Shown here in pieces: positions 1-64,000 of a DNA stretch of 64,000 bases. The DNA lies in the NCBI GenBank assembly GCA_963733035.1, contig CAVTBU010000005.1, forward strand, positions 32,001-96,000, in the 5' to 3' direction. The notes under the pieces were generated by a model. That model worked only from the letters and a program-made list of their open reading frames with translations, was not told the DNA's origin and ran no database searches. Source of the DNA: Pirellulales bacterium. GTDB taxonomy: Bacteria; Planctomycetota; Planctomycetia; Pirellulales; PALSA-1355. Positions within the stretch are counted from its first letter, which is position 1. Each line of letters starts with the position of its first letter. The translations under genes were made by a program, and so were the position numbers.

Positions 1-1
1 G

Positions 2-154
2 GCCGCGTCGCTTGTCATCGCTGAAGTCCTGCGTTTTCTAAATGGAGGTCCTAGGACAGAGGTGATCGACATGACTCTTCGCGACCCAGGCAGTCGGTCA
101 GTGGTGTCGGCAACGACTCAGTTAAATGGCTTCAATCCAGGTTTCACCTACTAA
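2..154 (+). CDS. C-terminal end of a gene entering from the left, possibly ThiF/E1-like
   Basis: Open frame AASLVIAEVLRFLNGGP...FNPGFTY* from base 2; the family resemblance is from memory only. Confidence 0.3.
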   Translation, partial: AASLVIAEVLRFLNGGPRTEVIDMTLRDPGSRSVVSATTQLNGFNPGFTY

Positions 155-391
155 CTTTCGACCCGAATGACCGGACGTTGCACTTCGGGCCGGGCTGCTC
201 CGGGCTCCGCTTATGCTCGGTCCGACTGCCGCAAGCCACAGCCGGACTGCTTCGCACCCTGCAATCCTTAATGCGGCGGGCGATGCCGAGAATTGAAGGC
301 TGGTTCGCGATTCTAATCCACCCCGCTCCGCGCTCGCTGCCATTTCGAGCCATTTGAGACGGCCTGTTTGCAGCGCATCCATGAGGAAGCC

Positions 392-575
392 GCTGTCAAG
401 TCGATAGCGAGAAGACCACGGGATCTCCAAGCATCCATCCGGCATCTCCGCTCTCGGGCGGACCGCCACCTTTCTATTTTCGGCCACTCCCATTCATTTG
501 CGCGGCGTCGCAAAGTCGCCATGCGCTGCACCGGGATGCGGCATCGGATCCCGCTATCTCCTTGAGTGTTTCCCC
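392..575 (-). ncRNA. Putative bridge/seekRNA of IS1111 copy A
   Basis: Contains segments matching the target (521-530, 495-501) and donor junction (432-438, 473-477) separated by hairpins; exact RNA ends unknown. Confidence 0.75.
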
Positions 576-1598
576 TCAAGCCACAGACACTTTTTCCTGC
601 CACACCTGGCCCTGGCGGAGCATCGCATGCATCACGCGGGCCAGGTAGTGGGCCGTGGCCACCAACGCGATCTTCTTTCGGTCATCGGCGCCTTGATGAA
701 TGCGCTCAAAGAAGTGGCGGATCGTCGGGAATCGCCGCACTCCTTGCCAAGCTGCCTCAGTCAACAGCTTTCGCACCGTCGCTGGTCCTTCGCGTGTAAT
801 GTGCCCCAGCCGGTTCATCGAGCCCGATTGGTCCTGAGCAGGAACCAGACCAAAGTAACAGCCGATCGACTTGGTCGTGCGGAATCGGCTGGGGTCATCG
901 AGATAAGCCGCCATCGCCTCCGCGGTGCGTGCGCCGACACCGGGGATCGTTACCAACAACGCGGAAGCTCCGCTCGCCTGCGAATGGCGTTCAAGCTGCT
1001 TCTCCACACGACGGAGCTGTTCGCTGAAGACGTGCAGCTCCTCTACCAGCAGGTCTCGGCGCATAGCATAGAGAGGGCTGGGCAGTTCGAGCCGTTCCAG
1101 CCAGTATAAGCCTTGCTTGGTCCACAGACCGAACTCCGAGGGGACCGCAATCCCCAGGCTGCGCAACAACCCTCTCAAAGAATTCTTTGCTCGTGTTCGT
1201 TTGTCGATGACCTGCGTCCGGTACTCGATCAGCTGACGCCAGGCTCGCACATCCCCTGACGGAACGTAGACGCCGGGAACCTCGTTCAAAAATAGTAGCT
1301 TCGCCAGCTTCTCGACGTCCACGCGATCGTTCTTGCGCTTGGAGCGGAAGATCAGTCGCAATTGCCCGGGATGGGGCACCACCACGCGCTGGCACACCGG
1401 TTTGAGCAACTCGTAAATGCGTCCGTAACCGCAGGAGGCCTCGTAGCATATGCTGACGGGACCATCCAACACTTTAAGTTGGTCGGCAATGCCCGACCAA
1501 GGACCTCGCACCCTCACCTGTTTGATCCTGCGACCGTTCTTGTCAAGTACACACATCGAAGTGTGCCCGAGGTGAACATCCAAACCGACGAAATACAT
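576..1598 (-). CDS. IS110-family recombinase/transposase
   Basis: N-terminal VGLDVH, EAS and KNDRVD (DEDD RuvC-like); C-terminal TIPGVG and GLVPAQDQSG motifs. Confidence 0.95.
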   Translation of the reverse strand: MYFVGLDVHLGHTSMCVLDKNGRRIKQVRVRGPWSGIADQLKVLDGPVSICYEASCGYGRIYELLKPVCQRVVVPHPGQLRLIFRSKRKNDRVDVEKLAKLLFLNEVPGVYVPSGDVRAWRQLIEYRTQVIDKRTRAKNSLRGLLRSLGIAVPSEFGLWTKQGLYWLERLELPSPLYAMRRDLLVEELHVFSEQLRRVEKQLERHSQASGASALLVTIPGVGARTAEAMAAYLDDPSRFRTTKSIGCYFGLVPAQDQSGSMNRLGHITREGPATVRKLLTEAAWQGVRRFPTIRHFFERIHQGADDRKKIALVATAHYLARVMHAMLRQGQVWQEKVSVA

Positions 1599-1743
1599 CG
1601 TGAAGCCTCCTTCGTACGAGGAACGACACGGACCAAGTAGCCATCGTACCGCTCAGGCTTCCTACATAGAGTCATTTGCAGCGCGGCACATATCGCAATC
1701 GGCGTAACCGCAAGCGGCGCAATCGCTTGACAAAAAATCAGGT

Positions 1744-1765
1744 GCAGGTTCAAATCCTGTCGCCC
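1744..1765 (+). other. tRNA(Pro)-like 3' fragment, probable att site
   Basis: GCAGGTTCAAATCCTGTCGCCC is a T-arm plus part of the acceptor stem; it lies 17 bp beyond the integrase stop; no 5' half of a tRNA is present. Confidence 0.65.
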
Positions 1766-1782
1766 TTCTTCACCTCCCACTC

Positions 1783-2628
1783 TCAATACCCCACCCTCTC
1801 AACCCCTTCCGCCAACTGATCTCCACTCCGTTGCGAATACCGGCTTGTGGTCTGCAGATTCTCGTGCCCCAAGATCTGAGCAAGGGACACGAGATCGTTC
1901 CCATTGTCTGCCAAGAACTGTTTGGCAAACGTGTGTCTGAACAAGTGCGGGTGAAGGCGAACGCCGATCAAAGTCGAGTATTTTTGGCAGAGTGCCCTTA
2001 CGCCATCGTCAGTGATAGGACCTCGCTCGCCAATAAAGACTTTGCTAGAAACCGGAGGGCGAGTCTCCAAGTATTCCTGCAGCGCCCGACGAGCCGGCAA
2101 GGGTAACGGCACAGTCCGCTGCTTGCCGCCCTTGCCATGCCGAAAAACTACTGACCCTGCTCGCTCTCCGATCATCAAGTCTCTCAGTTCAAGATTCACA
2201 AGATCAGACACCCGGCAACCCGTGTAGAGTAGCAATGCAAAGATTGCTCCCGCCCGAACGTCCTGCCGCAGTTCGATCTCGCGCAGCAACCGCCGAACGT
2301 CTGCACGTTCAAGTCCTTTGGGAGCCAATTGCTGCCGCCGCAGTTCCTTCACACCTTTGGCTGGATTGGCTTCCAATCGCCCTTCAACCACCAACCACTC
2401 GAAGAACCTTCGGATCATCACCAGCGCACGATTGATGCTGGCGATCGCCTGCTTTTGTTCCCGGTGCAGATGATTTCGAAAATCCACGACGTCTCGTAGC
2501 GTCGTTCGTTTCACCGTGAAAGGTTCTTGGTTCGCCTCGACGAACCAACTGGCGAACTTCCGGAGGTCGTTGCGAATGGCGCGGCAGGTATGCTCGGAGA
2601 AGTCATGGGCGTCCAGGTAAGCCGCCAC
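1783..2628 (-). CDS. XerC/D-like tyrosine recombinase (integrase 1)
   Basis: YTGCRVSDL, HGKGGKQR, HPHLFRHTFA and LGHENLQTTSRY catalytic motifs; true start may be ~2717 across a frameshift. Confidence 0.93.
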   Translation of the reverse strand: MAAYLDAHDFSEHTCRAIRNDLRKFASWFVEANQEPFTVKRTTLRDVVDFRNHLHREQKQAIASINRALVMIRRFFEWLVVEGRLEANPAKGVKELRRQQLAPKGLERADVRRLLREIELRQDVRAGAIFALLLYTGCRVSDLVNLELRDLMIGERAGSVVFRHGKGGKQRTVPLPLPARRALQEYLETRPPVSSKVFIGERGPITDDGVRALCQKYSTLIGVRLHPHLFRHTFAKQFLADNGNDLVSLAQILGHENLQTTSRYSQRSGDQLAEGVERVGY

Positions 2629-2791
2629 AAGCGACGGCTCCTCGCCCCCGACATGCAGTCCCTCGAAAACATTATCACGCCTATTCCAGCGCTTTTCTGG
2701 CGCAAATCAGACATCATTTGGACGGTTTTCTCCTCGGATTGAACAGATAATGGCACTTATCAGCGCCAGACTATCGGGCGAATACTTTCAC

Positions 2792-3097
2792 CTAATTGGG
2801 GTAAACGACCACGTGAATCGGCTCCGGTCGCTTCTTGCTTCCCTTCTTGGTCAGGGGCGTAATCACATAGAACAATCCATCGACGCCAGACCAGTGAGGT
2901 GACTCCTCGCCCAGGTATTCGACGCGAGCATTCTTTCCGCAGAGTTGCCGCAGTTCTTCGGCGTCGCTGGGCCAAGTATGAATCGCCTCCTCGATCACAA
3001 AGATTTCGTGACCAGAATGTCGGTCCAGGAACTCTTCGAGCCTCAGATAACGTTCGCCCTCGCAGAGATGCTTCCATTCGATGAAGTTCATGATCAC
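2792..3097 (-). CDS. Hypothetical protein
   Basis: 101-aa ORF overlapping the stop of the upstream gene (translational coupling). Confidence 0.55.
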   Translation of the reverse strand: MIMNFIEWKHLCEGERYLRLEEFLDRHSGHEIFVIEEAIHTWPSDAEELRQLCGKNARVEYLGEESPHWSGVDGLFYVITPLTKKGSKKRPEPIHVVVYPN

Positions 3098-3526
3098 GGT
3101 CCCTGCGCCTTCAAGTGGATAAACACCGAGCGAATGACTTGCCCCGGATCGACCTGCTCGACGCCCCGAGGGAACAGCGATTTGATCGCCGCTTCGACCT
3201 GGGCTGAACTGGCAACCAGCCCCAATGACTTCAGCCCTTCGAGCAGTTCGACGTTCAGATTCTGAACGTTTCGTTTCTTGGGCGCTGCTTTTGGGGCGTG
3301 CCGGCAGTAGAACAGGATGGGCTTGCCGTTGATCCCACAGTTCCTACGACGCACTTCTAGACACAATTCTTGCGCCTCCTCGTCATAAAGCGGGCGCCTC
3401 GTGGACGTGTTATAGACAGGAGGTGGGAAGGCGACTTCCGATGAGTTGGTAAAACCTGGCTCTCGATAGCCCAACCATTCGCGCCATTTCAGCCACGGAA
3501 ACCGCCGTTTTGGTCTGATCACCCAT
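3094..3526 (-). CDS. AlpA/excisionase-like HTH protein, one frameshift near 3435
   Basis: AVSVAEMARMVGLSRARFYQLIG continues as AFPPPVYN..TRRPLYDEE in the adjacent frame. Confidence 0.7.
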
Positions 3527-3584
3527 CGGACGTCTAAAACCCTCGAATTTGATTGAATTTGGACACATTTCGGACGTGTTCTGG

Positions 3585-3749
3585 TCAGTTTGTTGAACGT
3601 CTCCCAGCATCGAACGCTGCCTCCGAGGCGTCCTTGATCGACCACACCGAAAGGGAATGAAAATCAAGGCGGTCGCTTTTCCGCTCGTGGAGTGTTTCCA
3701 GCCCCAGATGCTTCTTGGCAATCTCAAGTAAGAGTTGGTCTTTGGTCAC
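3585..3749 (-). CDS. Small DUF6900-like protein (54 aa, absent from the ORF track)
   Basis: Manual translation gives MTKDQLLLEIAKKHLGLETLHERKSDRLDFHSLSVWSIKDASEAAFDAG. Confidence 0.65.
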   Translation of the reverse strand: MTKDQLLLEIAKKHLGLETLHERKSDRLDFHSLSVWSIKDASEAAFDAGRRSTN

Positions 3750-3788
3750 GGTTGTCCCTTCGTAGTCCAGATCGTTGAACTGGATGAT

Positions 3789-4733
3789 CTATCCAGCTGC
3801 GTGTTCATAGCCAGTGCCCGTCAATTGCCGCCGACCTTGGTCATCCTTGATGACCAGCCCCGCACGAATGAGGAACGGTTCACTGACACTGGAGATCGTC
3901 CTGGCAGGCAACCCCAGCAGCGAAGCGATGACGTTTAATCGCTGCGGACCGTCCCTGAGAATGGCAAGGTATCGCTGCTCAATGGGACCAAGCCCGATCT
4001 CGTCGATCTGTTCCAATGCGCACGCACGAGACAAATGATCCAATATGATGAATCTTTCGCCCTGTGCGCGGCACACTCGGTAGCACGCCTGCAGCAATCT
4101 CAAGGCAAGCCGTGGCGTTCCTCGGGATCGCTGAGCGATGAGCGGCAGCACCTCTTGATCGACCTCCCACCGAAGACTTCTCGCTCGGTGCCGAATCACG
4201 GTCGCCAGTTCATCTTCGCTGTAGAAGTCGAAACGTAACACCAGCCGCATTCTTTGGCGCAGAGGGTCGAGCAAAGCGTACTCATCTGTCGTGCTCAGCA
4301 GCAAAGTGAAGTCAGCAATCGGCAACGTCTGGATGCTCTTGCCACCACTCACAAAAAGTTTTCTTTGGTCCAGAGCTAGGTAGAGATTTGTTTGCAGGGC
4401 AGGCTTAATCTCATGAGCCTCATCGACATGACACACTGATTTGTCGCGTGCGCTCAACAGAAACGCATTCAAATCTCCAGGCGTCGAGATGCTTTGCCCG
4501 ATCACCTCGTGAAAATCGGTTGCCATCTCGCTGGCGATCACTCGTGCCATGGCACTCTTGCCGCAGCCCGGTGGACCGACGAGTAGGCACGAGTCCATCT
4601 TCCTGCCATCTTCAAACGCAGCATCTAACGCAACACGAACTTGCTCGACGACACTTCGTTGCCCAGTGATGTGGCTCAGGCTAGAAGGGGAAACGTCCCC
4701 GATTTCTAGATTGTTGCTGTCGTCCATCATCAA
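3789..4733 (-). CDS. RuvB-like AAA+ ATPase (element-borne)
   Basis: GPPGCGKS, VDEAH, PLRQR, SRGTPRLALRLL and C-terminal winged helix with EPFLI. Confidence 0.9.
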   Translation of the reverse strand: MMMDDSNNLEIGDVSPSSLSHITGQRSVVEQVRVALDAAFEDGRKMDSCLLVGPPGCGKSAMARVIASEMATDFHEVIGQSISTPGDLNAFLLSARDKSVCHVDEAHEIKPALQTNLYLALDQRKLFVSGGKSIQTLPIADFTLLLSTTDEYALLDPLRQRMRLVLRFDFYSEDELATVIRHRARSLRWEVDQEVLPLIAQRSRGTPRLALRLLQACYRVCRAQGERFIILDHLSRACALEQIDEIGLGPIEQRYLAILRDGPQRLNVIASLLGLPARTISSVSEPFLIRAGLVIKDDQGRRQLTGTGYEHAAG

Positions 4734-4918
4734 CTTCCTAGCCGTACGATGTGTAGTTCCTGTTCAGCCTCGGCTTTGCTGTGCCAGAGTTCGCCGTCTC
4801 GGCGTCGTTTTTTCCACGCGCCGCTGCGCCAGTAGCGATTTCTCTCACGGTGAAAAATCATCCATCTGCGCCATTTGGGACGTCCGATCTCCAGTAGGAT
4901 CACGTTGTGGGGTGCCAT
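4730..4918 (-). CDS. Small Trp/Arg-rich hypothetical protein
   Basis: 62-aa ORF coupled to the RuvB-like start. Confidence 0.5.
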   Translation of the reverse strand: MAPHNVILLEIGRPKWRRWMIFHRERNRYWRSGAWKKRRRDGELWHSKAEAEQELHIVRLGS

Positions 4919-4964
4919 TTGGCGCGTACCTGTACACCAGTACTTGGAGCGTTTTGCAAGTCCC

Positions 4965-5572
4965 TTACCGAGAAATTCTTTCGAGGGGCTCGAATCCAAG
5001 TGCCTCGAAGGCTTCCTTCAGCCCTTCCTCGCTCGGGTAGCCGCCCTGGTCATCGACGTTCTCGATTTCTCTGCAGCGATTGTCGGAGAGCCACGAGTAA
5101 ACTTCTGATATCCCAGCCCTGGGGCAAATCGAACTCCCCCTTTAACTTCCAGGCTGCGTCGTTGATGTTCTCCACCGTGGCTTCAAATTCACGGTCGGAG
5201 TAATCGTCCTCATCGAGAATCGGATAATCATCGAGGCACTGCATCAAGTGGTGATAGGTCTTGAATGCCTCGGTGATCTCGCCGTTCTTGAACACCCTGA
5301 GGCTGAAGCCATCGAGGACTAGCCCAGTGGCTGTGGCTCTCGGGGACCACATCGGCGTCATCACCCTCGCTGTACGGCTTGAGCAATCGCTGGGTCACGG
5401 TTTCATTCGACTGGTCGATGAGTCCGCTGTCCCGATGGTTTGTATAGACCACGGTCCACTGTTCAGGGTCATCGAGTTCGTTTTTTCGGAACCAGATGAA
5501 GCAGTGGAACTGCTGCCAGTTACCTGCCGCTTGCTTGGCTGCTTCTTCGAGTGTGAGTTCGGCGAGTTTCAT
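4965..5572 (-). CDS. Acidic hypothetical protein, two frameshifts
   Basis: ORFs 5228-5611 and 5050-5364 plus a third frame join into one protein ending ..ENVDDQGGYPSEEGLKEAFEALGF. Confidence 0.6.
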
Positions 5573-5624
5573 GCTCTTCCTGTGTACAACTAAACTTGGG
5601 CGTCCGAGCAAAACAGTGCGCTAC

Positions 5625-6557
5625 CTAAACCTCTTGCAGGTTGCTGCTTTCGAGCTCGGTGGCACGGCTGAAGCTCAGGATGAATTCTGACGCCTTGGAT
5701 GCCTGACTGGCGGCTTGCAGGATGGCACGAGGATCGCTTTCCAGGTGCTTGAGCCAGGACGCCAAGTAGGATGTGTGATTCGTCAGGTCGTCCGACGACG
5801 GCACGCCGGTCTGGGCACAGAGGTAGCACGCCCCGATCTCGGCAATGAGTTCGCCAAGGGCGTAACTTCCCTGCCAGCCTAGCCGCACTTCAGACCAGTG
5901 CACCAATTCGTGGAAACTGGTCGAAACGAAGTCTTTCTGGGAAGCGAACTGACTTGGGTGCGGAATCTGGATGTAGTCGCCGCCGGTGTGGTGGGGAAAT
6001 TCCCCACTCGGTCGCACGTAGAAAGCCTTGTCGCCGCCGAAGTGAAACTCAGCCTCGGTCGCCTGGATTGCGGTTCGAGCGGATTCAAAGTCGGGTTCGA
6101 GCGAAGACGACTCAGAATCGGCAATGGATCGAAGGTGATCGACGCTTTCGCCGTCCACCTGATCGACGTTGAAAACTGTGTAGTATCGGAGCAGAGGGAA
6201 GGATCTGGACCTTCTCCTCGCCGTCCTCGACCTTGATCCGTTTGATCTTCTTGTAGAAGACGATTTGGGTGCCCCAACATCCTGGTTTCACGTTGTCTGG
6301 GCGCTTTTGGACCTGAGCGCCTAGACTTACCCATTGCTGGTAGGTGCCCCAGTGACGGCTCGCATAGCCACGGGACATCGCCACGAGGTCGAGCAGAATG
6401 GGATTTACGCCCGAGTAGGGACGCTTAGAGATGACGTTGGCAGGGAGCCTGAGTTCTTGCCGGGCTGCCAGGGCTTCCGCCAGGGGACGACCCCGTTTTT
6501 GAGTCCTTCGATGATGCGGTCGGTGATGTGCTTCTGGATGTCGGCTTGGCTGGGCAT
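5625..6557 (-). CDS. ardC: ArdC-like ssDNA-binding antirestriction protein (DUF1738 plus zincin-like domain), two frameshifts
   Basis: ITDRIIEGLKNGVVPWRKPW, YSGVN, WGTYQQW, YTVFNVDQ, HELVHW and ELIAEIGA motifs; AAGGAG RBS. Confidence 0.88.
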
Positions 6558-6698
6558 GGCTGGCTCCTTTAACCCAGCCGTGTACAACCAAACTTCCCAG
6601 TAGAGCCCTCTGAACTGCGCATCAAGCCGGTTCGTGGTCCGGACCTTGAAACTCACGTCAGATGGTCATATAGAAGTAGGTTTCAACTGTGGGATGCA

Positions 6699-8072
6699 AT
6701 GACCAATGGGCTGGAGGTTTTGATGCAGGATAGTACTGCCTACGCCTGTGAAGCATTTGTACGGGCGGCGTTTGAAGCAAAACGCCAATCTGCTGCACAA
6801 GATGAGTTCTACGCAAACAAGGAACTTGACGAGGCGTATCGACACCTTTTCAAGACGGTGGCGAAGGCAACTGCAAGCGATGTCCAGTGGCAGATGGGCT
6901 TTTTCCCATTTGCCTGGGTCTTCGCAGATCACATTTGGGAAGACGATGACCTCGATATTGACGACGCAATTCGAGGCTTTACGAATTCGCTACAGAATAC
7001 CTTGGACGATCTAGCCCTTATTGACTGGATCGCATGCGTTCCATTGGAACGAGCCTTCCAAAAGTTCCCCCCATATACGGACTTCGGATTGTTCTCCATC
7101 GTGAACGCTCGTTCGATGTCGCCTGCTACGGAAGAAGACCTGCTAGCCACTTTTCGCTCGATACTTGCAGATCATTGCAGTGTCAACTTCATGCCTGACT
7201 CTGAAGTTCAGGAGTCGTACGTTCGACTCGGCAGCCATTTTTACGTGAAAAGTCGGTTCTACGTCCCTGGTCGTCCCCTATTGGTCGTGCCCATCGGCAG
7301 AGGTGAAGCAAGCACAAACGCTGAACTCCTCCGTCAACGCATCCATGCCATTGCGCCGCTGCTTCAACTGTGCCAAGTTGTTTTGGAGAGCAACCAGGGG
7401 ACGGATACCAGTGCGAGTGGTCCATATAGTCGGCGACCTGACGGCACGGGATTGCTAGAAGACGGTTTCACGAGAATTCCCCACGTCTGCTTAGCGATCA
7501 ACAAGAGGACGGGGCAGGCTGATTGGTGGAATACGTCGTTGACACAGTACGAGACTCCGGTTGGCGACGGCTATGATCCCGACGCATTCGTAGATACTTG
7601 GCAAAAAACAGTCGGACCATTGATTGAAGCGAACGAAGCCGGTTTTGGGGGCAAACTACGTCAGGCAATTGACAGTGCCATTGCACTTGTGGCGAGATGC
7701 CGTCACGCTGAATTCGGAGATGCCACTCTGCACGCAGTGATCGCCACGGAGACAATTCTTAATCCATTTGGCACCTCCGGTGACATTGCAGAGCGATTTG
7801 CATTGTTGGCAGCCGCCCTCACCCAGTCAGACCCAACAGGGCGGCAAGAGCGATACACGCTTGCAAAGGCGCTTTACAAGGAACGATGCCATGCAGTTCA
7901 CCGATCACGAATGCACGGAAGTGTTGAGAATGCAAGCCATGCAGCCGTGGAAGTTTTTACGGAATGTCTAGGAGCCATACTCCGTTGGGCAATCAGATGC
8001 ACCAAAGAAGGGAAGCGCATAGACCAAGACGCTTTTGAGGAACTGTACGTAGATTCCATCTTCAACCGATAG
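6699..8072 (+). CDS. HEPN-domain protein (ApeA-like C-terminus)
   Basis: IATETIL helix followed by LYKERCHAVH (Rx4H). Confidence 0.7.
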   Translation: MTNGLEVLMQDSTAYACEAFVRAAFEAKRQSAAQDEFYANKELDEAYRHLFKTVAKATASDVQWQMGFFPFAWVFADHIWEDDDLDIDDAIRGFTNSLQNTLDDLALIDWIACVPLERAFQKFPPYTDFGLFSIVNARSMSPATEEDLLATFRSILADHCSVNFMPDSEVQESYVRLGSHFYVKSRFYVPGRPLLVVPIGRGEASTNAELLRQRIHAIAPLLQLCQVVLESNQGTDTSASGPYSRRPDGTGLLEDGFTRIPHVCLAINKRTGQADWWNTSLTQYETPVGDGYDPDAFVDTWQKTVGPLIEANEAGFGGKLRQAIDSAIALVARCRHAEFGDATLHAVIATETILNPFGTSGDIAERFALLAAALTQSDPTGRQERYTLAKALYKERCHAVHRSRMHGSVENASHAAVEVFTECLGAILRWAIRCTKEGKRIDQDAFEELYVDSIFNR

Positions 8073-8221
8073 GGCAGCAGATCATTCTGCATCACAGCGA
8101 GCGACTTCACTACAAAGTTCAATCGTTGATTGCCCTGCCCCACCTCTGGTAGACTTGCTCAGCCGCCCCGAGCGGGTGATGTGGGCTCTTGTGTAGTTAC
8201 CAACAATGGACGGGCGCATTT

Positions 8222-9238
8222 ATGGCAGTGTGGTTAGTTCGGGCAGGGAAGCACGGCGAGAACGAACAGTCAGCCATCGAGAACAAACTCGTCACCATTG
8301 GTTGGAATGAGTTGTCCGACCTATCGCCGTTCCAGAGCCGAGAGGCATTGACCGACCTCTTCGTGCAGGCTCATCCGAACGACTCGAAGCCCAAGGTTTC
8401 GAATGAGGTCGGGCAAATCTGGGCTTTCCGTGGAAGGATTGAGGAAGGTGATCTGGTTGTCCTGCCGCTCAAGACCCAATCGGCGATTGCCATCGGCAGG
8501 GTCGCTGGACCATACAACTACCGAACGGACCTCGGCGATTCCGTCCATCACACTCGAAGCGTCGAGTGGTTGAAGACCGACTTGCCTCGAACGACCTTCG
8601 ATCAAGACATCCTGCATTCGTTCGGCGCATTCATGACGGTTTGCCAGATTAGTCGCAACAATGCGGAGGAACGAATCCGAGCAATCATTGGCGGAAAGTC
8701 TCACCCAGGTGGAGGGAGCAAGTCAGACGACGAGCCAGAAGATGAAACCGAATCTTCGCTCGACATCGAACAAGCCGCCAAGGATCAAATTCTCAATCAC
8801 ATTCAAAGCAAGTTCGCTGGACACGCACTTGCCAGAATTGTTGACGCAGTTCTTCAAGCCGAAGGATACTTGACCCGTGTTTCACCTCCTGGTCCCGATG
8901 GTGGCGTAGACATCCTCGCAGGCACTGGACCGATGGGCTTCGGAGAACCGAGACTTTGCGTGCAAGTCAAATCATCTTCGTCACCCGCCGATGTGAACAT
9001 CCTGCGTGGTTTGCAAGGCATTCTTCAGAATTTCCACGCCGACCAAGGTTTGCTCGTCTGCTGGGGTGGGTTCAAGACCTCAGTGCTTCAGGAAGCCCGC
9101 CAGAGTTTCTTTACGATTCGTCTATGGGATTCTGGCGACCTCCTCGCAGCGATCCTGCGTAACCACGACAAGTTTCCCGACGAACTTCAGGCAGAGTTAC
9201 CCTTGAAACGGATTTGGGCGTTGGTGTTAGAGGACTAG
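8222..9238 (+). CDS. mrr: Mrr-family type IV restriction endonuclease
   Basis: N-terminal WLVRAG; C-terminal GPDGGVDILA..VQVK (D..QxK). Confidence 0.88.
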   Translation: MAVWLVRAGKHGENEQSAIENKLVTIGWNELSDLSPFQSREALTDLFVQAHPNDSKPKVSNEVGQIWAFRGRIEEGDLVVLPLKTQSAIAIGRVAGPYNYRTDLGDSVHHTRSVEWLKTDLPRTTFDQDILHSFGAFMTVCQISRNNAEERIRAIIGGKSHPGGGSKSDDEPEDETESSLDIEQAAKDQILNHIQSKFAGHALARIVDAVLQAEGYLTRVSPPGPDGGVDILAGTGPMGFGEPRLCVQVKSSSSPADVNILRGLQGILQNFHADQGLLVCWGGFKTSVLQEARQSFFTIRLWDSGDLLAAILRNHDKFPDELQAELPLKRIWALVLED

Positions 9239-9246
9239 GAAATCAA

Positions 9247-10233
9247 ATGGCAAACAACCTCTCCGAAATTGAAAAACGGCTCTGGGAATCGGCGGACCAA
9301 CTGCGTGCCAATTCCAACCTCAAATCGTCCGAGTACTCGGTGCCGGTGCTCGGGCTGATCTTCTCTGCGCTACGCCGATCACAAGTTCTCCATCGCCGAG
9401 CAGGAACTGGCGGGCAAGGGGTCGGGGCGGCGAAAGATCGGCAAGGCGGACTATCAAGCCCAAGGCGTGATGTATCTCCCGCCCGAGGCTCGCTTCTCAA
9501 AACTGCTTGAACCTGCCCGAGGGAGAGAACATCGGCAAGGCGATCAACGAGGCGATGAAGGCGGTCGAAGCCGAGAACGACGAACTGAAAGGCGTCCTGC
9601 CGAAGACGTACACCAGGATTGAGAACTCAACACTAGTCACGCTGCTGAAGACGTTCTCGCAGATTCCGATGGACATCGAGGGCGATGCCTTTGGGAAAAT
9701 CTACGAATACTTCCTCGGCAATTTCGCCCGTGCCGAAGGTCAGAAGGGCGGCGAGTTCTTCACGCCCACCTCACTTGGTCCGGCTCATCGTCGAGATCAT
9801 CGAACCCTATCACGGTCTGATCTTCGATCCCGCCTGCGGATCGGGCGGCATGTTCGTTCAAAGTGCCGATTTCGTCAAAGCACATAAGAAAAGTCCCAGT
9901 GCCGAGATTTCCATCTACGGTCAAGAACGGGTGGACGAGACTCGACAACTTTGTCTGATGAACCTCGCCGTCCATGCCCTGTCGGGCGAAATCCGTGAAG
10001 GCAACAGTTACTACGAAGACTTGCACAAAAGCGTCGGCAAGTTCGACTTCGTATTGGCTAATCCGCCGTTCAACGTGTACAAGGTGGACAAGGAGAAGAT
10101 CAAGGACGACCCTCGGTTTCCGTTTGGGATGCCACGGGCGGACAATGCCAACTACCTGTGGATTCAATTGTTCTACAGCACCTTGAACGCCAAAGGTCGC
10201 GCGGGCTTCGTTGGAGTTCCCCCCGTGAAATGA
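9247..10233 (+). pseudogene. hsdM: Type I R-M methyltransferase HsdM, frameshifted and 3'-truncated
   Basis: [25 protein letters not shown] and ANPPFN motifs; breaks after GRAGFV at an IS3-like terminus (TGGAGTTCCCCCC, ~10212); no hsdS or hsdR follows. Confidence 0.85.
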
Positions 10234-10447
10234 ACCAGTGCGAAAATGGTGAGGCCACTATTTCTTGATATGCGATTTGGGCGAATACCGTACGTGACCA
10301 CATTGCTGAAGCAACTCGACTCATCCGACACGGCGGCGCACTGACGCGACTCGGCTTCTGACCCACGCACACAGTAGTTTGTCGGCATTCTCCGAGGTCC
10401 AGAGCTTGTTCGATCCGTTCCAATAAGGACACTTGGAGTAGTCGGCA

Positions 10448-11251
10448 ATGAATCGAGACAAAGAACGCTTCTACCACGCCCAAGCCGCAAAGCTAGATCG
10501 GAGACGCAAATGGCAATGTATGGTGGTTTTTCCCCTAGTCGCCCGATTTGGCGATCTTGTGCGTATTGAGCTCGAATACCAACACGGCAGATTCAAAATC
10601 GATTTGTATATTCCGGCGCTGAAGCTTGCGGTTGAAGTTGACGAGCCATTTCATAGCCGACAAGAGGAAGCCGATGCACGGCGGATGACATGCATCGAAT
10701 CGGAACTCGGCTGCGAGTTTACCCGTATAAAAGTCAATAATGTAGCCGGTGTCTATGGCCAACTCGACGACCTCTGCCAGGAGATTGAGCGACGGCTAGC
10801 TGAGCTCTCCTTGGAAACGTGGCAACTTCCAACTCGCAGCCGAATCCGTCGTGAGTCCTCGTCAGCCGGCTACAGCGACGGAAACCTCCACGAGCTAGAA
10901 CAAAGCGGGATTCCAGCTCGTGTCAGCGAGATGAGACTAGACCTGGAGTCTCTCCAAATCGACGTGATTGACGACTTGGGGCCTGTAATCCCCGGAAACG
11001 GCGAGCTCGGATTTTCGGTCGCCATGCCGGGAATTAAGTTCTGCATTAGCATTAGGTCAAACGGCCAGGCGAAAGTTCTGGTGACTGACTACTTGGAGCC
11101 AGCTCTGAAATCGTTGGGAATCACACTAGACGGACCCAAGAAAGGGCGGGTGCCATATTGGGTAATCAACGAGCTTCGTGGCCGATTCGACATCGAGGTG
11201 CTCACAGGCCGGCTGGCAACATTTCATCAAATACTGCAAGACTCGCTGTGA
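10448..11251 (+). CDS. PvuRts1I/AbaSI- or DUF559-like endonuclease
   Basis: IDLYIPALKLAVEVDEPFH...DARR motif; C-terminal half not recognised. Confidence 0.6.
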   Translation: MNRDKERFYHAQAAKLDRRRKWQCMVVFPLVARFGDLVRIELEYQHGRFKIDLYIPALKLAVEVDEPFHSRQEEADARRMTCIESELGCEFTRIKVNNVAGVYGQLDDLCQEIERRLAELSLETWQLPTRSRIRRESSSAGYSDGNLHELEQSGIPARVSEMRLDLESLQIDVIDDLGPVIPGNGELGFSVAMPGIKFCISIRSNGQAKVLVTDYLEPALKSLGITLDGPKKGRVPYWVINELRGRFDIEVLTGRLATFHQILQDSL

Positions 11252-11339
11252 CCAGTCCACCAAATGCGCCACGAGAACCATCATGGATTCGCAACTGTAG
11301 GCAACGTGCGAAAGTGCGTACAAAAAGACGTTTCCAATC

Positions 11340-11640
11340 GGCCGGGGGAACGTCGAGGTCATCACGGCCGGCACGAACGACGGCCTGGAGCTGCCCGTGT
11401 GGCTTCGCGCGTCAATCGTCCGCCGCCAGGCGTAGAACGCGGACTCGGTCAGCCGCTCACGCTTGCAAAACGCCCGGACACTTAACCCGCTCGCCACAAA
11501 GCGCCTGAGCATGTCGCGCCAAAACCGTTCCTTGCTGGCATCCCGTCGCATGTTCGCCATCGACCACCTCCAAAGTTGAGGTAGCCCCAGCTTGACCGGC
11601 TACGCCCACCGGCAGAAGATGCGGTTGGCGGAACGGACAC
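11340..11640 (-). mobile_element. IS66 left-end remnant with truncated tnpA
   Basis: GTGTCCGTTCCG terminus at 11640; tnpA highly similar to 15434-15769. Confidence 0.85.
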
Positions 11641-11689
11641 GTTTTAGTCGTGAGCAAACCGGAGTCGCATTAAGCACAAAAGGGCATTA

Positions 11690-12358
11690 ATGATGTGCGC
11701 TCGTAGAAATCCCGACTCACATCCACGACTTATCGGACCAACGGGCACGTTCGAGTCAACGGCACCGACATGGCGAGGCAATTATCCCAAAGGGCTGACT
11801 CCAGACGAGTTCCTAGTCGCCCAGTCAATTCGGTCACAGATGTGGGCTACAGGATGCCGAGTTGCGGACATAGTTGAGGCGTTGGAGAGATTTGTCGGAA
11901 CCGCTCGCCCAAGTTGCCGAGCGACGCACCAAAGCTTTTCCCAGTTGGCCGAAGCTGAACTACATCGACTCATAGCTAATCACTGGAAGTCCTTGAAATG
12001 GCACCGGCAACTAACGCTTGAGCGGGAATTCGTTTTCATCAGCGACAACGAGTGGATCGATTTTATCGCTACTGATCCACAACATAACGTCGTGTGCCTG
12101 ATTCTTTTGCAGCAGAACACTGAAGATACGCAAGTCGCAGAGAGACTGGCCTCGATTGTCACTTTGAGCCAAGAGCTCACCCCACAGAGCTTAACTATCG
12201 AGGGCGTCATAATTGCCTGCTCCAGTGGAGCGTCGTCATTGCGAAATCGAGCGAATGAATTTGGACTTCGACTCTTTACAATTGAGATAGAGGCTCTCCG
12301 GCACATCCACGTGAGAGATGAAAAAAGAATTAAGGTGCGGGTTCGTGCGGTTCGGTGA
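11690..12358 (+). CDS. Hypothetical protein with a degenerate NucS-like PD-(D/E)XK fold
   Basis: EAELHRLI...LEREF...IDFIATD...EGVIIA pattern, but no ExK. Confidence 0.4.
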   Translation: MMCARRNPDSHPRLIGPTGTFESTAPTWRGNYPKGLTPDEFLVAQSIRSQMWATGCRVADIVEALERFVGTARPSCRATHQSFSQLAEAELHRLIANHWKSLKWHRQLTLEREFVFISDNEWIDFIATDPQHNVVCLILLQQNTEDTQVAERLASIVTLSQELTPQSLTIEGVIIACSSGASSLRNRANEFGLRLFTIEIEALRHIHVRDEKRIKVRVRAVR

Positions 12359-12739
12359 GCAGCCCCATTACGCCGGGCCAGCCACTGACAAAGATTCGTT
12401 GGGCAATGACCTTGCCCCTAAGTTTGATCCACTTGGAACGCTAGAGAAACAAGGTTTTCAAGGGGGGCATGCCCCCCTTGAAAAATTCGCGAACTCGACC
12501 GGCGATCGGTCTCCCAGCGCACTGTGGGGCCGATGCTGGTTGTAATCTTTCCGCCAGGCCTCGATCACGTCCTGGGCGTCTTCGAGCGACAAGAACCAGT
12601 GCTGGTTCAAGCACTCTTGCCGGAACTTCCCATTGAACGATTCGATGAACGCGTTGTCCGTGGGCTTGCCCGGCCGGCTGAAGTCGAGCTTCACGCCGTT
12701 GAAGTAGGCCCACCAATCCAATGACTTCGAGACAAACTC

Positions 12740-13198
12740 GTGTCCGTTCCGCGGACCACAGCCACACGCCCGCTCGGGGCCCGTGGGCCGGTAAGCGGTC
12801 GAGATTTTGACCCCGCGAACGCAGGCGGCGCGATCCGGAATCTGACGACGGATCGTATTCGGATCACACATCGCGGCGTCGATTACGCCGAGGGCCACTT
12901 GTCTCGCTTCGGGGCTGATGCCCCCAATCAGGCGATGGTTCAGCGGCTCAGAGGCATCGCAGATGGCAAGATTCGACCGACACAAGCGGACCTGAACTTC
13001 TACAGCCACGAGTTGCGAGAGTCGGTGCGATACCGCAATCTCGGCTATCGAACTGGTCAGCCACCAGGAGAAGCCGGATGGGATCTTTGGAACAACGCGC
13101 ACTCCGCTACACTAGAAGATTATCGGCTTCCCGATTTCGATGTGAATGGCAGTCGAACGTTGTACCATCCAGATACTTGGCACTTGTTCGAACAGTAG
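12740..13198 (+). CDS. Polymorphic toxin C-terminal domain, pyocin S3/Rhs-type putative DNase (orphan tip)
   Basis: GPVSGRDFDPANAGG, FYSHELRE and WNNAHSATLEDY motifs; frame opens at the first base of the IS66 terminus. Confidence 0.72.
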   Translation: MSVPRTTATRPLGARGPVSGRDFDPANAGGAIRNLTTDRIRITHRGVDYAEGHLSRFGADAPNQAMVQRLRGIADGKIRPTQADLNFYSHELRESVRYRNLGYRTGQPPGEAGWDLWNNAHSATLEDYRLPDFDVNGSRTLYHPDTWHLFEQ

Positions 13199-13209
13199 TG
13201 AGATTCTCG

Positions 13210-13467
13210 ATGGATAAGTTTCATGAGCAGCTATTGCGATCTATTGGTAAACACGACGGAGAGTGGACGTGGTACCAACTGGACCGCGTAATCAATTCCG
13301 CTGAATTACCGAACGGGACGAATCTCATGACCCTGTTGAAGGAGTTGAAGTCCGCCGGGTTGATCAAGGAAGGACCTGGTCCGAACTCGTCTCAACCAAC
13401 CTATTTCATCACGGCCGACGGCGTGGCCGTCCTTCAGGGAGTCGACGCCAACACTGAATCAGAGTGA
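13210..13467 (+). CDS. Putative immunity protein (small, winged-helix-like)
   Basis: 85 aa, starts 11 bp after the toxin stop; DGEWTWYQLDR...LIKEGPGPNSSQPTYFIT. Confidence 0.6.
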   Translation: MDKFHEQLLRSIGKHDGEWTWYQLDRVINSAELPNGTNLMTLLKELKSAGLIKEGPGPNSSQPTYFITADGVAVLQGVDANTESE

Positions 13468-13480
13468 ACAGCGAACCGGA

Positions 13481-15054
13481 TCAGTTCGTAGTCAACTCCG
13501 CTTCAGCTTCCTGTTTCCACACGTGGGGCAGGAACTGATCGAGTTCGTTGGCTGGCGTCGTGCCAATCTTGGCCAGGACGCTTGTGAGATAGCGCTGCGG
13601 GTCGACGCCGTGCCGCTCGGCACTGGCGATTAGTGACCAGAGCCGCGCGTGGTTCTCACCCGCCGCGTCGTTGCCAGCGAAGAGCCAGTTCTTGCGGCCG
13701 ATGGCCACGCGATTGAGCCCCGCTCGCTGGCGTTGTTATCGATATTGAGGAAGCCTTGCGTGGTGTACGTCGTGAGCGGCGTCCACTGGTTCCTGGCGTA
13801 AGTGATCGCCGTGGCCGTTGGGCTGCGCGGCAGCACGACTCCTTGTTCGGCGTCGAGCCAGGTCTTGATGCGCGCGAGCACCGGCAGGCTCCGCTCCTGG
13901 CGTAGAGTTAGTCGTGTGGCGGCATCGGCGCCCTTCGCTTCCCGCTCGATCGCGTATAACTCACCGATCAGCGCAAGCATCTGCGCGGCGCGTTGTTCAT
14001 CCGAGTCCTGAGCATCGTAGAACTTGCGGCGCGCATGTGCCCAGCAAGCGACTTCCGTCACGTTCTGCGAATGAAAGATGCCGTCGTATCCGCCGTAAGC
14101 GTCCGCTTGCAGGTAGCCGGTGAAGTTCTTTAGCCACTTTGCCGGGCCGTCGCGACTGCGGCTCGGCGTGTAGTCGTACACGGTGTACGGGTTGGCCTCG
14201 TCGCCCAGGTAGCACCAGATGCGGCCCTTGCGGCATTGCTTCTGACCGGGCGACTGGACTGGCACAGTCGTGTCGTCGGTATGAATCACCCGCGATTGCC
14301 GCACGCGCTCAATCATGAGATCAACCAGCGGCGCGACCAACTCGCCGGCACAACGCATCCAGGCGCACATCGTGCTGCGAGCTACATGAACCTTCTGCCG
14401 CTCGAAGATGCGTTCGAGCCGGTAGAGCGGTAAATGGTCCCCCAGCTTACTGGTGATGACGTACGCCAACAGGCTCGGCCCCGGCAGGCCCTTGTCGATC
14501 GGCTGTTGCGGCTTCTCTGCGACGGCAATGTGCGGGTTGTAGCCGTCGTGGTCACACTTGGCACAGGCGTACTTGTGACGCACGTGCCTCAAGACTTTGA
14601 AGCTGGCCGGGAAATATTCCAGTTGCTCGCTAATTTCCGCCCCGATCCGGCAGCGCTCGCAACCGCACGCGGGGCAACGCTTATCGTCGAGGTCGTGCTC
14701 GATCTCGATCCGCTCCAAGTACTCCGGCAGTTGCTGACGACCGTGCTGGTCGCGGTTCTTGATGCGACGAGTGACGAGCCGCTCGCCGGCTTCCTCTTCG
14801 ATGCTTGCCTGGTCGAGCGGAGCGTCTTCAATGCGCCGGCCAAACAGCAAGAGCTGTCGTGGATCGAACGACTCGCTGCGCGGACCGTAATAGCGACGCA
14901 AGATGGCAGCGACCGCCGCCTTAACAGCCTCGTCGATCGCGGCCTGCTGTTCTGCTTTGAAGCGTTCGGCCTCCGCCTCGCGTTGACGACGTTCTTCGAG
15001 AATCAGCCGCTTCAATGCTTCCACATCGTTCGGCAGTTCGTCGGTGCGCGTCAT
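13481..15054 (-). CDS. tnpC: IS66 TnpC transposase, frameshift near 13720
   Basis: CPACG zinc motif, HTDDT, LQADAY, CWAHARRKF and NNASER|AIGRKNWLF. Confidence 0.92.
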
Positions 15055-15107
15055 GCGTCCTGTTGTACCGACTGCCTGCCGGTCGCGCTAGTCCAAGTGA
15101 CGATGAA

Positions 15108-15437
15108 TCAAGCCACGCGAGTCGCCTTGACGTCGAGTCCCGAGAGTAATCGCAACAGTTGCTCGCGCGTGATCTCGATGGCCGGCTTGCCTGTACGCGG
15201 GAACTGGAACTCGCCCCGTTCCAGCCGTTTGTAGTAAATCGCCAGACCATCCCGGTCCCACCACAGAATCTTCACAAGATGCCCGCCTCGGTTGCGGAAC
15301 ACGAACAGGCTGCCCGAGAGCGGATCGTGGCCGAGAAACTCGCGCACCACTTCCGCGAGCCCGTCAAAACTCTTCCGCATGTCGATCGGCGTGGTGGCGA
15401 CCCAGTCCTGCAAGTTCACCAGGTCCGCGGCAATCAT
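15108..15437 (-). CDS. tnpB: IS66 accessory protein TnpB
   Basis: DMRKSFDGL, FVFRNR, KILWWDRDG and YKRLERG motifs. Confidence 0.92.
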   Translation of the reverse strand: MIAADLVNLQDWVATTPIDMRKSFDGLAEVVREFLGHDPLSGSLFVFRNRGGHLVKILWWDRDGLAIYYKRLERGEFQFPRTGKPAIEITREQLLRLLSGLDVKATRVA

Positions 15438-15769
15438 CGCCCGACTCGCGTCTGCAGGGCAATGACTAGATCGGCCAGCTGCTCTGTTGCACTCGGGCCT
15501 GAAAGCCGCAACACGCAGCCGCCGGCAAGGTCGATCGCAATGGACGATTCGCTGCGCGGCGGCGTCGTCATAACGGCCGGCACGAACGCCGGCCCGGCGT
15601 TGCCCGTGCTGCTCCGCTCGCCAATCGTCCGCCGCCAGGCGTAGAACGCGGACTCGGTCAGCCGCTCACGCTTGCAAAATGCCCGGACACTTAACCCGCT
15701 CGCCGCAAAACGCCTGAGAACCTCACGCCAAAAATCCTCCTTCGCCGGGTCTCGTTGATGTCGCGCCAT
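15434..15769 (-). CDS. tnpA: IS66 accessory protein TnpA
   Basis: FWREVL..SGLSVRAFCKRE..FYAWRR HTH. Confidence 0.9.
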   Translation of the reverse strand: MARHQRDPAKEDFWREVLRRFAASGLSVRAFCKRERLTESAFYAWRRTIGERSSTGNAGPAFVPAVMTTPPRSESSIAIDLAGGCVLRLSGPSATEQLADLVIALQTRVGR

Positions 15770-16408
15770 CGCTGACCTCCTGGTTCAGAAAACCAGAAGC
15801 TTGACGCGCCACCGGGTGAGCAAGAAGATGCGGATCACGAAACGGACACACAAACTCCGGTCCGTTGTCCACACGGATCGTCATCGGCAAGCCACGCTCG
15901 GCCGTGACCGTCTCCAAAACCTTCACCACATCGTCGCCGCGGAACCGCTGGGCAGCCCGAGCGGCCAAGCTCTCACGACTAAAGTTATCGACTAACGTCA
16001 GAATCCGAAAGCGCTGGCCTTGGAACAACTGGTCGGCCATGAAGTCCATGCTCCAGCACTCGTTGGTTCCTTGGGCTACCGGCCGCTCCATGCGAACCGC
16101 GCAGCTCTTGCGGCGTTTCGGATTCCTGCGACGCATCAGCAGCCCTTCCTCGACGTACAGGCGATAAACCAGCTTATGATTCACTTGCCAGCCCTCTCGT
16201 CGTAACAACACCGTCAGCCGCCGATGGCCGTAGCGAACCCGACTGGCTGCCAAGTCGCGTAGCCGGATCCTCAGTGCAGCCCGCTCGTCGCGCACACTCT
16301 GGTAACGATGACTCGAACGTGGAGCCCGCAGCACTTCGCAAGCTCGTCGTTCGCTCACCCGGTAGCCCACTTGCAGCTTCTCCACCACAACGCTTCGCCG
16401 AGCGGGCT

Positions 16409-16675
16409 TCAGACGTTTTTTGAATGCACGTCCTGGAGCATCTTCTTGTCCAAGCTCAGGTCGGCCACCAACTGCTTCAGCTTGCGGTTCTCTTCCTCCA
16501 GCTGCTTCAGCCGTCGCAGCTCGGCAATCCCCAGCCCGGCGTACTTCTTCTTCCAGCGGTAGAACGTCTGCTCGCTGATCCCCAGCTTGCGGATGATCTC
16601 CGCCACGGCCGTCCCACCCTCATGCTGCCGCAGCGCAAACGCGATCTGCTCTTCGGTAAAATGCTTCCTGCCCAT
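16409..16675 (-). CDS. IS3 OrfA
   Basis: FTEEQI..GISEQTFYRWKKKY..LEEENRKLKQLVADLSLD. Confidence 0.92.
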   Translation of the reverse strand: MGRKHFTEEQIAFALRQHEGGTAVAEIIRKLGISEQTFYRWKKKYAGLGIAELRRLKQLEEENRKLKQLVADLSLDKKMLQDVHSKNV

Positions 16676-16757
16676 GGTCCTAAATCCTCCTCGTCAAAAT
16701 GCCAGATTCTAGAAAAATCTAACATCCCTCGCGGATCAGGAAATGGGGTGAAGGTCA

Positions 16758-17203
16758 GTCGTCGAACGCCCCCCAATACAACACAAGGAAGCGCTGAACT
16801 GCCGAAAACGTTGACGACCAATTTGCGCATCGTCGTGGTAGATGACAATCAGGACTCAGCGAACAGTCTCGGGATGTTACTGCGGATCATGGGCAGTGAA
16901 GTTCAAATCGCTCATGATGGCGAAGAAGCCGTGAAAGTCGCCGAAGAGTTCCAGCCTGATGTTGTGTTTCTTGACATCGGACTGCCAAAGATGAATGGCT
17001 ATGAAGCTGCTCGGAGAATCCGTGAACAAGCAAATGGAAAGAAGACTGTGCTGATAGCCCTAACAGGGTGGGGCCAGCACGAAGACAAACGCCAAGCACG
17101 TGAGGCGGGGTTCGACCTACATATGGTCAAACCAGTTGACCCTACCTCGTTAACGAACATTCTCGCTGATCTTCACACGACGAAATGTTCGACTTCAGTA
17201 TAG
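16758..17203 (+). pseudogene. Receiver-domain tail of a hybrid sensor kinase, 5'-truncated by the IS3
   Basis: VVDDN, FLDIGLPKMNG, ALTGWG and HMVKP motifs; no native start. Confidence 0.8.
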
Positions 17204-17212
17204 ATCGTAGCG

Positions 17213-17707
17213 TTGATCTGCCTGTCTCGCTCAGCGTCCTGCCTTATCGATTGTGAAGGATCGTGCTGGAATTCAACGCCTAAACCCCCATCGATCTTGT
17301 GTTTGGCAACGACAATCGGAACCACGAAGCCGAGCACTTCGAAATTCCCACTCAGTTCCTCGGTGCTCCACACCCGACGATGCTGGGCTTCCAGGGCTTC
17401 ACGGCTTCCAGGGCTTCACGGCTGCCAGGCTGGACGTCGTGCGGATGGCGTGGTGTGGGTTGCCAACCTTACTGACGACAAAATCCCGCCAGCGATCCAC
17501 TCCCACCAGGACAAGCTGGTGTTGTTCGTCGCCAACGATCCAACGCCACCGCCTGCGGACACCTCCACTCACCAGGGCGTGACGCTCCAAGTGGACCGTG
17601 AGATGTCTGACCAGGAATTCCACGACGCAGTTATGGCGATCCCCAGTCCGCCGCCGAATTGCCGATTGCGGGATGACGGCTCAATCGAGTGGACAGGAAA
17701 GCCGTAA
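17213..17707 (+). CDS. Hypothetical protein, probably a fragment
   Basis: ORF containing a 17-bp tandem duplication. Confidence 0.3.
   Translation: MICLSRSASCLIDCEGSCWNSTPKPPSILCLATTIGTTKPSTSKFPLSSSVLHTRRCWASRASRLPGLHGCQAGRRADGVVWVANLTDDKIPPAIHSHQDKLVLFVANDPTPPPADTSTHQGVTLQVDREMSDQEFHDAVMAIPSPPPNCRLRDDGSIEWTGKP
17386..17419 (+). repeat. 17-bp tandem duplication
   Basis: GGCTTCCAGGGCTTCAC twice, followed by a partial third copy. Confidence 0.85.
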
Positions 17708-17885
17708 ATAGCTTTCACAAAACCAGTTATAGTGGGAAGTACCAAATCTTGCAAAAATTTTCTTTTCTGGCGTCCGCTTGGTTGCAATTTCGCTCCTATT
17801 CTAGTGGGAGCAAGTCGAGTGCCCAGCCGAACGTTTCGTCGCCGCAGATTGTGAGCCAAATGATTCCGCCCGGAGGAAAGCCCTA

Positions 17886-19037
17886 ATGACCCGGAAAATC
17901 CAAGTTGCGATAGTCTCCGCCACCATTCTGATTGCAATTCACGCACGTGCAAGGGCTAATTTTTACACCGTAGGTCCAGGTTACGGGAGCAACAATCCTG
18001 CACCGTCGAGCGGGCCCTATTACCCGGTATCAATCGTCAGCAACAGCGACCTTCCCCAAGGTCAGTTTGTCGATAACTTCGATACTGGTCTCATCCCATT
18101 GAGTCAGGTGGTCTCTCTCCCCGACTTTGGTCTTCACGCTTACGAGTCGACTTACGACGGAGGAAGTGTGAACGCCGATGGTAGCCCGTACGGGGGTGGT
18201 CCTGGTGGATACTACACACTAGGTTTGAGAGACGCCTATGTAAAACAAGTCGGTAATCAAGTCACGGTCTACGCCCCATATTTTCAAAACGTCGTATTTG
18301 TAACCGCAAGGGATTACACAACTGATGATGTCCATTTGATACCGCCTCCCCTTTCCTACTTCGGCGGCACCGACGTAGCCGATTACCAAATTACACGAGA
18401 CTTGGCACAAGCAGGACATATGCCAAACGGCTGGGACTTTCAAACCATTGATGGTGTCGCTTTACTCTCCCAGACTTATACTGATTCAAACGGGACGCAA
18501 TACTTAAGGGGGGTAAGTACCGATATTCTTCCGGATGCTCAAGAAATTGTTACCACTCATGTTTTTTTCGACGACCACAACCTTAATCCGTCTGACACCG
18601 AATGGGTCAATATGAACGGCGACTTAGTTGCCGCAAATTCCAATGATTTACTGCTGGGGAATTTCAGCGCACCTATCCTCACTGAAACGGGGCAGCAACT
18701 TACAGGTGTGGTGCCAGTGTGGACAGGACTCACTGCCCCGTATACCGTCGGCACCGGTATTCAATCTTACGTCCGTGCTGACGGCACCTACAATGCGAGC
18801 GGCTGGACCGATCCATACACCAGCTCTGCCGCCATCGGAAATCTAAACGGCCAAGGCACAGAGTGGATTAACCATGGCACACAAGCTGCTTATGATGTGG
18901 CCAAGCTATATGGTCTCACACGGGCCATGGCTGGTTATGCTCCCTTGCTGGTATACACCGTTCCCGAACCAAGCACATTCGTGCTGGCGATCCTCGCATG
19001 CGCATCCCTATTCTGGTGCCGAAATCGGCGGAATTAA
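17886..19037 (+). CDS. PEP-CTERM sorting-domain secreted protein
   Basis: Signal peptide; C-terminal VPEPST, TM helix and RNRRN. Confidence 0.9.
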   Translation: MTRKIQVAIVSATILIAIHARARANFYTVGPGYGSNNPAPSSGPYYPVSIVSNSDLPQGQFVDNFDTGLIPLSQVVSLPDFGLHAYESTYDGGSVNADGSPYGGGPGGYYTLGLRDAYVKQVGNQVTVYAPYFQNVVFVTARDYTTDDVHLIPPPLSYFGGTDVADYQITRDLAQAGHMPNGWDFQTIDGVALLSQTYTDSNGTQYLRGVSTDILPDAQEIVTTHVFFDDHNLNPSDTEWVNMNGDLVAANSNDLLLGNFSAPILTETGQQLTGVVPVWTGLTAPYTVGTGIQSYVRADGTYNASGWTDPYTSSAAIGNLNGQGTEWINHGTQAAYDVAKLYGLTRAMAGYAPLLVYTVPEPSTFVLAILACASLFWCRNRRN

Positions 19038-19172
19038 TCGCCCGTCGCTCTCAACAATCCGTCCGCATTGTCGGGCGGCAAGAGTTGTTGCGTAGACCCG
19101 ATATTGGGTTGGTCATCATCTGGCGTGTACGCCGTCCCGTCGCCGTATAATCCGTGCAAATACGGTGCGACC

Positions 19173-19213
19173 AGCGATGGATGCTAAACGCAAGGCGTTT
19201 AGCGTCCATCGCT
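19173..19213. repeat. 19-bp inverted repeat (hairpin)
   Basis: AGCGATGGATGCTAAACGC-AAG-GCGTTTAGCGTCCATCGCT, one wobble position. Confidence 0.85.
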
Positions 19214-19231
19214 TCCACGGAAATCGAAGTC

Positions 19232-19262
19232 GGATTCAAAATCCAGTGCCCGCAAGGGCGTG
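19232..19262 (+). other. tRNA-Leu(CAA)-like fragment, probable att remnant
   Basis: GGA-TTCAAAA-TCC anticodon arm followed by the long variable arm GCCC-GCAA-GGGC; lies just 3' of integrase 3. Confidence 0.6.
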
Positions 19263-19336
19263 GCAGGGCAAATTGGCTTTGCTCACGTAGTCTACTCCCT
19301 TCTAAATGGACTCAGATACGACGTATTTCAGAACGG

Positions 19337-19858
19337 TCAGTAACTCAATCTCTCCACGCCTTCAGCTAACTGCTCGCCGCCTCGCTGCGAGTAGCGGCTT
19401 GTGGTTTGTAGATTGTGGTGACCGAGAATCTGAGCCAGACTCACCAAGTCATTTGCGTTGTCCGCAAGGAATTGCTTCGCCATCGTGTGTCGAAAGACGT
19501 GCGGGTGCAGGCGCACGCCAATCAGCGCCGAATACTTTCGACTTAACGCACGCACACCGTCGTCCGTCAATGGTCCCCTCTCGCCAACAAAGACTGTCAT
19601 CGACTCGACCGCTGGCCGAGAATCCAAATAAATCTGCATTGCCCGACGAGCCGGCAGCGGAAGTGGCACCGCTCGCTGCTTGTTTCCCTTTCCGTGGCGA
19701 AATACCACCGAACCATTTCGTTCTCCAATCTGAATGTCGGACAGCTCCAGATTCACAATGTCGCTGACCCGACAGCCCGTGTAGAGCATCAAACTAAAGA
19801 TCGCCCCGGCTCGAATGTCGTGCCGCAATTCAATCTCTCGCAACAATCGCCGACGCTC
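19337..19858 (-). pseudogene. Tyrosine recombinase C-terminal fragment (integrase 3)
   Basis: Paralogous to 1783-2628 from RRLLREIEL to the stop; N-terminus absent. Confidence 0.88.
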
Positions 19859-21512
19859 GAACGCGGTGAACCAGCGACAGTTGACGATTGGCTCAGTAGC
19901 ACGGCAATCGCATCTTAATTTGCGGCGAAACCCAGGAGAATTCGTTCGAGGGTGTTGATATTGAGGCAGGCGCGGTAGCGTTTGCCGCGGATGTTGTCTT
20001 TGATGGAAGTGTCCGCCGAGAGGATGGACACTGCCAGGCGTCGCAACATGGCCGAGGTCTGGGGTGCGTGCTGCTTGCGGATGCGGCTGGCGTCTTCTGA
20101 AAAAGTTACATCGAGCACCCAGTGCAACTGGCTTTCGATGCTCCAGTGCTGGCGGATGAATTTGGCCAGCGTCTTCACCTTGGGCGGCAGGCTGCTGAGG
20201 AAGTAGCTGTGACCAGCGTTGATTTTCTGTACCACCGGTTATGAAGGTAGGGGTTGGGATAAAGGTTCTTCGTCTTGGGTTCGCGTGTGCTGCTGGAGCG
20301 CAGGCGCAGCCGGAGCGGAAGCAGCACACGGGCGGCGAACTCCGAGGGGGTCCGGTAGCCCAGCGAACTGTGCGGCCGGTGATGGTTGTAATCCTCTCGC
20401 CAAGCGGCCGTTAGCGTGCGGGCTGCCGCCAGGTTCTCGAATACCTCCACGGTCAGGAACTCGTCCCGCAGCCGGCTGTGGAAGCTCTCGGCGTAGCCGT
20501 TCTCCCAGGGGCTGCCCGGCTCAATGTACAACGCTTCGACGTCCACCTGGTCCAGCCAGCGCCGGATCGTCGCGGCAACGAACTCGGGACCGTTGTCGCT
20601 ACGGATGTGCTTGCGGCACGCCCCGCATCGCAAACAGCTCGGCCAGCGTGTCGATCACGTCCTCGCTGGTGATGCTGCGATCCACCTTCAACGCCAGGCA
20701 CTCCCGCGTGTGCTCGTCCACGATCGAGAGCCACTTCAGCTGGCTGCCACTGGCCGTGCGATCGAAGACGAAGTCCCAGCACCAGACGTGGTCCTTGTGA
20801 TCGCTCGCCGCCTGTGACAAGCGTTCGCGCTCGTGCCCAATCGCCGCTTTTTCGCTTCTTTTGCGGCACTTTCAGACCCTCCCGACGCCACAGCCGATAC
20901 ACCGCGTGTCGCTGGCGCTGCCATCCTTCGTGACGCAATAGCTTGCGGTGATCCGCCGATAGCCGAAACGCGGATGCTCCCGCGCCAACTCCAGCATCCG
21001 CCTCACCAGCGCCGGTTCGTCGTCGCGTGGCTTGGCTGGTAACGTTGACTCGCCCGCGGTTGGTCCAACACCCGGCACGCCCTTCGCTCGGAGACTGCGA
21101 ACTCCTTGCGAAGCTCACCGACCGCCGCACGCTTCCGCGAAGGGCTTACCAGTTTCCCTCCGCGACGTGCTTCAGCATCTGGATGTCGAGAGCCTGGTCG
21201 GCCACGATCTGCTTCAGCCGGCGGTTCTCGTCTTCCAGCTCCTTCAGCCGCTTCGCCTCCTCGGCCTTCATCCCGCCGTACTGGTTCCGCCAGCGGTCGA
21301 ACGTCGACTGGCTGACCTCCAAGGCCTGCAGCACGGCCGCCAGGTCCTTGCCGGCGTTGAGCATCGCGTCCGCATCCCGCAGCTTCCGCACGATCTGCTC
21401 CGGGTTGTGTCGCTTCCGTCGCTTCGTCGTCATCGAAGGTCTCCTTGCCCTCCAGGGGCTCAAGACCTTCATAACACGTGGATCAGGATTTCAACAGCAC
21501 CCATAACCACAG

Positions 21513-21518
21513 TGTCAA
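21513..21518 (-). promoter_or_regulatory. Outward-facing -35 (TTGACA) that completes a junction promoter on circularisation
   Basis: The reconstructed circle junction reads TTGACA-N16-TACGAT with an extended TG; copy A also has TTGACA at 394-399. Confidence 0.65.
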
Positions 21519-21519
21519 G

Positions 21520-21821
21520 GGCTCTGTCTCTCTGTCTTGTTTTGATCATTTCGGAACAGAGAAAGGCTAGACGGGGGTGCAGGGGGTGGCAATGAACGCC
21601 CCTGCTCGACGACACGATGTCGTCGAAACTTCTCGCGTGCACCCCAGCTTTGTCGGCGCGAGGCGTAAGCACCCATTCGTGCCGTCCGGCACAAGGCCGT
21701 CGCACAGGAGACGATTCACATGGCAAGTCGCCCAATCAGGTCAACAGTGGAGGTCAAAGCTCACTAGCTATTGAAACGGGCCGATCCTGCCATTCGCATG
21801 CGCCCGCCATGAACCGATGCT
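21520..21821 (-). ncRNA. Putative bridge/seekRNA of IS1111 copy B
   Basis: Target-matching segments at 21767-21776 and 21737-21743; donor-matching segments at 21670-21676 and 21711-21715. Confidence 0.75.
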
Positions 21822-22814
21822 CTAGTTCGTTTCTTGCTGCCAACGTCGCAGCCGCTTCCAGCAGATTTCTGCCAATTTCCGAGCCACTGCAACTCTTGCG
21901 ATCTTGGCACTCGATCTCTTGCGGATTCGCTGATAAAAGTTCTTCAAACCTGGATCCTCTGTGACAACCTTGATGGCGGCTTCCACGAGAATCCACCGTA
22001 GCCAGGGAGAGCCGTCTCGCGATATTCGTCCGTGACGACAGACGGTGCCCGACTGCCGTACACGGGTTGCAAGGCCGGCATACGCTCCTACCTGCTTGGC
22101 AGTCCGGAATCGCTCCACGTCGCCGAGTTCCGCGATGATAACCAGCGCAGAGTAAAGCCCGATTCCCCGGATGTCGAGCAATGCTTCGGTCTGCGGGAAC
22201 TGGGCCGCCAACAGCTCAAGTTTCAGGTCGACTCGTGCGATTCGCCTTTGAAACGACTCCAGACGTTCCAATAGATCATCCCGCAGCTCGTTCTCGATTG
22301 GACCGAAGTCCTGCCGACGAAACCAGTGGAGTCCTCGGGGGCCAAATGGGACACGAAAGGGAGCCTCATAATTGCGGCGGGCAAGGATAGCACGCAAGCC
22401 GATCTTGACGCCTCCGGCTCCGCGGCCCAGCCGTATTCGATAGCGTGTCAATTCCCGGAGTTGCTGATAGGCTGGCGAAGGAACATACGAAAGAGGGATT
22501 TGGTTGATGCGAAGCAAATTGGCCAAGAGTTGACTGTCCAGCTTGTCCGTCTTCGACCGACGCTGCACCATCGCTCGCAATCGTAGCGGGTGGGCAACCA
22601 GCACCGTCCCAAGAGGATTCAGTCGCTCATACAACCAGCGGTAGCTTGCGCTCGCTTCGATAACTGCCCGAAATGGCTGCAACCGATGGAAAACTTGCAG
22701 CATCGTGGACTCGTCCTGAGTCGAAATCCGAACAGGCGCCATCGCCTGCCCCGAATCGTGAACCGCGGCCACCACCAGGTCGCGACGATGCAAATCAATG
22801 CCGACGTGCCACAT
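21822..22814 (-). CDS. IS110-family recombinase/transposase
   Basis: VGIDLH, IEAS, KTDKLDS, DIRGIG and RQSG motifs. Confidence 0.95.
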   Translation of the reverse strand: MWHVGIDLHRRDLVVAAVHDSGQAMAPVRISTQDESTMLQVFHRLQPFRAVIEASASYRWLYERLNPLGTVLVAHPLRLRAMVQRRSKTDKLDSQLLANLLRINQIPLSYVPSPAYQQLRELTRYRIRLGRGAGGVKIGLRAILARRNYEAPFRVPFGPRGLHWFRRQDFGPIENELRDDLLERLESFQRRIARVDLKLELLAAQFPQTEALLDIRGIGLYSALVIIAELGDVERFRTAKQVGAYAGLATRVRQSGTVCRHGRISRDGSPWLRWILVEAAIKVVTEDPGLKNFYQRIRKRSSAKIARVAVARKLAEICWKRLRRWQQETN

Positions 22815-24359
22815 AACTTGGGCTCCTTGTTTAGCGGCCTAGGAATCACCTTGCGGCTTATCCTACCCGCAGGCCACGAGCCCTCGTTCAGTGGTTATCG
22901 TATCAGGTCAGCTGACCTCGCCCGTTTCCCGCCCAGCGATCCGGGTGATCCGCAGCACCATGACGAGCGTGGCCAAGCCTTTCCAGTCGGCAACGCCGGG
23001 CAGCGACCGAGGAGCGGGCAGCACCGTGTATTCGCGGCGTTCTTGACGGCCGCGGTTGGTTTCCGTCGTCACGTGCCGACACATGCCGGGTGGCCGAACG
23101 CGGGCTTCCAGGGCCGTGGTAAACGCCGCATCCACCGCTTGGTGCAACTTTTCCTGATTGCCCTTGAGCGCCAGCACGTAGTCGCCGCCGCCGGCGACGA
23201 TCTTGGTGGCGATTTCTTTCTGACAGCCCATGGCATCGATGGTGACCGTCGCGCCTTTCAGATCGAGCAGTTCCAACAGCAGCGGAATCGCCGTGATTTC
23301 GTTGGATTTCGAGTCGACGGCAACCTGCCCTAGCGTCAGGCGTGTCTCGCTGGCCCAGGCACTCACCAGGTGCAAGGGATTGCGGCCGGCCGCTTTGTCT
23401 CCGGAGCCGCGCAAGGTTTTGCCGTCGATGGCAATATGCTTGCCGATTTCGCGGCCCAGATCGTCGAGCCACTGCTGAATGCCAGCGACCAACTCGGCAG
23501 GATCGAGCATCGCGAACACGCGGCCAAACGTGTCGTGCGAGGGGATGCCGCCTTCGAGTCGCAGAAACGTTCGCAGCCAGACCAGCCGATCGTTGCCAAA
23601 CCGCTCGATGTCAGCCCAGGTATCGGCCCCCGCAATCGTGCCGCACAGCGCCACAACGACCAACTCGAACAGGTCGTGCACACGCGTCCGCTCGATCCGC
23701 GGATCGGTCAGATCTTCAAACGGAGTAAAAACTGCCACGAGTCGCTGCGACATGAAAAAACCCTCCGTGAGTGACGTTCCTCCGAAGGAATCCTTCAAGG
23801 GCCCTTGACTCTTTCAAGCCGCTACCAATAGTGCAACAGAATTAGATGCGATTGCCGTGGCTCAGTAGCAAATTCCGTTGGGCATTGAGTGCCGTAGTAA
23901 TGTTGCAGTAATTGGTGATCACTCGCAGTCTATCGAACTTTGACACATGACCACGATGCGGACTTTGCGGCGGTTGCGGACGCTTGTGGGCTCGCTTGCC
24001 AATGGATGCCTGCCGCTACGCTTGGAACTGCCACCCGCTGAAGTAGACGGATTACGATTTTGTAAGGAATCGGATAGTCTCTTGAGAGGGTAATCCTTTC
24101 GTGTTAGCGTCGGCACGGCGCCCGACAATCGGCCATTGACTGCCGCGAAAGAAGAGACCGATGGAAAGCTCTAGAAACACCCAGGTTCCAAACGGGTTGG
24201 CTGGCTTCTGTCGTGCGGCGGCATTCCGTGGCACCCCGAAGGGACCGGGTATGCGCTGCGGGCCCGCCACGACGGGATGATTTTTCTGCCGAGGGGTTGA
24301 AACATTTCCCGTCCGGTCTTCTTCCGCTTCGTTCCTATCTAGATGGGGGCTCCGTGACA

Positions 24360-24980
24360 ATGAACGAGGCGTTTCCGCCACGCCCGCGGGAGAATTCCTC
24401 GGACACCCCGGGCGCCGTGGATCAATGGCTTCGAGAAGCTCGCGACGGTTCGCGCACGGCTTTGGGCCGGATTATGGAGGCTAGGCGCAACCACTTGCTA
24501 CTGGTCGCCAACCGTTCCTTGGGTCAAAACCTAAGGTCCAAGATCGGCGCATCGGACCTCGTACAAGATACGTATGTCGAGGCGCAACGCAATTTCGGCC
24601 ATTTCCGCGGAAGTACTGAACAGGAGTTTCATGCTTGGCTTTTGGGCATTTTGGCCAATCGGCTGGCTAATGCCGTGCGCTTCTACCGGCAGACGCAAAA
24701 ACGCGCCGTCGACCGCGAGTTGTCCGTGGCGGCGGTCGATGCGGCACTGAGCATACTGCACGACGGAGCTGCCACACCCGGCACTAGGATGCTGGTCGAC
24801 GACGAGCAACGGCGCGTACGGCTGGCACTGCAATACGTACAGGAACCGTGGCGGTCGGTACTGGTCGAACGGATCTGGCAGGGAGCCACGTTTGCCGAGA
24901 TCGGCGTGCGAAGAAATCGTTCCGCCGAGGCGGCCCGTAAGCTTTGGGTTCGGGGCGTGCGGAAATGCGAGAAGCACTAG
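24360..24980 (+). CDS. ECF sigma-70 factor
   Basis: ASDLVQDT, FHAWL and region-4 TFAEIG..SAEAARKLW; C-terminus possibly frameshifted. Confidence 0.85.
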   Translation: MNEAFPPRPRENSSDTPGAVDQWLREARDGSRTALGRIMEARRNHLLLVANRSLGQNLRSKIGASDLVQDTYVEAQRNFGHFRGSTEQEFHAWLLGILANRLANAVRFYRQTQKRAVDRELSVAAVDAALSILHDGAATPGTRMLVDDEQRRVRLALQYVQEPWRSVLVERIWQGATFAEIGVRRNRSAEAARKLWVRGVRKCEKH

Positions 24981-25002
24981 CACAGATCGATTGACCGCCA
25001 TC

Positions 25003-28000
25003 ATGGGTGCCGACGATCAAGACCGCAATGAACTGTTGGCCGAGCTCTTGGCGCTTCGAAGAGCGACTGGCTAGCGGTGCGGACCCCGATGACCTGGATG
25101 CGCCGAGCGTCTGCAGCGACCCAAGGCTGGTAGCCGAGTGGGAAGCCGATCGGCAGTGCGTCGAGTTGATGTATCGCGTCCGCCGCACGTGGTCGCCGGA
25201 AGATGCCGAAGGCGATACTCCCCGGCCGGCGGCCGAATCGGTTACTTCGCCAGTCGGAGAATTGGGCAAGACGCTGGGGCGATTTCGCATCTTGCACGAA
25301 CTAGGTCACGGCGGATTGGGCATCGTCTATTTGGCTATCGATCCCAAGTTGCGTCGCCAAGTGGCAGTTAAGATCCCTCGCATCGAATCGCTGGTCAGCG
25401 ACGAGTTGCGGCGACGCTTTTTGCGCGAGGCAGAGGCCGCTGCGCGGCTTTGTCACCCGAACATTGTCGCGGTTCACGAAACCGGCGAAGTAAACTCCCT
25501 TTGTTACATCGCTGCCGAGTTTTGTCCCGGGCCGACGCTGGCTCAGTGGCTTAAGTCGCAGTGCAAGCCAGTCGCGGTCAAGGTGGCCGCTCGCATAGTC
25601 AAACAACTTGCAGAGGCAATGCAGCATGCCCATGGCCGCGGGGTACTCCACCGTGACATCAAGCCGAGCAACGTGCTTTTGAGTAGGCTGAAGGCGGAAC
25701 AGGAGATTCCTGGGAGCCAGGGTGCACAGTTCGCGGGACCAAAAGAGGATGAGTTGATCCGGCCAGATGACTCCGTGGCAGGAATGTGTCCGAAGTTGAC
25801 CGACTTCGGCATGGCAAAGCTGCTGGAGCGGGACGGAGAAGAGACACGTAGCGGCGCGCTGGTCGGCACACCGGCATATATGGCCCCGGAGCAGGCCCAA
25901 GGGTGCGTGCGCAACATTGACGCCCGCGCCGACGTTTACGCGTTGGGCGCGATTCTATACGAGCTGCTCACTGGGCGGCGGGTGTTCGAAACCCAGTCGG
26001 ACATGGAAGCCTTGCGTCATGTCCTGTTCGAAGAACCCGTGGCTCCACGCAAACTGCGAGCGGAGATCCCGCGCAACTTGGAAGCGATCACTCTCAAATG
26101 TCTGGCCAAGCAGCGCGAGGCACGGTATGCCACTGCACAGGAATTGGCCGATGACTTGAACCGATTCTTGGCTGGCCGGGCCACTGAAGCTCGACCGCTG
26201 GGTGCCGTCGAGCGGTCATGGAAATGGGCACGACGTCGCCCCACCATTGCCGCGCTTTGGGCCGTGATTACAACAGCGACCGTCATGCTGTTTGGAACCG
26301 TCATTGGCTACAACTCGCGCCTCAGCGACGAAGTCGTTCGCGACCGAGCCCTGGGAGGCCGCCCAGCGTGAGGCGGAAGCCAGCCGGCGGCTACTCTATA
26401 CGGCCGACGTGCGCTTGGCCTACGAAACGCTGAAGGCAAACAACGTCGTCCAAGCAAGCGAGGTGCTCAAGCGACAGATTCCACGTTCTGGTCAACAAGA
26501 TGTACGTGAGTTCGCCTGGTACTACTTGCATGAGCAGTGTGATCCGCGCACCTTGACACTGCAGGGTCACCGGGGTGACATCTTTTCCATCGCTTTTTCG
26601 CCAGATGGACGAATGCTTGCCACGGCCGGCAAGGACGGCACTGTGCGTCTGTGGCATGCCAAGACAGGCAAGTCGTTGGCAGTGCTGCGAGGCCACACGA
26701 ACGAGGTTACCAGCGTCACATTTTCGCCGGACGGCACGAAGTTGGCCACCGGCAGCGAAGATCGAACAGTACGGTTGTGGGATGCACCCAGCGGAGAGTG
26801 TCGATGCATACTGAAGGGGCATATCGATCACGTCATGACTGTCGCATTCTCGCCAGACGAGCGGATGCTCGCCTCGGGCAGCCGTGACACGAGTGTGCGA
26901 ATTTGGGACTTGGCCACCGGCGAGACGATCGTCGTACTCAACGAAGAGATGGACGTGATTCGGGCCGTAGTATTCTCTCCATTGGGTGAGATGTTGTTCG
27001 CAGCCGATGAGGAAGGAAACGTACATGCTTGGCAATCTGCCGATTGGCGTCATCTAGCCCGGAAGTCCATTCCTTCGGAGAGGCTGTTTGCCTTGTCAGT
27101 ATCTCGCGACGGTGCGCTGGTTGCGGCCGCCGGCAGACGTAGAGAAATCCACACCTGGGCCGTCGAAGGCAATAACCTCGCGGAACTGCCGCTCCGCGCG
27201 GGCGGCCATAGTGACTGGATCCAGGCGCTCGCGTTTTCTCCAGTCGACGAAACGCTTGCCTCAGGTGGCAAAGACGGGGTGGTGCAGCTTTGGGATCAAC
27301 ATAGCACACAGCCACAGCGTCAATTGTTAGGACACACGGAGCGCGTATGGTCTCTGGCTTGGTCACCCGACGGGACGCGTCTGGCCAGCGCAAGTGCCAA
27401 TGGCAAGGCGAGGGTCTGGGAAGTCGCTCAAAGTGGAATCAAGCAATATCGTCCGACAGTGAGTTCACGTGTGCTCAGCGCTGCATTCATGCGTGACGGC
27501 AGTTTACTTTTCACGAGCGCTGAAAACGGGTGCATTCAGGTCTGGAACCCCGTGGCGAGATCGCTGGTCGAGGAGTTCCAGGCACACGATATGCATGTCG
27601 ATGACATCTGTCTCTCGCCTGACGACAGCCTGATTGCGACGCGTGACGCAAAAGGGGCCATTTCGATCTGGTCGCGGGAGACTTTTCGCGAGGTATATTC
27701 GCGACCGGCCACGCATGGTTTCCTTCCACCGATCGCCTGGGCTCCCGCCGGGAGACGCCTGGCAATGACGACCGATGCTAAGACTGTCAGGATCATCGAC
27801 ATCGACTCGGCGGCCATGGCGCACAGGTTTCGACACTCGACGGACGTGAAAGACGTTCTGTTCACGTCCAATGATCGTCAGTTAATTACTGTAAGCCAGA
27901 CCGTAAATGTCTGGGACGTGGAAACCGAGCGGCAAGTATTTACACTGCCTGGGGCACATAACAAGGGTCTGGCTACTTCCACTGATGGAAGATTTCTCGC

Positions 28001-28313
28001 GGCAATTCGTGGCGCCAGCGTCTCTCTCATCGACTTGCAATCTGATTTTCGTACTAGAAAGCTTGTGAGCGCAAGTGGTGAGGTGTTCTGCCTGGCGTTC
28101 TCACCGGATGGAAACACCCTGGCGATCGGCACTACCCAGCCGATAACGGTCAGTCTTTGGGATTCACGCACGGCCCGTTTGCTGATGCAGTTGGAAACCG
28201 ATGCGCCGAACATCTATGGCTTGGCGTTCTCGCCCGACGGCAAACGTCTTGTCTTGACCGGCAGCGACGATCAGAATCGCGGCTGCGTCTGGGAATGGAC
28301 GCTTGACGAATAA
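25003..28313 (+). CDS. Ser/Thr protein kinase with C-terminal WD40 repeats (frameshifts near 25050 and 26350)
   Basis: GHGGLG, HRDIKPSN, DFG and GTPAYMAPEQ motifs; many GH..FSPDG..WD repeats. Confidence 0.9.
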
Positions 28314-28664
28314 CCGATAGCCGATATCGCTCGGTGCCAGGTCGTCTTCACGTATGAACTTGCCCGCATGGATGTTGTCATTCATTGAACCCGTGACGGA
28401 GCGATTCAACGCTTTGGCGAAACTGAACGTTCCACTCGGTGAGACGATGCATTTGCAACAAATGACTTGCTTGCCCTCATCCGCCATAGATTCCCGAAAC
28501 GTATCCACAGCGCGGCCAATGAATGTACTGTCGCCGATAATTCCCCGTCAGTACATGACGCACGAGATGGCACGACCAACTGGCGTAGGGATTCTCGTCC
28601 GGCGGCATCTCAACCAGTTTGCCCGCTTGGTTCTTTGTGTTGAGTTTTTGAGAGATCCGAAAAC

Positions 28665-29247
28665 TCATTTCCCAGGTAATGCGACTGGGGACAAATTCTC
28701 CAAGACACTTGTTGCAACCTGTTTTGCTAGAGCTTCGTTTCCCTGCCCATTGAAATGAACTCCATCGTCAGAAGTCCACTCGGCATGATCCTTGACCAGT
28801 TCAAAGAGGTCATCGGCTGGGATGTGTTGTTCCGTCATAATCTCAGAGGCGCGTGTGTTTCGCACTTTGACTCGATCTGTTCGTTCAGCGAAGGTTTTCA
28901 AGCCGGTCTTTTCACGCACAGGCGTCGTGGTTGCCCAGATCAACTTGGCATCACCAGCATGTTCCTTCACGGCGACAACAGTCTTCAAGAGATCGTCACG
29001 GTATTGATCTTCTGTGTAGCCCCATCCGTGAAGACCGTTGTTGAGGTGAATCACGGAGAACTTGTACTGCTTCAGCATCAGTTTTAGATCTTCGTTGAAC
29101 GTGGGATCAGAAACACATTTCGATGTGGTCAGCCGGGCACAATAGGCTTTCCCTACGAGATGCTTTTCCACTGCACCGAAGTATCCTCTAGTGATCGAAT
29201 CGCCAACCAGCAAGACTCGTGGAAGGTCAGTCTTGTCAGCGTCCGTG
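28665..29247 (-). pseudogene. SGNH/GDSL hydrolase, 3' part (5' part at 35535-35638)
   Basis: VGDSI, NNGLH and DGVH motifs; cut by the IS3 at 29248. Confidence 0.85.
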
Positions 29248-30606
29248 TGAGGTGGACCCCAACTGTTGGACAGTTTTGGGGCTTGGATAAGATGTAGGTC
29301 GCCGGGTCTGGCGGCCCGTGAGACCTCTCACGGGTCTCGCGCGGCCGCGACGGCTGACGACGGTTTGGGTTCCGTTTGATTCTCCTCTTTAACCCTGCCT
29401 CAACAGGGATTTGAGCGCCGAACGTTTCGCGCTGTTTTCTGCCCGTACAACTCGGCCGGCGTGCGGTAGCCGAGGGCCTGGTGGATTCGTCGCTGGCAGT
29501 AGAACTCGAAGTAGCGGGCCAGCGATTGCTCCGCCTCCCAACCATCGGCGTAGTCCCGCAGGTACACCTCCTCGTACTTCACGCTCCGCCACAGCCGTTC
29601 GATGAACACGTTGTCGAGCGCCCGACCGCGACCGTCCATCGAGATCGCCACGCCACACTTCTCCAATCGGCCCGTGAAGGCCGCCGCCGTGAACTGGCTT
29701 CCTTGATCGCTGTTGAAAATCTCCGGGCGCTTGGTGGCCAGTGCCTCGTCGAGTGCTTCTAGGCAAAATCTTCCTTCGAGCGTGTTCGACAACCGCCAGG
29801 CCAACACGTAGCGACTGAACCAGTCCATCACCGCCGTCAGATACAAAAAGCCGTGGCGCAACGGAATGTACGTGATGTCGCTGGCCCACACCTGGTCGGG
29901 CCGCGTAATCTCCAGATTCCGCAGCAAATACGGGTAAATCTTGTGTCCGGCGGCCGGGCGCGTGGTGCGTCGCTTGACGCCCACCGCCTCCAAACCCATC
30001 AACCGCATCAGTCGCTGAGCATGCTTGCGATTGATGCCAAGCTCGATCGCCATCTTGCGGCTGCCGTAAAACGGCGTTTGCAAATACTGCTCGTCGATCC
30101 GCTTCATCAGCGCCAGGTTCTCGGCCGTCTCGCCGCTCGGCACGTAATACCGGGTGCTGCGCGGCAGGCCGACCAGCTCGCACTGTCGGGCGATACTCAA
30201 CGGGGCGTGATGGGTGTCGATGCATCTTCGCTTGGCCTCAGGCGAGCTCGGCAGATTTTTTTTTCAACCACTCGACCTCCATCTTCAAGCGGCCGATCTG
30301 CTCGTAAAGTTCCTGCTCGCCCGCCGACTGCTCGTCGCGTCGCGCGCGGCCGTCCTCGAACAGTCCGGCCGCTTGCTCCAAGAGCTGCTTCTTCCAGGCC
30401 GTGACCTGGCTGGTGTGCACGCCGAACTCGCTGGCCAACTGGGCCGTCGTCCTGTCACCTCGGACCGCCGCCAAAGCCACCTTGGCCTTGAACGCCGCCC
30501 CAAACACCCGCCGCTTCCGCGTCATGCTGGCACACTCCTGATTCGGTCGTCTCCGCACCCGGAAACCACACCTTATCAGCGCGCCCAGTTTTTGGGGTCC
30601 ACCTCA
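29248..30606 (-). mobile_element. IS3-family element, copy 1
   Basis: IR TGAGGTGGACCCC; orfA 30238-30523; orfB 29400-30200 with WASDITY, NSDQGSQF and DNVFIERLW; A9 frameshift tract. Confidence 0.95.
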
Positions 30607-30665
30607 GCCCAGGGCTGGATGATGCTGAGAGCTTTGCCTGCGAAACGGTATTGTTGATTTGTCAT
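30607..30665 (-). pseudogene. ASCH-domain gene, 5' fragment
   Basis: MTNQQYRFAGKALSIIQPW(A); continues after IS3 copy 2. Confidence 0.75.
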
Positions 30666-30742
30666 TCAAGATGCCGATCAGATCGGTTATGTAGTTGCGT
30701 AAGGAAGAAATGAGAACTCATCGAAACGATCCCTGCGATAAC

Positions 30743-32209
30743 CTAATGCGTCATCGCGGCAGTTTCGGCGCCGTTTCCGTTCGCCGCTTCATCCACCTCC
30801 AGCAACTCAGCCGCGTGCAGTTGCTTGGGAGAGACTTCGACGGGAATCAGGTGTTCGATCTGCCCGTCGCTGGATACTGCGCCCAGGTCGACAAACTTGC
30901 GGGCACTGACCAACACGCGTGATTCCAACGTGCCGATGGCACTGTTGTACGAATCGGTCGCCTTTTTCAGGTTCTTGCCGAGGGAGATCATGTGATCCCC
31001 CATCTTCGAGCACCGCTCGTAGAGTTCTTTTCCTAGATTGCTGATTTCCTTCGCGTTTTCTGCCAGTTGCTCCTGCCGCCAGCCGTAAGCAACGGCTCGG
31101 AGTAATGCGATCAACGTGGTTGGCGTGGCGATGATCACGTTCTGATCAACGCCAAACTCGATTAAAGCGGGGTCTTGCATGAGAGCAGCACAGAAAAATG
31201 CTTCCCCAGGCAGGAACAAGACAACGAATTCTGGGCTCGGTTCAAACTGCTCAAAGTATGATTTTCTTCCGAGCATCGTCAGATGAGTCCGAATCTGTTG
31301 GGCGTGCTGCTGAAGCTTTGCCTTCCGCGTTTCCTCGTCAGGGGCTTCTATCGCCTCCAAATAGGCGGACAAGGGCGCCTTGGCATCGACGACGATGTTT
31401 CGTGAACTCGGTAAACGAACGACCATATCGGGGCGAAGTCTGCCGTCTTCGGTGTCCACCGATTCCTGTTCATAAAAATCGCAGTGGTCCACCATTCCCG
31501 CCATCTCCACGACACGGTGGAGTTGGATTTCGCCCCAGCGTCCGCGGACGTTCGGTGTACGGAGTGCCTGTACTAGATTGGCGGTCTCGTTGCGAAGCTG
31601 GGTCTGTCCATCGGTCAAGAATTTGATTTGCTCGGTGAGACCCGAATACGCACCCTGGCGAGCTTTTTCCAGTGCCTGGATTTTTGCATCGACTTTTTCC
31701 AGCGACTCTTTGACGGGTTTCACCAGTCCATCGATGGCTTGTTGCCGCTTGTCCAGGTCACCTTTTGCAGTCTCGTGGTGCTTTTCAAAATTGGACTTTG
31801 CCAGTTCGAGGAAAGACTGGTTGTTCGTCTTCAGGGCGTCAGATGCCAAAGCTTTGAAGGCGTCGCTGAGTTTCTTTTCAGCCTGTTCCAAAAGGGCAAG
31901 TTTCTCCTCGGCTTGCTTCCTTTCCTTCATCAGAGTGGTGTGGTATCCAGTCAACTTTTTGTGAAGTTCACGGACTGCGATATTCTGCTGATGAATCTCG
32001 GCATCCTTCTGCTGAAGAACCGTCTTGTTTTGTTCCAACACTTGCTCTCGATTCTGCAGGCGTTCGAGCAGCGTGGCTCGCTCCGCGCCCATTTCAGCAC
32101 GAACCTGTTCGACCGCCTGTATAGCCTTTGCTTTGAGGGCGAACCACACACCGGCTCCCCCAATTGCAATTCCGATCAGCAGCATGGCAACGGGCAGGAC
32201 GAACTCCAT
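30743..32209 (-). CDS. rmuC: DNA recombination protein RmuC family
   Basis: N-terminal TM and coiled coil; [34 protein letters not shown] and [10 protein letters not shown] motifs. Confidence 0.93.
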
Positions 32210-32277
32210 GGCAGGCTCCCGAAAACGACGAGCGAAACGGTACGTCGAGTCTAGGCGGGTCGATCCCCCCATGCAAG

Positions 32278-32742
32278 CTAGCGGACGGACGCGAATCGTG
32301 GAACCTGCGTGAAGGGCGCAGGTGGCTCGGAATCCTCCTCGCGACTTCGGCTTCTGGCGGCAATGCGCTGTTCAGCCCGAGCTTGCCGTTCCTGATATTT
32401 GCGATAGTTGGCTTGGATATGGAAGAGTTTCGCGGCCTCCCTTCTCTCGGCTTTGCTCATCTGGGCTCGAATTGCACGCACCTTCACACGATTCGCTCGC
32501 TGTTGAAACGAGTCGTCCGCCGAGGTCTGAACTGTTCTGACGAGCAATGCCGCTCGGCTCGGATGGCAGTTCGCTTCCAGCGCGCGTGTATAGCTGCCGT
32601 GCAGGTACACGGGTCTTGGTGCCTCCTCGACGTGCTGGAGCGTTGTGGTGTAGGGCCTGTGACTAGAGACGTTTTGTCCCAGGGCAACAGTTGATAGGGA
32701 CGCAGCGATCACCATCGCAGCTGAAACACTGGGCATTTTCAT
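32278..32742 (-). CDS. Secreted basic hypothetical protein
   Basis: Signal peptide [29 protein letters not shown]. Confidence 0.6.
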
Positions 32743-32790
32743 GTTCTTTTCTCCATGGAAAAGCGTGCTGCCGAATCGTAATTCACCCCT

Positions 32791-32892
32791 TGGACATCTC
32801 GGGTCCAACCGTAGGTTGATTTTTAGGGGACTCTCGGTTGGCACATTGCGAATCCGTAAGTTTTCCGCGACAGACTGGACCTCGACAGTCCA
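32791..32892. promoter_or_regulatory. Two TGGAC-N7-GTCCA palindromes (candidate operator)
   Basis: Copies at 32791-32807 and 32876-32892 in the divergent region upstream of the WYL gene; third copy at 34877-34893. Confidence 0.6.
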
Positions 32893-33056
32893 GGCACGCG
32901 GTTAGAGTTGGGCTCGGGTCGCTGCTGACCAACCACGTTTGCCGGAACCACGCAATGCCTGAAAGCGACCGTGCCGATCAATTAACTTGTTTTGAGCTGC
33001 GAGCGGCTTATGCTCGACGAATGGTCCTGAATCTGGTCGCGGAGAAGTGCCAAGCG

Positions 33057-34085
33057 ATGAGCAAAGACAAGGCCTTAATTCGGCAGTGGCTAATACTGAA
33101 GATGCTTTCAGCAAGGCGATACGGCGTCACCGTTCAGGAAATGGCGCAGGAATTGGAGGTCAACCAAAAGACGATCCGTCGTGATCTGGATACGTTTAAA
33201 GCCGTAGGCATGCCAATCGAAGAGGTGGTTGGAGACCATGGACAAAAACGGTGGTCCATCAAACACAACAACGGACAAGTTGAATTGAGCTTCTCCATGG
33301 ATGAGGCGTTGGCGTTCTATCTGGGTCGCCGCTATCTCGAACCGATGGCCGGTACTCTTTTCTGGGTTGCTGCGCAAAATGCCTTCAAGAAGATTCGTGC
33401 TTGCCTCGGTAAACCCGCCCTTGACCATCTGGAGAAGATGGCAGGCACGATGCACCACACAGCGGTCGGCACGAGTGACTATTCGCAAAAAGCCGACCTG
33501 ATCGATGAGCTTATGGAGGGGATAGAGAAGCACAGGGTCACCCTGATCAATTATCAGTCGCTGGGTGCTACCGAGCCCGTGGAATATGAAATCCATCCCT
33601 ATGGCATCACCTATCACCGCGGATCGCTCTACCTGGTCGCACGATCCACGGACCACGACAAGTTGCTGCACTTTAAGGTGGATCGCATCGACCAAGCTGA
33701 CGTGCAATCCCTAGTCTTCGAGCCGGTTGATGGTTTCACTCTTGAAGATCATTTCGCCAATTCGTTCGGCGTCTTCCAGGGGGACGGTGATATTGCCGTC
33801 ACGATTCGGTTCCTGCCTCGCGTCGTCCGCTACGTGGAAGAATCAAAGTGGCATGCTAGCCAGAAGTTGTCGCGACAGCGTGACGGCAGCTTGATCGCCG
33901 AGTTTCATTTATCAAGCACGGAAGAAATCATGCGCTGGGTATTGAGTTTCGGTCAGAATGCCATCGTACTGGAGCCCACCGAACTTCGTGACCAGATCGC
34001 CGCAGAGATCGCCGTGATGAACGAGGTTTATGAGCAGCCTGGCGGAGATGGATTCCTGTTTGAAAATCGGCGTCAGATCAAATGA
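33057..34085 (+). CDS. HTH-WYL-WCX transcriptional regulator
   Basis: VNQKTIRRDL HTH; HPYGI..SLYLVA..FKVDRI; RWVLSFG..VLEPTELR. Confidence 0.92.
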   Translation: MSKDKALIRQWLILKMLSARRYGVTVQEMAQELEVNQKTIRRDLDTFKAVGMPIEEVVGDHGQKRWSIKHNNGQVELSFSMDEALAFYLGRRYLEPMAGTLFWVAAQNAFKKIRACLGKPALDHLEKMAGTMHHTAVGTSDYSQKADLIDELMEGIEKHRVTLINYQSLGATEPVEYEIHPYGITYHRGSLYLVARSTDHDKLLHFKVDRIDQADVQSLVFEPVDGFTLEDHFANSFGVFQGDGDIAVTIRFLPRVVRYVEESKWHASQKLSRQRDGSLIAEFHLSSTEEIMRWVLSFGQNAIVLEPTELRDQIAAEIAVMNEVYEQPGGDGFLFENRRQIK

Positions 34086-34115
34086 GTCAGCACATCCCAA
34101 TCTCTAATCGTGCGC

Positions 34116-34727
34116 TCACATCGCTTGCCGCAGTCGGCTTCTCGCTCGATAGCACAGCTTTCTGGCAGCTTCGCTCGAACATCCGAGTCTGCTCCCAATC
34201 TCTCGAAATGTCATGCGATCTTGCTCACGCATGATGAACGCGTCTCGCATTCGCTCCGGCAGAGCCTGAAGAACCGCGTTAAACCGGTGGGACAATTCGT
34301 GATTGAGCAGTACCGCTTCAGGAGTTGCTGGTTCAGTCCGTAAGGCAATCTTCAGTTCAAAGTCAGGCTCTAGGGATTTTTCCCGCGAGATGTCACGCTT
34401 CTTGGCGTGCTGGTAGAATCTGGCGGCATCAGCCGCTTGATTGAGGAGGATTCGTCGCAACCAGCCGAGGAGCTGCCGGCGTGAATCACCGCGGAAATCG
34501 CGGATGTTACGGTGAGCCTCCAACGCGGTTGCTTGCACCAAATCCGCCGGGTCAAATTTTGCCCGAAGCGAAATCGAAACGTTCTGTCTTGCCAGTTTTA
34601 GGAGATACTGATGATTGGCTTGAAGTAGCTTCCCGAGAGACTCCGACGAGCCCTCACGCGCTTCGGAAATCCAGCGATTAATTTGATCTGCACGAGCCTG
34701 CAATGGGGTGTCGTCGCGGCTGGTCAA
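34116..34727 (-). CDS. ECF sigma-70 factor (start uncertain)
   Basis: PADLVQAT, LLGWLRRIL and LPERMRDAF..TFREIG..SEAARKL. Confidence 0.85.
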   Translation of the reverse strand: MTSRDDTPLQARADQINRWISEAREGSSESLGKLLQANHQYLLKLARQNVSISLRAKFDPADLVQATALEAHRNIRDFRGDSRRQLLGWLRRILLNQAADAARFYQHAKKRDISREKSLEPDFELKIALRTEPATPEAVLLNHELSHRFNAVLQALPERMRDAFIMREQDRMTFREIGSRLGCSSEAARKLCYRARSRLRQAM

Positions 34728-34996
34728 CAATTCGCCTCGCTTCAATCGACAAACTCGCTGCGTTCTCGCGAGTACGCTGGCAGTAGGTGTAACGGGCAAA
34801 TGCATCAGGGTTGACGTTTGGACTATGTCGTTTTGAAACCAACTCGTAAAAGCGTCGTCGATTATGGACAATGAGATGGACAGAGCAGGTCCAACCGGAC
34901 ATCTGTTCACCGAAGGCTGCTCAATCAAATGCGGCTGCCTTAGAAGCGATGCCCACACGCGTCGCCCAGAAAAAATATTCTTTAGGAGTGCCAAGA

Positions 34997-35458
34997 ATGA
35001 CAACTCTGCGCTGGAGTCTTATGTTGAAAGCCCTCGTTGTTGCGATGTCGCTGGTCGCGATGATGGCTCATGCCGATTCGCCAGCGCCGACCAGCCAGCC
35101 ACAGCCGGTAGAGAAAGATATGCACGAGTTCATGGAGTACGTTTTCCAGCCGACTTATAAGCGGTTGAAGGCGTTAATGGCGTCCGAACCCGCTGACAAC
35201 AATGCCTGGAAAGGAATTAGGGCCGACGCCCTAATCCTGGCAGAAGGCGGAAATCTTCTGATTATCCGCAAGTCAAAGGACGATGCGGCAACGTGGGACG
35301 AACTGAGCACCGCCGTGCGGAAAGCTGGAGGGAGCATGTACCAGGCAGCGAAGAAAAAGGACTACAAGTCCGCCCGTCAGCACTATGAAGCGATGCTGAA
35401 GAACTGCAATGCCTGTCACAACAAGTTTGCGGAAGGGGAGCACCAACTGTCGCCGTAG
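34997..35458 (+). CDS. Secreted c-type cytochrome (cytochrome c'-like)
   Basis: Signal peptide; C-terminal CNACH; AGGAG RBS. Confidence 0.8.
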   Translation: MTTLRWSLMLKALVVAMSLVAMMAHADSPAPTSQPQPVEKDMHEFMEYVFQPTYKRLKALMASEPADNNAWKGIRADALILAEGGNLLIIRKSKDDAATWDELSTAVRKAGGSMYQAAKKKDYKSARQHYEAMLKNCNACHNKFAEGEHQLSP

Positions 35459-35534
35459 AAGCCTTCGTGGACACCAGAGCCGTTCAAAATGACGGCAGCG
35501 ATAAGCAACCAACTAAATCTCAAGGATAACTGTT

Positions 35535-35638
35535 GTGAAACATCTCTACATCCTGATCCCACTGTTCGTGATGGTTGCGTTCGCATCTGCTGATGAGCCA
35601 ATGCGTGAAAGGATTGAATGGAGTGACATTTGGGTCAC
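35535..35638 (+). pseudogene. SGNH hydrolase 5' fragment
   Basis: Signal peptide plus RERIEWSDIWVT, which joins in frame to DADKTDLPRVLLVGDS at 29247 (-). Confidence 0.8.
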
Positions 35639-36997
35639 TGAGGCGGACCCCAAAAACTGGGCGCGCTGATAAGGTGTGGTTTCCGGGTGCGGAGACGACC
35701 GAATCAGGAGTGTGCCAGCATGACGCGGAAGCGGCGGGTGTTTGGGGCGGCGTTCAAGGCCAAGGTGGCTTTGGCGGCGGTCCGAGGTGACAGGACGACG
35801 GCCCAGTTGGCCAGCGAGTTCGGCGTGCACACCAGCCAGGTCACGGCCTGGAAGAAGCAGCTCTTGGAGCAAGCGGCCGGACTGTTCGAGGACGGCCGCG
35901 CGCGACGCGACGAGCAGTCGGCGGGCGAGCAGGAACTTTACGAGCAGATCGGCCGCTTGAAGATGGAGGTCGAGTGGTTGAAAAAAAAATCTGCCGAGCT
36001 CGCCTGAGGCCAAGCGAAGATGCATCGACACCCATCACGCCCCGTTGAGTATCGCCCGACAGTGCGAGCTGGTCGGCCTGCCGCGCAGCACCCGGTATTA
36101 CGTGCCGAGCGGCGAGACGGCCGAGAACCTGGCGCTGATGAAGCGGATCGACGAGCAGTATTTGCAAACGCCGTTTTACGGCAGCCGCAAGATGGCGATC
36201 GAGCTTGGCATCAATCGCAAGCATGCTCAGCGACTGATGCGGTTGATGGGTTTGGAGGCGGTGGGCGTCAAGCGACGCACCACGCGACCGGCCGCCGGAC
36301 ACAAGATTTACCCGTATTTGCTGCGGAATCTGGAGATTACGCGGCCCGACCAGGTGTGGGCCAGCGACATCACGTACATTCCGTTGCGCCACGGCTTTTT
36401 GTATCTGACGGCGGTGATGGACTGGTTCAGTCGCTACGTGTTGGCCTGGCGGTTGTCGAACACGCTCGAAGGAAGATTTTGCCTAGAAGCACTCGACGAG
36501 GCACTGGCCACCAAGCGCCCGGAGATTTTCAACAGCGATCAAGGAAGCCAGTTCACGGCGGCGGCCTTCACGGGCCGATTGGAGAAGTGTGGCGTGGCGA
36601 TCTCGATGGACGGTCGCGGTCGGGCGCTCGACAACGTGTTCATCGAACGGCTGTGGCGGAGCGTGAAGTACGAGGAGGTGCACCTGCGGGACTACGCCGA
36701 TGGTTGGGAGGCGGAGCAATCGCTGGCCCGCTACTTCGAGTTCTACTGCCAGCGACGAATCCACCAGGCCCTCGGCTACCGCACGCCGGCCGAGTTGTAC
36801 GGGCAGAAAACAGCGCGAAACGTTCGGCGCTCAAATCCCTGTTGAGGCAGGGTTAAAGAGGAGAATCAAACGGAACCCAAACCGTCGTCAGCCGTCGCGG
36901 CCGCGCGAGACCCGTGAGAGGTCTCACGGGCCGCCAGACCCGGCGACCTACATCTTATCCAAGCCCCAAAACTGTCCAACAGTTGGGGTCCACCTCA
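35639..36997 (+). mobile_element. IS3-family element, copy 2 (inverted, near-identical to copy 1)
   Basis: Same ORFs; only about 3 substitutions seen by eye. Confidence 0.95.
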
Positions 36998-37380
36998 GGC
37001 ATCTGCCAGCGCATTTGCTGGAAAAGATATCTGAAATCGTTCTTGGCGAACGCATTATCGAGGTCCGCTCGCAATCCACGCCAGCGGGAAGCTTGACCGT
37101 GAACGCCTAAGTGAACTTTGCCGCATTGTTCGAGGCAGCACATTACGTCCGCGCATTGATTGGATCAATAAAAGGCGAAGCGAATACGACCTCACTCCAG
37201 CGGATGAACCGGAATGCAGCCAGTCTGTCGCTGTAGCAAAGCTGGTGGACTACTGGGAGAATTCATAGTCGCATTGGTGGTACGGAGGGCAGAAAGGTTG
37301 GGTAGTCTCGGGCGCTGTTCCAATCGAGCCGATTCCTCAAAAGGGCAGGTTCGACAGCCACCGCCGGTTTGGTTCGATCA
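36998..37380 (+). pseudogene. ASCH-domain gene, 3' fragment with internal stops
   Basis: ASASAFAGKDI*NRSWRTHYRGPLAIHASGK...PIEPIPQKGQ; end coordinate approximate. Confidence 0.7.
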
Positions 37381-37415
37381 TTGTTGGAATGCACTACTGC
37401 TAGAGAAAAGTCACA

Positions 37416-38199
37416 ATGGCAAATGCACCAGTCGAAGACCGCTTGTCTCGTGAATGGGAAACCCTGCAAAAGGACTGGTATTCACTGTATCAATGGCAGG
37501 GCACTGCAGCGGTCGGTCACACAGAGCGCATAGCCAAGCTGATTCTTGACGCCTTTGACAAAGTGGGCCTACTGACAGCGGACTTGCGAGAAACCAACTT
37601 CAATGTGAACCATCAAGGACACGCACAACTGAATAATGACGTTGCTCAGTTCACTGAAAAGCGATTCTGCCGGGCGCTTTTCAACGAAGGCAATATCGAC
37701 CCCTTAGGCTGCATTTTGGATTACGAAGTGCCCCTAGGAGAGTTCCAAGCGGCTCGGCACGGTGACATTGATCTTCTGAGCGAAAAAGAAAGGCGCACTG
37801 TTCTTCTTGGAAGCCAAAGGGCCTCACTCGAATGAATCTATCTTGAAAGGCATCCTGCAGGCGTTTGTGTATTCCTCGCTTATCGCGGGTGAGAGAAAAG
37901 GAGTATTTCTCAAGGAGTTTCGTCGGGCATCTGATGTCAAGTTAGTTCCTGCCGTGCTCACCTTTAAATGTGCAGCGTCCGGACAACAATTGAAGAATAT
38001 CGAATGCTACCCCCGTCTGCGGACGTTATTGAAGTCACTCGATGGGTCGCTCGCAAAAAAGGGCCTTTCACCAATGCAGTTTTTTGTTGTCGAGGGCGAT
38101 TCCGCGGATTTTGAAAAATGTTTAGTTCAACCGGAACCAAACGGCAAAATCCTGTTTTGCAAAGGCTTTCTCCCTCAGATTAGCAAAGCCGATGTTTGA
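37416..38199 (+). CDS. PD-(D/E)XK nuclease-like protein, frameshift near 37800
   Basis: LDYEVPL..GDIDLL..LEAK..ILQAFVY. Confidence 0.65.
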
Positions 38200-38404
38200 C
38201 GAGGTTGATTGCGATTATGGGAATAGCGCACGCTCAGCCTCAGGGCAGCTTTCGTCATATCCGAGATCTCGTTGCTTCACCCCGTTCCTGACACGGGTAG
38301 ATATGATATGTCGGAGCATCGATTTAGCAGCGAATGCGCCGAAGGTGTGAGTACGATGGGGTGGTTCGCTTCCCACATCTCGCATCGTTACGCCGGTCAT
38401 AGCC

Positions 38405-39415
38405 ATGCCTCCCAAGAAGAAACTTCCCAAAGCAACTCGACCCGACGCTGAGCGGCGATTGAGCCAGTCGGATCGGCTCGCGCGGCTTCTGAGAATTCTG
38501 GAACACGTCCAGGGGCGTGGGCGCTGGTCGGCGAAGGAATTGGCTGAGGCGGAGGAATGCACCGAGCGAACCATCTACCGCGCAATGCAATCGCTGGAGT
38601 TGGCGGGCGTTCCTTGGTACTTCGATAAAGCTGAACGTTCATATCGAGTTCGTGCGGATTACAAGTTCCCTGCGCTCAGTATGACAAGTCAGGAACTGAT
38701 CGATCAGGCTGCCGCTTCTGTGGTAGCGGTAGCCGTATCAGGATCAAAGACACCGCTTGCAATAAATAGGAAACTAAAGGCAGCGGCGACCGCCGGTGAA
38801 GTGCTCGATGATGCAGAAAAACTGATTTCCGTGCTTGGGCTGCAAATGGCAGAACACGGAAAGCACCGGGACGTGCTTCGGACGGTACAACGGGCACTTC
38901 TTGATCGCAAGCAACTGGCTGGCAAGTACAAAAGCCCTTACGATGCCAAATCGAAGCAGCTTCTACTGACGCCCTATCGACTGTGCCTCGTCAAGCAGGC
39001 TTGGTATCTGATTGCTACTCCGAAGGACTCGGATGCCCCACGAACTTACAGAGTCGCCCGATTCAACTCTCTGCGTGAAACCGTCACGACAGCAAATGTT
39101 CCACAGGAGTTCGACCTCAAGGAGTACTTTGGGGATGCCTGGGCGGCGTATCGCGGCGACAAGAATTACAAAGTCGAGATCGAGTTTACCAAGGACTCCG
39201 CCGACTTGGTGGTGGAAACCACGTGGCACGCCACGCAGGAAGTGCGGCGGCAAAAGAACGGCACAGTTCGGCTCTCTTTTCGCGTGGATGGGTTGAACGA
39301 GATCGTTCACTGGGTGCTGGGTTGGTCCGGTCGGGCACGGGTAATTCAACCTGTCGAACTACGCGAGCTCCTCGTCAGCCACCTCCAGGCTGCACTTACG
39401 CTAAACCAGGGTTGA
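38405..39415 (+). CDS. HTH-WYL-WCX transcriptional regulator
   Basis: CTERTIYR, PYRL..QAWYLIA..YRVARF and HWVLGWS..PVELR. Confidence 0.92.
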   Translation: MPPKKKLPKATRPDAERRLSQSDRLARLLRILEHVQGRGRWSAKELAEAEECTERTIYRAMQSLELAGVPWYFDKAERSYRVRADYKFPALSMTSQELIDQAAASVVAVAVSGSKTPLAINRKLKAAATAGEVLDDAEKLISVLGLQMAEHGKHRDVLRTVQRALLDRKQLAGKYKSPYDAKSKQLLLTPYRLCLVKQAWYLIATPKDSDAPRTYRVARFNSLRETVTTANVPQEFDLKEYFGDAWAAYRGDKNYKVEIEFTKDSADLVVETTWHATQEVRRQKNGTVRLSFRVDGLNEIVHWVLGWSGRARVIQPVELRELLVSHLQAALTLNQG

Positions 39416-39892
39416 GCCGCCAAACGCTCGCTTTGCGGCACTTCGGCTCGGCTCGGACGGCGACCTGATCGATTTTGACATTTGGTCTCCTCAAACCAAT
39501 CCGCTGCCCATCGTGCTGGCAAAAGACTACGTCCATGTGCTTGTGAACTGTACGGATTGAATGCTCCAGCAATGGATTCCCGTTCACTGACCCACACCTG
39601 TCATTGACATCGGGTATTTATAATACGCGGCGATTTGAGGCTAGATCAGACGATGCAGGCACCGCTCAGGTGCAGCGAGTCATCTCCATCTCACAGTTCG
39701 AGGGTTGTATCCACGGAAAGGCGGGGCTCGGCATAGGTTCGCAGCAGAACCGTCCTCCAACAACCCATCGACTGATCCGATGAGCTACGAGACGACGTTG
39801 AGCAATGGAAAACCCAATGCGTCTGCGTGCCTCAAGTCGCATCTCTTTCAACTAGCGTGGGTAACAGCAAGGTCCGACTGACAGGAGTGTGA

Positions 39893-40447
39893 ATGGAAAA
39901 CGAGGAATGGCTTTCGGAAGCGTGCATTGACCTCGATGAAAACGGCTCGCTTGACGAGTCCTGGACCCTCGACGATTTGATCCGTACCGTCGTCGGCTTC
40001 ACTTTCGTCCTCGGGGTACCAATCTGGCTGCTGTCCATGATTCCCGACTACTTGGAATCCTGGCAAAAGCGTCCCGGACTCACCGGTTGTGCGACGCAAT
40101 GTTTTCTGTTTTGGTTTTCACCAATCTTCCTGGGCATCGCACGAGCTCTCGCGGATTCGAACCGGCGGGTGAATCACCCACGCATCCGGTTTTGGCAGAT
40201 TGTAGTGCTTAGCACCTCCGTGCTTGGATTCCTTGGCAGCTTTGCTCTGCTGGTTTGGGATTTGTACATGCTCGACACATTCCTTGCACTCTACCAACGC
40301 GACCGCGAGGTCGCGATCCAGGTGCCGCTCTATTTCGCCACCAGCATGATCATGGGGGTTGGTTTGGGTTGGCTTATTGGCAAGTGGTGCGACGAGGACC
40401 TGCGAGAGTCTGAACTGGAGCTTGAGGAGATTAATGACCGAGGATGA
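39893..40447 (+). CDS. Hypothetical membrane protein
   Basis: About four hydrophobic segments; AGGAG RBS. Confidence 0.6.
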   Translation: MENEEWLSEACIDLDENGSLDESWTLDDLIRTVVGFTFVLGVPIWLLSMIPDYLESWQKRPGLTGCATQCFLFWFSPIFLGIARALADSNRRVNHPRIRFWQIVVLSTSVLGFLGSFALLVWDLYMLDTFLALYQRDREVAIQVPLYFATSMIMGVGLGWLIGKWCDEDLRESELELEEINDRG

Positions 40448-41024
40448 CCAACGGCCGCACGTGACGATTGTTCGGCTAGAACGACTGTTTCGTTTGTATC
40501 CAAACCGGCCACTCATGCGGGAGGCTGTGCGGAACTGGCTGCGGGAGCTGGCCCGAACCGAATTCGTGGGAGTTCCCCTCACCGGAGCGTACTACTGGGT
40601 TCCAATGCTCGGGCAAAACGGGCAAGTCACTTGGCAGATCAATGAGTTTTTTGACCATTGGCTGCCAAGTTCCGACCACGTCTATGTCTGGCGGCACGTG
40701 CGCGACTACTTGCAGTCTCACTGGCAAAGTAAATTGAAACGAGTCGGCTGCTGCAGCTTGCCCCGGGGTCGAGTATGCCGTCCTTGCATCACAGGACCGG
40801 ACGGACGAATTTCAACCACGCCCGTGATTTATCACGGCAACGATTGCCCGCTGGGAGCCGCCGGATTCGAGTTCATCCGATCCAAGTTCAATCTCGATCA
40901 ATCGGCTCGGAGTGTTTTTGACGTTCACGAACAGATGCTCACCGAAGACGCCGCGTTCATTTCGCAGATTTTGGGTATCGATCTGGGGGGACCGATTGTC
41001 AAACCAAAGTTCAGAGTCAGCTAG
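40434..41024 (+). CDS. Hypothetical protein
   Basis: Coupled ORF containing LPRGRV and IYHGND motifs. Confidence 0.55.
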   Translation: MTEDDQRPHVTIVRLERLFRLYPNRPLMREAVRNWLRELARTEFVGVPLTGAYYWVPMLGQNGQVTWQINEFFDHWLPSSDHVYVWRHVRDYLQSHWQSKLKRVGCCSLPRGRVCRPCITGPDGRISTTPVIYHGNDCPLGAAGFEFIRSKFNLDQSARSVFDVHEQMLTEDAAFISQILGIDLGGPIVKPKFRVS

Positions 41025-41047
41025 ACCAGAAACATAGGAGATGCAAT

Positions 41048-41287
41048 TTGGCCAAGTACTACGTCGAGTCTGGAAAAGTCCAGGTGATCGTTCACGCCGA
41101 CGGCGTTCGGGAAGCCGCTGCCAAGATGGCTGCCATGTCGCGACACCGATTCGCCGACACATCCATCATTACGACGATTTCCCAAGCCGGTTTCGAGCTG
41201 TCGGAAGACACCACCGTCATGATCACCACCCAGGCATTCGGGCAGCAGCCACCGCCCAAACCCGATCCGTCCACCGTCGCCGAGTAG
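41048..41287 (+). CDS. Small hypothetical protein
   Basis: 79-aa ORF with AGGAG upstream. Confidence 0.5.
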   Translation: MAKYYVESGKVQVIVHADGVREAAAKMAAMSRHRFADTSIITTISQAGFELSEDTTVMITTQAFGQQPPPKPDPSTVAE

Positions 41288-41469
41288 ATTCCATTCAGAC
41301 AAGTTCAGGAACGAAACATGAACAGCAGGTTCGCAAGGACTACTCTTTTGGCTGTACGTAGCCTATGTATCGTGCTGGGCTGCCCGCCAGAGAGAGGCCT
41401 ATCAGCGCCAGTTGCGGGCGAAGCTTAATGTCTTGGACGCAGTAGATTTTACAAAGGACCCATCCGACG

Positions 41470-42498
41470 ATGTCGATTTACCACCAACCCTTTGGCTGTG
41501 ATGACCTCTGTCCCGACGTGCAAATCGATGTGGGACCACCAAAACGAATCCGCTGCTTCGTAGGGGGCTGCAAACATATCCTCCGTTGTCCAACTAATAA
41601 AGACGACGGGGAAGCATGTCCTGACCACAAGATTCGCTGCCACTCCTCAGGCACTTATTCCTATGCCGATGTCCGAGGCAACCTAATTGTCGATGCCGAA
41701 CTCTTTGCAACTCGCGTCGTTGGCCATCCCTTCAAATACGAGACGGATCGTATTGGCAACGAGAACTCTGAAGATGCGTTGACTTGGAATGTCTTTCGCT
41801 CGTTTCAGCACGAGAAATGCCTTCATCGAGTCGCTGAGTTAATCATCGGGCAAGCAATCAAGGACGAGCCTCAGCTTTACCTATGGGGTTTGCGGCTGTC
41901 GGATAATAGTTTCGAGCCATGGGACTTGTTGATTGCTGCCCGAACGCGTTTCGAATCCCATCTACCGGTGGAGCGACCTCAGACTGAGCATGATATTGCT
42001 CTTCACTTACCAGGGAAGTATCTGATCTTGATCGAAGCAAAGTTTACCAGCCCGAATACGTTCTATACGGAAGGACCTCGCAGGAACAAATTGTCGCTCA
42101 CCAAAAACGAGCTACTCGATCTGTACTGGGATCACATGACCAAGACCTTAAATCTCGAAAAGGCGCATGCGGTGAACCGTGTCCCTTATCAGCTGTGGCG
42201 CAACCTAATCTTCGCCGAATGGATGGCTAGCAAAGACAGTTCGTCTACCAAGCCATTCCTCGCCAGTCTCACTCGCGAGGACCACGAGGTTGAGAGTTGT
42301 CGTGAATTTCGAAGCCTCCTAAACGACGAAGCGTGCTTCACCCATATTTCCTGGGAAGGTACTACGAAACACGCTGGCGTACAGCCTGCCTCAAGGCTTT
42401 GGTGCTATCTGGCGAACAAGACGGCTAGCCTGCAGCGTGCGTTTAAGATGAATGAGGGACAGGAGTCTCATCGTATCACCTTATGTGGCGGTAGGTGA
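41470..42498 (+). CDS. Putative restriction-endonuclease-fold protein with a Cys/His-rich N-terminus
   Basis: NSEDALTWNVF, TEHDI..ILIEAKF and YQLWRN motifs; CFVGGC..CPDH. Confidence 0.65.
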   Translation: MSIYHQPFGCDDLCPDVQIDVGPPKRIRCFVGGCKHILRCPTNKDDGEACPDHKIRCHSSGTYSYADVRGNLIVDAELFATRVVGHPFKYETDRIGNENSEDALTWNVFRSFQHEKCLHRVAELIIGQAIKDEPQLYLWGLRLSDNSFEPWDLLIAARTRFESHLPVERPQTEHDIALHLPGKYLILIEAKFTSPNTFYTEGPRRNKLSLTKNELLDLYWDHMTKTLNLEKAHAVNRVPYQLWRNLIFAEWMASKDSSSTKPFLASLTREDHEVESCREFRSLLNDEACFTHISWEGTTKHAGVQPASRLWCYLANKTASLQRAFKMNEGQESHRITLCGGR

Positions 42499-42896
42499 AC
42501 GGGTGCGCTTTTCAGCTCAACGGCGATTCTCAATCGATTACAAACTTCCTGGTCATGGATGCCTTGGCACTCAAAGAGATTCCCCAGGTCTTCGAAAATG
42601 TAACCGATTCCGGATTGTTCCACGTTTTCTCTGACGACGACCGCACGACGTATGTCCAGGGGCTAGCCGCAGTCATCAAGCCGGGAGGGCGGTTGTTTGT
42701 GCTTTGCTTCAGCGACGACGAGTCACCAGGCCCAGGACCACGCAGGATTGCTGAATCGGAACTAAGGGCGGCGTTTGACAATGGCTGGGAAATCGAGTCC
42801 ATCACGCCGACTCGATTTGAGGCAAGTCCTGATTTCAAAGAAATATTTTCGGAGGGGGGACCGAAGGCATGGATCGTCGTGGTGCGGCGAACGTAG
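42495..42896 (+). pseudogene. Class I SAM methyltransferase C-terminal fragment
   Basis: MDAL..DSGLFHVF..IKPGGRL; the glycine-rich motif I is missing. Confidence 0.7.
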
Positions 42897-42916
42897 GCGA
42901 TGATCCATTCAGTGCT

Positions 42917-43520
42917 TCATGTTCCACGCCAGGTTTCAAAATAGATCGCCGGCACCTTGGCTTTGGCAGCGATACTTCTGATCGACTGTGGAACCAAATT
43001 GTACGTCGATTCATCGGCCACGAATCCCATCTTTGCGGTACTCGGAATATCAGCATCAACACAGCGTCTGATCCCCACAAGCGTGTAGCTGCCGAGCCGC
43101 ACATGCAGGCACTTTAATAGCCTTCCTCGCTGAGGCTCATTCAATCCCGTCCACAACACGACCTCTTTAAGTCGTAGATTTGGCAGTTTTCGTCGTGGCC
43201 CAAATGGCATCGCCGTGCCCATTTGCGTCAGCCATGTTCTTATTCAGTCTCTTGCTGGAACTGGTCGATCCATTTGTCGTCGTCCGTTTGGAAGCGAGCG
43301 TCCTTGAGGTGCTGGATTACCGTGCCATTGGTCAGTTCGCCCAACGCCCAAGTTCTGAAGACTACCGAAGGACGAGCCGGCATGTTGCGCAACGAGCGAA
43401 AAGTGTTGCTTCCGACCGAATGAATAACGATCTCTTCAAGCGACTCTTTGCGTTCGGCGAACCATTTCTCGATCAGCGACTTGCTCTTTGAAAGCCATTA
43501 CACAATTCCTTGCGCATTTC
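42917..43520 (-). pseudogene. Degraded hypothetical gene
   Basis: Protein-like pieces (KLPNL..LHV..SYTL..VPAIYF) broken by stops and frameshifts; boundaries approximate. Confidence 0.3.
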
Positions 43521-43859
43521 GGAAATCGTAGGGACCAGATTTGCTCATTTGCATACCTGATTGATGAATGACGGTGTGCCAATATGATGGCTGACCAACT
43601 GGGCTTCGGTAATCTTCTCAAATTCAACAAAATCTGGGTTTTTGACCGCCACCCCATCCGAAACCCGCTTTCTCGCAGTCCCTGAATTCGGTCGCATTTG
43701 ATGCCAATAGAGGGCGTTTGTCAGAGCCACAAAGAAGAATTTGGGCGTTCACCAACAGGAAGCCACCAGGAGTCCCTTTGCTCGGCAGGTTTTTCAAAAG
43801 AGTTGATCGATTAACAATTCTGCAACACGAGCCCAAGTTTACTTGTACAGCTCACGCCT

Positions 43860-44054
43860 ATGAAATCCTCTGACATAGCCCGTGACCACCAAACCGTCGA
43901 ACAAGATCGCATCCGAGCAGTCGTTCACGAGCACGAAAGCCAGCGAGCCTCTCTCTTCAAGAAAGAAGTGCTGCCCAGATTGGGCATCGTCGGGATGCTT
44001 GCGGGCTGGGCACTGGTGAATTCCCTGAACCGATTGTTCAAGGATCGTCAATGA
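43860..44054 (+). CDS. Small membrane protein
   Basis: 64 aa, one TM segment, coupled to the ATPase. Confidence 0.5.
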   Translation: MKSSDIARDHQTVEQDRIRAVVHEHESQRASLFKKEVLPRLGIVGMLAGWALVNSLNRLFKDRQ

Positions 44055-44932
44055 CGAGATACGTCGAAATCTACCAGCCCGAGCTCTGGTTCTTCCCGCC
44101 CGACGATCCGCCGCCAAGTAAAGAACAGCGAGCATGGTGGGTCTCGCTGGAAAACACCGCCAACCCCCTCAGCACGTTCGTTGGGCACGATGCAGCAGTC
44201 CGCCGCCTCGGTCGCATCGCATTCCAGGCATTCGCTCGCCACAACCGTGAATGCCGTGACCATTCTTTTGCCCTGATCGGACCTCAGTCGTGCGGCAAGG
44301 CAACTTTGGCTCGACTTTTCGGCGAACTTGTTGGGCTGCCATTCGTCGAGATCGATTCCAGTATCTGCACCGATCTCAGTGATATCGCCGTTGCCATTGC
44401 CCAAGTTCTCGAAAACATCCCCGTCACGGGCGATGAGAAATACAGCAGCCTGGAACTACAAGACCTCGGCGATGGGAAAATCGTGATCCCGCCATGCATC
44501 GTGTTCATCGACGAGGTCGATCAACTGCCGAAGAAGGTTCAAGTGGAGTTGCGGCGAGCCATCGAAGGTCATTTCGAATCTAATGGATGGAAGTTCGATA
44601 GCAGTGCCGTTTGTTGGATCGTTGCCACGACCGAGTATACCTTGCCCGACGGATTCGACAGGCTGACTAGAATTGTGCTGAAGCCACTCAGCGTTGACGA
44701 AGTAAGTCGGGTTGTCGCGCTTCACAATCCCGATTTCCCGCCCGAGGTCTGCCATTTCATCGCCCAGCATGCAGGCACGCCACGAGATGCTTTAGCATTT
44801 GCCAGTGAGGTTCGAGCTGAGCATGAGATGGGCGCCGATTTGAAGGCTGCTGCATCGACCGTGGCTCGGGACTGGGGCGCCCAGCAGCCAGCGCCATGGG
44901 CAAATCGGCTGAAGCTGAACGGACGGAACTAG
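44051..44932 (+). CDS. Divergent RuvB-like AAA+ ATPase lacking the winged-helix tail
   Basis: FVGH, GPQSCGKA, FIDEVDQL, IVATT and GTPRDAL motifs. Confidence 0.75.
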   Translation: MTRYVEIYQPELWFFPPDDPPPSKEQRAWWVSLENTANPLSTFVGHDAAVRRLGRIAFQAFARHNRECRDHSFALIGPQSCGKATLARLFGELVGLPFVEIDSSICTDLSDIAVAIAQVLENIPVTGDEKYSSLELQDLGDGKIVIPPCIVFIDEVDQLPKKVQVELRRAIEGHFESNGWKFDSSAVCWIVATTEYTLPDGFDRLTRIVLKPLSVDEVSRVVALHNPDFPPEVCHFIAQHAGTPRDALAFASEVRAEHEMGADLKAAASTVARDWGAQQPAPWANRLKLNGRN

Positions 44933-45348
44933 CGCCATTACGGAAGCAGCGAACAACTTAGGTCATCTCCGGACCAGCCATTTGAGCGTTTTTGTTAGCT
45001 CACCGAAGCTGTTGCACAATATTCAACAAATCGCCACCTTCTAGGATCATCGTGTCCCCAGAGCGGTCGACTCGTAGACTTGCAAATGCTTCGTCTGGAT
45101 GGGCGAGCAGGACCAAACGTGGTTTGCTCTTTGTGCCCGACTTGTTTAGACGCTGCGTCCATGCCGGGAATTGTCCTGAACCGCTACTTCACACTGTCGC
45201 TTTGCGCCAATTAAGCGACGGACCTCAGCGCGAGTCCAGCTCGTCGATTCGGATGGTTCGCCATCGGTGCGGTACCAGATTCCGTCGCTATCCTCAAGCA
45301 CATCTGGCAATCACCCTACTGCGCCGGCTAGTTTTTATTTTGTCGCCA

Positions 45349-45990
45349 TTATTTGAACTCCTCCAATTCACCGTTGCACTCTTTTCGAACCGCAATTGCC
45401 GCCCCCATGTATGTCCGCGCCTCGGATAATAGAGAGGCAACAACTTCGGCAGGAGCCATTTCGACCTCGGCCTGCTGGTTCCAGTGACGCTGATACATCT
45501 CGATTGCCATGTAGGTCCACGACACATCGTGTTCAGCGCAGTTTCTTACGTTAGCATATTCTGCCAGTTCCGCTGCGACCTCTCGGGTGAAGCCCTGCAG
45601 CCGTATGTTCGGTTCTTCCTGCCAGGGGGTCAGCAAGGGCAACTCAACTGTTCCGTCTGCGTCTACAGGGGCATAGGTGCCAACTACAATCGGTATCACG
45701 ACGTAACCGATAGTGGACTTCGCGGCGAACCACGCTTCCTGGGCGATGCACTCGCGCAAGTTCGACCTGTATTTCTCGTCCATGAAGTTCGGATATTCCG
45801 ATTCCAGTGACTCGATGCTTTCAACCTTCCAACGGCCAACCCGACACTTGTTCAGCAGGTCGGCGATTTCCTGGGCGTGCTCGGCCTTGTCGAAGAAGAA
45901 GGCTTTGCCGCGGCAGCCGGCAGTAACCTCCGGCATCGTGTGCTCAAGGGCTTCGTCAAAATGAGGCGGTCTTACAACTACGTATTTCAT
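45349..45990 (-). CDS. Hypothetical protein
   Basis: 213-aa ORF with AAGGA RBS. Confidence 0.6.
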   Translation of the reverse strand: MKYVVVRPPHFDEALEHTMPEVTAGCRGKAFFFDKAEHAQEIADLLNKCRVGRWKVESIESLESEYPNFMDEKYRSNLRECIAQEAWFAAKSTIGYVVIPIVVGTYAPVDADGTVELPLLTPWQEEPNIRLQGFTREVAAELAEYANVRNCAEHDVSWTYMAIEMYQRHWNQQAEVEMAPAEVVASLLSEARTYMGAAIAVRKECNGELEEFK

Positions 45991-46373
45991 GATTTCTTTC
46001 CTTATTTGGAATTGTGACTCGGCGCCACCGTTCGTCATCTAGCGCAACACAACGACGGATGCGAGAGGCGAAGGAAGCATCCCAGGACTCAAGCGAGAGT
46101 GGCTGGGGAGACCGGAGAGAGCCGGATCTCAGTTAAGAAGGTCTTTCAACGTTGCGGTAAATGTATCATGAGCTTAAGTCGGATGCAACACCAACTTGTC
46201 GTGCGGCCATTGCACATGCAGTAAGCAACTTTGATCAAGACCAAAGTCCGCGACGAGTGCTGATGACGAACTTGAGGAAGGTGAATTGTCTCTTTGCAAA
46301 AATCAAAAACAGGTTTTTCAAAACACCGTGACTTGTTCGATGTCTTTCGGCGTGATCTCGGGGGCTTCGGCTT

Positions 46374-46634
46374 TCAAACGTCGAAATGCCGTTCAATGAA
46401 CCTGCCTACTCGTTTACGGCTCCAATGAAATCCGCTGCCCTTGCGACGGATTGCCAGTCCTTCTTCGAGCGCCTTCCGAGTCGGTTCGCCGTAGCTTCGG
46501 TAACCAGCCTGCTCCAACTCACCGATCAGGGTGCGCAACGGAACGCCGAACTCCCAGGCGACATGAGTTAGACATTCATACGTTTCCGATGTATTGTGCT
46601 CAGTCTGCTCCATCCGTCCTCCTTTCTCGCTCAA
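46374..46634 (-). CDS. Small hypothetical protein
   Basis: ORF with AGGAGG before the internal ATG. Confidence 0.45.
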   Translation of the reverse strand: MSEKGGRMEQTEHNTSETYECLTHVAWEFGVPLRTLIGELEQAGYRSYGEPTRKALEEGLAIRRKGSGFHWSRKRVGRFIERHFDV

Positions 46635-46826
46635 GTTCGGTACCGAGTTGGATTTTCAGCTTCTCCGCCACTAGGGCAATTTCGGGTAGCGACCACAGTC
46701 GCCGCCCACCGACACGAAGACTGGGCTCGGGAATCTTTTCCGAAGACGGTGAAAGCCCTCCCAGGCGTCAAAACCAAGAGAGACCTGGACGGCGGCACGA
46801 TTGGTTGCATCACCGATTGATCAAAC

Positions 46827-47018
46827 ATGCCTTTCGACCTTCATATCGGCATCGACTATTCGGGCCGGGAGACACCAACCTCTCGTACGCCTGCATTGCA
46901 CGTCTACGCAGCCTTCGACGACGATTAGTCTCGATCCATTCCAACGCCATCATCGCCAGCGAGGCTGTATAAGAACTGGTGCCGCAAGGACATTGCCGAA
47001 TGGTTGATCATTCGGGCT
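46827..47018 (+). pseudogene. 5' fragment of an IGIDYSG (RNase H-like/DUF429-like) gene
   Basis: MPFDLHIGIDYSGRETPT...KNWCRKDIAEWL with one internal stop; cut at the att-like motif. Confidence 0.55.
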
Positions 47019-47032
47019 CAGGTTCAAATCCT
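47019..47032 (+). other. att-like T-loop motif CAGGTTCAAATCCT
   Basis: Identical to 1745-1758; similarity between the two integrase loci ends here. Confidence 0.7.
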
Positions 47033-47055
47033 CGCGCCTTCTGCGCCCCCGCACC

Positions 47056-47844
47056 GCAATACCCCACCCTCTCCACTTCCTCTGCCAACTGGTTCCCACT
47101 CCGTTGCGAATACCTGCTCGTCGTCTGCAAATTCTCGTGCCCGAGCAGCTGAGCAAGCGACACGAGATCGTTCCCAGTGTCTGCCAGGAACTGCTTGGCA
47201 AACGTGTGCCTAAACAAGTGCGGATGCAGCCGAACTCCGACCAATGCCGAATACTTTTGGCACAACGCCCTTACGCCATCGTCAGTGATAGGACCTCGCT
47301 CGCCAATAAAGACTTTGCTAGAAACCGGAGGGCGAGTCTCCAAGTATTCCTGCAGCGCCCGACGAGCCGGCAAGGGTAACGGCACAGTCCGCTGCTTGCC
47401 GCCTTTGCCATGCCGAAACACCACGGAACCAGACCGCTCCCCGATCATGAGATCCGTCAGTTCAAGATTCACAAAGTCAGACACCCGGCATCCCGTAAAG
47501 AGCAACAATCCGAAGATTGCTGCAGCCCGAATGTCCTGCCGCAATTCAATCTCACGCAGTAACCTGCGAACGTCAGCACGTTCAAGTCCCTTGGGGGCAA
47601 GTTGTTGCCGCCGCAGTTCCTTCACGCCCTTGGCTGGGTTTGCCTCCAATCGCCCTTCAACCACCAACCACTCGAGGAACCTGCGGATCATCACCAGTGC
47701 ACGGTTAATGCTGGCGACCGCCTGCCTTCGCTCCCGGTGCAGATGATTTCGAAAATCCACGACGTCCCGCAGCGTCGTTCTTTTCACAGTGAAAGGTTCT
47801 CGATTTGCCTCGTCGAACCAACGCGCGAACTTCCGCAGGTCGTT
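47056..47844 (-). pseudogene. Tyrosine recombinase (integrase 2), 5'-truncated, stop codon lost
   Basis: Very similar to integrase 1; TGA changed to TGC after RVGY. Confidence 0.88.
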
Positions 47845-47932
47845 TCCGGCTGACGCTTACTCCGCGTCAGCGTTCGTGACTGGCTTGACTTCGCTATTGA
47901 AGCGAATACTGGCATTCTGTACACTATCGCGC

Positions 47933-48317
47933 ATGAATACTGACGGTGCAACCACCAGCGTGTACGCAGAAAACCTGCGCCGCCTCATGGCGAGATCGGG
48001 GTTTACCCTGGCGCAGACCGTGGAAATCACCGGGGTTTGTGAGCACACAATCAAAACGGTGCTTTGCGGTCGCCGCAAGCCTCATGCTCGCACACTGCAT
48101 CGACTTGCAGCCGGGTTTGGTGTTTCTCCCGATGAGTTTTTTCGCGACATACAAGACGGGGCTGGCGCGTGACCCGATCGTTGCCGATCAGGTTGTTCTC
48201 GAAAAAGTGACTCGCTTGCTGAACACAGAACAGCGAGCTCTCCTGGCGAATTTCGTAGACGTGCTGTACGAGCAAGCATGCGACGAAGCCAATGATCACA
48301 CCCATGTGACCGTGTAG
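47933..48317 (+). CDS. XRE-family HTH regulator, frameshift near 48160
   Basis: AENLRRLM..KPHARTLHRLAAGFGVSPDEFF. Confidence 0.75.
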
Positions 48318-48329
48318 TCGCCTGTTCTT

Positions 48330-49997
48330 CTATTTTGTCGGCTTCCAGTTTGCGTTCCTCATACGCGCTGGAATTTTGCTTGCGGCAAGATCGAACTCAG
48401 CCCGATCGAAACAGATTTCGCTGCTCCCTGTGACACAATCGGTGAATGGCGGTCGCAAGTGGACTTTTCCCGTGGAGATTTTTGATGCGCCGGGCATCGT
48501 CGGGTGACGAGCGAACCAGACATCAATGCGCTTGACTAAACCACGGATCGCAATGCAGAGCAAGTCGATATCACCTCCGCACAAGGCGACCCGAAACCGT
48601 GCCGCTTGCCCCATGACCTCGGCCACCAGTTTCTCTGAGGCGCCTTGCTCGGTATTGATCTTTGCTGGCTTTCCAAACGGCAAATCAGTTCCGGCAAATG
48701 CTTGGATTTCCTCCAAGGTATCTATCGGTTGCATCCGCAGGCGAGACTCCAGGTCACGGTCGAGCACGCGTTCCGTCAACAGATCGACAATCAACCGCTG
48801 AAGGATGGGCTGTGAGATCGAGCGTGGGCGACAGACGGTTCGTCCCTTAGTGTGGTACGTCGGACACTCAAGTCGCCGGTAATACACGACTTTGTCTTTG
48901 CGGATATTACGGTGATGATTGACGTTCAACGTCGTGCCACAATGACCACAGACCACCAAGCTCTTCAGGGGATCGATGACAGGTGAAGGCTTCCTGCGGC
49001 GCTGTTGCCGGAGCCTCGCTTGAACGCGGTCAAACTGTGCCCGCTCGACGAGGGCCGGGTGGACATTCTTGACGACAACCCAGTCGGACCGGTCGTTGGC
49101 AATGCGGCCGCGCGTGCGATACCCAAACTTCTTCGTAAACGCAGCCTCTAGCACAATCTCTCCGCCAAGCAGGCCCGCGTATTTTCCAACGTGTCGACGA
49201 TTCCAGACCCGATCGCCTACGTAGACTGGATTGGCCAAAATCTTACGAATCGTATCGGAACTCCAATGGTGGCCCTCCGGCGACGGTACCCGCCGTCGAT
49301 TCAGCGAGACGGCCAATCCCCGGATCGACATCCCTCGATCGTACGACCTAAAGCGCCACCGCACGGTCCGAATAATCGAGGAGTCGAGTGTCGGTACCAG
49401 GCTACCCGTCCACTCTTTGGGTTTTGATAGCTTCTGAAGCGGAGCGAGACGCCGGACTAATTCGCCTCGCTCATCGAAGATCAATTTGTTGTAACCATAC
49501 GGAATCTTCCCGACATGAAGACGACCTTCAAGGGCGCGCTGATGTGCGCCTCGGAGAATGCCACGGGCCAGGTCGACCAGGAACGCGTGTTTCGCCTCTT
49601 GCTGAATCGTATAGATCAGCCGTCCGATGGCATCGTTCCAGGTGATTTCCCCATCCGTCACGGTTACCAGTTCAATCCCGGCGCGGCGAAGGGGACCAAT
49701 CCATTCTCCCGCCTCGATTGAATCGAATCGTCCGAACCTGTCCTGTGACCAGCACAGGATCGTCTCAAACGACTTCCTTTCAGCGTCAGCCACCATGCGT
49801 CGAAACGCCACACGCCGTCTGATGTCATCGCCAGATACGGCCAAGTCTTCGTACCACCGGACGATCTCATAGCCACGACGCTGGGCAAGCTTCTTGATTT
49901 GATCCCGTTGCTGTCTTGGACTCGACTTTTGCATCTCGCTCGACATTCGGACGTAGCCGACGGCGCGCCGCTTCGATTTGGCCCGGTTCGCACGCAT
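48330..49997 (-). CDS. Large serine recombinase
   Basis: AVGYVRMSS..Q, DRFGR, PYGY, ILANPVYVG and Zn-ribbon CGHCG..C..C. Confidence 0.92.
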   Translation of the reverse strand: MRANRAKSKRRAVGYVRMSSEMQKSSPRQQRDQIKKLAQRRGYEIVRWYEDLAVSGDDIRRRVAFRRMVADAERKSFETILCWSQDRFGRFDSIEAGEWIGPLRRAGIELVTVTDGEITWNDAIGRLIYTIQQEAKHAFLVDLARGILRGAHQRALEGRLHVGKIPYGYNKLIFDERGELVRRLAPLQKLSKPKEWTGSLVPTLDSSIIRTVRWRFRSYDRGMSIRGLAVSLNRRRVPSPEGHHWSSDTIRKILANPVYVGDRVWNRRHVGKYAGLLGGEIVLEAAFTKKFGYRTRGRIANDRSDWVVVKNVHPALVERAQFDRVQARLRQQRRRKPSPVIDPLKSLVVCGHCGTTLNVNHHRNIRKDKVVYYRRLECPTYHTKGRTVCRPRSISQPILQRLIVDLLTERVLDRDLESRLRMQPIDTLEEIQAFAGTDLPFGKPAKINTEQGASEKLVAEVMGQAARFRVALCGGDIDLLCIAIRGLVKRIDVWFARHPTMPGASKISTGKVHLRPPFTDCVTGSSEICFDRAEFDLAASKIPARMRNANWKPTK

Positions 49998-50402
49998 TGG
50001 AGGAGATCCCATTAAGGGTAGTTGTCGTAGATGGCGATTTATTTCCGCACCCGAAAACGGTACAAACAACCGCGAGCAACGCGAAGTGGAAAGATTCGCG
50101 CTAGTTCAACGTCTCCGTGCCCTCTATTCGGTGCGCTGGAGCGATGAGAGAGCCGCAACGAAGCTAGTGTGTGTGGGATCGGACGAAGACCTCGATCTAG
50201 GTGGTTCGGTGATCTGTCGCTGGGCGTCGTATTTCTCTAACCGCCACTATGAGCCTGCTGCTCGGTCGGGCCTCCATTGTCCAGCGAAGTGATCCGGCCA
50301 TCGGACCAGACGTGCAAGTTCACTCGCATCGCATCGACCATCGACGAAGGTAGAGGGACAAATCGCAGTCCCACTTCTTTGCTGTCCGCCTTTTTGTGGT
50401 CG

Positions 50403-53057
50403 TTAGCGGTCTGTTGGCTTATCTGAACGTGCTTTCTTCGTTGCGAGCTGAAACCGTGGATAAAGCCAAAAGCTCCAGTCACTGCTACCGTTTCCCAACT
50501 CGCTGACGCTGAGCCGCAGTTTCTCGGCACCTCGCGGAATTTCGACTGTGATTGGCACAAGTGCAGTTTTGCCGGTCCTGAAGATTGGATTGGGCAGATT
50601 GTCAACGCGCACCTGGAATTCAACGCTCCCTGATCGCAGGCAATAGCCGATTGCAGAAAATGAGACCGCTCCCGATGGTATCTCGTAGTCGACTTCCGAA
50701 GGGGCATGCGCGAACAAGAACTCGTCGCAATGCTGCTCCTCGTCAACGTCAAGCGGTGGGAGGACCGACTTCGGTACCGCGTTGACGCCAAGCCGGTCGT
50801 TGTTCCTGTTGTTTTTCACTTCCACCCATTCCGGCGTGGCTCGCACGCGACCAGCCAACGGAATTGCTCTTTTCGCGCGAAATATCGTCGGATGCAGCCA
50901 AAACGCGGGCGCCTCTTTGCCCTCGATTTGCATCAAGACATAGCGATCGGCTGGCTCAAACGACGCGTTAATATTGGCAATGCGGCATGGATCACTCTCG
51001 AATACGAGTCGCAAATTCTCCCCTTGTTTGTCCGATGCAAAAATGCGATACCGCTGTTTGTCCATGGAATACCCCACTGCCGTAAATCGACGAGGCACCG
51101 TAGATCCCCCCTTGGGCAGTTCGTAGACCAGTTTTGATGGTGCGTGGGCATAGATGAATTCATTGCATAATTTGGTGTCGGCCGTAATGGCTAACGGCCA
51201 ATCGTCAGGAAAGATCCAGTTAACGCGGAACTTATCCCATCCGACGCTCGGCGTAACCAGCGGCTGCTGGTAGGCAAGCTTGACAATTCCTTCCCTTTCC
51301 AGCGCCGCCTTGACATCTGGTGCTTCGGGCAGTGCTTCTAGGGTGATCTGGCGAATCCGCTGGACTGTGTTGTTCGCACCCAAGAAAAGGTTTTCACCTG
51401 GCGAGATCCGAAAGTACCGGGGCAGCGATAGCTCTTTGCTTTCACCGATCCACTCAACCGCAGGCATCCCGTTCACCATGACGACCACGCTGCCGGGATA
51501 GACCTCGCACATAACCGTATACGTTTGCTTGTCACCCAAAATGTCTTCAAAGTCCCTGCGGGTTGCATTTTCGGCAGCGAGTTTTTCATTGACGCATGAC
51601 AGGCCACAGATCCTTTTGCCCCAAGCATCAATCATTACCACTACTTGTTGGCCATTTACAACCAAGCCGACGAATAGATCGTCGCCTTCGTCGCGCTGGC
51701 CGGCGACCGTTAGGCGGTAGGCCGGTGGAGGGACCACTGGAATCCGCAGCAACGTATCGGGTTCTTTTGGTGACACCAGTTCGTTGTTCTCAAGAGTCCA
51801 CTTGATAACAGTGCTGTCGCGCTTAGGGTCGATCAAACGCAACAAGTCGACCTTCTTCCCGACTGGAAACTTTGGCGGTGCATCGGCGGCCCCCCCAGCC
51901 ACCTGGGCGCTCGTAACGGGTGTGGCCTGGGCAATCTCGAGTTGCGCTGATGCCGCTTTCTTGACCTGGTCCTGCGTTTTGCCGATTTGCTTCTCCTGGT
52001 CGCTCGTCGCACGAACTGGCCGCCGGTCGGCTTCGGCTCGTTCCACGTCATTGTCCTCTGGATGCGACTTCTTAGTGTGCGACGGGCTTTCGGCAGGCGC
52101 TCTTGCAACGTCATCCGTGCGACCGACAGCCGTCGACTTGTCCGAAGTGGAATGCTCCGCAACATGTTGGCTCGTGTCCATGGATTTCGCGGCAGCAAGC
52201 CCCGGCGCCGAAGTTGCAGCGTCGCGCGGCCGATCTCTGTGTGACGGCGATTCTGGCACCTTCTTCTGCTGATGCGGCGGGAGAACCGAATTGACACGGA
52301 CTGTCGAGGCATCGAGCTTCGGACTTATTGCGGACGTCGTTTCGCCGCGGTGCAGCGCCTGAGCGCTGCCGAGAATGATCACCGCAACAACAATGCTGGC
52401 GGCGATGCCGATCAGCCACGATCGCCTCGAGTGCATCGACTTCGCCCAGGAGGGACTCTCCTCGGTCAGTGCCGTTGCCGCGGCCCGATCGTCCGTTGAT
52501 TGCTCCGACGTTGACTCCTGGTGTTGGTCCACTTCCAGTTGTGTTTGCTGTTGTGGCCGCTCCGGTGGCAACGCTGCCAGTAAGTTGACGGCCGCAATCC
52601 GGTGGGTTCCCAAAAAGACGAAATCAGTCGGCGTCAGCGGAGCGCGGGTGATCTTGTTCATGGGGTCATTGAGCGCCGTGCCGTTGGTCGAGTTGAGGTC
52701 GACCAGGAATGTTTGCCCGCCTTCGCGTTCGACCCGGGCGTGATGGCCCGACACCGCATCGTAGGGGATCACGATGTCGTTGTCCGGCGCTCTACCGACC
52801 GTGACGGCGCTCGATGGCGCCGGCCAGGGCAACGGAATGCTCCCGCCGAGAGTCACTCGGTCGCCGCGCCAAATAAGGCACTGCCCGTGAATACGTTCGT
52901 CATCGATAAACGTACCGTTCGTGGAATGCAGATCTTCGAGCAAAAAGCCCTCGCCTCGCGCCGTCAGCCGGCAATGCTTTCCTGAAACGACTGAACTTTC
53001 GACCCGGAGATCGCAGTCGGGCAGGCTGCCAACAAGCCAAGTACGCTCGGTCATCAT
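50403..53057 (-). CDS. Double-FHA, membrane-anchored protein with extracytoplasmic beta-sandwich domains
   Basis: Two G(R)..S..H..DL.STNGT motifs, a TM segment and repeated AHAPS (NPCBM-like). Confidence 0.85.
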   Translation of the reverse strand: MMTERTWLVGSLPDCDLRVESSVVSGKHCRLTARGEGFLLEDLHSTNGTFIDDERIHGQCLIWRGDRVTLGGSIPLPWPAPSSAVTVGRAPDNDIVIPYDAVSGHHARVEREGGQTFLVDLNSTNGTALNDPMNKITRAPLTPTDFVFLGTHRIAAVNLLAALPPERPQQQTQLEVDQHQESTSEQSTDDRAAATALTEESPSWAKSMHSRRSWLIGIAASIVVAVIILGSAQALHRGETTSAISPKLDASTVRVNSVLPPHQQKKVPESPSHRDRPRDAATSAPGLAAAKSMDTSQHVAEHSTSDKSTAVGRTDDVARAPAESPSHTKKSHPEDNDVERAEADRRPVRATSDQEKQIGKTQDQVKKAASAQLEIAQATPVTSAQVAGGAADAPPKFPVGKKVDLLRLIDPKRDSTVIKWTLENNELVSPKEPDTLLRIPVVPPPAYRLTVAGQRDEGDDLFVGLVVNGQQVVVMIDAWGKRICGLSCVNEKLAAENATRRDFEDILGDKQTYTVMCEVYPGSVVVMVNGMPAVEWIGESKELSLPRYFRISPGENLFLGANNTVQRIRQITLEALPEAPDVKAALEREGIVKLAYQQPLVTPSVGWDKFRVNWIFPDDWPLAITADTKLCNEFIYAHAPSKLVYELPKGGSTVPRRFTAVGYSMDKQRYRIFASDKQGENLRLVFESDPCRIANINASFEPADRYVLMQIEGKEAPAFWLHPTIFRAKRAIPLAGRVRATPEWVEVKNNRNNDRLGVNAVPKSVLPPLDVDEEQHCDEFLFAHAPSEVDYEIPSGAVSFSAIGYCLRSGSVEFQVRVDNLPNPIFRTGKTALVPITVEIPRGAEKLRLSVSELGNGSSDWSFWLYPRFQLATKKARSDKPTDR

Positions 53058-53071
53058 CACGTATCCTCGGA

Positions 53072-53889
53072 TCAACTTGGAAGTCGGAACAGAAACTGCT
53101 GCTCGCCCAGCAGGAATCGACAAGTGCGGGCCAGCGCCAAGTGCTCGATCCTCAGCCACACGCCGTTGAGTGACTTGTTGTTTTCGAGCTTCCAGCGGCC
53201 TTCCTTGTCTTGCAGAATTCGCGCGTGACGCGCGCTGGCGAATGGATCGTCCGAGAGCACCAACTGGCAATAGCTGCCGTCCTTTCCCAGCCAAAAGTCC
53301 TTGGGACTGATTATCCGCGCTGCCCATTGCCGTTGACGTTGACCACGACGATGGCCGGCGCGAGCTCCTGGCTGGCGCTCTGCCACAGCCGCGTGCCCTG
53401 TGCGGCGGGATTTGATTGGCCGTCGGCGGTGTTTTCGACTCGAGGATGCTCAAACCGCAGTCGCGTGCGGCCCACGATGAACTCCTGTCCGTGTTCCAGC
53501 AGCGCATGGCCAATGCGCACGAAAGTGCCGTTGGTGCTCTTGAGATCGACCAAGTGCCAGCGGTGCTTTTCCTTGGAGAACGTGTGGCGCAGCTCGGCAT
53601 GGCGGCCGGACATTTGCCCATCGTGCGAGATCAACAAGTCACCCTCGGTGCGTCCCATGACGAACCGATCCTTGCGAATACGCACCGTCTCGCCATCGTC
53701 GGCGCCGTCATCCAGCACCAGCAGCGTGGGCGTCGGAGGCCGCTCCGTCGGATGGAACAGCGGCGGAGAGTCGTCGGCCGGCGCCGGCTCGCGCTGCGCG
53801 GCCACCTTCGGGCCCGGCGCCTTGCGATATTTCAACAGCGCCTGCCGCACTTCGTCGTCGCTTTCCAGTCGAGTCGTCGCGATGTCCAT
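53072..53889 (-). CDS. Double-FHA protein, frameshift near 53320
   Basis: MGR..SGRHA..DLKSTNGT and LGK..SARHA..SLNG. Confidence 0.82.
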
Positions 53890-53903
53890 GGAAGGAACCT
53901 CGT

Positions 53904-56900
53904 TTAGCTGGATCGTTTGGGACCGGCATCCTCGTTCGCCTCAAGCGGAGTGAGCGTCACCGAATGAACGACTATCGGCACGTTGGAGCCAAAGCCGAGC
54001 TCTCCTGCTTCGAGTGGCCACTGCTCCGGGTCAGCCAGGCTCATGTCAGAGTAGTCGGAGGGGAAATCGACCGAGGCTTTGCCGGGTTCATAACCGGCGC
54101 AATTCGTGCCGTCGACGGAAAGACCAAAGTGACCCCGCGTTACGCGGACTACGATTTTGTGCGATCGCCCTTCGTCCAGAAGCACGTCCGCTGGGCTGAA
54201 GAAGACCAACGCAGGGCGGCGGGGGCCGGGGAATATTCCAATGTGTGTCTCGAGAGATTCTTTGTCTCCGTGCAAGTTGCAATGAAACGGCTTGTTGTCG
54301 TAACACAGGACGAAGCGAAATACTCCCTTCTTTCCCTTCGGTGTCATGTTCAACTCCAACTCATACTCCCCCTGGGGTTTATACGGGATGCGCAGTCTGG
54401 CCTCGTCGGGCGATTGCTCCAACTCGATGCCCTGCTTGTTGTGCTTCCAGTCTCCTCGAATTGAACTTTGCGGCAGCCGTATACGGTGCAAGAGATCGAT
54501 GCTCTTCACCGCGGGGCTGGCGGCAACGGCCGGCGGAGTTTTCCGCGGCTGTGCGGCAGGCGCTTCACTTGGCTTGTCGCGAGACACTGCCGCGGCAGCC
54601 GGCGTCGCGGGCGTGAGACGCTTGACCTCGATTTTGCGGAATTCGACTTTGGTTTCCGGATCATGTACTTCGAGGGCAATACGCCCCTTCGTGTAGAGGT
54701 TCTCGTTGTCGACGTAGTGCGCAGTCTGGTGACCGTTGACCTTTACGTAAATCTCGTTGCCCAGCACGATTTCTTCGATGGTGAACCATTTACCGTTTGG
54801 CACAAGCGGTTCGTTGACTTGGGCAACAACGCGGTCTGCGTAAATGCCCCCTGTCTGCGTGCCCGCGCCGCGACCCTTGGGAGAACATATCGCCGCTTCA
54901 TATCCGCCGGTGTACTTCGGTCGGCTCGTCGGCCGGGTGGGACCAAAGGGCGTGCGGACGTGAATGCCGCTGATGCCTTGTTCGTTAATACGGGCTTCCG
55001 CCCTGACGTGAACGTCGGTGAAGTCGTCCTGCTCGGTATAAAGGCAGCAAAGTTCACTCCCTTCGGCGATGAGGATGCCGTCTTCGACCTTCCACCTGCC
55101 CGGCTGCGACGGGTGTGTCTTCCAGCCGGTTAGATCCTTGCCGTTAAAGAGCGGAACGAAGCCGGTCTCGACCTCACCGGACAACTTGGGGAGGCCTTCC
55201 CAGAGGATTGTCTTGCCGTCCTCGGCCGTAATCTTGATGTCTTTGACGCGAGGCGCTTCCCCGCGCCGAAACCAACCAAACCGGAGGCAAATTGCGAGTC
55301 GATCTGATCAAACAACTTCACGTCATCGAGCCAGTACTCGCAGTTGGCGCCACGCACTCGGAGTTGAACACGGTACCAAGTGCCGTCTTCAAGTGAAGCC
55401 CACTGCGCATTCGAATTCGTTCTGTCTGGCCGGCCTTGAACCGTTGCGTGCGTGGCATGGAGCGTGTTGTATCGACTACCCAAGAAAAGTGTGCGGCGGT
55501 TTCGGGCGTCCTGCGCGTTAAACACAACCCAAATCGCCTTATCTCCTTTGAGTTTTTGCACCGACGCGCTGAAATCATAGTTTGACCATTTTGGGTCACC
55601 AAACAGGAGAAAAGGATGAGAATCGCCATCTGCAATGCCCATAAGTTCATCACCATCTTTCGTCCATTTTCCGGTCACTTCGACCACCTCAGGGAATCGC
55701 CCTTGAGTCCATTGCCCTGCCGGCTCCCTGCGATGTTGCTCAGCCGATCCAGGCGAATCGGCTTGCCTGCCCACCGGCGCGTTGCCGCGCAGCGGCTGCC
55801 CGGACTGTGGCGGCTCGGAGTGATCCGCAACGGAAGGAGTTTGTGTTTTGGATCCGTCAGCCGCTGGAGGAGCGCCTAGGGGTGGACGCGTAGGAAGTCC
55901 CGACGGAAGGCCGCTCCAAAGTTCTTTGCCGTCTGGGGATTTGACTTCAATTCTGCGGAAGCGAGCTGCGCTACCCCACGTTGCCAGGGCAATGCGGCCT
56001 GGCCCGCAATCATTGTCGGTATCTTCGAACAGCTTTTCGCCGTCAAGTGTACAACGACACCACGTGCCGCGGACTTCGATTACCACCTTGTACCATGTAT
56101 CGCGCTCTAGGAACTTCCCCGGATGCACTTGGGGCTGGTGTCGGCTCGCGCCGTGCTGTATGTGTACTAGCCTATGATCTCCTCGGCTCTGATCTCCAAG
56201 ACTCAGCGCCCGAAAGTCATTTTCATCGACGACGTTGACGCTTACGATTACTTGACCGTCGTCACCTCCACTCAGAGACTTCACTTCCAGGCTAAGGTTA
56301 TAGTCCTTCCAGGTTGTGTCACCGAACGCCATTGCGGCAGGCCAGCCGTCCGCCGATGCGGTCTGCAAAAGCTCGTCTCCATTGATGCTCCACATTCCAC
56401 CTAGGACCTGCGCCTTGCGGACCGGATCGTAACTCACCCGCAGCACTTGCCCGCCGACATCGATCTTCGCGTCGGATGTCCAGATCTCCTTGCCGTTGCG
56501 CCACGAACTTCAGGTGATGCTCGCCCTGGTGGACCGCGGAGATCGTCACTTCCTCGCCGTTGCGCGCCAGCGTGACCGAGGCGCCGTCGACGTGTACATT
56601 GACGTCATCGGGCAGGCCCACGATGACTATCGTGCCCTTGGGCGTTTTAACGGTGAAGACGCCCAGACTCCACGCCGCGAATGCCATCAGGAGCAACGCA
56701 ACGGCCGCGCCGCCCGACCAGAACCAAAGGCCATTCGGACGGGAAGTCGACCGCACTTCTGGCCGCGGTGAACCCGGGGTTGCCACCTTCGGCGACGCGC
56801 CTTCCAGAAATGCGAGTGGGTGATCCGCTACCTGCGGCGATGCGAATTCTCCCTTGGCGAATGGTAAGAGAGCCTCGGCGACTTCCCTGGGTGTTTGAGG

Positions 56901-58049
56901 ACGATGATCAGGATTCTTGGCCAACATCCGGTCCACCAGGTCGGACAACGCGCGCGGCACGTCGGGACATATCTCGCACAACGGCCGAGGCGCCTCGTTC
57001 TGATGCGCCAACAGCACCTTCATTTCCGTGTCGCCCTGAAAGGGCGGCGCTCCGTTTAGCAGGCAATACAAAGTGCAACCGAGGCTATAGATATCTGCCC
57101 GAATATCGGCCTTCGCCGCATCCAGCGCCTGCTCGGGCGCCAGGTAGTGCGGCGTGCCCATCAACGCGTTGTCACGCGTCAGCCCTGCTCCACCATGACG
57201 CTCACTGGCCAGCTTTGCCAGACCGAAGTCGAGAATCTTGACCTTGCCGTTGGGAGTGAGCATCAAGTTCTGCGGCTTGAGATCGCGATGGACCATGCCA
57301 CGTGCGTTGGCGTGATCGAGCCCAATCATGGCCTGCCGAATGAGGCGGCAGGCCTCGACCACGGTGAGCCGCCCGCGGTTGGCCAAAAATTTTTCCAAGC
57401 TTATGCCCGGTACATACTCCATCACGAGAACGCGAAGCGAGTCAAACTCGTCCGCGTCGTATGCGCGAGCGACATTCGGATGATCGAGCTTAGCCGCGGC
57501 TTTGACTTCCTGGTCGAACCGTTGCAACGCCTCGGGGTGGGAGACCAGCGCAGAATTGACGATCTTGATTGCTACCATGCGGTCCATCCGTTCGTGATAG
57601 GCCTGGTAAACCGAGCCCATCCCGCCGCGCCCCAGCAATCGTTCGATACGATATTTCGATTGCGAGCGCAGTGCATCGGGCACCTCGTCGTCGATGTTGT
57701 CTGTAGCCGACGATTGAACTGAGCGGCTCATCGAAGGAGTCTCTTGTCCGGCGTCGTTCGCAGCCGAGTCGGCAGATGTTGCGGCCTGCTGAACCCTGTT
57801 CGGCAAGCCCGAAGACGTCGCTGCATCGCGAACGCTAGGTGTCGATTGGTCGGCGATGTTAGTTGCATTCATGGCATTTCGCAACAAGGCAACAAGGTCG
57901 GCTCGCGGTGTGTCTGCAACAAACCCCGCACACGAATCGCAGTCATTGACGTGCCGTTGCAAGCGGGAATGACTTTCCGGCGCCAGTTTACCCAACGCCA
58001 ATGCCGCCAACTGCAAAGCAGAAGGGTGAGAGTGCTTGCGGGTTTCCAT
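53904..58049 (-). CDS. Ser/Thr kinase with TM and DUF1080 (LamG-like) domains, frameshifted
   Basis: N-terminal HxxxCxx[15 protein letters not shown] and [26 protein letters not shown]. Confidence 0.88.
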
Positions 58050-58157
58050 AGCCGAGTCCCTTGTGAGATCACATTAAGGGGAGCAGCAACATGCATACGA
58101 GCGCAGTCAATAACGGCAACAAAAATGCGGGACTCAGCACGATCCCAACCAGCAAGT

Positions 58158-59360
58158 CTAGCAGTGAATCAGTTGTCGCCCGAACGTGCGGTTGAAAACG
58201 CGGCCAACGAGGGCTCCACGTCTGTCCGACACTTGCGGATCCGCGCGAATATAGTCCGACAGGTGACAGGCGATCTCTTTCGGCGATTGCGGTCGCTGGT
58301 CTGGATCCTTCGCCAACATTCGCTCCACTAGGTCCGACACTTCGCCTAACACGTCGCGGCGCAGCGTTCGCACGGATCGTGGCGCCTCGGTCTCGTGGCG
58401 CACGAGCACTTCAATCGCGCTAGATCCACCAAACGGCGGTTCACCGGTTAGCAGGAAATAAAAGGTGCAGCCCAGACCGTAGATGTCGGAGCGAATGTCT
58501 GCCGACTTGGCCTCCCTCGCCTGCTCAGGCGACATGTAGTCGGGGGTGCCGAGTACCTGGTCGTCCTTCGTGAGGCGAAACCGAGTCCGCTCTTCGTCGA
58601 TCAACCGCCCGAGACCGAAATCCAAAATTCGCACGACTCCGTCAGGCCGTGAAATGATGACGTTCTGAGGTTTGATGTCGCGATGCACGATCGCCTGGTC
58701 TTTGGCATGCTGCAACCCCAGTGCGATCTGGCGGATATAGTGGCACGCCTCATCGGCGGGGAGCGGGCCCCTTATCGAGACAATTTGAGCCAGTGTTTTG
58801 CCGGGAACGTAATCCATCACCAGGATCGCCGTCTCGCCGAGCGTTTCGGCATCCCAGACCCGAGCAATATTTGGGTGATTCAACTTGCCGGCAATGGCTG
58901 CTTCGCGAAGAAATCGGCCGATTGCCGCGCTGTTAGCGCCAAGCTGTGGCCTGATCGTCTTGATGGCCAGCAAGCTACCGGTTAGGCGATGCCGGGCAAG
59001 GTAAACGGCTCCCATTCCGCCTTCCGCAAGTAGTCGCAGGAACTCATACCGCGAATGTTGCTGCAGTTCGCTGGGCAGCAAACGGAGGCTTGCATCGATT
59101 CGCCCGCCGTTCTTGGAGAATGCCGACGTGTGCCGCCAGTGCGTTTGGGAGTCTGCGGGTTCCCCTCCGTCCGCCTGGCGCAAGCGATCGACGAACTCGT
59201 CGCTGGGTGATCCGGCAACTATCGCCGAGCACCGCTCGCACAGGTTGACGTGCTGCTCGATTAGTGCAACACGCAGGCCGCTCAAGCGACCCACGGCGAA
59301 CGCGGTCAAATCAGCTTCGCACGGATGCAGTCCAACGGCCGGCGTTCTATGACGTGCCAT
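58158..59360 (-). CDS. Ser/Thr kinase with an N-terminal ZAS-like HxxxCxxC
   Basis: HVNLCERC, EGGMG, HRDIKPQN, DFG and GTPDYMSPEQ. Confidence 0.9.
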   Translation of the reverse strand: MARHRTPAVGLHPCEADLTAFAVGRLSGLRVALIEQHVNLCERCSAIVAGSPSDEFVDRLRQADGGEPADSQTHWRHTSAFSKNGGRIDASLRLLPSELQQHSRYEFLRLLAEGGMGAVYLARHRLTGSLLAIKTIRPQLGANSAAIGRFLREAAIAGKLNHPNIARVWDAETLGETAILVMDYVPGKTLAQIVSIRGPLPADEACHYIRQIALGLQHAKDQAIVHRDIKPQNVIISRPDGVVRILDFGLGRLIDEERTRFRLTKDDQVLGTPDYMSPEQAREAKSADIRSDIYGLGCTFYFLLTGEPPFGGSSAIEVLVRHETEAPRSVRTLRRDVLGEVSDLVERMLAKDPDQRPQSPKEIACHLSDYIRADPQVSDRRGALVGRVFNRTFGRQLIHC

Positions 59361-59550
59361 GGTCCACCGAGCGGGTGAAAGCAAAGTAGTCAGATTGGAA
59401 TGCTGTCGGCGAACTGTGAACCTTCCGCCGCTTAGATTGGCTACCATTGTAACGTCCCGCCCGGCTGGGGGGAAAGGCTGTCGCCCGGCTGTGCTCTTCG
59501 AACTAGAATATAGAAATGCGCGCGGACTGGAACCTTTCAGAAACTCGAGA

Positions 59551-60156
59551 TTAATCGCCAATCAGACCTGCAGCTTCGTCACGTAAGCGGGCCAATACGC
59601 GTGACTTAGCGATGTCGACGGCGTTTTTTGAGATGCCCAACGCTTCAGCCACCTCGGCAGTGGATTTTTCCTCGAAGACGCGCATGCGGAAGGCCCGCCA
59701 AGAGTTGAGCGAGAATTCGGGGGCCACGAGTTCCTGCAACCGTTGCAGCACATGGCTCGCATGTTCGCGATCCCACTGTCGGCTCAACTCGCTACGGGGA
59801 TCCTGCAAAGCTTCAGCAAGCGCAGAATGATCACCGAAACCCAGGTCTGCGTCCCGATATCGCCGGCGCCAGTAGTAGTTCACTTCGTTGACCGTTATTG
59901 TCCTGAGCCACGCACGAAACGATCCGTCACGCTCGCGTCGAAAGTCTGGAATGTTCTCGACAAGCTTGCGCAGCACGTTTTGGCAAATATCGGCAGCATC
60001 GTCCGCCATCGTAGCATCCAGGCGGATGAATCGTTCGACGAACGGCTGATAGAGTGCAACCAAGCGAGTCCAATCATCGTGGGTCGGCTGTCGACGCAGG
60101 CGGTCGAGCAGGCTCAGCGACGTAGGTTCCATGGGTGCGATCATAGGTTGCTGCAT
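59551..60156 (-). CDS. ECF sigma-70 factor
   Basis: TSLSLLDRL, GSFRAWLRTI and AEVAEALGIS..AKSRVLARLR. Confidence 0.9.
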   Translation of the reverse strand: MQQPMIAPMEPTSLSLLDRLRRQPTHDDWTRLVALYQPFVERFIRLDATMADDAADICQNVLRKLVENIPDFRRERDGSFRAWLRTITVNEVNYYWRRRYRDADLGFGDHSALAEALQDPRSELSRQWDREHASHVLQRLQELVAPEFSLNSWRAFRMRVFEEKSTAEVAEALGISKNAVDIAKSRVLARLRDEAAGLIGD

Positions 60157-60335
60157 ATGCGGTACTCAAGGGTCTTCGGATATCTGACGGATTGCTGTCG
60201 ACGACCCACTGCGCGAGTAAGGGGGCGACCCGTCAAAGGCTAACGTTTTCTTAAGTTTTCGGCGTGTGATAATCCTCCCTATGCGCCGGACGTTGCCAGA
60301 ACGTCGAATTGCAGTCGCAATTCATGATGTGCGTA

Positions 60336-60729
60336 AGCGTCGAGGAAGTCGCCGAGGTTGTGGCGCAGCACTATCCCTGACCTGCCAGCAGACATTTGCA
60401 TTTTGGTCGCCCAACATCTTCGGACGCCTCGGGCGGCATCGGATTTTGCCCAGGAAATGAAAATTGAATCTGAGATGCATGGCGGGAAGTCGTCCATGTC
60501 GTGGCGCAGCAGAATCCAGACTTGTCAGATGAGGTTTGCCGCTTGGTCGCCCAACAGGTTCGTACACCTCGGGAAGCGTTGGCGTTCGCCGCTGAGATGC
60601 GGATCGAAGTGCGAAATGGGAGGCGGGGAATGGCAAGTGGCGGCTGCTAGAGTGGCGAGGGATTGGGGAGTTGAGAGATCAACGCCTTGGTCGAACCGGC
60701 TGGGGTTGAAGGGGAATGGGCGGCATTGA
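60336..60729 (+). pseudogene. Two tandem 3' remnants of the RuvB-like gene at 44051-44932
   Basis: Both read EV..VVAQ..PD...C.LVAQ..RTPR.A..FA.EM; the second ends VARDWG...PWSNRL. Confidence 0.75.
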
Positions 60730-60781
60730 AGGCTTCTTCTCTATTTTGACTGGATACGACATTGTGTCGGATTTGGTGGGT

Positions 60782-61153
60782 TCAGCCTTCCAAATCTTGG
60801 CTCATCGCCGTTGGCATCGTGGTGGGCTGGCTTGGACTGAATGGACCGCCCAGATTGAACGGGTCGAGACCGGCGAATTTGAAAATCACAAGTGCTAACG
60901 CGAGCGCCGTCAGCGCCGAAGACCCGAAAAATAGCAGGCTGCCGACGAACGTCATTTCCCTCGGGCGGCATTTCGGTCGGCGGCGCGTCGAGGTTGTTGG
61001 TCTTCCGTGAGCGTTCGTCACCCGCGGGAACGGGGAGATGTCCAAATCGGGCGTTTGATTTCCGTCTCGGCAGGCTTGTTCAGCCGAATCACCTGACGGT
61101 TCGTCAACTGCCGCTTCCATCCATTCGAAGTCAAGGTTCGTTGTGGCAGCCAT
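60782..61153 (-). CDS. Hypothetical single-TM protein
   Basis: Hydrophobic FVGSLLFFG..LALVIF; start uncertain. Confidence 0.45.
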   Translation of the reverse strand: MAATTNLDFEWMEAAVDEPSGDSAEQACRDGNQTPDLDISPFPRVTNAHGRPTTSTRRRPKCRPREMTFVGSLLFFGSSALTALALALVIFKFAGLDPFNLGGPFSPSQPTTMPTAMSQDLEG

Positions 61154-61394
61154 CGTGTGCCTTCCAGGGATTGGGTCTTGGTGGGTTGAAGCTCCGACTC
61201 CTCTGCAACTCAATGCGAGAAAACGAGCCCAACTCCCTCACGAGGCTAGAGATTTTTGGAGGAAATGTTTGTTTGGGGTGATTTGATGGGGGCGTAAGTC
61301 TTGGTGGCGTGAAGGATTGACGCCGGTGGTCGGCGGGTGACTGGCCAAAGTGCTCGTCGCGGCAGACCAAGTCTCTAGCTTGTCAGCTGGTCGG

Positions 61395-64000
61395 CTACCT
61401 AACCTCGTCCTGTGGCATGAGGTCATTCACTTGCTTAGCTTTGTCGAGCTGCTCCGTGGCACTGTATATGCGGGAGAGAAGTTCCAACACATTTTTTGTT
61501 CGCGAATGCGTTTTGCCATAGCCGACTACCAGTTTTGGATAGGCCGACGTTAGAAATGCTTCGGCCTCGTCGTAGCGACTCATCTCGACCAGGCATGCCC
61601 CCCAAAGCCGTTCGGCGTTACCAACCTGAACGTGCGAATAGGGCAGTATTTGCTGGCGAGTTTCCAAAGCCTCTTTTAATAGCGGCTCGGCCTGAGGTAG
61701 ATCCCCCGTCCTCAAATAACTCTCGCCCATAACAACCATCAATGTAGTCACAGAGATGTGCTTATCGCCAAGCTGCTGTTTGGCTTCGTCCAACACCAAC
61801 CGGGCGGTCTTGAATAGTGACTTTATGACTGACTTGTTGCCATCCAATTGGATGACCGCATCGGCGAACTCCTTCCATGTTTCCGCCCAATCTGAATATG
61901 TGCGTCCAACTCGCTTCTCTGGAAGTAGCTTCAACACGATGTGAGAAGTCTCATTCAACCTGCCTTGTTTCTGCAGCGATGTCTCTAGCTTGAGAATGAC
62001 ACCATTTGGAAGAGAATAGTAGCGAGGAAGGTCGCGGCGTGCTTCCAGTATTTTCACAAACATCTCTTCGGCTTCGCCATCGCGGCCCATGTCAGCCAGG
62101 CATTTGCCGAGTCCGTAGCGAGCTTGCAACGTTATACTCGTGCCTGCGTAGCGATCGGTTGAGAGGAGGGTATGTGCTGCTTCAACGCACAATCGGTAGA
62201 GCGCCTCCGCTTCATCGTAGACGCCTTGAGCAGCCTTCGTTTCTGCCAAGTTGACTTTGATGCGTAGAAATCCCCCCGGATCAAGCGCGCCCTGATCTAG
62301 TTCTAGACCTTCCCTGTAGCAGACGCCGGCCGCCTCCAATTCTCCATGCCTCTGTAAAATGTCACCGTATGCCAGCACAGTGCGAACATATTGACGAGCA
62401 ACTTCCTTTTCTCTATCAGAGATTTCGGGAAGCTTTTTCTCCTCCGTTGCGATTACCTGTTCCAGAGAGTCACGAGCGTCCTGCAACGCCTGACGAAAGA
62501 CTAGTATCGCCTGGTCATTGTCTGATTCTGCTTCGTAGACGCTTGCAGATGCGTGCAGGAATCGATTCTTAAGTACGCCGCGCTCGCTCGGTTCAATATC
62601 GGCTGCAGCCTCGATCAGTTTGATACCTTCACGATACGCTTGCTGAGCTTCGTCCCAATTCGCTTTGCGCTGCAACAGAGTCCCTAATCGCAGGGCCGCA
62701 TCTGCCGCATCTTGCCAACAGTGATTCGCGCGCGCAGTTACCATGAAGTCGCGATATGCTTTCTCGGCCTCGTCCGATTTATCTCGCTGCAGGAGCACGG
62801 CAGCATATCGATTGACGATCGAGTGTAGGCGCGCAATCAATCTCGAAGACTCGTCGTGGCTGATGGGACTGGCATTCAGAGTGTCCGTGATCAAACCGAC
62901 TGCTTCTTCAAACAGTCGGTCTGATCGCCGCTCGTCGTCAATAGATTCTGCGAGTCCAGACAATTCCAGTGCTGAGCGGTCGAGATCAAGCTTCATTCGT
63001 CGTTCGATTGCGACAACTTCTCGAAGAAGCCGTTCTGCGGTGTCGAACTGCTTATTTGCGGCATACATTTGACCGCTTAACCGCAGAATTGTGATCGTAA
63101 ACGGATGGTCGGTTGGGGCGGCTTCACGTAGCAATTTCACCGCTTCGTCTAACGAGGCGACGGCTGTCTTGCTGTTGCCGAGTCTCGTTGCGATGACAGC
63201 ATTTTGGAATTTAGAAATCGTCAGTCCCATAATCCTGGTGGCAGGATCTTTTAGCAGAATCGGATTTGCCGTGAGGATGAGTTTAGTTGCCTCCTGCTCT
63301 GGCTCCGGGCTGTCCGGGTAGCAATTCAGCAGCGTGCCAGCTAGCCCTAGCATCGCCAACGCCGTTTGCGGATGCTTTGGACCATAATAATTGCGATGCC
63401 AGTCCACGGATTCTCGACAAAGAGCCACTGCTCGGGGAGAATCTTTCAAGGGTCCGTGGGGCGCGCCGATTCCTAGGATCGTGGCCAATGACAACCTTGA
63501 CTCGTCCACCAGTGGATCATCGTCGTCGAGTAGCTTTCGGCGAATTGTCAATGCCTCTTCAGCAAGTTCAGCGGCCTCCGTAAATCTATATTGGCTAAAT
63601 CGAAGCACCGCGAGACTCTGCAAGCTGGTCGCCATATCTAAATGTTCTCGCGGCAATTCCCTTCGGCGCAACTCATACGCTTCTTCCCATAGAGTCGCAG
63701 CTCGATCAAACGCTCCAAGCGCCCAGTAGACATCGCCGATGGTTGTCTTGAGCGAAGCCTGCACAAGGGGTTGATCTCTTAACTCATCAGTTACCCTCTG
63801 CGCTCCACGGTCCAAAATCTGCCGAGCTGCGATAGCTGTGCTGGAGGACGACTGGTCAATGCCAAACCGCGTTCCTGCTATCTTTAAAGGTGCTGACTCC
63901 TCGAACATATGAGCCAGAAATGCCGCCACTTGCCGCGACTTTTCCATTTCCAGTTTTGCGTGCTTGGCCTCCTCTGCCGCGCGGTCGCGTGCCTCAGCTG
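61395..64000 (-). CDS. TPR-repeat protein, probably the tail of a Ser/Thr kinase; partial
   Basis: ILDRGA..L.DQPLVQASL..TIG and many TPR_10/12-like helices; frame open to the window edge. Confidence 0.85.
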   Translation of the reverse strand, partial: AEARDRAAEEAKHAKLEMEKSRQVAAFLAHMFEESAPLKIAGTRFGIDQSSSSTAIAARQILDRGAQRVTDELRDQPLVQASLKTTIGDVYWALGAFDRAATLWEEAYELRRRELPREHLDMATSLQSLAVLRFSQYRFTEAAELAEEALTIRRKLLDDDDPLVDESRLSLATILGIGAPHGPLKDSPRAVALCRESVDWHRNYYGPKHPQTALAMLGLAGTLLNCYPDSPEPEQEATKLILTANPILLKDPATRIMGLTISKFQNAVIATRLGNSKTAVASLDEAVKLLREAAPTDHPFTITILRLSGQMYAANKQFDTAERLLREVVAIERRMKLDLDRSALELSGLAESIDDERRSDRLFEEAVGLITDTLNASPISHDESSRLIARLHSIVNRYAAVLLQRDKSDEAEKAYRDFMVTARANHCWQDAADAALRLGTLLQRKANWDEAQQAYREGIKLIEAAADIEPSERGVLKNRFLHASASVYEAESDNDQAILVFRQALQDARDSLEQVIATEEKKLPEISDREKEVARQYVRTVLAYGDILQRHGELEAAGVCYREGLELDQGALDPGGFLRIKVNLAETKAAQGVYDEAEALYRLCVEAAHTLLSTDRYAGTSITLQARYGLGKCLADMGRDGEAEEMFVKILEARRDLPRYYSLPNGVILKLETSLQKQGRLNETSHIVLKLLPEKRVGRTYSDWAETWKEFADAVIQLDGNKSVIKSLFKTARLVLDEAKQQLGDKHISVTTLMVVMGESYLRTGDLPQAEPLLKEALETRQQILPYSHVQVGNAERLWGACLVEMSRYDEAEAFLTSAYPKLVVGYGKTHSRTKNVLELLSRIYSATEQLDKAKQVNDLMPQDEVR

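Follow-up and report, generated by a model that had tools for sequence, protein, structure and literature searches.

A RuvB paralogue beside a Xer-like recombinase and an excisionase-like protein in a planctomycete genomic island

What does a RuvB-family ATPase do beside a site-specific recombinase, in a gene block that holds neither ruvA nor ruvC? The question is raised by positions 1744-6557 of the window, the 64,000-nt stretch of a Pirellulales bacterium genome analysed here (GCA_963733035.1, CAVTBU010000005.1:32001-96000). To our knowledge, simple Xer-type recombinases have no built-in choice between integration and excision, and FtsK, the cell-division translocase, is the only well-understood external driver of such enzymes. 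The answer favoured here, held with moderate confidence, is that positions 1783-6557 form the backbone of an integrating element, a decayed member of a family of small chromosomal elements that carry defence cargo and in which a RuvB motor would steer recombination.

Layout and state of the gene block

The genes of the block occupy the minus strand in the order ArdC, an approximately 200-aa gene, RuvB paralogue, DUF6900, AlpA/excisionase-like HTH gene, small ORF and Xer-like integrase. Every feature named in the initial annotation was recovered at its coordinates, with the qualifications given below. ArdC (5625..6557), identified by its ArdcN and MPTase-PolyVal domains as an ssDNA-binding N-domain joined to a zincin metallopeptidase, is spread over three frames by two frameshifts near 6447 and 6200. 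The “two hypotheticals” that had been described after it are mostly one gene, p200 (4980..5572; phrog_4313-like, approximately 200 aa), which is broken over frames -1, -2 and -3 by two frameshifts near 5316-5321 and 5110-5123; what is left of them is an unconserved 89-aa ORF (4730..4999) of doubtful reality, which matched no family and had no tblastn match in relatives. The RuvB paralogue (RuvBL, 314 aa, 3789..4733) is intact and shows three RuvB domains and the ATPase motifs. It is followed by the DUF6900 small protein of 54 aa (3585..3749; Pfam PF21841, 80 bits against a gathering score of 24.1), the HTH gene, here termed the adaptor (3097..3526), with one frameshift near 3425-3435 (frames -1/-2), and a 101-aa ORF (2792..3097) for which profile searches matched no family. 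The DUF6900 gene occurred in 2 of 60 metagenome loci and a homologue of the 101-aa ORF in locus L004 and 2 of 43 metagenome loci, and both are regarded as occasional accessories. The intact integrase (281 aa, 1783..2628) closes the block, and an IS110-family transposase (576..1598, minus strand; Pfam DEDD_Tnp_IS110 and Transposase_20) forms its left flank, outside the element.

As had been reported, no ruvA, ruvC, relaxase, T4SS, replicase or capsid gene was found by Pfam among the 75 window ORFs, which outside the block comprised ORFs of at least 90 aa scanned at E<=1e-5. Relaxase, coupling protein and T4SS genes were likewise missing from these and from the 110 ORFs of five relatives' loci, and neither primase nor rep was found in the window or in the relatives' loci.

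On the plus strand, the cargo (6699..11251; Pfam and PADLOC) encodes an unknown protein of 457 aa, an Mrr-type nuclease, a frameshifted and truncated hsdM, and a methyl-directed REase-like gene. The Mrr-type nuclease matches the candidate defence system PDC-S02 (PADLOC, E 5.9e-144). Among copies of the element the cargo varies, with RM, BREX-like, methylase and PDC-S02 genes. The block sits in a tandem array of islands riddled with IS elements, which together hold three related integrase copies. The third copy (47008..47844, minus strand) is 92% identical over residues 20-281, while the second (19337..20329, minus strand) is of the same family, with 81% identity in the C-terminal 170 residues, and marks another island of the array.

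Five frameshifts were counted in the block, two in ArdC, two in p200 and one in the HTH gene, and all three are single open frames in relatives. ArdC is intact at 291-357 aa in four related loci, and p200 is a single frame of 199-202 aa in three. Instead of decay, the frameshifts may reflect errors in the consensus of a long-read assembly, and the indels that related contigs show exactly at three of the five sites fit either origin alike. Because the adaptor, ArdC and p200 are all frameshifted and IS elements lie in the cargo, the window copy is probably decayed and inactive.

The integrase is a “simple” tyrosine recombinase, in which the catalytic R, K, HxxR, H and Y are readable in the translation. 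SAM_1 (39.4 bits) and Phage_integrase (99 bits) take up residues 8-83 and 106-266 of 281, which leaves no room for an arm-binding domain and bears out the short, arm-less enzyme described at first. It differs from XerC and XerD proper in scoring below the NCBIfam equivalog cut-offs of both (184 against 335.15 and 160.2 against 329.6, respectively). Other Xer-like genes of the genome, at C5:995869 and C7:530546, are approximately 30% identical.

The tRNA-like att of the initial annotation stood in part. A fragment at 1744..1765 (plus strand), lying 17 nt past the integrase stop, is identical in 22 of 22 positions to the 3' end (T-arm and acceptor) of the genome's tRNA-Pro(GGG) at C4:192575-192650, and 0 of 100 shuffles gave any match. 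No whole tRNA was found in the window by ARAGORN or Rfam. Further copies of the fragment follow the tRNA-Pro gene on contig C4, and the third integrase copy adjoins a degenerate tRNA-Pro T-arm-like stretch (47019-47040). The fragment lies outside the part shared by related copies: a soil-metagenome copy with 90-97% identity diverges from the window at 1782, and two copies in one complete genome, set in different contexts, share 84% identical DNA that starts exactly at the integrase stop. The element boundary is thus at the integrase stop. Since the homology ends there, the 22-nt tRNA-like piece probably belongs to the flank or target, or to the end of an adjoining island, rather than to the element itself. 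Neither att repeats nor a far end could be identified for any of the copies, which leaves excision and integration as predictions.

The ATPase and its HTH neighbour

Three Pfam domains were assigned to the ATPase above their cut-offs, RuvB_N (100.5 bits), AAA_lid_4 (44.8 bits) and RuvB_C (54.4 bits), and among solved structures it is nearest to RuvBs (E 5e-49 to 1e-34). It falls below both NCBIfam RuvB cut-offs (NF000868, 217.5 against 282 bits; TIGR00635, 205.9 against 299.05), while the genome's own RuvB scores 381.5 bits and adjoins ruvA at C7:517581-518180. Of 70 cluster representatives, 54 lay below the cut-off and 16 above. In an unrooted tree of 77 rows (quick search, LG+G4), 17 canonical RuvBs were split from 60 paralogues by a branch with an SH-aLRT of 100. 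The window ATPase was nested among the paralogues and did not group with housekeeping RuvB. Identity with the chromosomal RuvB was rejected on the sub-cut-off scores, the position outside the canonical clade and the separate ruvA-ruvB pair in the genome; the ATPase is a RuvB paralogue distinct from the chromosomal RuvB.

The Walker A GK, Walker B DE, sensor-1 TT, R155 and sensor-2 R202 are invariant or nearly so in 53 family members, and the protein is predicted to be a hexameric, dsDNA-pumping AAA+ ATPase. Two peculiarities pointed out in the initial annotation were upheld by alignment to T. maritima RuvB (1IN4/1IN5). The beta-hairpin, by which RuvB binds RuvA, has two 2-residue gaps and is thus 4 residues shorter, its segment counting 21 residues, whereas 15 of 17 canonical RuvBs have 25, and the wing reads KDDQGRR where RuvB has RTPRGR. 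The shorter hairpin implies that an interface with a RuvA-like partner, if there is any, differs from that of RuvB.

A candidate partner is encoded next to the motor. The adaptor is a protein of approximately 150 aa, for which AF2 modelled a wHTH (residues 8-62), a basic linker and a C-terminal three-helix bundle (residues 96-144) at a pLDDT of 80. The N-domain has a weak fold likeness to MerR-type proteins and the excisionase RdfS, with Foldseek returning CarH, MerR and RdfS at E>=0.1. Pfam matches to AlpA (Phage_AlpA), HTH_17 and MerR occurred in 16, 14 and 4 of 50 adaptor members, with best E-values of 0.0012, 0.0008 and 0.0022, respectively, all of them sub-threshold.

The C-terminal three-helix domain resembles, at the level of sequence profiles, domain III of RuvA, the RuvB-binding module. 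Two alignments to domain III (columns 143-189 of 191) gave E-values of 6.5e-4 and 1.9e-4 at an hhalign probability of only 27-48%. The profile score of 28.5 was reached by none of 100 column shuffles (maximum 18.2), and the controls scored 10.7 with the reversed alignment and 18.4 with the ATPase alignment. No similarity to RuvA domains I-II (OB fold and helix-hairpin-helix) was found, with an hhalign score of 13.9 over 12 columns. In structure searches with the model, Foldseek gave no match to the C-domain at E<=0.001, with RuvA (7oa5_B) in fourth place at E 1.7, and VIA-align gave RuvA chains Z-scores of 4.7 and 4.2, level with UBA and many helical domains and below RMI1 (Z 7.6). As judged from the model, the domain-III likeness is non-specific at the fold level.

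Co-folding of the ATPase with adaptor residues 90-149 cleared a threshold that 116 of 157 solved complexes reached but only 2 of 215 mismatched pairs did. Support was weak, with an ipSAE of 0.56 (best of three controls 0.00), in a range of scores (<=0.60) that held only 18 of the 157 solved complexes and both mismatches that passed. The runs agreed in at least 97% of contacts, with a partner pLDDT of at least 79. On this weak computational support we infer that adaptor and motor may bind each other. A like complex, RuvA domain III with RuvB, has already been solved, and the co-fold pass may reflect that likeness only. Because of the domain-III profile match together with the weakly supported co-fold, the motor is probably not adaptor-less. 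The term “RuvA-less” therefore holds for RuvA domains I-II, and not for the domain-III-like C-terminus in the HTH protein that is always adjacent.

Linkage within the family and the role of the motor

Gene linkage was counted over 80 metagenome loci, wherever the flank was long enough to be testable. Downstream of the ATPase, the adaptor was present in 58 of 58 loci with 550 nt or more of flank and the integrase in 38 of 39 with 1700 nt or more; upstream, ArdC was found in 18 of the 30 loci that extend for 2200 nt or more (absent in 12), and p200 was absent from 39 of 51. Ten genome loci gave the same picture, all with the adaptor and nine with the integrase, and in paralogues only about 40% identical both were present in 4 of 4. 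The linkage to the integrase, on which the first proposal of an element class turned, is thus nearly invariant, and that to ArdC is frequent. The invariant core is a three-gene operon of RuvB paralogue, adaptor and Xer-like recombinase, with ArdC and p200 often upstream. Within the range of 59-76%, ATPase and integrase identities were uncorrelated (rho 0.16, n=36).

A JGI scan returned 511 metagenome relatives, and 822 adaptor homologues were found. When 400 other genomes were sampled from the phylum, no more than 3 carried a copy of at least 60% identity. This sparse spread speaks for mobility, as do the different contexts of the two copies in one genome, the divergence of the soil-metagenome copy at 1782 and the varying cargo. 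Searches of 72,556 plasmid records, 50,697 phage records and IMG/VR did not recover the family: no match there exceeded 35% identity, which is what canonical RuvB shows; the best ATPase match was 33% identical in 2.9 million viral contigs and 34% in phage records. No description of this element family was found in the literature, in agreement with the “little-described” class first suggested, and the family apparently comprises widespread, undescribed small integrating DNA elements.

In the reading favoured here, the recombinase would integrate and excise the element via a Holliday junction, with crossover at or beside its own stop codon. The adaptor would bind element-end DNA in the manner of a recombination directionality factor (RDF), and its domain-III-like helices would recruit the RuvB paralogue. 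Pumping of the flanking duplex by the motor could then cause branch migration, isomerisation or dismantling of the synapse and make the reaction one-way, so that adaptor and motor together would be the element's version of FtsK for XerCD and of RuvA for RuvB. ArdC, whose role is the protection of transferred ssDNA, would guard element DNA on entry into a new host. The roles given to the motor in recombination and to ArdC are both inferred. More tentative is the stronger form of this reading, that the tyrosine recombinase system owns a RuvAB-like machine, in which an excisionase-type DNA-binding protein that has acquired a domain-III-like handle loads a dedicated RuvB-family pump at the element ends, and direction is set by branch migration or remodelling of the synapse at the cost of ATP instead of by arm sites and bending proteins.

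It is possible, at a rather low probability, that ATPase and adaptor are instead a replication module, in which the adaptor, bound to an origin inside the excised circle, would place the RuvB paralogue there to serve as an initiator or a motor of helicase type, with the integrase acting alone. Orc1/Cdc6- and DnaA-type AAA+ plus winged-helix proteins are replication initiators, and the AAA+, lid and winged-helix layout is common to them and to the ATPase, which also gives weak Cdc6_lid and orc1/cdc6 matches; however, no other family matches it nearly as well as the three domains of RuvB itself, an enzyme that pumps duplex DNA and does not melt origins. Many integrating elements have a replication module beside int and xis, and no other replication gene was seen in the backbone, either in the window or in the five annotated relatives. 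Yet the absence of the family from plasmid, phage and IMG/VR records would be odd for autonomous replication, and the near-constant presence of the integrase beside the ATPase also speaks against it.

Motor, ArdC and p200 might otherwise act not on the integrase junction but on DNA that has just entered, still single-stranded or newly converted, which they could for instance protect, remodel or help to pair with the target. The known role of ArdC, its place upstream of the ATPase in more than half of the testable loci and the order ArdC, p200, ATPase, which is kept in distant paralogues, would suit such an entry or establishment function. It is nevertheless improbable, as ArdC and p200 are often absent where adaptor and integrase are essentially always there, and no relaxase, oriT-associated gene or T4SS was seen in the window ORFs or relatives' loci. 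Just as improbable is a defence, anti-defence or transcription-control unit hitch-hiking beside the integrase, for although the elements bear defence cargo, AAA+ ATPases with HTH partners are known in defence systems and AlpA-type proteins activate transcription in some islands, PADLOC matches to the ATPase were no larger than a Walker A region (25-58 residues, E>=1.4e-6), none were returned for adaptor or p200, and the cargo differs among copies while the pair, its position and its order relative to the integrase are constant.

If the favoured reading holds and the motor acts on the recombinase junction, it would provide a new tie between the machineries of homologous and site-specific recombination, and the system would be compact, with three proteins and a switch that depends on ATP. 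That an element family keeps its own RuvB-family motor and a seemingly purpose-built adaptor, nearly always together with an integrase, suggests a new way to power or steer site-specific recombination. The triad also gives a marker by which islands with defence genes can be sought in Planctomycetota, where gene transfer is little understood.

Comparison with known systems

Several element types share single features with this family. ArdC heads the backbone in a planctomycete island with defence cargo, as in ArdC-bearing anti-defence or leading regions, while the window element lacks relaxase and T4SS genes. Integrative conjugative or mobilizable elements differ in the relaxase, coupling protein and T4SS that neither the window nor the relatives' loci contain. 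Phage satellites of the PICI or P4-like type (int-alpA-primase/rep) have a primase or rep after the HTH gene, which is not the case here, and no phage association was seen. The anti-phage systems of PADLOC gave no full-length match to the ATPase, the adaptor or p200.

Modules of an integrase with an RDF (Xis, AlpA, TorI, RdfS) also place a small, co-oriented winged-HTH gene directly upstream of the integrase, and the adaptor is weakly like MerR, AlpA and RdfS in fold and Pfam matches. It differs in its extra conserved C-terminal domain and in the AAA+ motor that always precedes it. We know of no described RDF with such a domain and a preceding AAA+ motor, and no paper on one was found in the literature.

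With RuvAB, the family shares an ATPase with RuvB_N, AAA_lid_4, RuvB_C and the RuvB motifs, and a neighbouring adaptor whose C-terminal domain is similar in profile to RuvA domain III. The element ATPase differs in forming a separate, sub-cut-off clade with a hairpin shortened by 4 residues and an altered wing, and it lies beside a site-specific recombinase on a mobile element, not beside ruvA or ruvC. The adaptor lacks RuvA domains I-II, which recognise the junction, and carries an excisionase-like HTH instead.

A functional parallel may be FtsK, which activates XerCD at dif. As in FtsK-XerCD (and with XerS and XerH), an arm-less Xer-type recombinase would, by analogy, have as its partner a hexameric dsDNA translocase able to give the reaction a direction. 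The element motor differs in being of the RuvB family rather than FtsK/HerA, in being private to the element and in seeming to need a separate DNA-binding adaptor. If the RuvAB-like reading is true, it would be a third solution to recombinase directionality, beside the RDF/arm-site architecture and FtsK-XerCD, and one that is widespread in uncultured Planctomycetota and their neighbours.

Gene content and decay of the block

All genes of the block lie on the minus strand, running from position 6557 of the window down to 1783. The first is ArdC, carrying ArdcN and MPTase-PolyVal domains, followed by a gene of about 200 aa with the uncharacterised phrog_4313 as its sole family match and a doubtful 89-aa ORF. 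The RuvB-like ATPase (314 aa; RuvB_N 100.5 bits, AAA_lid_4 44.8, RuvB_C 54.4) comes next, and after it stand a DUF6900 gene (80 bits), an HTH gene, a 101-aa ORF and, last, a tyrosine recombinase of 281 aa. An ESM Atlas search with the ~200-aa protein gave no usable match, and a full-text literature search returned no mention of DUF6900. The inventory of the initial annotation was right, since the Pfam scan of 75 window ORFs identified no ruvA, ruvC, relaxase, T4SS, replicase, or capsid gene. The integrase had also been read as lacking an arm-binding domain, and this holds because its SAM-like and catalytic domains occupy residues 8-266.

Alignment of intact homologues to the window spread ArdC over frames -3/-2/-3, the ~200-aa gene over -1/-2/-3, and the HTH gene over -1/-2, five frameshifts in total, in genes that are single frames in relatives. 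The ATPase, integrase, DUF6900 gene, and 101-aa ORF are open in the window. What had been annotated as two hypotheticals are mostly fragments of the one ~200-aa gene. Chromosomal genes at 48-64 kb of the window are long ORFs without interruption, and this speaks for genuine frameshifts in the block. Indels occurred at exactly three of the five frameshift sites (3434, 5110, and 5317/5321) in contigs from one soil run, and fit real mutation and consensus error alike. This run contains 12% of the words and leaves the ArdC part without cover; its contigs belong to a related strain and so do not decide the status of the window frameshifts. No RNA data set turned up among the sequencing runs containing the sequence. 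A second, partial ArdC copy on contig C7 of this genome (16699-17391) is 69-83% identical to that of the window and apparently also occupies more than one frame.

A RuvB paralogue linked to an HTH gene and an integrase

The ATPase scored 217.5 and 205.9 bits on two NCBI RuvB models with cut-offs of 282 and 299, while contig C7 of the same genome encodes ruvA directly upstream of a RuvB scoring 381.5 bits. Among the 70 full-length cluster representatives of an exhaustive search, 54 fell below the RuvB cut-off (129-270 bits) and 16 above it (337-515). In an unrooted tree of 77 rows (quick search, LG+G4, the partial P0123 left out), 17 canonical RuvBs formed one side of a branch with a support of 100, and the window protein fell deep among the 60 paralogues on the other. 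By score and placement, the ATPase is a paralogue distinct from housekeeping RuvB. The shorter presensor hairpin and altered wing noted earlier were recovered in the alignment with T. maritima RuvB, as two 2-residue gaps and as KDDQGRR in place of RTPRGR. The hairpin segment measures 25 residues in 15 of the 17 canonical proteins and fewer than 25 in 57 of the 60 paralogues, with 21 in the window ATPase. ATPase motifs are kept across 53 family members. In P0162, P0176, P0199, P0210, P0256, P0264, P0270, and other representatives, the paralogue domain is located at the C-terminal end of proteins of 464-1022 aa. In profile searches of 150 representatives, the N-terminal extensions of long forms matched neither an adaptor (HTH protein) nor a RuvA domain.

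Among the ten loci of relatives taken from reference genomes, all had the HTH gene after the ATPase, nine carried the integrase (absent from L008), and five carried ArdC. A metagenome scan recovered 511 relatives, the best 80 of which were examined for neighbours wherever the flank was long enough. The HTH gene occurred in 58 of 58 with at least 550 nt downstream and the integrase in 38 of 39 with at least 1700 nt downstream. ArdC was found in 18 of 30 and 15 of 22 with at least 2200 and 5000 nt upstream, respectively, and the 200-aa gene in 12 of 51 with at least 800 nt upstream. DUF6900 (2 of 60, at least 300 nt downstream) and the 101-aa ORF (2 of 43, at least 1100 nt) were rare. In four distant loci, with paralogues about 40% and integrases 25-29% identical, the gene order was unchanged; within flanks of only 1.5 kb, the HTH gene and integrase appeared in all four, the 200-aa gene in three, and ArdC in two. 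The near-constancy of both genes across reference, metagenome, and distant loci makes ATPase, HTH protein, and integrase, in that order, the invariant unit, and bears out the linkage of ATPase and integrase first proposed from the window alone.

The family is patchy: a sample of 400 other genomes from the phylum contained only three with a copy of at least 60% identity, and all seven reference-genome matches were Planctomycetota MAGs. Searches of viral contigs and of phage and plasmid records did not recover it; the best matches there, at 33-35%, were at the level of canonical RuvB. Identities of ATPase and integrase were not correlated (rho 0.16, p 0.35, n=36), a comparison that is uninformative for co-diversification.

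Element end and surrounding islands

Positions 1744-1765, 17 nt beyond the integrase stop, are identical over 22 bases to the 3′ end of tRNA-Pro(GGG) on contig C4 of this genome; no match arose in 100 shuffles. No whole tRNA or tmRNA was identified in the window by ARAGORN and Rfam, and none of 10 relatives' loci had a tRNA gene beside the integrase. The fragment had been taken for an att site belonging to the element. Two copies in the complete genome G270 share 84% identical DNA that begins exactly at the integrase stop codon, in different surroundings and with different cargo, and a soil-metagenome copy of 90-97% identity departs from the window at position 1782, a single base ahead of the stop. 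Both observations are signs of mobility. The breakpoints place the element's end at the integrase stop and the tRNA-Pro fragment outside it. Integration at a common tRNA target was rejected, since the DNA past the integrase differs between relatives.

Neither flanking repeats nor a far end were found for the copies compared; for the two G270 copies, the search for direct repeats within about 70 kb yielded nothing beyond a 17-nt match that contains one mismatch (E 0.44). Both carry an Exo_endo_phos (EEP nuclease/phosphatase) gene of 86% identical DNA just past the backbone (11384-12241 in L018, 12518-13378 in L019), which may be part of the backbone in this lineage; their far end could not be placed because similarity fades gradually beyond it.

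On contig C4, in the interval 192575-281677, the 22-nt 3′ end of the tRNA-Pro(GGG) gene recurs four times past the gene itself, at 247532, 265736 (95% identical), 277131, and 281656, and this repetition suggests islands arrayed in tandem. The window integrase has no homologue in this interval, whose last 93 nt (281585-281677) are 93.5% identical to window positions 1673-1765. Contig C6 (241456-268483) contains 44 tRNA genes within about 27 kb, covering most anticodons by ARAGORN, a tRNA array like those of large phages or tRNA islands.

To the right of the block, the cargo includes an Mrr-type nuclease, an hsdM that is both frameshifted and truncated, and several IS elements. The nuclease (8189-9238, plus strand) is a full-length match to the PADLOC candidate defence system PDC-S02 (E 5.9e-144). 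Two further integrase copies of the same family occur, one at 19340-19852, where only the C-terminal part matches (81% identical), and one at 47059-47844 (92% identical), the latter adjoining a degenerate stretch resembling the tRNA-Pro T-arm; the region is thus a tandem pile of related, decaying islands. Just past the third copy, a large serine recombinase (48330-50069, minus strand; Resolvase, Recombinase, and Zn_ribbon_recom) adjoins an HTH_31 gene and may signal a further element at this hotspot. A 1.25-kb repeat forms an inverted pair at 29248-30500 and 35745-36997 and recurs at C7:2725-3973, C7:7872-9121, and C2:7429-8676. The five copies are 98.7-99.8% identical, encode a 278-aa protein without a Pfam match, and may represent an unclassified insertion sequence.

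The candidate adaptor and the proposed role of the trio

The family of the HTH protein numbers 822 homologues, about 145-160 aa long and without a Pfam domain; matches to AlpA, HTH_17, and MerR were sub-threshold. The AF2 model of the protein (pLDDT 80) has a winged HTH at residues 8-62, which a basic linker joins to a three-helix bundle at 96-144. In Foldseek, the N-domain showed weak likeness to MerR-type regulators and the RdfS excisionase, and neither the full protein nor the C-domain gave a match at E<=0.001. RuvA domain III is the part of RuvA that binds RuvB. The C-domain profile aligned to it over 47 columns with two alignments (E 6.5e-4 and 1.9e-4). The score of 28.5 was reached by none of 100 column-shuffled alignments (maximum 18.2), and the reversed alignment, RuvA domains I-II, and the ATPase alignment scored 10.7, 13.9, and 18.4, respectively. 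The fold itself is a generic UBA-like bundle, against which RuvA chains (Z 4.7 and 4.2) scored level with many others and lower than RMI1 (Z 7.6).

When the ATPase was co-folded with adaptor residues 90-149, the ipSAE reached 0.56, with a best of 0.00 among three controls, at least 97% contact agreement, and a partner pLDDT of at least 79. Among solved complexes, 116 of 157 attained the mark; among mismatched pairs, 2 of 215 did. Scores of 0.60 or lower came from only 18 of the solved complexes and from both passing mismatches. As a complex of RuvA domain III with RuvB is already solved, the pass may show likeness only. The model thus lends weak support to binding of adaptor and ATPase. On profile, fold, and co-fold evidence combined, the chances that the C-domain would serve as a RuvB-binding handle are about even. 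Longer, fused homologues of the adaptor were not found, which is weak evidence. In the 322-aa P0170, the ATPase runs into adaptor profile positions 33-84 (E 8.5e-5), either because the two are naturally fused or through an artefact of read-through or frameshift.

We infer that ATPase, adaptor, and integrase most likely form a recombination module. The simple Xer-like recombinase would make and resolve a Holliday junction at the element's end, and the adaptor would bind nearby DNA in the manner of an excisionase and recruit the RuvB-type pump, whose ATP-driven pumping would drive or bias the reaction. ArdC would protect incoming DNA. Motor and adaptor could alternatively act in replication, or in entry or establishment together with ArdC. 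That both are hitch-hiking cargo is argued against by PADLOC matches that are only P-loop-sized.

In a full-text literature search, judged on abstracts, no description of a RuvB paralogue coupled to a tyrosine recombinase came up, and nothing relevant for RuvB-like proteins or paralogues with integrase, genomic island, ArdC, mobile element, RDF, integrative, or AAA+. As far as these abstracts reach, an integrating element with a recombinase and an RDF-like protein is the known part of this system, and the private motor with its adaptor is the part without precedent.

Follow-up and report, generated by a model that had tools for sequence, protein, structure and literature searches.

A decayed IS66-family element in a Pirellulales genome, probably one of a lineage carrying toxin-tip and immunity cassettes

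Polymorphic toxins change their killing domains rapidly, and the supply of new C-terminal tips is at present attributed chiefly to recombination with orphan cassettes that are silent. Passenger genes are known from 'transporter IS' elements (in ISfinder usage), and toxin–antitoxin passengers from transposons of the Tn3 family. Orphan modules of CDI and Rhs loci, consisting of a toxin tip and an immunity gene, were reportedly described by Poole in 2011 and Koskiniemi in 2014. Standalone cassettes of polymorphic toxin systems are treated by Zhang et al. 2012 (PMC3482391); in the first 300,000 of its 357,715 characters the terms 'transposon', 'insertion sequence' and 'mobile element' are absent, and 'transposase' appears a single time, in a passage on another subject. 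Gamma-Mobile-Trio elements are mobile elements with antibacterial effector cargo, according to the covered part of the preprint (bioRxiv 10.1101/2023.03.28.534373).

The case examined here appears to be an autonomous transposon that carries, exchanges and spreads such cassettes within and between genomes. It was found in the window, that is, the whole analysed stretch of 64,000 nucleotides from a Pirellulales bacterium, and the feature (Table 1) is probably one decayed copy of a cargo-carrying IS66 lineage in Planctomycetota, the cargo being a cassette of toxin tip and immunity gene.

Table 1. The IS66-family element, its cargo and its surroundings in the window.
Feature	Position	Strand	Basis or remark
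Second IS66 remnant, tnpA-side end only	11358..11640	-	79% identical to the element
IS3-family orfB (target gene), 3' part	12458..12739	-	
In-frame TGA in the flank	12722..12724	+	5 codons ahead of the element
Target site duplication ACAAACTC, left copy	12732..12739	.	8 bp
IS66-family element, 3,110 bp	12740..15849	-	tnpA, tnpB and tnpC on the minus strand, cargo on the plus strand; end repeats, 8-bp duplication, Pfam
Cargo-side terminal inverted repeat GTGTCCGTTCCGCGGACCACA	12740..12760	+	toxin frame reads the repeat as VSVPRTT
Tox1, putative polymorphic-toxin C-terminal domain, 152 aa	12740..13198	+	open from 12725; homologues, conserved residues, dN/dS
Putative immunity gene, 85 aa	13210..13467	+	winged-helix-like by weak Pfam matches only (PadR, E 0.048)
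tnpC, DDE transposase, broken	13481..15054	-	1-nt deletion near 13718; frames 13630-15054 and 13481-13708
tnpB (IS66 Orf2)	15108..15437	-	Pfam TnpB_IS66 (PF05717) 1.3e-34
tnpA, small HTH protein	15434..15769	-	position; weak HTH_Tnp_1 match, E 0.0022, below cut-off
tnpA-side terminal inverted repeat, reverse complement GTGTCCGTTTCGTGATCCGCA	15829..15849	-	
Target site duplication ACAAACTC, right copy	15850..15857	.	8 bp
IS3-family orfB (target gene), 5' part	15850..16388	-	IS3 orfA at 16409-16675

The preliminary description of this DNA had placed tnpA, tnpB, tnpC and two passenger frames between both IS66 termini and an 8-bp duplication, and the duplication, the restored orfB and the Pfam matches bear this out. 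Target duplication and inverted repeats are those of the IS66 family; the two ends agree at 16 of 21 positions (counted by eye), and the two halves of the interrupted IS3 orfB rejoin in frame across the duplication (..VDNGPEF, then VSKSLDWW..). Many IS66 members start GTAAGCG, whereas the repeat here starts GTGTCCG. The left boundary is also marked by a metagenome contig (run X1), which matches 12740-12842 with 1 mismatch and then, exactly from 12740, runs into 287 nt of unrelated flank. The end repeat is not a chance string: its 17-mer has 32 matches in 17 of the 331 genomes of the order, where it marks IS66 ends, against 0 for the reversed control, and the class sample gives 11 matches against 2.

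Although its frame is broken, tnpC retains the core, the zinc finger and the C-terminal part that are typical of an IS66 transposase (DDE_Tnp_IS66, PF03050, 3.2e-85; zf-IS66, PF13005, 3.7e-15; LZ_Tnp_IS66, PF13007, 9.1e-11; DDE_Tnp_IS66_C, PF13817, 1.4e-12). The frameshift was missed in the preliminary description; related copies and contigs carry one more G after 13718, and the deletion could be an assembly error. The IS66 gene set is completed by tnpB and a small upstream tnpA, homologues of which hold the same position in other elements.

The space between the cargo-side repeat and the tnpC stop is filled by about 720 nt of foreign coding DNA on the opposite strand. Its first frame, Tox1, is indeed stop-free from the terminal GTG through the repeat, as had been noticed at the outset, and is open even from 12725 to 13198. 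An open frame across the repeat is in itself unremarkable, because the repeat has no stops in any forward frame. The GTG that forms the first codon of the repeat is the sole start codon before residue 66, and the conserved domain begins about 10 codons past the element's first base. This abutment of a toxin domain on the element end is beyond chance, and tight abutment is also found in elements with other cargo.

Homologues of Tox1 number 583 cluster representatives at E ≤ 1e-3 and 104 at E ≤ 1e-30; the homologous stretch is mostly C-terminal, in host proteins that reach 5,214 aa. Among 102 long homologues, Pfam at E ≤ 1e-5 gives PAAR in 7 and RHS_repeat in 5, with PT-HINT, Hcp, WXG100, T7SS_signal and prePAAR in one each; the majority of the N-terminal parts match no Pfam family. 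Tox1 therefore behaves as polymorphic-toxin tips do, forming the C-terminus of proteins with differing N-terminal and trafficking parts, and the proposal that this frame of 152 aa represents a true toxin tip is upheld by these homologues, by their Pfam context and by the adjoining 85-aa gene. Residues D84, H90, L92, R93, E94 and Y98 are invariant in one alignment (A1), and D84, H90, E91, L92, R93, E94 and R97 in another (A2). The AlphaFold2 model has a pLDDT of 91.7 and is disordered at residues 1-7.

The suggested likeness to pyocin S3 or DNase tips is backed by none of the tests. Tox1 itself matches no Pfam family, no PDB sequence (searched with a 35-sequence profile) and no PADLOC family; its predicted fold has no Foldseek match at E ≤ 0.001 (best E 1.4) and reaches a best Z of 4.2 in VIA-align, with none above. 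Pyocin_S (PF06958) is absent at E ≤ 1e-5 from all 102 scanned homologues. Among language-model look-alikes, two clusters have PF06958 on 37% and 100% of their members, which is a lead only.

Tox1 is followed by a gene that would encode its immunity protein. An immunity homologue lies directly downstream of the toxin homologue in 16 of 22 loci, so that the 85-aa gene is, as proposed, a conserved neighbour of the tip; three of the six remaining loci are contig-end cuts or 19-residue matches. In P0012 toxin and immunity protein are read as a single protein, and in one related element (L030) the toxin stop overlaps the immunity start as ATGA. The gap between immunity gene and tnpC in the window is 13 nt. 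Tox1 would be expected to be toxic and the small protein to protect against it.

The copy in the window looks dead and silent. Its inactivity is suggested by its position antisense within an IS3 transposase gene, by the TGA that lies in frame 5 codons upstream, and by the frameshift in tnpC. Silence had been predicted from an in-frame TGA at 12722; this stop is present. A plus-strand promoter-like site was not found in 12400-13700, and the 22 sequencing runs listed include no RNA run; neither result says anything firm on expression. The same genome (G000) has one further degraded IS66 copy without a cargo region, plus the remnant listed in Table 1, whose end at 11640 matches the element's cargo-side end at 18 of 21 positions; real repeat ends number only 3. 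It holds no intact sister copy of the element, no second IS3 copy usable as an empty site, and no Rhs core match (PF25023) that could deliver the Tox1 tip.

Variation of the passenger slot between copies had been put forward as a test, and the slot does vary. Between them, related IS66 elements of Planctomycetota carry about 11 kinds of cargo frame in the same slot, in at least ten genomes and in metagenomes. Tox1 recurs in the same layout in Adhaeretor mobilis (L005) and in a further genome, G421 (L160). A second cargo, Tox2, is found in two A. mobilis elements (L030 and L031), a third, Tox3, in L068, a further one in L159 and an HNH-like frame in L181, each with the reversed tnpC behind; the same holds for genome G1276, with three cargo types, and for L183, L185 and L191. 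Tox2 is also the tip of RHS, PT-HINT and two-partner-secretion proteins (50 matches). One cargo matches the DddA-like deaminase family of Pfam (E 7.3e-8; 32.8 bits, where the cut-off is 25), and about 6 of the 11 types have no Pfam match; judged from their position, these, too, may be toxins. Cargo-less relatives (L062, L158, L190, L192) have about 40-110 nt between the cargo-side repeat and the tnpC stop. In a phylum sample of 401 genomes, Tox1 matched the window's genome alone and Tox2 matched 3. A metagenome scan with a 16-mer gave mostly chance matches, about 12 of the 80 loci examined being true IS66 ends or junctions. One candidate (L095) was rejected as a comparable element: its repeat lies 1.9 kb from a distant tnpC, with a reversed 527-aa frame in the gap.

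These elements move together with their cargo. Two of them, L195 and L205, share 1500 of 1500 nt within the element; for the pair L030 and L031 the internal identity is 99.1%. In both pairs the flanks are unrelated. Cargo-bearing copies of identical or near-identical sequence hence stand at separate sites in G1276 and A. mobilis. In the window, genes without a role in transposition lie within the repeats and the target duplication, as in a passenger-gene IS, and the initial claim that the passengers moved with the element is confirmed by this duplication, by the other left flank in run X1 and by the copies in the two genomes. Between the window and L160, Tox1 has a dN/dS of 0.12 at a dS of 1.04; against L005 dS is saturated and the frames are still intact. 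These comparisons place the toxin frame of IS-borne copies under purifying selection, and the immunity genes diverge faster than it does. On a TnpC tree built from 147 columns, the window's Tox1 element and that of L160 do not group as sisters; the latter belongs to a clade, supported 100/99, with one element of other cargo and with cargo-less ones. This tree indicates that tips are exchanged between transposase backbones.

The repeat itself recurs in full-length toxins. The peptide VRSAN, which it encodes, stands at the tip boundary of P0070, a PT-TG toxin and the best match of Tox1, and of P0237 (best match of Tox2, 83% identity), P0241, P0242 and P0244, so that a transposon end turns up translated inside real toxins. 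The Rhs core of P0237 comes from the database's precomputed Pfam annotation (PF25023), which our own scan did not confirm. At the DNA level, two loci (L071 and L075) have the repeat at the tip junction of an Rhs module. Only 5 of the 286 toxin homologues examined bear VRSAN, however.

This picture is complicated by the reading frame. IS-borne tips are at offset 0 in 13 elements (9 types) and at offset +2 in 6 elements (4 types), while fused genes are at offset +2 in 7 of 7 cases. Nor do copies keep to one frame through the repeat: Tox1 is at offset 0 in the window and at +2 in A. mobilis. In forms at offset +2 (L005) the first start codon comes no earlier than about residue 60. A G directly precedes the repeat in 6 of 7 fused cases against 2 of 29 IS-borne ends (a by-eye tally), and the fused genes are therefore not a random sample of insertions.

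The preliminary description had suggested that the transposon grafts a new toxic C-terminus onto any gene it enters in frame. VRSAN at the tip junctions of the nearest Rhs and PT-TG relatives supports such grafting without proving it. An in-frame fusion with the transposase genes downstream was not encountered: no locus has a toxin gene running in frame through the repeat into the tip with tnpC, tnpB, tnpA and a second repeat behind, and the repeats of L071 and L075 are single, with no inverted partner in the locus at up to 4 mismatches. It had also been proposed to look for insertions in Rhs-like genes; the sole one found hits a YD-repeat gene (L159) and does not keep its frame.

The best account of these observations begins with an IS66 element in which the short stretch of roughly 40-110 nt between cargo-side repeat and tnpC stop is replaced by a two-gene cassette, namely the killing C-terminal domain of a Rhs/PAAR/PT-type toxin and then its immunity gene. 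The tip has neither promoter nor ribosome site and sits flush against the 17-21-nt repeat. The whole unit transposes with an 8-bp target duplication, its members differing in their tips and swapping them among backbones, with the tip frame kept under purifying selection. Such an element could spread pairs of tip and immunity gene, and at least the offset +2 forms may supply a secreted toxin with a new, expressed C-terminus once the repeat is joined to its gene in frame. The IS66 elements may even act as a tip-delivery system, in which insertion into a secreted toxin gene, or repeat-directed joining to it, swaps its killing domain in one step and brings the immunity gene along, VRSAN in Rhs and PT-TG toxins being the scar; the chance of this falls somewhat short of even.

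The direction of transfer could also be the reverse. Toxin loci may have gained a lone IS66 repeat, and an IS66 that landed behind the immunity gene would have used this repeat as its far end and taken the cassette with it. The IS-borne tips would then be passengers, and the selected part would be the immunity gene, guarding against the toxins of neighbours. Lone repeats do occur at tip junctions with no IS66 nearby (L071, L075); another locus (L161/L022) has repeat, tip and immunity gene with no tnpC within 5.8 kb, its toxin broken by an inversion and its immunity gene intact; and the frame and the base preceding the repeat differ between fused genes and IS-borne tips. However, a lone repeat in a toxin gene must derive from IS66, and therefore an initial joining of repeat and toxin is required under any reading. 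Moreover, the dN/dS of 0.12 for an IS-borne toxin frame, with immunity genes diverging faster, is at odds with tips as mere passengers, and no remnant of an inner repeat is seen between immunity gene and tnpC, which are 13 nt apart in the window and overlap or abut in L030, L068 and L159. We regard capture in this manner as doubtful.

Still less probable is that the offset 0 forms are modules that function on their own, with the repeat GTG as start and an intracellular toxin checked by its immunity protein, so that addiction or defence, not secretion, aids retention of the transposon. A start exactly at the repeat GTG is found in 13 of 19 IS-borne cargo frames and was chosen by gene callers for P0001; the ATGA overlap in L030 and the purifying selection on IS-borne toxin frames fit as well. 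Yet a start at the element's first base puts promoter and ribosome site in a flank that differs from site to site, the offset +2 forms (L005) lack any start codon ahead of about residue 60, the domains belong to secreted polymorphic toxins, and PADLOC gives no match; this makes the proposal an unlikely one. That an ordinary IS66 once trapped a fragment of a toxin locus, with a frame open by chance, would agree with a repeat that is stop-free in all frames, where an open frame is expected, and with the lack of a cargo region in the only other copy of the window's genome. It is contradicted by the recurring design, seen with cargo of about 11 types across at least ten genomes and in metagenomes, and by recent identical copies at separate sites; the repeat peptide in full-length toxins speaks against it too, and a single accident of this kind is highly improbable.

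Should tips indeed be delivered by the element, this would be a testable mechanism of tip exchange and a transposon route to toxin diversity distinct from the homologous-recombination model, as well as a natural transposon built for in-frame protein fusions. The 17-nt repeat would then serve as a simple tag for finding new toxin and immunity pairs, which include DddA-like deaminases of interest for base editing. Even without grafting, the cassette-bearing IS66 lineage does not seem to have been described before, as none of the freely accessible main texts searched describes this arrangement.

With the IS66 family, the element shares the full gene set in its normal order, a TnpC of DDE type that has a zinc finger and a leucine zipper, terminal repeats and an 8-bp duplication; it differs in the some 720 nt of oppositely oriented foreign cargo that take the place of the 40-110 nt or so of cargo-less relatives. 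As in transporter IS and Tn3-family transposons, genes other than those for transposition travel between the end repeats, but the passenger here is a start-less, promoter-less domain at the repeat plus an immunity gene, swapped in the manner of a cassette. Membership among type II toxin–antitoxin systems is lowered, as no promoter-like site was found on the plus strand in 12400-13700 and the sole start is the GTG at the element's first base, which the offset +2 relatives do not have; the pair might nevertheless act like one. Gamma-Mobile-Trio elements (10.1101/2023.03.28.534373) likewise spread offensive toxins and immunity genes by a mobile element; the covered part of that preprint describes whole effector genes, large elements and other recombination genes, with no mention of end-repeat fusion.

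The orphan modules of CDI and Rhs loci resemble the cassette in their layout: a 5'-truncated tip is followed by its immunity gene and stays silent as long as no full-length toxin gene is joined to it, and the junction bears a conserved peptide, which is VENN or DPxGL in those loci and VRSAN here. The joining of those orphans is put down to homologous recombination over a shared stretch upstream, whereas here the shared upstream sequence is the transposon end only, and the cassette lies inside an autonomous transposon.

A lineage of IS66-family elements carries cassettes, each composed of a toxin tip and a putative immunity gene, flush with one end repeat, and it moves and swaps these cassettes. 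The copy in the window can best be regarded as a fossil from this cargo-carrying lineage. It interrupts an IS3-family orfB, whose reading is restored across one copy of the target duplication (..VDNGPEF VSKSLDWW..), and its slot between the cargo-side end repeat and tnpC holds a 152-aa frame and an 85-aa gene. The arrangement of element, duplication, genes, two plus-strand frames and upstream TGA given in the preliminary description was borne out in every detail. Counted by eye, the two ends of the element are alike at 16 of 21 positions, and the cargo-side end matches the end of a second IS66 remnant at 18 of 21. Insertion sequences are nested in the surrounding region.

The copy lies antisense within another transposase gene, with an in-frame stop 5 codons upstream and a broken tnpC, split over two frames (13630-15054 and 13481-13708). 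Compared with window tnpC at 13709-13720, a degraded sister copy (L002) and related metagenome contigs have one extra G behind 13718, which points to a 1-nt deletion in the window, due to a genuine inactivating mutation or to an error in the assembly. No plus-strand promoter-like site was found in 12400-13700. The genome holds only three repeat ends, and neither an intact IS66 element of this kind nor a match to an Rhs core was found in it.

Features of the window element and its surroundings, and cargo of further elements found by repeat-sequence scans (L, loci; G, genomes)
Location	Feature	Position	Strand	Remarks
Window	IS3-family element	12458-16675	minus	orfA 16409-16675; orfB in two pieces
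Window	IS66-family element	12740-15849	genes minus	interrupts IS3 orfB
Window	Target duplication ACAAACTC	12732-12739 and 15850-15857		both sides of IS66 element
Window	tnpA	15434-15769	minus	weak HTH match only (Pfam)
Window	tnpB	15108-15437	minus	Pfam TnpB_IS66 1.3e-34
Window	tnpC	13481-15054	minus	Pfam DDE_Tnp_IS66 3.2e-85, zf-IS66 3.7e-15, LZ_Tnp_IS66 9.1e-11, DDE_Tnp_IS66_C 1.4e-12
Window	152-aa frame (Tox1)	12740-13198	plus	open from 12725; in-frame TGA at 12722
Window	85-aa gene	13210-13467	plus	ends 13 nt before tnpC stop
Window	Second IS66 remnant	11358-11640		tnpA-side end and tnpA start; 1.1 kb from element; 79% identity
Window	GC-rich palindrome TTTTCAAGGGGGGCATGCCCCCCTTGAAAA	12455-12484		13-bp stem, at IS3 orfB end; terminator-like on minus strand in a scan
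L068 (metagenome)	86-aa frame (Tox3)			complete element
L159 (G526)	142-aa frame	
L181 (G621)	HNH-like frame			weak Pfam match, E 0.007; TnpC intact, 516 aa
L182, L202 (G1276)	163-aa frame
L195, L205 (G1276)	147-aa frame			Pfam DddA-like, E 7.3e-8, above cut-off
L199 (G1276)	123-aa frame
L183 (G1254)	132-aa frame
L185 (G1351)	92-aa frame
L191, L196 (G1353)	Tox2-like frame

The 152-aa frame, termed Tox1, matched no Pfam family, and its relatives include 69 proteins of similar length and 54 longer ones. An exhaustive search returned 583 cluster representatives at E<=1e-3 (104 at <=1e-30); in most of the proteins listed (up to 5,214 aa) the match is C-terminal. Among 102 long relatives (Pfam, E<=1e-5), PAAR occurs in 7, RHS_repeat in 5, and PT-HINT, Hcp, WXG100, T7SS_signal and prePAAR in 1 each; in some short relatives the end of a Hint domain is still visible just upstream. 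This C-terminal position and the PAAR, RHS and Hint parts are the signature of a polymorphic-toxin C-terminal domain, as which Tox1 is classed.

Homology begins at about residue 10 (RPLGARGP). D84, H90, L92, R93, E94 and Y98 are invariant in one alignment (A1, 31 sequences); the invariant set of another (A2, 35 sequences) includes D84, H90, E91, L92, R93, E94 and R97. E91 and R97 are absent from the A1 set, which has Y98 in addition. The AlphaFold2 model is confident and all-helical (pLDDT 91.7), with the repeat-encoded residues 1-7 disordered. Searches with the model matched no solved structure (best Foldseek E 1.4, best VIA-align Z 4.2), and no PDB entry matched by sequence. For the resemblance to pyocin S3 or DNase tips suggested in the preliminary description, the sole hint is the presence of Pyocin_S in language-model look-alike clusters. 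The 85-aa gene is likely to be the immunity gene, because the Tox1 homolog is immediately followed by a homolog of this gene in 16 of 22 loci (species-representative genomes) and because the two are read as a single protein in P0012.

The exact layout of the window occurs in one of these 22 Tox1 loci, L005 of the cultured Adhaeretor mobilis HG15A2, where the repeat is followed by Tox1 (76% identity), the immunity gene (44%) and reversed tnpC, tnpB and tnpA. A pattern scan added a third genome (G421), in which a contig (L160) begins at the repeat; Tox1 (78%) comes next, then the immunity gene and a reversed tnpC. A fourth case (G454; L161, the same locus as L022) shows repeat, Tox1 and immunity gene, with no tnpC nearby. 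One groundwater-metagenome contig matches 12740-12842 with 1 mismatch and is joined exactly at 12740 to a different flank; a second metagenome contig matches 12825-13651 with 3 mismatches.

In two loci an inversion near residues 55-75 splits the Tox1 gene, and the neighbouring immunity gene is intact: in L022 (5782-6432) 240 nt are inverted at their original position, and in L016 (6001-6297 with 10911-11033) the 5' piece lies 4.6 kb off on the opposite strand. This could represent inactivation of the toxin or a switch.

The slot also holds other cargo. A. mobilis has two further IS66 copies (L030 and L031), 99.1% alike inside the element and with unrelated flanks, whose slot contents differ from those of L005: a 114-aa frame open from the repeat (Tox2), followed by a 78-aa gene whose ATG overlaps the stop of the former. 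Tox2 has 50 longer relatives, including RHS, PT-HINT and two-partner-secretion proteins, and is likewise a toxin tip. Repeat-sequence scans found more elements in which the stretch up to the reversed tnpC is occupied by a repeat-opened frame together with a second, small one (see table). Two of these, L195 and L205, agree at 1500 of 1500 nt within the element but have unrelated flanks, so this element has recently jumped together with its cargo. Cargo-less relatives (L062, L158, L162, L190, L192, L197, L200 and L206) have about 40-110 nt from the repeat to the tnpC stop.

Between the window and L160, the Tox1 frame gives a dN/dS of 0.12 at a dS of 1.04; between the window and L005, synonymous sites are saturated, and all three frames are intact. 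An unused frame would not survive such divergence, so either the tip is in use at some point, or it keeps being taken up anew from functional genes. The immunity genes diverge much faster than the toxin frames (dN 0.47-0.68). In a TnpC tree of 20 rows and 147 columns, whose deep branching is poorly resolved, the window element does not group with L160, the other Tox1 element, which falls in a clade (support 100/99) with L159, bearing other cargo, and with cargo-less elements. This favours an exchange of cassettes between transposase backbones.

The end repeat is not a chance string: its 17-mer gave 32 matches, spread over 17 of 331 genomes from the order, versus 0 for a reversed control, and 11 versus 2 in a class sample. 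In a 16-mer metagenome scan chance matches predominated, and these were removed by tblastn. In G621 a Tn5-like IS4-family element (L181:196-1745; Pfam Tnp_DNA_bind 1.8e-23, Dimer_Tnp_Tn5) is inserted within the IS66 end repeat, with a 9-bp duplication TCCGCGGAC. At least five loci (L181, L184, L189, L103:3055 and L055:2884) have the end of this element, CTTTCAATTACCCACAA, after the IS66 repeat, and protein P0241 shows it in translation (VRSANLSITHN). These observations point to the palindromic core of the repeat as a target of the Tn5-like element. End repeats doubled in the same orientation occur at both ends of the A. mobilis element L005 (5910-6010 and 8546-8648; spacings of 83 and 85 nt), in G621:C7 (L166/L167; 223 nt) and in L103:3001-3070 (54 nt), and may reflect insertion beside a pre-existing repeat.

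At the tip junction of real polymorphic toxins, the repeat now serves as coding sequence. Read at offset +2 (GT GTC CGT TCC GCG AAC), it encodes VRSAN, which stands exactly at the tip start in five proteins retrieved via toxin homology, independently of the repeat (P0070, P0237, P0241, P0242 and P0244). P0070, the best match of Tox1, has a PT-TG pre-toxin domain (Pfam E 1.4e-5). P0237, the best match of Tox2, is 83% identical over the whole query including VRSAN; its Rhs core is given by a precomputed database assignment (Pfam PF25023) and a core-end motif visible in the sequence; a direct Pfam scan of the protein returned no family at E<=0.01. One of the 236 relatives of Tox1 and four of the 50 of Tox2 have the junction, and all belong to those nearest to the IS-borne tips.

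Two metagenome loci found via the repeat show this in the DNA itself. L071 encodes a 483-aa Rhs module (core end, glycine-rich stretch, GG-VRSAN, 145-aa tip) that belongs to a longer array of such tips with immunity genes, and L075 has a Tox3 relative joined at offset +2 to the frame upstream of it. No partner repeat was found at either locus, and no IS66 genes within the 2.9 kb and 1 kb of DNA, respectively. Judged from translations alone, the L071 array (1-5909) includes, besides the VRSAN-joined tip, an LHH-like tip accompanied by a SUKH-like immunity gene, a fragment resembling a deaminase (HTEA..PCPSC, by eye) and part of another Rhs core.

These junctions suggest that an IS66 element that inserts into a toxin gene in the right frame could yield a fused toxin, the grafting that the preliminary description had proposed. 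That the transposon is built for this purpose is a tentative reading, somewhat short of probable, and four observations do not fit a simple model of random insertion. Transposase genes follow the fused gene in neither of the two fused cases with DNA (L071 and L075). The frames are biased: all 7 fused genes use offset +2, versus offset 0 in 13 IS-borne elements (9 types) and +2 in 6 (4 types), and the same toxin occurs in two frames through an indel of 10 nt (Tox1) or 4 nt (Tox3) directly after the repeat. At offset 0 the first codon, GTG, is a possible start, and a stand-alone, addiction-like role for these forms may be considered.

In a by-eye tally, a G precedes the repeat, so that glycine stands ahead of VRSAN, in 6 of 7 fused cases (L071, L075, P0070, P0241, P0242 and P0244) versus 2 of 29 IS-borne ends; this could reflect selection for glycine-rich linkers, or directed rather than random joining. 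Finally, in the one insertion seen in a YD-repeat gene (L159:1517-3016), that of the L159 element into a gene for an Rhs-like protein of at least 500 aa, the gene enters the repeat at offset +1, which leaves the cargo out of frame. Capture, in which cassettes are taken up from toxin loci already holding a lone repeat, is a rather unlikely origin, and the stand-alone role is less likely still; neither excludes the main reading.

No insertion sequence, IS66 or other, with polymorphic-toxin tips or an in-frame junction was found described in searches of openly available full-text articles. In a passage of a 2025 preprint, IS66 and other transposases are noted near PT-TG toxins, and the words transposon, insertion sequence and mobile element are absent from the first 300,000 of the 357,715 characters of the 2012 survey of polymorphic toxins (PMC3482391). 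An earlier mention is possible, and the window element would combine two known kinds: it resembles insertion sequences with passenger genes in carrying genes other than those for transposition, and orphan toxin cassettes in carrying a toxin tip and a putative immunity gene as a cassette.

Follow-up and report, generated by a model that had tools for sequence, protein, structure and literature searches.

The window analysed here is a 64,000-nucleotide stretch of contig CAVTBU010000005.1 from a Pirellulales bacterium. In it, an intact IS1111-type insertion sequence is lodged at a TG dinucleotide within the IRL (left inverted repeat) of an IS3-family element, and it very probably entered this site by RNA-guided, recombinase-type recombination. 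The two guide segments in its non-coding region correspond to the two flanks of the insertion point, guides and flanks vary together across the relatives of the element, and the target sequence is the tip of IS3-type elements wherever its exact form was inspected.

Anatomy of the nested insertion

The features of the locus are collected in Table 1. The plus strand reads ...GGATTTCAACAGCA|CCCATAACC... across the 21499/21500 junction and ...GTATCA|GGTCAGCTG... across the 22905/22906 junction. Removal of 21500-22905 in silico gives ...TTCAACAGCAGGTCAGCTG, the minus strand of which is the IS3 tip TGACCTGCTGTTGAAATCC. In element sense, the core TG is present at both junctions (22904-22905 and 21498-21499); hence, the boundary of the IS1111-type element is uncertain by 2 bp, as for a core dinucleotide. 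The 1406-bp excision leaves one TG in the rebuilt IS3 end and no target duplication, which is a trait of the IS110 family. The host IS3 has the right end TGACCAGCGTTGATTT and is bordered by a 4-bp duplication, GCTG, at 20206-20209 and 22911-22914. A homologous full-length IS3 from another genome aligns with the reconstructed element from position 1 (1-1295, 81% identity). When the IS3, the IS1111-type element, and one GCTG are taken out, the interrupted ISAs1 gene becomes a single open transposase frame of 397 codons (...RETGEVSYFLSSLPP...), and a contig of sequencing run X3 joins the two ISAs1 transposase halves directly. The junctions and the restored ISAs1 frame thus bear out the earlier note, which had stated that the deletion rebuilds an IS3 left end in agreement with the right end and the GCTG duplication.

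Table 1. Features of the nested insertion in the window
Feature	Position	Strand	Description or basis
IS1111-type element, whole	21500..22905	-	1406 bp including left TG; junction reading
Left end	22891..22905	-	TGATACG (7-bp terminal extension) followed by ATAACCAC (subterminal repeat)
Right end	21500..21518	-	TTGACA (-35-like, 21513-21518), subterminal repeat GTGGTTAT, 3-bp extension GGG
DEDD transposase, 330 aa, intact	21822..22814	-	Pfam PF01548 (3.2e-15) and PF02371 (5.7e-25)
Bridge/seekRNA scaffold (outer stem, target loop, donor loop)	21652..21809	-	Alignment A2, 27 sequences; RNAalifold
Right target guide (T segment) UUUCAAUAGC	21767-21776	-	Preceded by CCCG; GCTGTTGAAA of the top strand is its pairing partner
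Left target guide (B segment) UGACCUG	21737-21743	-	Context UGACCUG-AUUGGGC
Donor-loop 3' strand AUGGGUG (left donor guide)	21670..21676	-	Equals right-end terminus ATGGG plus core TG
Conserved motif of about 50 nt in non-coding region	21551..21608	-	Recurs in other genomes without a nearby IS110 gene
IS3-family host body	20210..21499	-	Right IR, broken orfB, orfA (21146-21472; Pfam HTH_Tnp_1), inner left IR
Detached IS3 left-IR tip TGACC, 5 bp	22906..22910	-	Junction and reconstruction
ISAs1-family transposase, N-terminal part	22915..23753	-	Pfam PF13808 and PF01609; gene split by IS3
ISAs1-family transposase, C-terminal part	about 19915-20205		

Alignment of the transposase with those of ISCro4 (9t56) and IS621 (8wt6) shows agreement in the GIDxx, xEAx, SKTDxxD, and xSGx columns, with GIDLH, IEAS, KTDKLD, and QSG falling in the equivalent columns of the ISCro4 transposase. 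The 330-aa protein accordingly has the domain composition of the IS110 family, namely a DEDD/RuvC-like N-terminal domain and a PF02371 domain with Ser-Gly. Its C-terminal motif, GLATRVRQSG, keeps the SG and has T in place of the P of the published GL-P----S(t)G. Among 72,556 plasmid records, the closest named relative of the transposase belongs to the ISHvo10 family (34% amino acid identity). The non-coding DNA is 322 nt long 3' of the transposase gene versus 91 nt 5' of it, a trait of the IS1111 group. For this group, PMC11187229 describes asymmetric extensions of 7 (or 6) bp on the left and 3 bp on the right, and the present element has the same arrangement, TGATACG-ATAACCAC ... GTGGTTAT-GGG. 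The left ends of its relatives are arranged alike (TG|ATACT-ATAACCGCCGCG), their subterminal repeat being perfect over 12 bp versus 8 bp here. Pfam domains, the 3' non-coding region, the subterminal repeats with their extensions, and the guide order given below support an intact IS1111-type (IS110-family) insertion sequence, the class that the earlier note had assigned.

Two observations concern possible promoters. In a circular form of the element, TTGACA of the right end and TACGAT of the left end (22897-22902), 16 nt apart, would make a junction promoter with the latter as its -10 box. The conserved motif of about 50 nt was considered as an outward sigma-70 promoter (TTGCCA-17-TAGCCT) and rejected, the score being below the scan threshold; a promoter scan of 21400-23000 returned no promoter.

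Guide RNA and its correspondence to the IS3 end

RNAalifold, run on the 27-sequence alignment, gave a scaffold of 28 pairs, with compensatory changes at 14 of them. Of the aligned sequences, 14 have G-C and 12 have A-U in the stem that closes the target loop. The right target guide, UUUCAAUAGC, forms nine Watson-Crick pairs and one G:U pair with the right flank's top strand. The left target guide is identical to the left flank plus core, and therefore pairs with the bottom strand CAGGTCA. UUUCAAUAGC lies 5' and UGACCUG lies 3', so that the complement of the top strand comes ahead of the segment matching the bottom strand, which is also the order of IS1111 seekRNAs in PMC11187229. In the donor loop, the 3'-strand columns corresponding to AUGGGUG are unchanged in all 27 aligned sequences. 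The 5' strand of this loop has weak complementarity to the left end (a 5-nt run in 5/23 cognate versus 5/338 non-cognate pairs), and a search of it for the right donor guide revealed no clear segment.

These pairings suggest the following course of events. The 3' non-coding region would be transcribed into a two-loop bridge/seekRNA. The 5' strand of its target loop would pair right of the TG core, with the top strand, and the 3' strand left of the core, with the bottom strand, the core included, while AUGGGUG of the donor loop would pair with the right end of the element itself and the core. The DEDD/Ser transposase would then carry out strand exchange at TG, with the circularised element as one partner and the target as the other. 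Such an exchange would leave TG at both junctions and make no duplication. Transcription of the RNA and activity of the element are predicted features of this scheme. From one RNA sequencing run came only two short contigs, placed at the start of the transposase and within the ISAs1 flank. The four sequencing runs yielded short contigs only, with none across the element or the circle junction (highest share of sampled words in any run, 0.17), and are uninformative on mobility and expression.

How specific the guides are was assessed by scoring the two segments in fixed register against all 824,665 TG dinucleotides on both strands of the 6.6-Mb genome. At the site of the element itself, the right guide forms 10 pairs and the left guide has 7 matches. 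Only one other site, C10(-)64306 on contig C10, has these scores; it coincides with the left end of an IS3 copy that is truncated, and it is empty. The next best TG site after it reaches 8+7. The relatives of the element, divided into 21 guide groups, show the same correspondence. At least five contiguous pairs between the right guide and its own flank were found in 15/21 groups versus 76/392 non-cognate combinations, and at least four left-guide matches beyond the core in 15/21 versus 10/392. The own-flank match is poor in six groups on the right and in six on the left, and the guides of one relative (L059) match neither flank. The guides of the present element occupy target-loop positions homologous to those that match own flanks in the relatives, as in the target loop of bridge/seekRNAs. 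An unguided landing with coincidental complementarity would be in keeping with a single-sequence fold no more stable than that of shuffled sequences (z = -0.96) and with an Rfam scan of 19000-24500 that matched no family at E values up to 1. The rarity of equally scoring sites and the tracking of flanks by these loop positions across the family argue against it, and we regard coincidence as hardly credible.

The exact 16-mer target occurs 15 times in 7/401 genomes of the order. All 12 distinct sites examined are tips of IS3-type elements: 11 coincide with position 1 of IS3 homologues (79-91% identity), and one belongs to a roughly 160-bp miniature element whose terminal repeats are the same. 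The site in the IS3 left end has the sequence TGACCTGCTGTTGAAA. A related genome of a different genus (G031) contains three full-length IS3 copies with TGACCTGCTATTGAAA, an IRL variant changing the lone G:U pair to A:U, and this perfectly pairing variant is an IS3 left end in 3/3 sites. The guide is thus perfect to the variant of the other genus and matches that of the present host with a wobble. Our analysis recovered the same pairing as the earlier note, which had matched the first segment to its flank with one G:U and the second to CAGGTCA. Its further claim that the guide is aimed at an IS3 terminal inverted repeat agrees with the family-wide correspondence of guides and flanks and with the identity of the 12 exact sites.

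Copy number and state of the host IS3

The element is present as a single copy in its genome. A second copy was found neither in that genome nor among 61 relatives searched as DNA, and a protein search covering 301 of the order's genomes gave none; genome contigs and metagenome contigs (80 of 240 relatives kept for the latter) had none either, and scanning 401 genomes of the phylum for the guide pair as a sequence pattern retrieved no other copy. The best relative has 70% amino acid identity. In G014, G016, and G031, which have many copies of the target, there was no full-length DNA match and no protein match passing the E-value cut-off. Several independent insertions at the same terminal-repeat position, the pattern of IS4321/IS5075 and IS1383, were therefore not found among these data, the element having one copy only. 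To call it a parasite, or to suppose that it uses this target repeatedly, is to extrapolate from that one insertion.

We considered whether L081, L189, L190, and L202, the relatives whose left guide is UUGACCUG, reside in IS3 ends too, and dropped the idea as unsupported. Their targets begin with TGACCTG-CCCCC, resembling the ends of the other IS3 family of the genome; the DNA to the right of L081 and L202 has no IS3 genes. In the transposase tree, the element of the window falls outside the clade of these relatives.

The single copy bears on whether the IS3 end is the proper target. It might be an opportunistic or near-cognate site of an RNA-guided element that mainly targets another sequence in another host. 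The lone insertion, the G:U pair between guide and site, and the absence of the element from the three target-rich relatives would fit this reading, as would the facts that L081, L189, and L190 combine the left guide UUGACCUG with other right guides and that L081 and L202 lack IS3 genes in their flanks. We nevertheless consider it distinctly unlikely, because the one further full match found in the genome likewise falls at an IS3 left end, all 12 exact sites are IS3-type tips, and the perfectly pairing variant is an IS3 left end in each of its three sites. A stronger form of IS3 targeting holds that the lineage is confined to the left ends of one IS3 lineage, following it between genomes, with IS3 as both safe harbour and vehicle and the insertion as a reversible off-switch; reversibility would follow from the rebuilding of the IS3 end by precise excision. 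If so, IS3 would be exploited as a multi-copy, mobile, and dispensable harbour. This extension is speculative, and we hold it to be unlikely.

The insertion has placed the TGACC tip 1.4 kb from the rest of the IRL, leaving an IS3 copy without a usable left end unless the IS1111-type element is precisely excised. We infer, like the earlier note, that the insertion would have immobilised its host. Compared with two intact homologues, the IS3 orfB has at least six frame-changing indels. The genome contains no further full-length copy of this IS3, and three other IS3-family copies are 71% identical to it. The insertion may thus have had no functional consequence, the IS3 being already dead when hit and the IS1111-type element perhaps inactive. 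Such a possibility, which we find doubtful but worth weighing, draws on the broken orfB, on the lack of another full-length copy to provide transposase, and on the second perfect target being unoccupied. On the other side, the IS1111-type element has an intact transposase frame, two intact ends, and an intact RNA scaffold, a single locus does not reveal whether the decay of IS3 or the insertion came first, and the IS3 indels could be sequencing errors in an assembly of this kind.

Relation to known systems

To our knowledge, IS110/IS1111 guide systems are unstudied in Planctomycetota. Elsewhere, in Pseudomonas putida H, IS1383 is reported to integrate into IS1384 at its inverted repeats (Muller, Lauf and Hermann 2001). 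As reported, it resembles the present case in being an IS110/IS1111-type element targeting the inverted repeat of another IS; the host IS and the organism differ. IS4321 and IS5075 are also IS1111-family elements that specifically target another transposable element at its terminal inverted repeat (the IRs of Tn21). Their host is a Tn3-family transposon and their recorded insertions number nearly 900, whereas here the host is an IS3-family IS with one insertion. ISEc21, a seekRNA-guided IS110-family element, resides inside IS3-family elements as well, according to PMC11187229, but its target lies within IS3-family transposase genes, in contrast to the 3' RNA and left terminal repeat found here.

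The RNA system resembles the seekRNAs of ISEc11, ISKpn4, ISPa11, and ISPst6. As described by Siddiquee et al. (2024; PMC11187229), these IS1111 elements share with ours a 3' non-coding region; a short RNA in which the top-strand complement lies 5' of the bottom-strand match, with an overlap of the two where insertion occurs; subterminal repeats extended by 7 bp and 3 bp; a transposase of 330-350 aa; and no target duplication. The present element differs from them in its distant sequence (34% amino acid identity to the best plasmid match), its target, and the T for P in the motif GL-P----S(t)G. IS621, as described by Durrant et al. (2024; PMC11208160), likewise has two internal loops, a left guide for the bottom strand and a right guide for the top strand, with the core included in the pairings. 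Here, however, the RNA is at the right end, the loop carries its guides in reverse order, and the core is TG instead of CT. The donor loop of IS621 matches the ends of the element itself (PMC11208160); in our element, this holds for the left donor guide, and the right one was not clearly identified.

It is well supported that the locus is a new example of behaviour already described at the ends of Tn21 and IS1384 and in the transposase genes of IS3 elements, and like cases may already be present in the target tables that supplement PMC11187229 and PMC11208160. It provides a clean natural case of one mobile element that would be guided by RNA into the end of another. The subfamily around it comprises more than 150 loci with a common two-loop RNA scaffold and many different readable guide-target pairs, which makes it a ready data set from which to learn how 3'-encoded IS1111 guides pair and a more useful by-product than the locus alone.

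Structure of the element and its IS3 insertion site

The IS1111-type element lies in minus-strand orientation, and flanks and strands are given in element sense, with the core being the TG dinucleotide. Its transposase matches two IS110-type transposase families in Pfam (PF01548 at 3.2e-15 and PF02371 at 5.7e-25), and by sequence the solved ISCro4 and IS621 transposases. In comparison with these two, its GIDLH, IEAS, KTDKLD, and QSG align with the GIDxx, xEAx, SKTDxxD, and xSGx columns, respectively. Outside its subterminal repeats, the element has a 7-bp left and a 3-bp right extension. PMC11187229 describes such extensions outside subterminal repeats, together with a long non-coding region 3′ of the gene, as traits of the IS1111 group. 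The genome contains no second copy of the element.

Features of the insertion and its surroundings (window coordinates)
Feature	Position	Strand	Details
IS1111-type element	21500-22905	minus	1406 bp
Element left end		minus	TGATACG, then ATAACCAC
Transposase open frame	22814..21822	minus	330 aa; start 91 nt inside element
Non-coding region	3′ of transposase frame	minus	322 nt
Guide stretch (as RNA)	21733-21781	minus	GGCCCG-UUUCAAUAGC-hairpin-U-UGACCUG-AUUGGGC; in non-coding region
Motif of ~50 nt	21551-21608	minus	in non-coding region
Element right end		minus	GTGGTTAT, then GGG
Host IS3-family element	20210..21499 and detached tip 22906..22910	minus
Phage-integrase-family domain	19337-19900	minus	PF00589, 6.6e-28

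The element sits within the left inverted repeat of a host IS3, whose orfA has a Pfam match to HTH_Tnp_1. Both IS1111 junctions carry TG, and in-silico removal of the element restores the end TGACC-TG-CTGTTGAAATCC, with a single TG as bases 6 and 7 of the IS3. The reconstructed IS3 aligns from base 1 to 1295 with a full-length homologue in another genome (G009, 81%), and its tip is therefore TGACC, in agreement with the left end that the earlier note had restored by the same deletion. A 4-bp GCTG duplication is present on both sides of the IS3, which splits an ISAs1-family transposase gene. One open 397-codon ISAs1 frame is recovered after removal of IS3, IS1111, and one GCTG, and one contig of the public sequencing run X3 links both ISAs1 halves directly. 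The phage-integrase-family (tyrosine recombinase) domain adjoins the ISAs1 element at its end; the ORF listed for it runs past this border into ISAs1, whose insertion may therefore have truncated or abutted the integrase gene.

The IS1111 insertion cuts the IS3 tip off from the remaining left repeat, and the inner repeat is now adjoined by ATGGG, formerly TGACC. IS3-family transposition requires both ends intact, with terminal TG...CA; hence, the host copy should plausibly be unable to move unless IS1111 excises precisely. The copy appears dead regardless of the insertion: compared with two homologues in which orfA and orfB are both intact, its orfB has at least six frame-changing indels, an assembly error being possible.

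Guide pairing with the IS3 left end

The first guide segment (right guide, 5′) complements the top strand GCTGTTGAAA, which comprises the second core base and the right flank, through ten pairs, all Watson-Crick except for one G:U, the match described in the earlier note. The second segment (left guide, 3′) has the same sequence as the left flank with its core, TGACCTG, and therefore pairs with the bottom strand, in line with the complementarity to CAGGTCA given in the earlier note. This pairing equals the rules described for IS621, in which the left guide binds the bottom strand and the right guide the top strand, core included (PMC11208160), and placing the top-strand complement first is the order of IS1111 seekRNAs (PMC11187229).

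We then scored each TG on both strands of the genome (824,665 sites) with the two segments in homologous register. The score of 7 plus 10 is met elsewhere only by C10(-)64306, where a truncated IS3 copy (83% identity across 343 nt) keeps its left end intact, and the next-best site reaches 8 plus 7. The exact target 16-mer occurs 15 times in 7 of the 401 genomes of the order, with at most six occurrences in one genome and often within ~120 nt of where a contig stops. We examined 12 distinct sites: eleven coincide with base 1 of IS3 homologues (79-91% identity), and the twelfth is a ~160-bp miniature element whose terminal repeats are the same. Three full-length IS3 copies in genome G031 have the left end TGACCTGCTATTGAAA, a variant pairing perfectly with the guide. 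The guides do not match the right end of the IS3 (TGACCAGCGTTGATTT). The insertion, and a guide that spells the IS3 left end, are confirmed. Judged from one insertion and the sequence matches, this end is likely the habitual niche of the element.

Targeting of other mobile elements is already known for IS110/IS1111 elements, whose RNA guidance, loop architecture, and programmability are published (PMC11187229, PMC11208160). The ISEc21 target lies inside IS3-family transposase genes (PMC11187229); IS4321/IS5075 target Tn21-family terminal repeats, and IS1383 targets IS1384 repeats. Searches of open-access text turned up no description of an IS1111-type element that targets the terminal repeat of an IS3-family member.

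The miniature element (L245, G244:C316:13886-15500, approximately positions 101-260) has no coding capacity and carries IS3-type terminal repeats at both boundaries, TGACCTGCTGTTGAAAAAGG ... CCCCAAAACTGATCC-like with a final CAGGTCA; it is probably a MITE from the host-IS3 lineage. The genome also contains three copies (C5:1521167-1522434, C8:341210-342477, and C8:365648-366915) of another IS3-family element that shares 71% identity with the host IS3. Their left ends, TGACCTGCCCCTGATTTTTGG, resemble the TGACCTG-CCCCCT... targets of the IS1111 relatives L081, L189, and L202.

Relatives, RNA scaffold, and guide-flank matching

Relatives are plentiful at 51-71% amino acid identity. They comprise 74 loci in species-representative genomes, mostly Planctomycetota MAGs by title, and 80 retained of 240 from metagenome contigs, with the top one at 70%. 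Their common end layout is TG/ATACT-ATAACCGCCGCG ... CGCGGCGGTTAT-GGG/TG. The RNA-region alignment of 27 representatives gives a consensus with an outer stem, a closing stem of the first loop, and one hairpin within each loop. Compensatory changes occur in 14 of 28 predicted pairs, and the closing stem switches between G-C (14 sequences) and A-U (12 sequences). The variable columns are both strands of the first loop.

To relate guides to flanks, loci with a parsed loop and both flanks were grouped by guide into 21 groups; L053, L055, L056, L065, L071, L074, L091, L096-L099, L108, L116, L119, L123, L125, and L126 had no parsed end or anchor motif and were left out. Groups whose right guides agree in the first 10 letters, or whose left guides agree in the last 8, were excluded from the non-cognate set. 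At least five contiguous pairs from the core were found for the right guide in 15/21 own flanks versus 76/392 flanks of other groups, and at least four matches beyond the core for the left guide in 15/21 versus 10/392. Neither guide of L059 matches its own flanks, and for L078 and L095 a good match is confined to the left side. Metagenome loci, e.g., L128 and L194, show the same relation, judged by eye.

A multi-copy group in one MAG (L057, L058, L060-L063, L084, L090, L114, L120, and L124) has TG at the left and CG at the right junction (...GACTCC-TG/IS/CG-ACCCCTTT). The differing dinucleotides suggest that a TG donor core recombined with a CG target core. At L072, the right terminus is present twice in tandem ahead of the flank, GGTTATGGG-TG-GTTATGGG-TG.

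Second loop, circle junction, and a 50-nt motif

All 27 aligned sequences have AUGGGUG, without variation, as the 3′ strand of the second loop. This corresponds to the right terminus (ATGGG) followed by the core TG, as would be expected for a left donor guide. Its partner, the 5′ strand, is a tentative right donor guide only weakly related to the left end: complementary runs of 5 nt were found in 5/23 cognate versus 5/338 non-cognate pairs. Durrant et al. (PMC11208160) note that the positions binding the donor are often less simple in IS1111 elements. With the ends abutted as in a circle, TTGACA-16 nt-TACGAT, read from the sequence, spans the junction. This putative promoter resembles the junction promoters reported for the IS110/IS1111 family (PMC11187229).

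The ~50-nt motif consists of the hairpin CAGGGG-loop CGTTCATTGCCA-CCCCTG followed by ACCCCCGTCTAGCCTTTCTCTGTTCC. It has no match in Rfam, and a sigma-70 promoter was rejected, as the sequence is not consensus. It is confined to the IS1111-type element in its own genome. Many related genomes carry it at ~85% identity (L003-L030), with IS110-type genes absent from the surrounding 1.5 kb. Six occurrences in genome G032 precede an ISL3-family transposase start by ~120 nt, and the one at L007 is located upstream of a ParA-like gene.
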